A DNA stretch of 18,434 bases from a bacterium (GTDB taxonomy: Bacteria > Electryoneota > RPQS01), in the NCBI GenBank assembly GCA_020846695.1, contig JADLDM010000116.1, forward strand, positions 1 through 18,434. Reading direction: 5' to 3'. Each line of letters starts with the position of its first letter. Within the stretch, counting starts at the first letter, position 1. The position numbers and the translations under genes were made by a program. The notes below the pieces were generated by a model. It was not told the origin of the DNA. It made no database searches and saw only the letters and a program-made list of their open reading frames with translations. Below, one piece after another: positions 1 to 18,434 of the stretch.

Positions 1-213
1 GACTTCCGTCCCGACAGCGACGTGGACGTGATGGTGAAATTTGAGAACCCCGTGATGTGGTCTCTCAAGAACTTGGATAAGATGGAAGAAGAGTTGACCG
101 CGATTATTGGAAGACGCGTTGATCTCTCTACCAAGCTCAGTGTCGAATACATGCCCAATTACATTCGCCGCAAATCCATTCTAAACGGTTCCCGCGTCTT
201 CTATGCGGCGTGA
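1..213 (+). CDS. MNT-type nucleotidyltransferase antitoxin. It is 5'-truncated by the window edge.
   Basis: Frame 1 reads through from position 1: DFRPDSDVDVMVKF...RKSILNGSRVFYAA. The DxD nucleotidyltransferase signature (SDVDVMV) is present. It is about 55% identical to the complete paralog at 567..902. The downstream HEPN gene overlaps its end by 11 nt. Confidence 0.8.
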   Translation, partial: DFRPDSDVDVMVKFENPVMWSLKNLDKMEEELTAIIGRRVDLSTKLSVEYMPNYIRRKSILNGSRVFYAA

Positions 214-544
214 CGAAGCATACCTGCTTGACATCAAGATTCCCGCGAGCGAAGCGCTCGAATTCGTCGGCGACATGACCTTTCATGAATTCCTGAATGA
301 CAGAATGGCGCTCCGCGCCGTGCTCAACTGTCTTCACGAAGTCGGTGAAGCGAGCAAGAAACTGTCCGACAAGTTCAAAGCGCAGCATCCGCTGGTACCG
401 TGGTCGGATCTCGTAGTGCATCGCAACGAACTTGCGCACGAGTATTTCCGCGCGGACTACGGCGAATCCTGGCACATCATCAAGAATATCTTGCCGGGCC
501 TCGTCGAATACATTGAGCCGCTGATTCCGCCTGACAAGCAATAG
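203..544 (+). CDS. hepT: HepT-like HEPN toxin (DUF86 family RNase)
   Basis: The 113-aa ORF carries the HEPN R-x4-H-x-Y motif (HRNELAHEY). Its size and position immediately after an MNT gene, with an 11-nt overlap, are typical of MNT-HepT modules. Confidence 0.8.
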   Translation: MRRDEAYLLDIKIPASEALEFVGDMTFHEFLNDRMALRAVLNCLHEVGEASKKLSDKFKAQHPLVPWSDLVVHRNELAHEYFRADYGESWHIIKNILPGLVEYIEPLIPPDKQ

Positions 545-566
545 GGTAGACCCTTTCTACAGCAAC

Positions 567-902
567 ATGACTTCAACATCACACGACATCGGCGAGCCGC
601 GCATTCCACTGGACATGGAGAAGATCAAGGAATTTTGCGACAAGTGGAAGATTGTCGAATTTTCTCTCTTCGGTTCCGTCCTGACCGATGAGTTCCGTTC
701 TGACAGTGACGTGGACGTGATGGTGAAATTTGCGCCCGAATCCCATTGGAGCCTCTTCGACATGGTGGATTTGGAGGACGAACTGAAAATAATCATCGGT
801 CGCGATGTAGATGTGGTCACACGGCCTTCCGTCGAACGAAGCGAAAATTACATCATGCGAAAGAGCATACTCGGTTCAAGCAGGACATTCTATGCAGCGT
901 GA
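567..902 (+). CDS. mnt: MNT-type nucleotidyltransferase antitoxin (second copy, complete)
   Basis: The 111-aa ORF contains GS...DSDVDVMVKF (Pol-beta-like NTase GS/DxD motifs). Its C-terminal RKSILGSSRTFYAA is shared with the first copy. Confidence 0.85.
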   Translation: MTSTSHDIGEPRIPLDMEKIKEFCDKWKIVEFSLFGSVLTDEFRSDSDVDVMVKFAPESHWSLFDMVDLEDELKIIIGRDVDVVTRPSVERSENYIMRKSILGSSRTFYAA

Positions 903-1233
903 CATGGGATTTCTGCTCTCGATGCTGATCTCTGCGCGAAGAGTGCAGGAGTCAGTAACAGGATTTTCATACGATCAGTTCATTTCGGATCGAGAGAAGT
1001 ACGATTCGGTGATCCTTCAAATTGGGAATATTGGCGAATCAGCAAATCGCGTGTCCAAACACTTTCGTGAGTCATACCCGCAGATTCAGTGGGCCGCTAT
1101 TATCAACATGCGCCATAGAATGGTTCACGGCTATGACCTGATCAAACTTGAGCAGGTATGGACTGCGGCAACAGTCTCCATACCTGAACTAATAAGTCAA
1201 CTGAGTAAGCTCGTCCCATCGGACAAGCTGTAG
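892..1233 (+). CDS. hepT: HepT-like HEPN toxin (second copy). The start is chosen at the ATG at 892, by analogy with pair 1.
   Basis: The six-frame ORF runs 811..1233. The internal ATG at 892 gives the same 11-nt overlap with the MNT stop as in pair 1 (atgcRgcgtgac in both). The R-x4-H-x-Y motif is present (RHRMVHGY). It is only about 30% identical to HepT copy 1. Confidence 0.7.
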   Translation: MQRDMGFLLSMLISARRVQESVTGFSYDQFISDREKYDSVILQIGNIGESANRVSKHFRESYPQIQWAAIINMRHRMVHGYDLIKLEQVWTAATVSIPELISQLSKLVPSDKL

Positions 1234-1270
1234 CGCCCAACTTGCTGGGCAAACCACTTGTGAATTCCTA

Positions 1271-1891
1271 ATGTCAAAATCGATCGAACAGAAGAAGGCC
1301 GATAGGTTTCTTTGTCTCAGAGCTGCCTATGAAGCAACAGAAGGACGCTCACCGCGCTTCTTCAACATATGGGAGATAGGGGCTTCGTTAGGTTTACCAC
1401 GTGAGGAGACTCGAGATGTTTTCGAGTATTTGAAAGGCGAGTACCTAGTTGAGCCCAAGTTTGGCGGTGGCGGTTTTATGATTACACATGCTGGTGTTGT
1501 CGAAATAGAGGAAGCACTCACGCATCCGAATGAGAAGACAGAGCACTTTCCGCCCTTCTCGCTCATTGTCAACACAGGCACTATAATCAATCAAAGCGTT
1601 CGGGGCGACAACAACGTAGTATCGGCTACATCAGAAATATCTGCTGCAACAAAGGACGAGCTACCCAAATTGCTGACGGAAATGCGGTCAGACATCGCGG
1701 TCATTGCTGAAGAAGTTGAGACTCAAACCCTATTGCTTAGACGTATAGATGAGACAATGTCGGAACTTGGCAAATCTTCCGTTGACAGTGGCAAAGTAGA
1801 GAAGCTCCTTCAGGGCATCAAGCAACTCCTTAAGTTCGCTGGCGGAGCAGTTGCTGAAGGTTGGTTGCAGAAGCTTGTTGGTCTCAATTAG
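1271..1891 (+). CDS. Hypothetical protein with an N-terminal winged-helix-like domain and a C-terminal coiled-coil region
   Basis: The 206-aa ORF uses consistent high-GC3 codons. Its N-terminal region (EIGASLGLPREETRDVFEYLKGEYLVE...GGGGFMITHAGVVEIEE) resembles MarR/PadR-type wHTH folds. The C-terminal half is rich in E/K/L heptad-like sequence. I do not recognise a specific family. Confidence 0.5.
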   Translation: MSKSIEQKKADRFLCLRAAYEATEGRSPRFFNIWEIGASLGLPREETRDVFEYLKGEYLVEPKFGGGGFMITHAGVVEIEEALTHPNEKTEHFPPFSLIVNTGTIINQSVRGDNNVVSATSEISAATKDELPKLLTEMRSDIAVIAEEVETQTLLLRRIDETMSELGKSSVDSGKVEKLLQGIKQLLKFAGGAVAEGWLQKLVGLN

Positions 1892-1900
1892 CCCCCCCCC
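1892..1900. repeat. C9 homopolymer tract lying exactly between the stop of the upstream ORF (TAG at 1889-1891) and the tdk ATG at 1901
   Basis: The sequence is gccccccccc followed by atg. There is no Shine-Dalgarno sequence, so the tract would sit in the ribosome-binding region of tdk. Confidence 0.9.
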
Positions 1901-2512
1901 ATGCACCACTTTCCTCATAATACGGGTTGGATAGAAGTGATTTGCGGGCCGATGTTCTCGGGGAAGACCGAGGAATTGATCCGCAGATTGGTGCGCGCGC
2001 AAATTGCGAAATTGAAAGTCGAAATTTTCAAGCCGCGAATTGATGCGCGCTATGCCAAAGATGAAATCGTCAGCCACTCGCGCCTGACTATTCCTTCGCA
2101 GCTTGTGGATTCCGCATGGGAAATCTATGAGCATGCGCAGGACGCGCAGGTTATCGGCGTGGATGAAGCGCAGTTTCTCGGACCCGAGATTGTGGACGTT
2201 GTGCAGAAGCTCGCGGATTCTGGCAAGCGCGTGATTTGCGCGGGACTCGATACGGACTATCGCGGCATCCCCTTCGATCCGATTCCGCAGCTTCTCGCCG
2301 TTGCGGAATATATTGATAAGACTTTGGCAATTTGCGTGCGCTGCGGGAATCCAGCAAAACACACGCAGCGCGTCGTCGCGTCGCGCGATCTTGTTTTAGT
2401 CGGCGCGTATGATGCGTACGAACCGCGCTGCCGCAATTGCTTCGTGCCTCCCGAACCCCTTCCCGACACTCCATCACAGGAACAGCTTCCACTCACTTCT
2501 TCGAAAGGCTGA
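1901..2512 (+). CDS. tdk: Thymidine kinase
   Basis: It has the P-loop [14 protein letters not shown], the VDEAQF motif and a C-terminal zinc-ribbon CxxC...CxxC (CVRCGNPA...CRNC). It has a short proline-rich C-terminal extension. Confidence 0.93.
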
Positions 2513-2515
2513 GAC

Positions 2516-3766
2516 TTGGAAAGACTACAATCCTTACTTGCGATTCCAATCTTAATTGGAATTGCCTTCCTGCTTTCGTCCGACCGAAAAAACTTCCCGT
2601 GGCGCGCCGTGATTTGGGGCGTCGGTCTGCAAATCACCTTTGCAATTCTGATTCTCTGGACGCCGTGGGGCCGCGAACTCTTTTCCAAAGCAGGTGATCT
2701 CGTCACGCGCTTCTTAGGTTTCGCAACCGAAGGCTCGCAATTCCTCTTCGGCAATATCGTCAACCCGGAATATCAGAACACCTTCGGATTTCAATTCGCC
2801 TTCGCAATCCTGCCGACGATTATCTTCTTCGGTGCGTTCATGGGCGTGATGTATCACTTCGGAATTGTGCAACGAGTGGTGAAGGGTCTCGCATGGGTGA
2901 TGACGAAAACCATGCGCACGTCCGGTGCGGAGTCTCTCTCCTGCGCGGGAAATATTTTTCTCGGTCAGACCGAAGCGCCGCTCTTAGTGCGTCCCTTCTT
3001 GAAGACGATGACGCGCAGCGAATTGAACGCGGTGATGGTGGGAGGATTTGGAACCGTTGCCGGCGGCGTGATGGCGGGATATATTCTGCTTGGTGTCCCT
3101 GCGAAACATCTGCTCGCAGCTTCCGTCATGGCCGCGCCGGGAAGTTTGTTGTTTGCAAAAATATTTCTGCCGGAACGCGAGAAGGCTGACACGGCAGGCT
3201 CACTGCACATGCCGGAGATGCCGAAACAGGCCAACGTGATTGACGCCGCTGCCGCCGGAACGCGCGACGGTTTGGGTCTTGCCGTGAATGTCGGCGCAAT
3301 GCTCTTAACGTTCATCGCATTAATCGCGGTTGTCAATGCAGGGCTTGCGTTGATCGCGGGTTGGCTTGCAAACGGAGGAATTGCGTGGTTCCCCGAGAGT
3401 CTTCGAGAGATATTTTCCTACGTGCTATGGCCGATAGGATTCATTCTCGGCGTGCCGATTGCGGAGTGTAAGGAGTTTGCCTATCTCGTTGGAACAAAAA
3501 TCTCGATCAACGAGTTCGTCGCCTACGTCGAACTCTCCGACATGATCAAGAACAACTTGATTTCACCGCGCACCATCATGATCGCAAGCTACGCGCTTTG
3601 CGGCTTTGCGAATTTCTCTTCGATTGGAATTCAGATCGGCGGGATCGGCAGTCTTGCTCCCGAGCGGCGATCCGAACTTGCGCAGCTTGGCTTGAAGGCG
3701 ATGATTGCCGGAGCAATGGTCTCATTGCAAACTTCCGCCATCGCGGGACTGCTTGCCACAGAATAG
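2516..3766 (+). CDS. nupC: Concentrative nucleoside transporter, NupC/CNT family
   Basis: It is a 416-aa polytopic membrane protein. It aligns with E. coli NupC across the N-terminal (LLSSDRK...), central (NAVMVGGFGTVAGGVMAGY) and C-terminal (SYALCGFANFSSIGIQIGGIG) conserved blocks. It starts at a TTG codon 4 nt after the tdk stop, which suggests translational coupling. Confidence 0.88.
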   Translation: MERLQSLLAIPILIGIAFLLSSDRKNFPWRAVIWGVGLQITFAILILWTPWGRELFSKAGDLVTRFLGFATEGSQFLFGNIVNPEYQNTFGFQFAFAILPTIIFFGAFMGVMYHFGIVQRVVKGLAWVMTKTMRTSGAESLSCAGNIFLGQTEAPLLVRPFLKTMTRSELNAVMVGGFGTVAGGVMAGYILLGVPAKHLLAASVMAAPGSLLFAKIFLPEREKADTAGSLHMPEMPKQANVIDAAAAGTRDGLGLAVNVGAMLLTFIALIAVVNAGLALIAGWLANGGIAWFPESLREIFSYVLWPIGFILGVPIAECKEFAYLVGTKISINEFVAYVELSDMIKNNLISPRTIMIASYALCGFANFSSIGIQIGGIGSLAPERRSELAQLGLKAMIAGAMVSLQTSAIAGLLATE

Positions 3767-3768
3767 AA

Positions 3769-3790
3769 AAGCCCCGACGATTCAGGGCTT
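3769..3790. terminator. Intrinsic terminator hairpin between the convergent nupC and SulP genes. It mainly serves the minus-strand gene.
   Basis: The hairpin is aagccc-cgacgattca-gggctt. On the minus strand it is followed by TTTTCTATTC. On the plus strand only a weak U-tract follows. Confidence 0.6.
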
Positions 3791-3816
3791 CTCAATTCTA
3801 ACTTCTGACATTTGAT

Positions 3817-5493
3817 TTAGGAAGTCTTCCGCGCCTTCTCTGCAAGAATTTGATTTGCTCGCGCAAGCGCGTCGTCAAATGTCAACAAGACATTTTCACG
3901 ACCGAATTCATCAAGCAGCCCGGCTTTCTCCAAAGCATCCATGGGCTGCTTGTTGACTCCGGACAGAAGCATCACCGAATGCTTCTTCCTCGCCGCAGTG
4001 AAAACTTCCTGCAACGCGTGCATGCCCGAGCTGTCAATCACCGGCACCTTTCTCATGCGAATGATGCGCACCTTCGGTTGCTTTGAAACCACGTTCATCG
4101 CCTCGCGGAATTTATACACGGCTCCAAAGAAGAACGGCCCGTTGATCTCATAGACCTGCACACCGTTGGGAATCTGAGTTCTGTCGAGCACGTCGCCCTC
4201 TTCATCTTCCGAAGGCTCGCGAAACTCCGAAGTGATCTCTTCAACGTCGGTCGCGGCGGCCATGCGCTTCATGAACAGAAACGCGGCCATCACCATGCCC
4301 ACTTCAATCGCCACGGTGAGGTCCACGACGACGGTGAGAAACAGCGTGGTCAGCAAGATTGCCACGTCGCTCTTTGGGCTCTTCAACATGGCGGTGAACG
4401 AGCGCCACTCAAACATGTTGTAGGCGACAACCACGAGAATCGCGGAGAGCGCGGCAAGCGGAATCATCGCGGCAAAACGAGCAAACGCAAGCATCATCAC
4501 GAGCAACGTTAGCGCGTGGACGATTCCCGCAACCGGAGTTCTTCCGCCGCTTCGCGCATTGGTTGCCGTTCTGGCTATCGCACCGGTCACAGGCAATCCG
4601 CCAAAGATCGAACTGCCGATGTTGGCGACGCCTTGGCCGATCAATTCCATGTTTGAGCGATGTCGTCCTCCCACCATACCGTCTGCGACGACTGCCGACA
4701 GAAGCGACTCGATCGCAACCAGTAGCGCGATCGTAATCGAGGGCTGCACGAGTCTGCGAATCTGATCAAACGTCAAATCAGGAATCTGCGGAGTGGGGAG
4801 GAAGGAAGGAATTTCTCCAAATCGAGAGCCGATGGTTTCGACAGGCAATTTCAATAGCGCCGCTGCAACCGTAGCTCCGACCAGCACGACAAACGGCCCG
4901 GGAATCACGCGCGACACCTTCCGCCACGTGATCAAAACGAAGACCGATGCACCCGCGATAATCAAAGCGGAAGGATTTACGGTTCCGAGCGAAACGGTAA
5001 GCGCACCGATCTTCTCCATAAAATTCGCGCTCGCGGATTCCATTTTCAATCCGAGGAAATCCTGCACCTGCGAAACGAAGATAATGAGTGCGATACCGCT
5101 CGTGAATCCTGCGATCACCGGCTGCGGAATGAACTTGATGACCGATCCGAGTTTCAGCCTGCCGAATACGATCAAAAGAATACCCGCGAGAAACGTCGAG
5201 ACAATCAATCCGTCGAGTCCGTATTCAGCGATAATACCGAAGACAATGACGACGAACGCTCCCGCCGGACCTCCGATCTGAACGCGGCTTCCGCCGAGGA
5301 GCGAAACAAGAAATCCCCCCACAACTCCGGCAACCAATCCCTTTTCGGGCGACACACCCGACGCAATCGCGAAAGCAATGCAGAGAGGCAATGCGACGAT
5401 GCCGACAATGATGCCCGCGACGGCATCCCGCGCGAACAACTTGCGATTATAGGTCTTGAGTGCGGTGAATAGTTTGGGCTTGAGCATGAACAA
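3817..5493 (-). CDS. SulP-family anion transporter with a C-terminal STAS domain (DauA/BicA-like)
   Basis: The 558-aa protein is collinear with E. coli DauA (ARDAVAGIIVGIVALPLCIAFAIASGVSPEKGL...GGSR...GPAGAF). Its C-terminal roughly 130 aa form a STAS-like domain (INGPFFFGAV...). Confidence 0.88.
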   Translation of the reverse strand: MFMLKPKLFTALKTYNRKLFARDAVAGIIVGIVALPLCIAFAIASGVSPEKGLVAGVVGGFLVSLLGGSRVQIGGPAGAFVVIVFGIIAEYGLDGLIVSTFLAGILLIVFGRLKLGSVIKFIPQPVIAGFTSGIALIIFVSQVQDFLGLKMESASANFMEKIGALTVSLGTVNPSALIIAGASVFVLITWRKVSRVIPGPFVVLVGATVAAALLKLPVETIGSRFGEIPSFLPTPQIPDLTFDQIRRLVQPSITIALLVAIESLLSAVVADGMVGGRHRSNMELIGQGVANIGSSIFGGLPVTGAIARTATNARSGGRTPVAGIVHALTLLVMMLAFARFAAMIPLAALSAILVVVAYNMFEWRSFTAMLKSPKSDVAILLTTLFLTVVVDLTVAIEVGMVMAAFLFMKRMAAATDVEEITSEFREPSEDEEGDVLDRTQIPNGVQVYEINGPFFFGAVYKFREAMNVVSKQPKVRIIRMRKVPVIDSSGMHALQEVFTAARKKHSVMLLSGVNKQPMDALEKAGLLDEFGRENVLLTFDDALARANQILAEKARKTS

Positions 5494-6040
5494 ATATAGT
5501 CTGACTTCTCAAAATAATCAAGCGCTTCGCGCGCTTGCGCTGAGTTTTTTGTTGGCGCTGCTGCTGTCGTGTCGTCACAGCGCGACCACGACCATTCTCC
5601 CCTATCGGGAAACGCAAGTCGAGAAGTCGGACATCGAAGTCGAGGACGGCGATACCTTTAACTGGCGCAATCAGCCCGTGCGCATGTTGGGAATTGACTG
5701 TCCCGAAACAAAATCACCTCATCATTCCGGCGATCAGGAACCTTGGGGCGGACGTGCGCGTGAATACCTTGAAGCGCAAGTCGCCGCCGCGAAGTCGCTT
5801 TCGATTATCCGCACGGACAAACCTGATCGCTACGGCCGCTGGTTGGGCTATCTGCTGGCCGACGGCGAGAACGTCAACGCGAAAATCATCGGTCAAGGCC
5901 TGGCCTACGAAACAATTTCTAAGTACGGGAAGCAGAAGCTCGACAAATACGCCGAGGAAGTTCTGAAAGCGGCGCGCAACGCTCCCAAACCACAGTTTGA
6001 AAATCCCTCCGACTTCCGCAAACGCAACCGCAAAGAATGA
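5486..6040 (+). CDS. Secreted thermonuclease (staphylococcal nuclease/SNase family) lipoprotein
   Basis: The SNase core is present: VEDGDTF...VRMLGIDCPE. The N-terminus carries a signal peptide with an LLSC lipobox. The start is chosen at the ATG at 5486. The six-frame ORF begins at 5456. Confidence 0.8.
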   Translation: MNKYSLTSQNNQALRALALSFLLALLLSCRHSATTTILPYRETQVEKSDIEVEDGDTFNWRNQPVRMLGIDCPETKSPHHSGDQEPWGGRAREYLEAQVAAAKSLSIIRTDKPDRYGRWLGYLLADGENVNAKIIGQGLAYETISKYGKQKLDKYAEEVLKAARNAPKPQFENPSDFRKRNRKE

Positions 6041-6888
6041 ACATGACTCCGCAGCACGCTCGCATTCGAGTGAATGAGCAAGAAGTGAATATTGAAGCCA
6101 TCGCCAAACTGATTCCCGGCGAAGCGGACGTCGCGATTATCTTGGGAAGCGGACTGGGTCCCTTCGCGGATTCGCTCGAAAATGCGAAGAGTGTGAACAC
6201 GTCGAATTTGCCCGGCTATCCGGTTTCCACCGTGCAAGGTCACTCAGGCAAGATTGTGATGGGCGCCGTCGGCAAGACCCGCGTCATGGCCTTTCAGGGT
6301 CGCGTGCATCAATACGAAGGCTACTCGCCCGAGCAGGTTGTGGTTCCCGTTCGTCTTGCACATGCCAAAGGCGCAACAAAATTGATCGTAACAAATGCAT
6401 CGGGCGCGTTCACGAAGAGATTTCACGCAGGCGATCTGCTATTGATTGAAGATCACATCAATTTGCAATTCAGGAATCCTCTGCGTGGCCCCGTAGCAAG
6501 CGGTGAATCGCGCTGGCCGGACATGTGCAACTGCTACGATCCTGACTTGAAGACACTTGCGGAGAAAGTTGCGCTCGAATTGATAATCCCCTTGAAGCGC
6601 GGCGTGTTGGGCGCCGTGCTCGGACCCTCGTATGAGACTCCCGCAGAAGTTCGCATGTTGTCGCGTCTCGGAGCCGATGCGGGCTGCATGTCCACCGTTC
6701 CCGAAGTTATCACCGCCGCGGCTCTTGGCATGAAAGTCCTGGGCATCTCCTGCGTAACTAATTCCGGCTCGGGCATCTCCGATGTTAAGTTATCACACGA
6801 GGACGTGCAGGACGTTGCGAACTCCGCGGCCGAACATTTCTCAATGCTGATTCGCGGAATACTGACAAACATGAGCACTGAACAGTGA
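6037..6888 (+). CDS. punA: Purine nucleoside phosphorylase of the trimeric PNP-I/PunA type
   Basis: The 283-aa protein has the phosphate-binding motif ILGSGLG. The conserved blocks VTNASGA, GPSYETPAEVRML and MSTVPEV are present. Its start overlaps the thermonuclease stop (ATGA). Confidence 0.85.
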   Translation: MNMTPQHARIRVNEQEVNIEAIAKLIPGEADVAIILGSGLGPFADSLENAKSVNTSNLPGYPVSTVQGHSGKIVMGAVGKTRVMAFQGRVHQYEGYSPEQVVVPVRLAHAKGATKLIVTNASGAFTKRFHAGDLLLIEDHINLQFRNPLRGPVASGESRWPDMCNCYDPDLKTLAEKVALELIIPLKRGVLGAVLGPSYETPAEVRMLSRLGADAGCMSTVPEVITAAALGMKVLGISCVTNSGSGISDVKLSHEDVQDVANSAAEHFSMLIRGILTNMSTEQ

Positions 6889-8600
6889 GATTCTTAGCCA
6901 AAGTTGTATCTATCGTTGCCGGACTTCTTCTTGCTCAGTCTATGTTGGCGCAAACTTCGTTTGCGCCCGGCGATTGGACATCATGGCGCGATTTCCGCGG
7001 AGCGCGCTCGATGGACGCAGGTGGGCACGATCTATTCGTTGCAACCGCCGGCGGAATCTTGAGTTACGATTTGGATCGCCGGCGTTGGTTGGATCCGCAA
7101 GTCATGGGCTATGGCTCGGGTCAGGCCGTCCCGATAGATGATCCGCTCCTTGTCCTCTACGATGAAGAGACCGATTACCTTTGGGTCGCGACGTATGAAA
7201 ATCTGCTTCGCTATCAACGCGGTATGGAGAAGTGGGACATCGTGCGCGCGTTTCCGTGGCCTGCCGGACATCGTCCTGTGAATATCGGTGCCGGTGGACG
7301 CAGTCTGTTTGTTGAGACGATTCCTATTCAGGTTTTCGAGGAGATCTTTGCCCCCGGAAACCCGATTCCCGATCCGCTGTGGACGCAATACGTGACGCGT
7401 TACAGCGGCGACCGCTATCTGGGCAATTTGATGCTCGCGTCACCGACCGATCCCGTTCCGACAGATACGCGCTGGCGAGGATTGGTGACAAAGATTCCGC
7501 TGGATCATGCGCGTCCTCCTGCGGGTTTTCCGATTATCTTTCCTCCATTGCCCTTTGAGTGGATGCCCGAAGGCACGCTCTACGATCAGCGCAATCGCGC
7601 CTATCCGATTACCGATTGGCTCACCGATCGCTGGAGCTATTTCTGGACGACGCATTGGGGCGCAGGGGTTATGCGCACGGATTTGCGCAGCGGTCGCGGC
7701 GAGCTGCAAATGACAGGCCCTGCAGGAAACGACATTCGCGCGATGCTCTTGACGAAGGACTCGACGTGGATGGGCGGCGAGAACGACGGCGACTTCGAGG
7801 GAATCAGCGTTGCCGATCGCGACATGCTGGAGTGGAGCTATTTCAGTCGTCGTGATGATCAGCAGATTCGTTCCACTTCCGTGAATGACTTCGCCGAAAC
7901 CTCGACAAGAATTTTCGTCGCAACTTCGGACGGTTTGCTTGCGTATACGCCGAAGAGCAAGAGTTGGAAGCGCTACGACGTGCAGGACGGACTGCATTCA
8001 CAGCAGGTCAATGCGCTTGTCGTAACGCATGGCAAGCTCTGGATCGGAACAAGTGATGGACTTGCGGTGATGGATTTGCAGACCAACATCATCACGCGCA
8101 TTCCGCAGCAAGGTTTTCTGCTCTCCGGCATTCGCGATCTCGCCGCCGATGGAACACAAATCTGGGTCGGCACGCAAGGCGGGCTCGCTTCAGTTTCTGT
8201 CACTACACACGAAGTGTCCGTGCAGGCTCTCGATCCCGGTTTGATTAATCTTCCCGTTGTCTCTGTTTCGCTCTTTGGTTCAGAGTTGTGGCTTGCAACG
8301 GAGCAGGGCGTGATGCATCGCTCATCGAATGGCGATACCGAGAGTTGGCTTTCCGATGTCTGGCTCAAGGAATCCGAGCCACAGTGTATTCTCGCGTCCG
8401 ATCCCTATATTTGGGTCGGCACAGACAACGGACTCTGGCGGCACAATGTCGCAACAAACGAGTGGATTTCCTATTCACGCTCCGATGGTCTCGTGGATAA
8501 CCGCGTCTATTGCATCGAAGAAGACGGCGGCGATCTCTTGATCGGCACGGCTTCCGGCCTCACGCGCTTCTCTTGGAATCGCCCCGGCGCAGCACGATAA
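6885..8600 (+). CDS. Secreted beta-propeller protein carrying two-component-regulator-propeller (Reg_prop-like) repeats. It has no kinase or other output domain.
   Basis: It starts at a GTG that overlaps the PNP stop. A signal peptide is present (MRFLAKVVSIVAGLLLAQSMLAQ). The motif aromatic-hydrophobic-G-T-x-x-G-L recurs more than six times (LWIGTSDGLAV, IWVGTQGGLAS, LWLATEQGVMH, IWVGTDNGLWR, LLIGTASGLTR, IFVATSDGLLA). Confidence 0.7.
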   Translation: MRFLAKVVSIVAGLLLAQSMLAQTSFAPGDWTSWRDFRGARSMDAGGHDLFVATAGGILSYDLDRRRWLDPQVMGYGSGQAVPIDDPLLVLYDEETDYLWVATYENLLRYQRGMEKWDIVRAFPWPAGHRPVNIGAGGRSLFVETIPIQVFEEIFAPGNPIPDPLWTQYVTRYSGDRYLGNLMLASPTDPVPTDTRWRGLVTKIPLDHARPPAGFPIIFPPLPFEWMPEGTLYDQRNRAYPITDWLTDRWSYFWTTHWGAGVMRTDLRSGRGELQMTGPAGNDIRAMLLTKDSTWMGGENDGDFEGISVADRDMLEWSYFSRRDDQQIRSTSVNDFAETSTRIFVATSDGLLAYTPKSKSWKRYDVQDGLHSQQVNALVVTHGKLWIGTSDGLAVMDLQTNIITRIPQQGFLLSGIRDLAADGTQIWVGTQGGLASVSVTTHEVSVQALDPGLINLPVVSVSLFGSELWLATEQGVMHRSSNGDTESWLSDVWLKESEPQCILASDPYIWVGTDNGLWRHNVATNEWISYSRSDGLVDNRVYCIEEDGGDLLIGTASGLTRFSWNRPGAAR

Positions 8601-8710
8601 GTGCTCCGTCGCCGAGCCGGGTTCGCGCTCGATCACTCATTAAACGGCGCCAATCTTCCGCGCGTAACCCGGCCGAAATCCGACTGTCTCAGATTTCTAG
8701 TTTTCTGAAT

Positions 8711-8738
8711 TCATACCTCATACCTCTAACCTCATACC
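8711..8738. repeat. Four tandem heptamers (TCATACC, TCATACC, TCTAACC, TCATACC) lying 5 nt upstream of a small ORF
   Basis: Direct reading gives tcatacc tcatacc tctaacc tcatacc. Confidence 0.85.
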
Positions 8739-8743
8739 TTTCC

Positions 8744-9004
8744 ATGTTCTCTCCCGTTCACGCAGGCACATTTTATCTCAGCAGGAAAGACCTCGATGAA
8801 GGTCGCTCAGTCAAAGTTTGGTACATGGCGGATGGCATCAAGCGCGGCTGGCATTGCACCCCCGTCACCGCAGGCAAGGAAGACGAGCACGGCTATCCGC
8901 TGAGTCCCGATCTTTGGGACTACCTCTATACGGAGGAAGAACTCCGAGCAGGCAAAGATACGCGCCGGGAACTTTCCCGCGAGCATTCAGGTTATACCAA
9001 GTAG
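8744..9004 (+). CDS. Small hypothetical protein of 86 aa
   Basis: The internal ATG of ORF 8510..9004 lies beyond the end of the upstream gene. The codons have high GC3, which suggests coding. The sequence is MFSPVHAGTFYLSRKDLDEGRSVKVWYMADGIKRGWHCTPVT... I do not recognise a family. Confidence 0.35.
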   Translation: MFSPVHAGTFYLSRKDLDEGRSVKVWYMADGIKRGWHCTPVTAGKEDEHGYPLSPDLWDYLYTEEELRAGKDTRRELSREHSGYTK

Positions 9005-9495
9005 ATAGGAAGAGTGAAAGCGTCTCGGGGTTCGCATTCTGCCGATTGCATTGCCCTTTGCGGGCATTGTTGAATAGCTCGACACGTTCGCAGACCATGT
9101 AGCCACAGCGACGCGCATTTCTTCCTCCTCATTGGCCCGGGAATCGCGCGTTGCGTTTCTGCGGGCCTTCTGCTTTTTGAAACGCAGCGTCTCAGCCCAA
9201 TTCATCAATCCTAAATCATAACTCATCATTTAACAGAATCTTACAGCGTCCGCGCGAAGGCTGGCCTCTCGCCTCCCCCCGTAGGCTCCCAAAATGCAAG
9301 AGGATGCGTAGTACTGGATGGCGCTTGCGGCAAAGAATTTGCTGAATATTAATTAGGCTTACACGCGACGCTCATGTTGCGGCTGCCAAACAACCCAAAA
9401 CCGCGAGAAAGATGCCTTGCGTCTCATGAACCGGTTACCTAAATTGAGCAGTAGCATGTCTTTCGCCAAATGGCGACAGTTGAATTGAGGACCTT

Positions 9496-11949
9496 ATGCA
9501 AAACAAATTCTCCCTTCGCGTTCAACAAGTGATTCAGTACTCCCGGGAGGAGGCGCTCCGGCTTGGGCACGACTTCATCGGCACAGAACACCTGCTCTTG
9601 GGAATCATTCGCTTGGGAGATGGTCTTGCAGTGCAGATACTTCACAACCTCGGATGTGAACTGGATGAGTTGCGCGAATCCGTGGAAGAGATGGTGGATA
9701 CCTCGCGCGGCACGATGAAGATCGGGAATATCCCTTTCACCAAGCGCGCCGAAAAAGTCCTCAAGCTCTCATATATTGAAGGTAAGAGTTACTCGTCGGA
9801 CATCATCGGAACCGAGCATCTGCTGCTCGCGCTGCTCAAGGAAGAAGATTCGATGGCCGCGCAGGTGCTGCACGGCTTCAATGTCACCTACGAAAACGTC
9901 AAGACGGAGCTGGACAATCTGCTTCGCGGCTCGGGCCAGCAAGCGCCTGCCGCGCCTGCGGAAAAGACCAAGACTCCCAATCTCGATCACTTCTCTCGCG
10001 ATCTCACCAAGCTTGGGCGTGAAAACAAACTCGATCCGATTATCGGACGCGACAAGGAAATCGAGCGCGTCGCTCAGATTCTCTCGCGCCGCAAGAAGAA
10101 TAACCCCGTTTTGATTGGCGAGCCGGGCGTCGGTAAGACCGCCATCGCCGAAGGTCTCGCTCTGCGCATCGTGCAGCAGCGCGTCTCGCCGATTCTTTTC
10201 GGCAAGCGTGTCGTCGCTCTCGACTTGGGCTCGATTGTAGCAGGCACGAAATATCGCGGACAGTTCGAAGAGCGCATCAAGTCTATCATGACCGAGATTG
10301 AAAAGAATCCCGACATTATTCTTTTCATTGACGAATTGCACACCATCGTCGGAGCCGGAAGCGCGTCCGGCTCGCTCGATGCCTCAAACATGTTTAAGCC
10401 CGCATTGGCTCGCGGTGAACTCCAATGCATCGGCGCGACCACGCTGAATGAATATCGTCAGTCCATCGAAAAGGATGGAGCGCTGGAACGCCGATTCCAA
10501 AAAGTTATGGTGGATCCGCCGTCCGTCGAGGATTCCATTCAGATTCTCATGGGCCTTCGCGAAAAATATGAAGAGCATCACGGCGTGAAATTCAGTGACG
10601 AAGCGATTGAGGCCGCCGTGCGCTTCGCAGATCGCTACATCACGGATCGTTTTCTCCCAGATAAGGCTATTGACGTGATTGACGAAACCGGATCAAGCGT
10701 CCGCATTTCGCACATCGTCATTCCCGAGCGCATCATCGAAATCGAAAAGCAGATCGAAAATGTGCGCCACGAAAAGGAAGACCTGGTCAAGCGGCAGGAA
10801 TATGAAAAGGCCGCCATGCTGCGCGACAAAAAGGTCAAGCTCGAAACCATGCTCCGCGAAGAGAAAGAGCGCTGGGAGCGCTCCGAAGCGCGTCCCACTC
10901 TCGTCGTGACCCCTGAAGAAATCGCCAACACGGTTTCGCGTATGACCGGCATTCCCGTGCAGCGCGTTGCGTCAGGCGAAGGCGAACGTCTCCTGAAGAT
11001 CGGCGAATCGCTCGGCAAAAAAATTCTCGGACAAAAGGAAGCGATCGAGACGATTGCGAAAGCGCTTCGTCGCGCGCGTTCAGGGTTGAAGAGCCCCACG
11101 CGTCCGATTGGAAGCTTCATGTTCCTCGGAACTCCCGGTGTCGGTAAGACCGAACTCGCGCACGTGCTCGCGGAATATCTTTTTAATGATCCTGAAGCGC
11201 TCATCCGCATTGACATGAGCGAGTATAGCGAGAAGTTCAACGTCTCACGTCTGATCGGCGCGCCTCCCGGCTATGTCGGCTATGATGAAGGCGGACAGCT
11301 CACGGAAAAAGTGCGACGCAAACCCTACAGCGTTGTGCTGCTTGACGAAGTCGAAAAAGCTCACCCCGACGTCTTCAACGTGCTGCTTCAGGTTCTTGAT
11401 CACGGAGAACTCACTGACGGAACGGGACAGAAAGTTGATTTCAAGAACACAATCTTGATCCTGACGTCAAACCTCGGAACTCGCGAAGCTGCAAAGTCTT
11501 TGGATTTCGGTTTCGGCGGAGCGAAAGCTGAAACGCATGACAAGATTTCCGGAAAGATGATGGAAGAGGTTAAGCGCGCGTTCCGACCTGAGTTTCTGAA
11601 TCGCTTGGATGAGATCGTCGTCTTCAACATGCTCACGCGTGAAGCGATTGAAGAAATTCTCAACAAGTATGTTGATGAAATCAACAAGCGTCTTGTGGAT
11701 CGCGGCTTGACCGTTCAGTTGACTGCGAAGGCCCGTGATTATCTTGTGGATAAGGGCTTCAAACCTGAAGTCGGCGCGCGTTTGATGCGTCGCACGGTCG
11801 AAAAATACGTCGAGGATCCGCTCGCGGAAGAAATTCTCCGCGACCGCTTCCATGAAGGCTCCTCGATTCAAGTCACTTTGAAGAACGAAGAACTCTCCTT
11901 CCGCGAGTTCAAGGAAAAGGTCCCCGAAGAATCCGCCGAAACCGAATAA
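9496..11949 (+). CDS. clpC: ATP-dependent Clp protease ATP-binding subunit ClpC (class III HSP100)
   Basis: Two N-terminal Clp_N repeats are present. AAA+ module 1 carries Walker [15 protein letters not shown]-like middle motif follows ([31 protein letters not shown]). AAA+ module 2 carries [11 protein letters not shown], and a C-terminal D2-small domain is present. The protein is 817 aa. Confidence 0.95.
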
Positions 11950-11970
11950 GTATTTCCTTGTGTTGTTGTA

Positions 11971-12006
11971 GGGGCGGCCCGTGCTTTTCAAACACCGTGG
12001 CCGCCC
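11971..12006 (+). terminator. Intrinsic terminator after clpC
   Basis: The GC stem is GGGCGGCC...GGCCGCCC (8 bp) around a roughly 19-nt loop. It is followed by ttcttatgg. Confidence 0.6.
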
Positions 12007-12024
12007 TTCTTATGGTTAGACACT

Positions 12025-12036
12025 TGCATATACAAA
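12025..12036. promoter_or_regulatory. Near-palindromic candidate MarR operator upstream of the marR-like gene
   Basis: TTGCATATACAA differs at one position from the perfect palindrome TTGTATATACAA at 12546..12557. It lies about 20 bp upstream of the ATG at 12058, next to a TATAAT hexamer at 12037-12042. Confidence 0.45.
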
Positions 12037-12057
12037 TATAATTGCGTATCTTCCCCC

Positions 12058-12486
12058 ATGGGCTGTGATCAATCCACTTACTGCCGCTGTCTGTACTATT
12101 CCGCAAATGCGCTGGCCCGTATCCTCACGCGGATGGGAGAGGAGGAGTTTGCGCCCGTAGGGTTGCCGCCGTCTTATGCCTTCCTCTTGATGAACGTCAA
12201 CGCGCATCCCGGCAGTACGCCCACGGAAGTCTCGCATCACATGATGCTCGCGCCTTCTACGGTTACTCGCCTCGTGGAAAAGATGGAGGACGCGGGTTAT
12301 CTTCGCCGGAAACGTGAAGGCAAGGAAATCCACATCTTCCCGACCGCGAAAAGCAGGCGGCTCGACCCGAAAATCAAGTCTTGCTGGCGCGCGCTTCACG
12401 ACCGCTACGTGAAACTTCTGGGCAAAGAGGCAAGCGCTCGCCTCACTGCGGACGTCTTTGAAGCGGCGCTCGCGCTGGAACCTTGA
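12058..12486 (+). CDS. MarR-family transcriptional regulator
   Basis: The 142-aa protein has a wHTH region TPTEVSHHMMLAPSTVTRLVEKMEDAGYLRRKREGKEIHIFPTAKSRRL. This matches the MarR architecture of recognition helix, wing and dimerisation helices. Confidence 0.85.
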   Translation: MGCDQSTYCRCLYYSANALARILTRMGEEEFAPVGLPPSYAFLLMNVNAHPGSTPTEVSHHMMLAPSTVTRLVEKMEDAGYLRRKREGKEIHIFPTAKSRRLDPKIKSCWRALHDRYVKLLGKEASARLTADVFEAALALEP

Positions 12487-12545
12487 ACCACTCGTAACGG
12501 GCCGCCGAGCCGGGTTAAGACTTTGCGCAAAACGGCCGAAGCATA

Positions 12546-12557
12546 ATTGTATATACA
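12546..12557. promoter_or_regulatory. Perfect 12-bp palindrome TTGTATATACAA, a candidate MarR operator upstream of the oxidoreductase gene
   Basis: The sequence is its own reverse complement. It lies 35 bp upstream of the ATG at 12592 and just upstream of an AAGGAGAA ribosome-binding site. Confidence 0.5.
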
Positions 12558-12591
12558 ACTAACATTCTCACTATCAAATCAAGGAGAACCC

Positions 12592-13275
12592 ATGAAAATC
12601 GGAATACTCGGAACCGGAATGGTCGCGCAGTCTCTCGCGCCCAAACTCGTCGAACTCGGACATGATGTGCTGCTCGGCACGCGCGATGTGAAGGAATCGC
12701 TCGCGCGCACGGGAACCAATGGTTGGGGTCATCCCGAGTTTGGCGACTGGCACAAGCAAAATTCGCACATCAAGGTCGGAACCTTTGCGGATGCGGCGGT
12801 GCACGGCGAACTCGTGATGAATGCCTGTTCCGGACACGGGTCGCTTCCCGCTTTGAAAGCGGCGGGCGCGAACAATCTGAACGGCAAAATTCTGGTGGAC
12901 ATCTCAAACCCGCTCGATTTCTCAAACGGATTTCCACCCTCACTCTTCGTCGGCAACACGGATTCTTTGGGCGAGCAAATTCAGCGTGAGTATCCAAGTG
13001 TGAAGGTCGTGAAGACCCTCAACACCGTGAACGCGATGCTGATGACGAATCCTAACATGCTCGGAGGCGGCGATCACACGATTTTTGTATCGGGCAATGA
13101 TGCGCAGGCGAAAGAAGCCGTGATTGACTTCCTGAAATCGCAATTCGGCTGGCGTGACGTGATAGACTTCGGCGACATCACCAACGCGCGCGCGACGGAG
13201 AGCTATCTCCATCTCTGGATCCGAATGTTCGGCCAATTTCAAAACCCCATGGTCACTATCAAAGTCCTGAAATAG
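12592..13275 (+). CDS. NADP-binding oxidoreductase of the F420-dependent NADP reductase/ProC-like Rossmann family
   Basis: The N-terminal dinucleotide fold MKIGILGTGMVAQSLAPKLVELGHDVLLGTRD is typical of the NADP_oxidored_coenzyme_F420 family. A good SD (aaggagaa) precedes the start. The six-frame ORF begins at 12547. Confidence 0.7.
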   Translation: MKIGILGTGMVAQSLAPKLVELGHDVLLGTRDVKESLARTGTNGWGHPEFGDWHKQNSHIKVGTFADAAVHGELVMNACSGHGSLPALKAAGANNLNGKILVDISNPLDFSNGFPPSLFVGNTDSLGEQIQREYPSVKVVKTLNTVNAMLMTNPNMLGGGDHTIFVSGNDAQAKEAVIDFLKSQFGWRDVIDFGDITNARATESYLHLWIRMFGQFQNPMVTIKVLK

Positions 13276-13287
13276 CGCCTTTCCATT

Positions 13288-13345
13288 TCTTCTCCCTTTC
13301 CCCTCGATGCGAGGGGAAAGGGGCAGGGGATAGGGGTCTCTCTCT
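13288..13345. repeat. Family A intergenic repeat, copy 1. A C-rich arm pairs with a G-rich arm, and a G4-tract tail follows.
   Basis: The hairpin CCCTTTCCCCTCG-atg-CGAGGGGAAAGGG (13294-13322) is followed by GCAGGGGATAGGGG. This gives four GGGG runs with 2-3 nt loops, a canonical G-quadruplex motif. Confidence 0.8.
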
Positions 13346-13391
13346 GAAATATCTCTTTCTGTTTTCAAATTCTGATTTGGAATTTCATCCG

Positions 13392-13694
13392 ATGATCAAG
13401 CACATCGTCCTCTGGAAACTTCACGACCACGCAGACGGTCATGACAAAAAAGAAAACGCGCTCCGTGTGAAGCGGGCGTTGGAAAACATGCGCGGAAAAG
13501 TTGAAGGCTTGCTCTCGCTTGAATTCGGAATCAACCAGCTTCCCGGTGATCAGGCTTACGACATTTCCCTTCTCTGCGAGTTCACCGATTGGACTGCTCT
13601 TGAATCCTATCGCGTGCACCCGCTTCACCAATCCGTCATCGAACTTCTGAACAAAGTCCGCTCCCACCGCATCGTGGTAGACTACGAAATCTGA
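13392..13694 (+). CDS. Dabb-family stress-responsive alpha/beta-barrel protein
   Basis: The roughly 100-aa protein MIKHIVLWKL...VEGLLSLEFGIN...DISLLCEFTDWTALESYRVHPLHQ matches the Dabb (stress responsive A/B barrel) pattern. The start is chosen at the ATG at 13392. The six-frame ORF begins at 13377. Confidence 0.7.
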   Translation: MIKHIVLWKLHDHADGHDKKENALRVKRALENMRGKVEGLLSLEFGINQLPGDQAYDISLLCEFTDWTALESYRVHPLHQSVIELLNKVRSHRIVVDYEI

Positions 13695-13839
13695 CTCTCT
13701 TCTCCCTTTCCCCTCGATGCGAGGGGAAAGGGCGGGGGATAGGGGTTTCTTGCGTGATTGACTACGAAATCTAGTCTCTTCCCTTCCCCCTCGATGCGAG
13801 GGGGAAGGGGCAGGGGATAGGGGTTTCTTCCGTCGCCGA
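13680..13839. repeat. Tandem duplication of about 80 bp repeated twice. Each unit holds the last 15 nt of the Dabb CDS (GACTACGAAATCT) plus a family A repeat copy (copies 2 and 3).
   Basis: Unit 1 (13680-13759) and unit 2 (13760-13839) are about 85% identical. Both carry CCCTTTCCCCTCGATGCGAGGGGAAAGGG(C/G)...GGGGATAGGGGTTTCTT. Unit 2 continues into the tail motif CGTCGCCGAGCGGGG. Confidence 0.85.
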
Positions 13840-13890
13840 GCGGGGATTAAGGACGAAGTCCGGTTCCCTGCCGGGATCTGACTCTGACTG

Positions 13891-13913
13891 TAAATTTGAA
13901 TTTGTAAATTTGA
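13891..13913 (+). promoter_or_regulatory. Duplicated TAAATTTG boxes that match the Bacteroidota sigma-A -7 consensus TAnnTTTG. Candidate promoter for the SPFH gene.
   Basis: The sequence gTAAATTTGAatttgTAAATTTGAg lies about 100-120 nt upstream of the ATG at 14010. An AAGGAG ribosome-binding site sits at 13994-13999. Confidence 0.4.
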
Positions 13914-14009
13914 GTCTTTCTTCCCCCCATTTGCCTTTCCCCTTCAATTTCGCCATCTTGAGAGACAGCACCATCGTTTCTCAACGTTCTTCATAAGGAG
14001 TTCCAGACT

Positions 14010-14828
14010 ATGGAAACCTATCGCGCAGCTCCCCCCAGCGCCGGCCTTGTTCTACGCATCATCGGTGCGCTGATCATCGTCGTACTCATCTTTCGCTGTT
14101 TCGTGGTGATTCCTGCCGGTCATGTCGGAGTGGTGGATTTCTTCGGTAAGGTTTCGGATTCCACTTTGAAGCCCGGCGTCAATTTCCGAAATCCGCTCGC
14201 GCAGATTCACAAATTTTCGGTGAAGACTCAGGAGAAGAAAGAGGTCATGGTGGTTCCGTCCAAAGAGGGACTCTCTGTGACCTTGGAAGTCTCGGTGCTC
14301 TATCACTTGAATCCCGAAACAGCTGCCGATGTGTACAAGACCATCGGCCCTAACTACGAGACGATTATTCTTGAACCGAATTTCCGCTCGATTACGCGTG
14401 GCGTGACTGCGGGTTACGAAGCACGCGCTCTCTACACCTCTGAACGCGAGTTGCTCGCCGCGCAAATTAAGGAAGCGCTTGAAAAAACCGTCGCCCCGCG
14501 CGGCATCACGATTGAAGCAACTCCTTTGCGTCAAGTCGGACTTCCGCCGAATTTAACTGCTTCGATTGAGCAGAAGCTTCAATCCGAGCAGGAATCGCAG
14601 CGCATGGAGTTTATCTTGACGAAGGAGTCTCAGGAAGCCGAGCGCAAACGCATCGAGGCGCAGGGCATCGCCGACTTTCAAAAAATCGTTGCACAAGGTC
14701 TGAGTGATTCCTATCTTCGCTGGAAGGGAATCGAAGCGACCGAAAAACTCGCAGCATCGGCCAACGCAAAGACCGTCATCATCGGCTCCGGCAAAGACGG
14801 CTTGCCCGTCATCCTCGGCGGCCAATAG
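14010..14828 (+). CDS. SPFH/band-7 (prohibitin/HflC-like) membrane protein
   Basis: An N-terminal transmembrane helix is followed by a band-7 domain (VIPAGHVGVVDFFGKV...VLYHLNPETAADVYKTIGPNYETIILEPNFRSITRGV). The C-terminal region is a coiled coil. The protein is 272 aa and has a good RBS. Confidence 0.85.
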   Translation: METYRAAPPSAGLVLRIIGALIIVVLIFRCFVVIPAGHVGVVDFFGKVSDSTLKPGVNFRNPLAQIHKFSVKTQEKKEVMVVPSKEGLSVTLEVSVLYHLNPETAADVYKTIGPNYETIILEPNFRSITRGVTAGYEARALYTSERELLAAQIKEALEKTVAPRGITIEATPLRQVGLPPNLTASIEQKLQSEQESQRMEFILTKESQEAERKRIEAQGIADFQKIVAQGLSDSYLRWKGIEATEKLAASANAKTVIIGSGKDGLPVILGGQ

Positions 14829-14853
14829 GCTGAGATCTTTACTTCGGATGTAG

Positions 14854-14884
14854 GGGCGGGTCCCAGACCCGCCCGCTTTCTCTG
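14854..14884 (+). terminator. Intrinsic terminator after the SPFH gene
   Basis: The stem GGGCGGGTC-cca-GACCCGCCC is a perfect 9 bp. It is followed by gctttctct. Confidence 0.65.
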
Positions 14885-14885
14885 T

Positions 14886-15087
14886 CCCCCTGCTCTGCGG
14901 GGGGACTACAGGGGGGTGTCCGCTCACATACCTTTCGTAGGGACACGATACGCTTGCCCTCGTAAGGGTCGTGTCAGCTCGCTACACTGGCGGCGGCCTC
15001 CGGCCGTCTTAGTCTTCTGGCTGTAGAGGCGGATGGCGATCCGCCCGCCTACCATTCGTAGGGACACGATAAATCGTGTCCGTCCGG
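14886..15087. repeat. Mosaic hairpin repeat block X1. It reads GTCCCCC...GGGGGAC hairpin, long GGACACGAT hairpin module, 54-nt core, then short GGACACGAT hairpin module.
   Basis: The long module runs 14929-14977 (cctttcgtagggacacgatacgcttgccctcgtaagggtcgtgtc). The core runs 14991-15044 and is identical to 16537-16590. The short module is 15055-15082 (ttcgtagggacacgat-aa-atcgtgtcc). Confidence 0.85.
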
Positions 15088-15165
15088 TTTCTTCTCCTCC
15101 CTTCCCACTCGTCGCGAGGGGAAAGGGCCGGGGTTAGGGGTTCTCTCTCGTCGCCGAGCAGGGCT
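15088..15165. repeat. Family A repeat copy 4 with its tail motif
   Basis: The sequence is cttctcctcccttcccactcgtcgcgaggggaaagggccggggttaggggttctctctcgtcgccgagcagggc. The G tracts are GGGG AAA GGG CC GGGG TTA GGGG. Confidence 0.8.
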
Positions 15166-15258
15166 CGAACGTATTTGCCGAGTCCATTGCATCCATCGTC
15201 CGCGCGCAACGCGTCAGGCCCGACAATCAGTCGGTTGTTTCAACTCCGAGCGTACATC

Positions 15259-16428
15259 ATGCGAGAATTCATCAGACCAATCTTGATTCTCTTCGTACTT
15301 CTGCTTGCAGCGCTATTTGCAGGCTGTGCCAACGATCACGATGACGGTGGCACCACGTCGCCTCAGTCTCTTGAACAAGAGTTGCAGCAGATTGTCTCAT
15401 CGTCAATCTCTCCGTCCGCGGACGTGCACAGCGCTGTGGTCGAAGTTGAGGATCCCGCGCGAGACTTCTCTTGGCGCGGAGCGGCAGGCTTCGCGAATCC
15501 GCAAACTTCGGAGCGAATGACAATCAACCATCGTTTCAGAATTGCCAGCGTCACGAAGCCGATGACTGCAGTACTGATCCTTCGTCTCACGGAGGAAGGT
15601 GTACTCGATCTTGATCATACCGCATGGGCATACTTGGGAGACTCAAGCGGTGTGAATTTCGATAGCCTTATGATCTACCAGGGAACCTCGTACGGGCGAG
15701 CGATTACGCTGAAGCGTTTGCTGCGCCATACGAGCGGATTGCCCGATTACGTCTTCGACGGGCCGACCAACATCTACGGTTTGACGGACTTCCTTTCCTA
15801 TGCGCTGAGTCATCCCGACAAGCAATGGGAGCCCTATGAAATGGTACAATGGTCCTATCGTCATCTTGCCGCAGTTGGAGTACCCGGCCAGCGTTATCAC
15901 TACAGTGATACGGGCTATGTCCTGCTGGGGATGGTGGCCGAACAAGTAACGGGTCAAGAGCTTCCCGATTTGTACCGGCAATACATTTTTGATCCCTTGG
16001 GAATGGATGTATCCTATCTCGAATTCCACGAATCGCCGGTCGCGGGCGGGGCGCTGTCGCACGCCTATTTTGATCAACTGGACGCGATGAGTTACAACAC
16101 GTCATTTGATTGGGCGGGCGGTGGTGTCGTCAGTTCGGCGGAGGATATCACACGTTTCATTCGAGCGGTTGCAGAGGGTTCGATCTTCACAAATCCCGGC
16201 TCGCATGATATCATGTTCGACTGGATGGATATCGGAACGGGAGAGTTCTACGGATTGGGGATAGAGAAGCGCGTTACAAGTCTCGGTGAATTTGTTGGTC
16301 ATCCGGGCGTCTATGGCTCCTTCGCTTATTATTGGATGAACCGCGGCATCACTTGCACGGGAACAATGAATCAACTCACTGCGGATGTAGAGGGTTTCCT
16401 TCTGGACATCATGTACGTCATGGACTGA
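15259..16428 (+). CDS. Lipoprotein serine hydrolase of the beta-lactamase/transpeptidase superfamily (class C beta-lactamase-related)
   Basis: The signal peptide carries an LFAGC lipobox. An SxxK active-site motif (SVTK in RIASVTKPMTAVLIL) and a YSD element (HYSDTGY) are present. The start is chosen at the ATG at 15259. The six-frame ORF 15076.. extends back across the repeat DNA and is not credible there. Confidence 0.75.
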   Translation: MREFIRPILILFVLLLAALFAGCANDHDDGGTTSPQSLEQELQQIVSSSISPSADVHSAVVEVEDPARDFSWRGAAGFANPQTSERMTINHRFRIASVTKPMTAVLILRLTEEGVLDLDHTAWAYLGDSSGVNFDSLMIYQGTSYGRAITLKRLLRHTSGLPDYVFDGPTNIYGLTDFLSYALSHPDKQWEPYEMVQWSYRHLAAVGVPGQRYHYSDTGYVLLGMVAEQVTGQELPDLYRQYIFDPLGMDVSYLEFHESPVAGGALSHAYFDQLDAMSYNTSFDWAGGGVVSSAEDITRFIRAVAEGSIFTNPGSHDIMFDWMDIGTGEFYGLGIEKRVTSLGEFVGHPGVYGSFAYYWMNRGITCTGTMNQLTADVEGFLLDIMYVMD

Positions 16429-16490
16429 GTGTCCGCGCGAGCAAACATCTCTTTCCTTTGCAAATATAAAGACACAAGAAAAGCGCGACC

Positions 16491-16650
16491 ATGTCTTCGT
16501 AAGGACACATTGCATCGTGTCCGCTCTCATCACTGCCGGCGGCCTCCGGCCGTCTTAGTCTTCTGGCTGTAGAGGCGGATGGCGATCCGCTTACATACCT
16601 TTCGTAGGAACACGATTCGCTTGCCCTTGTAAGGGTCGTGTCCGCGTATC
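16491..16650. repeat. Mosaic hairpin repeat block X2. It has the same modules as X1, but the hairpin modules are in swapped order: short, then core, then long.
   Basis: The short module is 16497-16522 (tcgtaaggacacattgcatcgtgtcc). The core 16537-16590 is 54/54 identical to 14991-15044. The long module is 16597-16645 (cctttcgtaggaacacgattcgcttgcccttgtaagggtcgtgtcc). Confidence 0.85.
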
Positions 16651-16660
16651 TATACAAAAC

Positions 16661-16696
16661 AAAATAGCGCAACCACATTGGTCGCGCTATTTGTAT
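16661..16696. terminator. Bidirectional intrinsic terminator between the convergent hydrolase and T9SS-cargo genes
   Basis: The stem AAATAGCGC...GCGCTATTT is 9 bp with a 13-nt loop that holds an inner ACCA/TGGT pair. U-rich runs lie on both sides (plus: tttgtatcttc; minus: ttttgttttgtat). Confidence 0.6.
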
Positions 16697-16735
16697 CTTC
16701 TCCCCCTCCCGGTCGCGGGGAATCAAGGGGGGTTC
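16696..16735. repeat. Family A repeat copy 5, a degenerate variant
   Basis: The sequence is cttctccccctcccggtcgcggggaatcaaggggggttct. The C arm pairs with the G arm, but only two or three G tracts remain. Confidence 0.6.
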
Positions 16736-16811
16736 TGTCACCCGTAGCCTGCCCTCGTAAGGGTAAGGGCCTATTTCACAAACCCGACCCCCTTCAACTC
16801 TCTCGTTCTGG

Positions 16812-16878
16812 GTTCATATTTCATATATCATATTTCATCCCTCTCCCCCACTCATCGTTCATCATTCATCGCTCATCG
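16812..16878. repeat. Two blocks of four tandem TCATNNN heptamers immediately downstream of the minus-strand T9SS-cargo gene
   Basis: Block one is ttcatat ttcatat atcatat ttcatcc (16812-16839). Block two is tcatcgt tcatcat tcatcgc tcatcgc (16851-16878). Confidence 0.85.
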
Positions 16879-18174
16879 CTATCTCACCACCGCCATCTTC
16901 TTCTGCATCATCTTCTCTCCCGCCTGCAATCTGTAGAAATAAATCCCCGAAGAAAGCTCTCCCGCATCAAAATTCACGCGATGCACTCCCGCGCTCATCA
17001 CACCACTTGAAAGCGTCGCCACCTCTTCACCCAACAGATTGTGCAGCGTGAGCGTGACGTCGGAAACTTCCGGCAGCAGAAACTCAATCGTCGTGGACGC
17101 ATTAAACGGATTCGGATAGTTCTGCAAGAGCATAAACTCCGAAGGCACTTCATTCGCGCGCGGCGTGGCGGAAACCTGCCCAACCTGCTCGCGCGATCCG
17201 TCCAAGTCCACCGATGTCAGCGTGTAAACATACTCGCGCCCGTTTTCAAGAGCCTCATCTCGCCACTGATATCTATTCCCCGTCGCCCGGTTCGTCGCCT
17301 GAACATTCGCCACCACCGCGCCATCCCGCTCAATCTCAAAGTGGCTCATCTCACTCTCCGCCCCCGTCACCCACGACAAAACAACGCTCTCATCTCGTGC
17401 AATCGCAGAGAAGGAGAGTAGCTCAACGGGCAAAGACGCGTCGGAGCATATCCATTGTGGATTGTTGATCGTTGAGCCATGAATCGCATTTGAGGAAGCG
17501 TCATGCACCGTTGAGCCGTTCGATTCATCGAAATGATAGAGAAGCACAGTATTCTCGTCTGGAATGAATTTTTCGTTTGGAGGATTGAAGTTAGTTAAGT
17601 ATCGTGCGACAGCCGAGATTCGAAATTCGTCGATAATTGCCGAAAGTCGTTCGCTCTCCCCTCCGGTCCATGCGTGATGGTTCAAATAGGCGCCACTGAC
17701 GACATTGCCAACTGTGCCACTAATCGACATGGGTGTAGATGCAGCAAGTTCACCGTCAATAAACAGTGTGACAAATGAGCCATCCCAGACGCCTGCGATG
17801 TGATGCCATTCATTCAATGTAAGATCGTGTGGCCAATCAGCCCAATAACCCTCGATATCGCTCTGATGGAACCCGAAGGTAAGGTGTGCTCCATTCCAAT
17901 CACAGCACGAATTCGACACAAATAGTTGAATCGTGCCTGCATCATACACGCTGTTGCTCTTATTAAAGATGTTCTCTTCATAGCAAGGCACTGGGGCAAG
18001 TTGTTTGAACCAGCACTCAACAGTGATCTGACTGAATTCGCTCAGCTCAGGTGAATTTGGTATGGTGACATAGTTGCCTGTCCAGCACTCACCAGTGAAC
18101 CTGAGGGCGTTTCCGCCGGGGCACTGCGCCCACACACTCCCGCACACGATCACCAAAGCAATCACGAGTTTCAT
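16879..18174 (-). CDS. T9SS-sorted secreted protein carrying an N-terminal LamG/concanavalin-A-like lectin domain
   Basis: It has a signal peptide (MKLVIALVIVCGSVWAQ) and a roughly 200-aa domain with LamG-like features (WHHIAGVWDGSFVTLFIDGEL). The C-terminal roughly 80 aa are typical of the Por secretion-system C-terminal sorting domain (LLQNYPNPFNASTTIEF...GIYFYRLQAGE...KKMAVVR). Confidence 0.8.
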   Translation of the reverse strand: MKLVIALVIVCGSVWAQCPGGNALRFTGECWTGNYVTIPNSPELSEFSQITVECWFKQLAPVPCYEENIFNKSNSVYDAGTIQLFVSNSCCDWNGAHLTFGFHQSDIEGYWADWPHDLTLNEWHHIAGVWDGSFVTLFIDGELAASTPMSISGTVGNVVSGAYLNHHAWTGGESERLSAIIDEFRISAVARYLTNFNPPNEKFIPDENTVLLYHFDESNGSTVHDASSNAIHGSTINNPQWICSDASLPVELLSFSAIARDESVVLSWVTGAESEMSHFEIERDGAVVANVQATNRATGNRYQWRDEALENGREYVYTLTSVDLDGSREQVGQVSATPRANEVPSEFMLLQNYPNPFNASTTIEFLLPEVSDVTLTLHNLLGEEVATLSSGVMSAGVHRVNFDAGELSSGIYFYRLQAGEKMMQKKMAVVR

Positions 18175-18434
18175 TTCATTCCCCTATCAATTTGAATTGC
18201 GCTTCTATTTTCATTTCGAGAAAATCTCTTCTTACCGCTTCGCCGTTGTGGCTGTCCACAGCCGCCACGCATCCTAATCTTCTAGGCGTGACCTCCCGGT
18301 CACGCACACACTCACCGAATCACCTGCTTCCTAACTTACATCGCGCCCCCCCGTCTTTCAAGCGCTTTTCAAGCTTCTCATCAAATTCATCCACCTGACC
18401 CACACTTCTCTCCCGCTTTGTGTCCATAATCCCA

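Follow-up and report, generated by a model that had tools for sequence, protein, structure and literature searches.

Why should the gene for a staphylococcal-type nuclease sit among genes for nucleoside uptake and salvage? The window (the whole stretch of DNA that we analyzed, 18,434 nucleotides) holds such an arrangement at positions 1901–8600, which a preliminary description read as a single operon-level set that degrades extracellular nucleic acid and imports the nucleosides for salvage. We find instead that this interval is an ordinary nucleoside uptake and salvage cluster to which a nuclease was added in one small clade. The host belongs to an uncultured lineage of the FCB superphylum that is abundant among activated-sludge MAGs; its members are labeled "bacterium," "Calditrichaeota" or "KSB1" at NCBI. 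The features on which the argument draws are as follows (names such as L001 denote related loci).

203–544, 567–902 and 811–1233, plus strand: HepT, MNT and HepT toxin–antitoxin genes (Pfam HepT-like, NTP_transf_2)
1271–1891, plus strand: 206-aa ORF with no assigned function, ending 9 nt before tdk
1901–2512, plus strand: tdk, thymidine kinase (TK1-like, 203 aa; PF00265, NF003296)
2516–3766, plus strand: nupC, CNT-family nucleoside:cation symporter (416 aa; CNT Pfam domains)
3766–3793: hairpin with a 12-bp stem (terminator scan), within the 50 nt that separate the convergent genes nupC and SulP
3817–5487/5493, minus strand: SulP-family anion transporter with a STAS domain (DauA/BicA-like, 556–558 aa; PF00916, PF01740)
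5486–6040, plus strand: lipoprotein staphylococcal-type nuclease (SNase, 184 aa; PF00565, lipobox, fold)
5493–5521, minus strand: predicted sigma70-type SulP promoter, TTGATT-17-TATATT (promoter scan), reaching to 5 nt upstream of the SulP ATG
6037–6888 (conserved start 6043), plus strand: purine nucleoside phosphorylase (PNP), trimeric inosine/guanosine type (NF006054, TIGR01697)
6885–8600, plus strand: secreted protein of 571 aa with tandem beta-propellers (signal peptide of the Sec type; PF07494 Reg_prop repeats)
8744–9004, plus strand: 86–87-aa ORF with no assigned function, downstream of the propeller gene in the SNase clade only

Profile searches and inspection of the junctions placed all five genes of the proposed set (tdk, nupC, SNase, PNP and propeller) where they had been described. 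The tdk product scores 176.7 bits against PF00265 and 251.2 bits against the equivalog model NF003296 (cut-off 183), and carries the P-loop GPMFSGKT and two Cys pairs (CVRCG and CRNCF); it is 82–88% identical in loci of the SNase clade and 65–78% identical in more distant ones. The locus does encode a nucleoside importer, nupC (2516–3766), for which Nucleos_tra2_N, Gate and Nucleos_tra2_C each exceed the Pfam cut-off and TIGR00804 falls marginally below its own (436 vs. 442). PNP scores 316.3 bits against NF006054 (cut-off 218) and 284.3 against TIGR01697 (cut-off 197.1), and the invariant columns in an alignment of 37 sequences include S38, R89, H91, Y93, E94, E200, M218, S219, T241, N242 and H254, which we take to correspond to active-site residues of human PNP, including Asn243. 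Judged from that Asn, the enzyme is presumably specific for 6-oxopurines; since the E. coli type of NupC prefers pyrimidine nucleosides, NupC and PNP need not share substrates.

The close spacing of these genes also stands, with one refinement. The last base of the tdk TGA is 2512, and nupC begins with a TTG at 2516, after a 3-nt spacer; this pattern (stop + 3 nt + TTG GAA CG) is kept in L001–L012, the SNase-clade relatives. At the other end of the interval, the PNP TGA (6886–6888) lies within a GTGA that holds the propeller start, as described. The reported overlap of the SNase stop with the PNP start depends on the start codon chosen: the SNase TGA (6038–6040) lies within an ATGA, so that the genes overlap by 4 nt if PNP starts at ATG 6037, but are separated by 2 nt if it starts at the second ATG, 6043, which is the start kept in relatives (the NCBI protein has 281 aa). 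The junction is tight both ways.

What does not hold is the idea of one operon-level set. The five genes do not form a co-directional unit: the SulP gene (3817–5487) lies between nupC and the SNase gene on the minus strand, and the hairpin at 3766–3793 is probably a bidirectional intrinsic terminator, judging from its folding energy (−15.5 kcal/mol, z −3.2, on the plus strand; −22.9 kcal/mol, z −4.9, on the minus strand, where UUUUCUAUUCU comes next). Because of this opposite-strand gene and the hairpin, the set would comprise at least two transcription units, tdk–nupC and SNase–PNP–propeller, and coordination between them would require shared regulation, of which we found no sign for tdk–nupC and SNase–PNP. 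The preliminary description mentioned neither the hairpin nor the SulP gene, which at 1.7 kb fills about a quarter of the 1901–8600 interval. The SulP product matches PF00916 (290 bits) and PF01740 (60 bits), scores below the cut-offs of the DauA, sulP and BicA NCBIfam models, and has no evident part in nucleoside metabolism. Its gene occupies the same place throughout the SNase clade and in L016–L018, and is missing in L015, L019 and L020.

The SulP and SNase genes are arranged head to head, their ATGs overlapping inside a CATG, and the predicted SulP promoter falls within the beginning of the SNase coding sequence. A TTGnnn-17-TAT(A/C)TT motif 5–8 nt before the SulP ATG recurs in the window, L002, L003, L005, L008 and L009, and L018 has TTGCGA-17-TAAATT 7 nt before it.

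The wider neighborhood shows what the cluster looked like before the nuclease. Relatives down to 74% ClpC identity keep tdk–nupC–PNP–propeller, often with cdd and udk added in front on the same strand; in L019 (ClpC 74% identical) cdd–udk–tdk–nupC–PNP is contiguous on one strand, and in L020 only 5 nt separate nupC from PNP. Of 80 unrelated PNP loci, 33 have cdd close by, 13 have udk, 8 have nupC and 3 have tdk, which makes a salvage cluster of this sort ordinary and PNP a regular member of it. The cdd and udk genes of relatives and the widespread occurrence of such clusters thus bear out the salvage assignment of tdk, nupC and PNP. The genes from 203 to 1891 (the MNT gene matches PADLOC PDC-S09) are insertions upstream of tdk and stand outside salvage; in relatives, genes of this kind are located between udk and tdk, and toxin–antitoxin pairs occupy the same place in L005, L009, L015 and L016. 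Downstream, the 8744–9004 ORF is 52–55% identical to the 87-aa genes called in L001–L012 and has no Pfam match; a 164-aa ORF listed from 8510 is probably an over-extension of it.

The SNase gene has a far narrower distribution. The order tdk–nupC–(SulP)–SNase–PNP–propeller is found in 12/12 SNase-clade loci and, without the SNase, in six more distant loci, so the co-localization is beyond chance; the synteny is conserved in a limited sense, as the SNase is co-conserved within one narrow clade only, whereas sister lineages keep tdk–nupC–PNP–propeller without it. A search of 5.8 billion proteins found 22 of this type, all in one monophyletic clade, which indicates a single gain. None of the 80 other PNP loci carries an SNase gene, which agrees with the earlier view that the linkage is uncommon, and the distant SNase genes in L013 and L014 have no nucleoside genes nearby.

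Could these gene orders simply be inherited? The lineage keeps the genes from cdd to clpC in collinear order, and this order might hold no functional information: the block also includes the propeller, the 87-aa ORF, LTD/DUF4876 genes, mcsAB and clpC, none of them linked to nucleosides, and tdk–nupC and SNase–PNP appear to be separate transcription units. We consider this improbable as an account of the whole, because many unrelated lineages that lack the rest of the block have PNP close to cdd, udk, nupC or tdk, implying that linkage among salvage genes recurs independently. Inherited order is therefore weakened as an explanation for the salvage genes, but it remains the default for the propeller and clpC.

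A more serious alternative is that the SNase is incidental cargo in the insertion-prone slot between SulP and PNP, serving remodeling of an extracellular-DNA biofilm matrix, limitation of DNA uptake or degradation of foreign nucleic acid, with the tight junction merely using the transcription context of PNP. In sister lineages the slot upstream of PNP is occupied by any of four different, unrelated genes (among them those for a membrane protein of 114 aa, an Mrr-like protein of 409 aa and a kinase-like protein of 208 aa) or by none, and L012 has an acyltransferase-like ORF between SulP and SNase. Given this variable slot and the toxin–antitoxin modules and 23S_rRNA_IVP genes that have been inserted repeatedly into the cluster, the SNase could be one more insertion; SNase-family nucleases also have documented roles in biofilms and immune evasion, and the protein gives a weak PADLOC match to the candidate "SNc+LTD" defense model (30 bits). 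That match covers only the generic nuclease domain, however, and no further defense gene is adjacent. The junction itself also argues against cargo: the SNase gene stops 2–4 nt ahead of the PNP ATG in the window, L001, L003, L005, L008, L009 and L012, even though most of these loci have diverged from one another to saturation at synonymous sites. With nucleoside genes flanking the SNase on both sides, salvage is also the simplest functional context, and we regard the cargo explanation as possible but doubtful.

The protein itself has the features of an intact nuclease. An alternative TTG start at 5456 was rejected in favor of ATG 5486, which yields a 184-aa protein identical to NCBI protein P0001. 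By inspection (PROSITE PS51257-type rule), its signal peptide, MNKYSLTSQNNQALRALALSFLLALLLS followed by C, has an n-region with K3, then LSFLLA as an uncharged h-region and finally L-L-S-C29, consistent with the lipobox rule; cleavage after LLS would leave a mature part of ~155 aa. The lipobox Cys is present in 17/18 homologues, in keeping with the earlier prediction of a lipoprotein. The domain scores 61.1 bits against PF00565 (cut-off 21) and matches S. aureus nuclease in the PDB with a phmmer E value of 1e-12. D56, R66, D71, E74, R118 and Y116 align with S. aureus D21, R35, D40, E43, R87 and Y85, and C72 occupies the backbone position of T41; all of the catalytic and Ca-binding residues are present, and they are invariant among the 18 homologues aligned. 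The AlphaFold2 model (pLDDT 90.3) has the SNase OB-fold: the top 50 Foldseek matches are all S. aureus nuclease (TMt 0.66–0.76, best 0.70–0.76), with rmsd values of 2.6–3.6 Å for 49 and 6.1 Å for one. The gene is under purifying selection (dN/dS 0.06–0.15, ~0.1; PNP is similar). Together these features suggest that the protein is an active nuclease.

Where the enzyme would act is less clear-cut. The preliminary description called it extracellular; the lipoprotein signal agrees with that, but a lipoprotein of a diderm cell may face the periplasm. No acidic export motif of the Bacteroidota type follows the Cys, and the protein has no T9SS C-terminal domain. Since it lacks this acidic surface-export signal, it may indeed be periplasmic. 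One alternative is that the SNase, as an outer- or inner-membrane lipoprotein facing the periplasm, degrades DNA or RNA that has already reached this compartment, for instance through a competence-type uptake pilus, or nucleic acid that the cell itself leaks or turns over, so that the locus recycles nucleotides rather than forages for extracellular DNA. Acidic residues are absent from the C-R-H-S stretch that opens the mature protein, T9SS sorting domains are encoded elsewhere in the genome, and the protein is small and single-domain, without the DNA-capture or lamin-tail domains of dedicated secreted nucleases (PMC8289736). On the other hand, the window encodes no uptake machinery. We think recycling unlikely, but it departs from the preferred reading in location alone.

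The preferred reading, that products of nucleic-acid breakdown are fed into salvage, is in our judgment the best one, though evenly poised between right and wrong. The ancestral core would have been (cdd–udk–)tdk–nupC–PNP on one strand: NupC would bring in nucleosides, thymidine kinase (with Udk and Cdd in relatives) would trap pyrimidine nucleosides as nucleotides, and the trimeric PNP would cleave inosine and guanosine to base plus (deoxy)ribose-1-phosphate. In the ancestor of the clade, the gene for an SNase-family lipoprotein may have entered the variable slot directly upstream of PNP, beside the opposite-strand SulP gene, and would since then have kept its distance of 2–4 nt from the PNP start; this spacing would place SNase and PNP (in the window also the propeller) on one mRNA, apart from tdk–nupC. 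The lipid-anchored nuclease would cleave DNA or RNA at the envelope to 3′-nucleotides and short oligonucleotides, a phosphatase encoded elsewhere would take off the phosphate, and NupC would import the nucleosides, which thymidine kinase and PNP would direct into nucleotide pools.

SNases release 3′-nucleotides, which do not enter via NupC. Pfam searches of every large ORF across the 18.4 kb of the window found no nucleotidase or phosphatase domain, and none is present among the genes called at related loci. Because 3′-nucleotides cannot pass NupC, the lack of a local nucleotidase counts against the salvage link; the step from DNA degradation to importable nucleosides may rely on a nucleotidase encoded elsewhere in the genome.

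Could the propeller fill this gap? The AlphaFold2 model (pLDDT 91.1) most resembles the periplasmic sensor domains of BT4663, BT4673 and BT3049 in Foldseek, with a partial likeness to PorZ (5m11, TMq 0.57). The former matches concern the fold only: by Pfam the second propeller is the last domain, with no transmitter domain behind it (no Y_Y_Y, HisKA, HATPase or receiver matches), so we set aside a hybrid two-component sensor in favor of a stand-alone propeller protein. The T9SS component PorZ was likewise rejected (NF052228 36 bits vs. cut-off 260; no Por_Secre_tail match). Some 30 orthologues are restricted to the lineage, and in every related locus except L016 the gene follows PNP directly. 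Nothing links the propeller, with its likeness to ligand-binding sensor domains and PorZ, to nucleic acids, and its place in the proposed degradation set is not supported. One could still imagine that SNase–PNP–propeller form an envelope module specialized for foraging on nucleic acids, in which the deeply conserved propeller is the missing partner that captures nucleic acid or nucleotides or replaces the nucleotidase step, and whose expression is wired reciprocally to that of the head-to-head SulP gene; we consider this highly improbable. The idea draws on the shared CATG starts and on the leaderless-type SulP promoter within the SNase signal-peptide codons.

How does the locus compare with known systems? 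Classical nucleoside operons, such as B. subtilis dra–nupC–pdp and E. coli deoCABD, and the PNP–cdd–udk–tdk–nupC clusters resemble it in grouping a transporter with phosphorylase, kinase and deaminase genes. The classical operons include no nuclease, whereas the present cluster has neither deoC nor deoB and so looks like salvage rather than sugar catabolism. The SNase shares its fold and catalytic residues with S. aureus thermonuclease (Nuc/NucA), at 25–31% identity, and scores far below the NCBIfam equivalog cut-offs for NucI (46 vs. 250) and EcnA (40 vs. 180). It differs in its predicted lipid anchor (the staphylococcal enzyme is secreted) and in a conserved basic C-terminal tail, EFRKRNRKE, and the C-R-H-S mature N-terminus, both absent from the staphylococcal protein.

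The proposed route from nuclease through nucleotidase to a NupC-type importer parallels the use of extracellular DNA by V. cholerae, where Dns/Xds act before UshA/CpdB/PhoX and NupC (PMC4714964); there the genes are dispersed, the nucleases belong to the EndA-like Dns and Xds families and the nucleotidase step has been demonstrated, whereas here no nucleotidase gene was found in the window. Although the rarity of the SNase–PNP linkage agrees with the earlier statement that this is not a standard locus type, loci of similar logic have precedents in Izemoplasmatales (PMC8289736) and Mycoplasma (PMC3585158). The "DNA-degradation loci" of Izemoplasmatales (Wasmund et al. 2021) also place nuclease genes beside genes for processing and import, and are read as serving extracellular-DNA foraging, but they encode several secreted nucleases (one a large lamin-tail nuclease), phosphohydrolases, and ABC and phosphate transporters (PMC8289736); in our locus there is a single small lipoprotein nuclease with neither a phosphohydrolase nor a phosphate transporter, and salvage enzymes (thymidine kinase and PNP) are encoded instead. 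In mycoplasmas, an SNase-domain surface lipoprotein (M. agalactiae MAG_5040, M. hyopneumoniae mhp379) is co-transcribed with an ABC transporter (PMC3585158). As here, an SNase (TNASE_3) lipoprotein is found with genes for acquiring nucleic-acid precursors, is conserved in a clade and is read as feeding salvage; those hosts, however, are wall-less monoderm Mollicutes without de novo nucleotide synthesis, with an ABC importer and a nuclease of ~390 aa (PMC3585158), whereas ours is a diderm FCB bacterium with a cytoplasmic PNP as partner, a CNT importer (NupC) in what appears to be a neighboring operon and a minimal nuclease of 184 aa. Comparable loci were thus known before in mycoplasmas and Izemoplasma; here, in one small clade, an SNase gene has become joined to PNP, plausibly enabling the cell to use nucleic acids as a nutrient source.

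Combining an ORF listing with Pfam and NCBIfam scans, we found in the window every gene that the preliminary description had named: thymidine kinase (tdk), the nucleoside importer gene nupC, a staphylococcal-type nuclease (SNase) lipoprotein, purine nucleoside phosphorylase (PNP) and a beta-propeller protein. Proteins identical to the SNase, PNP and propeller are recorded at NCBI, and the window spans a whole contig.

Genes of the window
203-1233, plus strand: HepT / MNT / HepT toxin-antitoxin genes, the MNT matching PADLOC PDC-S09
1271-1891, plus strand: 206-aa ORF, unmatched in Pfam, NCBIfam and PADLOC
1901-2512, plus strand: tdk
2516-3766, plus strand: nupC, TTG start
3817-5487, minus strand: SulP/STAS transporter
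5486-6040, plus strand: SNase-family lipoprotein
6043 (or 6037)-6888, plus strand: PNP
6885-8600, plus strand: Reg_prop propeller protein
8744-9004: small conserved ORF
9496-11949: clpC
Past clpC: MarR, NADP oxidoreductase, Dabb protein, SPFH protein, beta-lactamase-fold protein
16879-18174, minus strand: Laminin_G_3 lectin-like protein with a T9SS C-terminal sorting domain

The T9SS-sorted lectin-like protein confirms type IX secretion in this organism, which agrees with an origin in the FCB superphylum. Rfam gave no family at gathering score in the window, and thus no riboswitch or other RNA element was seen; there are also no tRNAs.

Two features had been left out of the preliminary description: the 1.7-kb SulP gene, which lies on the opposite strand between nupC and the SNase gene, and a hairpin (3766-3793) between the convergent ends of nupC and SulP (folding energy -15.5 kcal/mol, z -3.2, on the plus strand; -22.9 kcal/mol, z -4.9, on the minus strand). 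The minus-strand gene and the terminator hairpin exclude a single operon running from tdk to the propeller gene, and imply at least two plus-strand units: tdk-nupC, perhaps with the 206-aa ORF, and SNase-PNP-propeller. In the first, the tight junction is as described, with the tdk stop ending at 2512 and the nupC TTG at 2516. All relatives with an SNase orthologue (loci L001-L012, the SNase clade) start nupC at the same TTG, 3 nt past the tdk stop, which strongly supports this unusual start codon. The 206-aa ORF stops 9 nt short of the tdk ATG and may therefore share a transcript with tdk-nupC; L008 has a partial homologue upstream of its tdk. A run of nine Cs (1892-1900) directly precedes the tdk ATG, where a Shine-Dalgarno sequence is absent, and several relatives have shorter C-rich stretches ahead of tdk. 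MNT/HepT pairs are found between udk and tdk in L005, L009, L015 and L016, and the window's HepT/MNT/HepT genes are at the corresponding place; this looks like a recurrent toxin-antitoxin insertion site.

In the second unit, the SNase start needed correction from TTG 5456 to ATG 5486. The TTG would extend the gene 38 nt into the SulP coding sequence, and neither the NCBI protein nor the homologues start before ATG 5486; this ATG yields MNKYSLTSQNNQALRALALSFLLALLLS with cleavage before C, satisfies the lipobox rule and reproduces the NCBI protein. The reported overlap of the SNase stop with the PNP start stands in part: the SNase TGA does lie within an ATGA (6037-6040), but the conserved PNP ATG is at 6043, 2 nt past the stop, and the corresponding spacer in relatives is 2-4 nt. 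The 283-aa PNP ORF of the window has no exact match in the database, which lists a 281-aa version. The overlap between PNP and the propeller gene was described correctly, the PNP TGA (ending at 6888) falling inside a GTGA that begins at 6885 and contains the propeller start.

No intergenic DNA separates the divergent SulP and SNase genes (junction and SulP promoter, 5485-5521). Their ATGs (SulP, minus strand, 5487-5485; SNase, plus strand, 5486-5488) share a palindromic CATG, which is invariant in all five aligned relatives (L001, L003, L005, L008, L009), with its plus-strand ATG in the SNase frame even though the length of the SNase N-region varies among them. A sigma70-type promoter, TTGnnn-17-TAT(A/C)TT, ends 5-8 nt upstream of the SulP ATG in the window, L002, L003, L005, L008 and L009, a spacing from which the SulP mRNA is predicted to be leaderless. 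The window's copy of this promoter falls within codons 3-12 of the SNase signal peptide, where the DNA motif is conserved and the protein sequence is not. L018, in the sister clade, has TTGCGA-17-TAAATT 7 nt before its SulP ATG, implying that the promoter is older than the gain of the SNase gene. A motif scan and inspection upstream of 5486 found no convincing sigma70-type or Bacteroidota-type promoter for SNase-PNP.

The SNase itself looks like an active, lipid-anchored nuclease. The catalytic residues, whose loss would have spoken against the preliminary description, are all retained on alignment with S. aureus nuclease (D21, R35, D40, E43, Y85 and R87, equivalent to D56, R66, D71, E74, Y116 and R118). 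These residues are invariant across 18 homologues, 17 of which also have the lipobox Cys. The best PDB structural matches of its AlphaFold model (pLDDT 90.3) are all staphylococcal nuclease (leading TMt 0.70-0.76), and its dN/dS, where dS could be calculated, is 0.06-0.15, similar to that of PNP (0.10-0.21). A near-invariant C-R-H-S/G mature N-terminus (residues 29-32; 5570-5585) and a conserved basic C-terminal tail, FE.P..FR.RNRK (residues 171-184; 5990-6037), are absent from S. aureus nuclease; the former may be a sorting signal and the latter a nucleic-acid-binding tail. The enzyme may face outward or into the periplasm: the conserved mature N-terminus C-R-H-S lacks an acidic export motif, and we found no T9SS domain in the protein. 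A variant in which the SNase would serve periplasmic recycling we consider improbable. A defence role was rejected: PADLOC gave only a 30-bit match to a candidate 'SNc+LTD' model, and the window holds no defence neighbours of the SNase except the unrelated HepT/MNT genes 3.5 kb away.

The SNase orthologue group is small, with 22 proteins among 5.8 billion searched and five GTDB species representatives. All 12 SNase-clade loci share the order tdk-nupC-<SulP-SNase-PNP-(23S_rRNA_IVP)-propeller-87aa-(LTD/DUF4876)-clpC, with udk upstream wherever the contig extends that far. ClpC is 90-94% identical among these loci, so shared order alone could reflect inheritance, but synonymous sites are saturated between most pairs. 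In L012 (8832-10535), an acyltransferase-3-like ORF lies between SulP and SNase, and the SNase frame is split in two by a frameshift or a long-read assembly error. The LTD/DUF4876 protein between the 87-aa ORF and clpC is present in L001 (13645-14706), L005 (13759-14919) and L019 (12792-13310) and absent from the window (9005-9495) and L003. Secreted nucleases are found together with lamin-tail domains (LTD) in the Izemoplasma loci (PMC8289736) and in the PADLOC 'SNc+LTD' model. In sister lineages (L015, L017-L020), clpC directly follows mcsA/mcsB (UVR and ATP-gua_Ptrans domains). The window (clpC at 9496-11949) and the rest of the SNase clade lack mcsA/mcsB there and have the 87-aa ORF in their place.

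Co-conservation of the linkage thus holds throughout the SNase clade but not beyond it, as the SNase gene is absent from six more distant loci that we recovered via PNP homologues (55-68% identity).

Distant loci, all without SNase
L019 (ClpC 74%): cdd-udk-tdk-nupC-PNP-propeller on one strand, no SulP
L020: tdk-IVP-nupC-(5 nt)-PNP-propeller, no SulP
L015: cdd-udk-...-tdk-IVP-nupC-PNP-propeller, no SulP
L017: SulP, then a 114-aa two-helix membrane protein (9664-10008) before PNP
L018: SulP, then a 208-aa protein (9345-9971) before PNP
L016: SulP, then a 409-aa Mrr-like protein (8729-9958) before PNP

The genes just upstream of PNP in L016-L018 are not diverged SNases: BLASTP showed no similarity, and Pfam gave weak Thymidylate_kin or Mrr_cat matches or nothing (the L018 protein is sub-threshold for a thymidylate-kinase-like match, 21 bits against a cut-off of 27, and the L016 protein is at the Mrr_cat threshold). 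A paralogue of the L017 membrane protein lies between tdk and nupC in L016. IVP (23S_rRNA_IVP, four-helix-bundle) genes have inserted repeatedly in relatives, in the tdk/nupC or PNP/propeller gap and often with 4-nt overlaps (L003 11377-11745, L005 11388-11660, L015 8092-8454, L020 2785-3147, L018 2416-2808 and 10795-11187); the window has none. A neighbour-joining tree of TK, PNP and NupC unites all SNase loci in a single clade, from which the window branches off first. The most economical scenario starts from tdk-nupC-PNP-propeller as the ancestral cluster, with a slot of changing content before PNP that received SNase once. The main rival to a role in salvage draws on the same slot: the SNase would be unrelated cargo at an insertion-prone position. 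We rate this as rather unlikely.

Outside this lineage, we scanned metagenome contigs with a PNP profile and took 80 diverse PNP loci (42-53% identity). By tblastn, cdd was near PNP in 33, udk in 13, nupC in 8 and tdk in 3, counts that are lower bounds since many contigs are short; an HMM built from the SNase alignment matched none of the 80. The neighbourhoods of two distant SNase genes in GTDB genomes (L013, L014) contained no nucleoside genes. Together these results rule out a widespread SNase-PNP linkage. PNP-containing salvage clusters are commonplace, and the attachment of SNase is rare and clade-specific, in line with the preliminary view that this is not a standard locus type.

For the propeller protein, which had been included in the scavenging scheme, we found no link to nucleic acids. 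Its AlphaFold model (pLDDT 91.1) shows a signal-peptide helix followed by two propellers in tandem. In structure it comes closest to the periplasmic sensor domains of three Bacteroides hybrid two-component proteins (BT4663, BT4673 and BT3049), then to PorZ (TMq 0.57). The protein has no Y_Y_Y, kinase or sorting domain, and scores 36 bits against the PorZ model (cut-off 260). A PhoX-like phosphatase or a nuclease was rejected, since the protein most resembles, in structure, sensor propellers that bind ligands, PorZ and generic WD40 proteins. Its orthologues (about 30) are all lineage-restricted. L016 is the only related locus in which the gene does not adjoin PNP; the two genes overlap by 4 nt in the window and L017, and elsewhere there is a gap of 47-247 nt or an IVP gene between them.

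How far, then, does the locus support a pathway of degradation, import and salvage? The salvage part is secure: import of nucleosides by NupC, trapping of pyrimidine nucleosides by TK, joined in relatives by Udk and Cdd, and cleavage of inosine or guanosine by an Asn-type trimeric PNP, the families being assigned by our tools and the enzymology being established knowledge. SNase-type enzymes release 3'-nucleotides, which need dephosphorylation before uptake by NupC. The SNase would thus cut nucleic acid to 3'-nucleotides as salvage substrate, and these would be dephosphorylated and then imported. The same logic has been demonstrated in V. cholerae with CpdB, UshA and PhoX (PMC4714964), but neither the window nor the flanks of related loci encode an enzyme of this type, and the supply of substrate by SNase is the conjectural part of the scheme. 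We give the nutritional reading, that SNase feeds salvage, about an even chance.

The salvage cluster is ordinary, and the appended SNase is a real, selected, clade-specific feature for which a foraging role is plausible. The five proteins are all ordinary members of their families, and we claim no new enzyme, pathway logic or kind of locus. If the nutritional reading is correct, a salvage cluster has been extended outward by capture of one nuclease gene, and the locus identifies a small clade within an uncultured candidate phylum as scavenging nucleic acids, with a simple, searchable signature: a lipoprotein SNase fused into a PNP operon beside tdk-nupC. Most of what is known of the clade comes from MAGs of activated sludge and sediment. 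Extracellular DNA is plentiful in wastewater systems, and the reading would give DNA stable-isotope probing or metatranscriptomics a concrete hypothesis to test there.

The nearest precedents that we know of are a Mycoplasma locus, Izemoplasmatales loci, the V. cholerae pathway and the classical nucleoside operons that contain nupC. Literature descriptions of Electryoneota/AABM5-125-24 mention neither the nuclease nor the arrangement, but loci joining nucleases to uptake have been described in Mollicutes and Izemoplasmatales, so the arrangement is not without precedent. In Mycoplasma agalactiae, the SNase-domain lipoprotein MAG_5040 is co-transcribed with an ABC transporter, is conserved in the M. 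hominis group, and has been interpreted as serving precursor acquisition (PMC3585158). Izemoplasmatales carry 'DNA-degradation loci' (PMC8289736), and the genes of the V. cholerae extracellular-DNA pathway are dispersed (PMC4714964). Our locus differs from all of these, and from classical nupC operons, in belonging to a diderm FCB-group candidate phylum, in having PNP as the operon partner and in its minimal content.

Follow-up and report, generated by a model that had tools for sequence, protein, structure and literature searches.

A clustered intergenic repeat of a KSB1-related bacterium is probably a BoxC/PIT/TMECO-type class II intrastrand triplex motif

A short repeat with conserved G runs recurs between the genes of an 18,434-nt stretch of DNA (hereafter the window, 18.4 kb) from a KSB1-related bacterium. 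This raises the question whether these runs are kept for a G-quadruplex (G4) acting at mRNA 3′ ends, as originally predicted, or belong to another structure. A profile of the ~50-nt repeat, named Family A, matched exactly four copies in the window, all on the plus strand (E 1e-18 to 1e-21), with pairwise identities of 76-86% over 50 nt (c1 to c4, Table 1). A fifth copy, proposed as a degenerate one at 16696, was rejected, as the family profile gave no match there at E<=10, and it is listed as a separate element. A canonical G4 motif (four G3+ runs with loops of 1-7) is present in every copy, and no others occur on either strand of the window, which confirms the four-run G-rich arm described for four copies.

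All four copies (4/4) show the three-part architecture of a triplex motif, as far as sequence reveals it. The tail mirrors the purine arm (GGGGAAAGGG / GGGGATAGGGG) and is not a free G4 arm, and of the four G runs two belong to the purine arm and two to its mirror copy. An ITxF-like class II scan found five motifs in the window compared to 0.05 in shuffles, namely the Family A copies and an element of other sequence at 14885-14916. Loop 1 of Family A is 9 nt, beyond the 1-6 nt used by ITxF, and forms a 3-bp mini-stem in itself in the window copies. The predicted 13-bp hairpin (CCCTTTCCCCTCG/CGAGGGGAAAGGG) is free of mismatches in c1-c3, where ssDNA folding formed it at -15.8 to -17 kcal/mol (z -3.6 to -4.3) and left the G tail unpaired. 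In c4, two mismatches interrupt it, and its folding is no more stable than that of shuffled sequences (z -0.1 as RNA, -0.6 as DNA). The hairpin of c3 differs from those of c1 and c2 by one compensatory T>C / A>G change, which is not significant among three distinct sequences; its third arm was not updated after this change, leaving one Hoogsteen mismatch.

Table 1 Family A copies and associated elements in the window
Feature	Positions	Strand	Parts	Evidence
c1	13288..13337	+	pyrimidine arm CCCTTTCCCCTCG 13294-13306; loop ATG 13307-13309; purine arm 13310-13323; loop CA 13324-13325; mirror (third-strand) arm GGGGATAGGGG 13326-13336	repeat profile, G4 motif, class II scan (10-triplet motif), ssDNA folding
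c2	13698..13747	+	pyrimidine arm 13704-13716; loop 13717-13719; purine arm 13720-13732; loop C(G) 13733; mirror arm GGGGGATAGGGG 13734-13745	repeat profile, G4 motif, class II scan (10 triplets, no mismatch), ssDNA folding
c3	13775..13824	+	pyrimidine arm CCCTTCCCCCTCG 13781-13793; loop 13794-13796; purine arm CGAGGGGGAAGGGG 13797-13810; loop CA 13811-13812; mirror arm GGGGATAGGGG 13813-13823	repeat profile, G4 motif, class II scan
c4, partly decayed	15093..15142	+	pyrimidine arm CCCTTCCCACTCG (two mismatches) 15099-15111; loop 15112-15114; purine arm 15115-15127; loop CC 15128-15129; mirror arm GGGGTTAGGGG 15130-15140	profile, G4 motif, class II scan (8 triplets, 1 mismatch), folding
Tandem duplication, ~77-nt unit	13680..13832	+		read from sequence, 13-nt flanking direct repeat, 77 spacing
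Module CGTCGCCGAGC(N)GGG, fused 3′ of c3	13831..13849	+		repeat family search
Class II-type element, other sequence, same architecture as Family A	14885..14916	+	TCCCCC-loop-GGGGGGA-loop-AGGGGGG	
C-run/G-run/G-run element	16700..16732	+	CTCCCCCTCCC-GGTC-GCGGGG-AATCAA-GGGGGG	

Copy c1 lies 12 nt past the stop of an F420-oxidoreductase gene and 55 nt ahead of the ATG of a Dabb gene; c2 begins directly 3′ of the Dabb stop codon (13692-13694), and c3 lies 80 nt from the gene 3′ end. These three agree with the claim that the repeat always keeps a distance of 10-90 bp from the 3′ end of a gene; c4, found 265 nt past a Band7 stop and ~120 nt ahead of the ATG of a beta-lactamase-family gene at 15259, does not, nor does the element at 16696. 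Copies c2 and c3 are not independent, as both came from a tandem duplication whose unit comprises the Dabb gene 3′ end gactacgaaatct (stop TGA>TAG) and the Family A element, taking in the last 13-23 nt of the gene. Synteny with relatives stops at ~13199, just before c1, and a 96%-identical strain (L019) is without c4 and its neighbour gene. The Family A copies sit in a strain-variable accessory stretch. The same strain conserves the element at 14885-14916, which has two G runs only and thus no canonical G4, and also the one at 16700-16732, which is partly recognisable in L024. The module fused to c3 recurs 3′ of c4 (15149-15167) and, at 8607 and 12500, follows a gene end by itself. True GTAG-headed REP-like palindromes adjoin Family A. 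The 5′ flank of c1 is CT-rich (TTCTTCT), and the window copies are not arranged as inverted doublets.

Viral contigs were scanned with hairpin-only, tail-blind patterns, revealing 112 unique hairpins, 67 of which have the tail on exactly one side. The resulting superfamily comprises 68 tailed copies in 58 contexts on 47 contigs, with the core CCCTT(T)CCCC-loop-GGGG(A)AAGGG-NN-GGGGAT(A)GGGG. It was found in phage and GTA-like contigs of several host GC classes and in a related KSB1 genome, and includes copies near-identical to Family A (among them L042, L106 and L117) and a diverged copy at a related MAG locus (L023). Four G runs are kept in every tailed copy, supporting the prediction of a dispersed family that retains this pattern. 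Phage and GTA-like contigs hold up to 10 co-oriented copies in 14 kb, and nine inverted doublets occur in the viral set. Hairpin complementarity is kept at 89/103 sites across the variants. Insertions into the loops preserve the structure: like loop 1 of the window copies, loop 2 folds on itself at five loci (L004, L006, L007, L012 and L016), as a GCCGC-AAA-GCGGC mini-hairpin, with the tail kept.

The asymmetry of the arm (G5AAG3 in the main type) makes the mirror register testable, unlike in the symmetric E. coli motif. For the asymmetric arm GGGGGAAGGG, all ten triplets (10/10) were of an allowed type in antiparallel register in 41/160 half-sites, compared to 0 in direct register. With one representative per genomic context (58), the mirror register was better in 42, equal in 15 and worse in 1, although the copies share ancestry, so that these counts do not stand for independent events, and the two registers are told apart by only about three subfamilies of distinct sequence. 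The length of the tail block follows that of the A-block in the arm, being 2 nt in 38/46 contexts with AA and 3 nt in 12/12 with AAA (Fisher p=1.4e-7). The inner block of the tail consists almost entirely of A (0.47) and T (0.51), with C at 0.02, while the adjacent loop is unconstrained (C 0.44, T 0.40). Mirrored G-run lengths, an A/T-only length-matched block and a free loop together form the signature of a class II intrastrand triplex (PMC4666352). These patterns show the tail to be constrained as a reverse-Hoogsteen third strand would be; a G4 needs none of them, which speaks against the G4 as the conserved feature.

We hypothesize, and consider it probable, that the Family A copies are locally clustered members of a BoxC/PIT/TMECO-type repeat, a class II intrastrand triplex motif. 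In such an element, a pyrimidine arm CCCTTTCCCC and its complementary purine arm GGGGAAAGGG would be followed by a 2-4-nt loop and the mirror copy GGGGATAGGGG. When the G strand becomes single-stranded during replication, in a transcription bubble or in repair, the hairpin would form, and the tail would then dock in its major groove through G*G.C, A*A.T and T*A.T triplets. Given the triplex signature, hairpin and G4 as mutually exclusive folds are recast as a hairpin with a docked third strand. The folded structure may stall polymerases and favour slippage and illegitimate recombination, so that the elements would mark, and perhaps create, variable gene-boundary regions. If true, this would account for the tandem duplication of c2 and c3 and for three accessory genes that are each bounded by repeats.

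The originally proposed role, a hairpin-G4 switch in RNA or non-template DNA that tunes stability or termination at mRNA 3′ ends through selected G runs, is compatible with the sense-strand G4 motifs downstream of plus-strand genes in all window copies and with the four G runs throughout the tailed superfamily. RNA does not support purine-motif triplexes (PMC4666352), which leaves hairpin and G4 as the only folds for a transcribed G strand. An RNA G4 is conceivable in the orientation of the window copies, since with four tetrads it matches the extended hairpin in energy in c1 (-34.0 vs -33.9) and c3 (-37.7 vs -37.6) under the ViennaRNA G4 model. Against this, c2 and c4 each have a G3 run, with the G4 arm alone at -12.6 compared to -33.6 and -23.4 for their hairpins, and the window elements of the same architecture at 14885 and 16700 have two G runs only. 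TMECO was a triplex and not a G4 by NMR, and earlier work on E. coli PIT elements saw neither terminator nor promoter activity (PMC4666352). In 26 superfamily cases the flanking genes run antisense to the G strand, compared to 13 with the sense arrangement, and the G strand usually lies just upstream of an opposite-strand gene start (34/76 vs 7/76). This mixed orientation and the tail constraints argue against a selected G4 at mRNA 3′ ends, and we regard such a switch as unlikely. It is possible, though doubtful, that the hairpin is the sole working part, at the RNA level, with the tail extending the stem through G.U pairs with a CU-rich flank. It would then act as a REP-like 3′ stabiliser or weak terminator in the window, and as an intercistronic 5′ hairpin by the ribosome-binding site in phages, where 7-23 nt, including the SD, separate the purine arm from the downstream ATG. 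In RNA MFE structures, CU-rich flank and G tail do pair, lengthening the 13-bp stem to ~22-24 pairs (-33.6 to -37.6 kcal/mol, z about -3), and UUUCUU lies 3′ of the extended stem in c2 and c3. A hairpin also works either way round, in line with the mixed orientation, and its complementarity is retained across the variants. Mirroring of the tail is left unexplained, since flank pairing needs only G/C content, and so is the exclusion of C from its inner block; the 5′ flanks of GC-rich copies are not CU-rich, a U tract is absent after most superfamily copies, and the Family A sites were not called by the terminator scan.

The number of contexts and host GC classes, the presence or absence between strains, direct repeats flanking c1 (8 nt) and c2 (13 nt) and the GTAG-headed palindromes nearby could suggest non-autonomous mobility, as a MITE or as a REP moved by a RAYT/IS200-type transposase, with hairpin and tail as the recognition site. 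This is very improbable: flanking direct repeats (>=7 nt) show no enrichment in the superfamily (13.7%, controls 9.2%), the repeat of c2 is part of the tandem duplication, Family A has neither a GTAG head nor a terminal inverted repeat beyond the hairpin, and no transposase or RAYT gene was seen in the window. Least credible is a product of local duplication with no family outside the locus. Four copies within 1.9 kb, two of them duplicated in tandem, would fit; a search with the exact hairpin pattern yielded no true Family A copy from either the GTDB species genomes or the metagenome collection, and ~130 kb of relatives' sequence held two class II motifs only. It is contradicted by the viral-contig copies, with near-identical elements in many unrelated contigs besides the MAG locus, and the window copies differ by 14-24%.

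Short, GC-rich, imperfect intergenic palindromes in clusters and mosaics that vary between strains are also typical of REP/BIME elements (REPINs mobilised by RAYTs), and the predicted small structured intergenic repeat of this kind is supported. Family A differs from them in lacking a GTAG/GGAG head, inverted doublets and a RAYT gene in the window, and in its extra non-palindromic G tail. With hairpin/G4 switches and bacterial PQS repeats (PMC4692102) it shares four G runs, short loops and an overlapping competing hairpin, whereas it conserves the mirror register, an A/T-only block and a pyrimidine arm, and its gene orientation is not fixed. The Xanthomonas/Nostoc G4 repeats are a tandem simple-sequence repeat (PMC4692102), and Family A is hairpin-linked and dispersed. 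In phages, the G strand of superfamily elements is usually antisense, and the elements share one orientation within a contig and keep a tight position just ahead of ribosome-binding sites. This hints at a strand-specific function, for which passive 'instability' alone would not account. SAS/ESAS of cluster K mycobacteriophages reportedly are repeated motifs with an inverted-repeat part directly upstream of many start codons, co-oriented with transcription. They resemble the arrangement in L117, L118 and L078, differ in sequence and are not known to have a triplex-type third arm; the window copies lie away from gene starts, in opposite orientation.

The closest match is the BoxC/PIT/TMECO class of E. 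coli and other Proteobacteria (Bachellier et al.; Hoyne et al. 2000; Holder et al. 2015, PMC4666352). TMECO/BoxC has the layout CCCTCNCCC N3-6 GGGNGAGGG N3 GGGNGAGGG and is intergenic, in part as inverted doublets, at loci that are more rearranged between strains (PMC4666352); we found the TMECO sequence in 5426/5426 E. coli genomes (median 19 places). In vivo DMS footprinting in E. coli did not show a stable triplex, with which duplex DNA competes (PMC4666352), and a dedicated cellular function is established for no member of the class. Family A differs in sequence (no stretch of the window matches the strict TMECO pattern), in arms of 10-11 nt instead of 9 nt, in its 9-nt loop 1 with a stem of its own, and in its host, which is not a proteobacterium. 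No association of TMECO with phages was seen by Holder et al. (2015, PMC4666352), in contrast to the superfamily, which is abundant in phage and GTA-like contigs. Shared are the succession of pyrimidine arm, loop, purine arm, short loop and G-rich mirror arm (class II purine motif), T or A in the third arm where the purine arm has A (GGGTGAGGG vs GGGAGAGGG; Family A GGGGATAGGGG vs GGGGAAAGGG), the length of ~40-50 nt, the strictly intergenic location, single or as inverted doublets (here in the viral set), the strain-variable surroundings, and a canonical G4 motif that arises as a by-product. Our verdict is that the sequence of Family A is new and its class of repeat already known, and that it is not a new G4 switch.

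At least five copies of an intergenic repeat, referred to as family A, were described in the original prediction, each with a hairpin (pyrimidine arm and purine arm) followed by a G-rich tail. Four of these, c1 to c4, were borne out; they are all intergenic and mutually 76-86% identical over 50 nt. A profile built from them gave these four as its only matches in the window (E 1e-18 to 1e-21) and missed the supposed fifth copy at 16696. The 13-bp hairpin is perfect in c1-c3, where its stability is significant (DNA z -3.6 to -4.3; RNA z about -3), and has two mismatches in c4, where it does no better than shuffled sequence. One compensatory pair change was found in c3, which is not significant with only three distinct sequences. 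Copies c2 and c3 form a 77-nt tandem duplication that includes the last 13-23 nt of the Dabb stress protein gene. A location 10-90 bp from a gene 3' end, previously assigned to every copy, was found for c1-c3 only. The observation was largely right, with four copies rather than five and an overstated positional rule. Short direct repeats bracket both c1 and the c2-c3 block, and a short module recurs just past gene ends, joined to the 3' side of c3 and c4 at two of its four sites (see the table for all positions).

The tail region was originally read as a conserved G-quadruplex (G4) arm. All canonical motifs of the window (four runs of at least three G, loops of 1-7 nt), counted over both strands, do indeed fall in c1-c4, one in each copy. 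With a G4 term in ViennaRNA, the RNA G4 and the extended hairpin were isoenergetic in c1 and c3, and the G4 was far weaker in c2 and c4; for this window alone, an RNA G4 is conceivable. The family A tail GGGGATAGGGG differs from the purine arm GGGGAAAGGG, of which it is a copy, by an A>T change, and the order of pyrimidine arm, purine arm and purine-like arm is the layout of an intramolecular purine-motif triplex. The purine and tail arms in the window are symmetric and compatible with an antiparallel third arm (G·G, A·A, T·A).

The class II intrastrand triplex motif, as defined in ITxF, has a pyrimidine arm, a purine arm and a reverse-Hoogsteen arm in this 5' to 3' order; its stems measure 6-15 nt with no more than one mismatch, and its loops 1-6 nt. 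Our own ITxF-like scan, which allowed one mismatch and was set to stems of 6-10 nt with a maximum of 12 nt for loop 1 and of 6 nt for loop 2, returned c1-c4 and one further short element at 14885-14916; first-order Markov shuffles gave a mean of 0.05 matches. Ten triplets were obtained for c1 and c2 (0-1 mismatch), ten for c3 (one Hoogsteen mismatch) and eight for c4 (one mismatch), so that the class II arm order, stem length and mismatch limit were all found in c1-c4 by sequence scan. Their loop 2, at 2-5 nt, lies inside the ITxF range of 1-6 nt. In the 10-nt register, loop 1 measures 9-12 nt, since the stem is lengthened by TCG/CGA around an ATG triloop; with the stem taken as 11-13 nt, loop 1 measures 3-7 nt, but a non-purine position is then included. 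The order of C run, loop, G run, spacer and G run recurs in three more short elements, namely 14885-14916, 16700-16732 and one downstream of the Band7 gene in a 96%-identical strain (L019); these have two G runs only, which makes a canonical G4 impossible. The supposed G4 arm is best accounted for by two parts of a BoxC/PIT/TMECO-type intrastrand triplex motif, the purine arm and the reverse-Hoogsteen arm; motifs of this kind have been known since the 1990s. Family A is a structured repeat of the REP-like kind originally proposed, G4 as its conserved feature was not upheld, and the original interpretation was half right.

Relatives were found mostly in viral contigs, and are here referred to as the superfamily. 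With the exact hairpin pattern, no true family A copy was recovered from GTDB genomes or JGI metagenomes, both of which lack the source organism; the matches were unrelated hairpins or a more distant variant. Viral contigs were scanned with a tail-based pattern (three contigs) and then with two hairpin-only, tail-blind patterns (99 and 15 stretches). Among the 112 unique viral hairpins obtained, a tail was present on exactly one side in 67, on both sides in 1 and on neither in 44. The 68 tailed copies occupy 58 flank contexts on 47 contigs with a GC content of 0.43 to 0.73, and the tail is stereotyped as NN-GGGG-AT(A)-GGGG(G)-T. Several copies are almost identical in sequence to family A, as in L042 (CCCTTCCCCCTCGATGGGGGAAGGGGCAGGGGATGGGGGT) and L117 (CCCTTTCCCC...GGGGAAAGGGTCGGGGATAGGGGTCT), and a C6/G6/G6 element occurs in L139. 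Portal, prohead protease and HK97-type capsid genes were identified on L057 and L109, terminase, portal, protease, capsid, neck and tape-measure genes on L117, and a DUF5131 phage gene on L028; the superfamily contigs are genuine phage or GTA-like DNA. A diverged family copy is also present in L023, a related MAG locus, 1.2 kb past the F420-oxidoreductase ortholog. The intergenic gap of 830 nt upstream of this copy contains a promoter-like TTGACA...TATATT and, after it, a stretch that is GC-rich and looks structured (L023 16800-17040, - strand), with no Rfam match at the gathering threshold. Six-frame translations of the element had no match in the protein collection at E<=10. BLAST of the element gave no match among INPHARED phages and only two weak matches among plasmids, to which the low-complexity filter may have contributed. 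A search with the T9SS sorting domain, found in the window, yielded mostly short fragments from unrelated organisms, and family A was not found in the two loci fetched from it (L024, L025).

The arm common to the superfamily, GGGGGAAGGG, is asymmetric, which makes the register of the tail testable. Allowing G·G, A·A and T·A, 10/10 triplets were reached in the antiparallel (mirror) register by 41 of 160 oriented half-sites and in the direct register by none; mirror exceeded direct in 51 of 60 tailed sites, with nine ties and no losses, and with one representative per context it was better in 42, equal in 15 and worse in 1, where the copies are related by descent and only about three sequence-distinct subfamilies discriminate the register: the main type, L065 (G5AAAG3 / G3TATG6) and L058 (G6AAG3-4 / G4TTAG5). 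AA arms are accompanied by a 2-nt tail block in 38 of 46 contexts and AAA arms by a 3-nt block in 12 of 12 (Fisher p=1.4e-7). The inner block of the tail (loop 3 if a G4 were formed) is composed of A (0.47), T (0.51) and C (0.02), being A/T in 68 of 69 copies; loop 2, between purine arm and tail, is C (0.44), T (0.40) and A (0.15). In a metagenome variant (L004, L006, L007, L012, L016), loop 2 is replaced by a mini-hairpin GCCGC-AAA-GCGGC with the tail GGGGGATGGGGG retained. This insertion and the 3-bp mini-stem that forms loop 1 in the window both keep the fold-back geometry. A G4 needs neither the mirror register nor the length matching nor the A/T block, and its needs alone are insufficient to account for a loop 3 that is A/T-restricted and length-matched to loop 1 between mirrored run lengths. 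A tail that could replace the purine arm in Watson-Crick pairing with the pyrimidine arm should be a direct repeat of the purine arm, but the tail mirrors that arm. For an RNA-capable triplex of the pyrimidine motif on the C-rich strand, the tail block should consist of A only; this was seen in 3 of 69 copies, where the block is one A, and AA never occurred. We infer that mirror repeats are not made by ordinary duplication or template switching and that their persistence therefore points to selection on structure.

Several known element classes were also considered for c1-c4. REP/REPIN elements associated with RAYTs carry a GTAG/GGAG head 5' of the palindrome; this head is absent from c1-c4, is present in neighbouring repeat families (11968, 14849, 14930 and elsewhere), and no RAYT (Y1 transposase) gene was found within the window. 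MITEs have terminal inverted repeats and target-site duplications; here the central hairpin is the only inverted repeat, and flanking direct repeats were not enriched across the superfamily (73 copies), leaving no sign of classical transposition. Intrinsic terminators have a GC-rich stem with a U tract directly behind it; the 13-bp stem is followed by the G tail, UUUCUU follows only the G.U-extended stem of c2/c3, and the sites were not called by a terminator scan. The GTTRRRY core of integron attC sites is missing from c1-c4, and no integrase is encoded within the window. The sole Rfam match, mir-3718 across c2-c3, was at chance level (E 0.1-0.7), and the TRIP1 repeats of E. coli are unrelated to triplexes.

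The ClpC protein of the window is 91-92% identical to proteins from two uncultured-bacterium MAGs, with more distant matches named KSB1, and the window derives from a relative of candidate division KSB1. Synteny with the related loci L022 and L023 begins at 1.9 kb, continues as far as about 13.2 kb and breaks at about 13199, just before c1; both loci are without the Dabb, Band7 and beta-lactamase-family genes. An exact-protein look-up with Band7 returned only three short contigs, of the 96%-identical strain, and look-ups with ClpC and Dabb gave no identical record. The triplex-type and GTAG-type repeats of the window are all confined to one accessory stretch of 3.6 kb. A BIME-like mosaic of GTAG-headed palindromes brackets c4 and the beta-lactamase-family gene. 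On the contigs of the 96% strain (L019, L020), the two blocks are joined directly, c4 and the gene are missing, and a different element follows Band7. A further GTAG-headed palindrome lies directly past the ClpC stop codon. The repeats flag an accessory, strain-variable stretch with single genes bracketed by direct repeats, where gene gain and loss are to be expected. Elsewhere in the window, two adjacent small ORFs have a 43-nt stretch in common and are probably paralogous small genes, AT-rich heptamer-like short tandem motifs occur in two intergenic regions, and a weak RsmY-like covariance-model match at the sulfate permease gene 3' end (28 bits against a gathering score of 57, E 0.0019) is probably due to chance.

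Positions of family A copies, accompanying repeats, genes and other features in the window
Feature	Position	Strand	Remarks
Stretch common to two small ORFs	1-43 / 690-732		43 nt, 91% identical
RsmY-like match	3768-3879	-	
Module CGTCGCCGAGC(N)GGG	8607-8625, 12500-12518, 13831-13849, 15149-15167		
AT-rich heptamer-like motifs	8690-8745, 16810-16880		CATACCT...; TTCATAT... / TCATCG...
Palindrome GTAGGGGCGGCCCGTGC...GTGGCCGCCC	11965-12012		GTAG-headed
MarR	12058-12486	+	
F420-type oxidoreductase	to 13275	+	
Direct repeat CTGAAATA(g/t)C	13268-13277 / 13346-13355		brackets c1
Family A copy c1	13288-13337	+	
Dabb stress protein	13392-13694	+	
Direct repeat ATCTGACTCT	13688-13697 / 13875-13884		brackets c2-c3
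Family A copy c2	13698-13747	+	
Family A copy c3	13775-13824	+	
SPFH/Band7 protein	14010-14828	+	
BIME-like mosaic	14840-15085, 16490-16650		GTAG-headed palindromes
GTAGGGGCGGGTCCCAGACCCGCCC	14849-14875		part of mosaic
TTCGTAGGGACACGAT...GTGTCC family	about 14930, 15055, 16496, 16600		part of mosaic
102-nt direct repeat	14969-15070 / 16515-16616		89% identical, part of mosaic
Family A copy c4	15093-15142	+	
Beta-lactamase-family lipoprotein	15259-16428	+	
T9SS-sorted LamG protein	16879-18174	-	

The arrangement of the viral copies is not random. According to crude ORF calls, which are noisy in GC-rich contigs, the strand carrying the purine arm and tail (G strand) is antisense to co-directional flanking genes in 26 cases and sense in 13, with 11 copies between convergent genes, 5 between divergent genes and 16 undetermined. 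An ATG-initiated ORF of at least 80 codons begins no further than 40 nt from the element in 34 of 76 copies on the C strand and in 7 of 76 on the G strand, mostly at a spacing of 7-23 nt that contains a Shine-Dalgarno sequence. Copies are co-oriented within phage contigs (10/10 in L117, 6/6 in L118, 6/6 in L078), and nine inverted doublets were found in the viral set, the tails of which always face each other. L117 (IMGVR_UViG_3300025010_000320, 1-14137) carries ten copies over 14 kb of the structural module of a tailed phage, where nearly every operon gap is filled; the structural operon lies on the strand opposite the element, and the G-rich strand is antisense to the genes. L118 and L078/L137 show a comparable arrangement. 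The window copies have the reverse orientation relative to local genes and do not adjoin starts, so that a role dependent on having the G strand in the mRNA does not characterise the family.

It is conceivable, though we regard it as rather unlikely, that this undescribed, sequence-conserved triplex-motif superfamily works as a strand-specific component of tailed-phage genomes, from which bacterial copies such as those in the KSB1 relative were seeded or with which they were exchanged, and that the mirror arm is selected for a three-stranded structure acting on transcription, replication or packaging. In some phages, nearly all intergenic gaps of the structural operon contain a co-oriented copy, placed 7-23 nt before the start codon and with the G-rich triplex strand as the template strand. 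If so, the asymmetric arms would be the first comparative evidence for selection on triplex register itself. The wider superfamily, which is undescribed in the literature searched, abundant in phages, co-oriented per contig and adjoining ribosome-binding sites, may repay experiments. G4 surveys call for caution, since a "G4 motif" that recurs in bacteria can consist of the purine arm and mirror arm of a triplex-type repeat; counting such repeats as G4s, or assaying G4 formation on the G arm alone, would mislead.

The closest known counterparts are the BoxC repeats of E. coli, rediscovered as PIT elements and renamed TMECO by Holder et al. 2015 (PMC4666352), with the pattern 5'-CCCTCNCCC N3-6 GGGNGAGGG N3 GGGNGAGGG-3', which is a class II intrastrand triplex motif (PMC4666352). 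A three-tetrad G4 is possible for their G-rich part, but NMR gave a triplex instead, and triplex folding was demonstrated for the E. coli TMECO oligonucleotides alone (PMC4666352). TMECO elements are intergenic and without strand bias, some form inverted doublets, and rearrangement between E. coli strains is greater at TMECO loci than at control loci (PMC4666352); earlier work cited there found no promoter or terminator activity. In our search, 5426/5426 complete E. coli genomes contained the TMECO consensus (median 19 places), and the strict pattern has no match in the window. The function of BoxC/PIT has been a question since the 1990s, which the superfamily makes testable through handles that the symmetric E. 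coli motif lacks: asymmetric arms, many natural variants including fold-back-preserving insertions, and a strongly non-random phage position next to ribosome-binding sites. The confinement of the window repeats to an accessory stretch agrees with the association of TMECO with variable regions, which does not imply a cause. By its sequence pattern, family A is probably a new member of the BoxC/PIT/TMECO-type triplex motifs in a new phylum, and it resembles them in the intergenic position of c1-c4, the inverted doublets among its viral relatives and the location in a variable region, where synteny ends at about 13199 and c4 is missing from the 96% strain.
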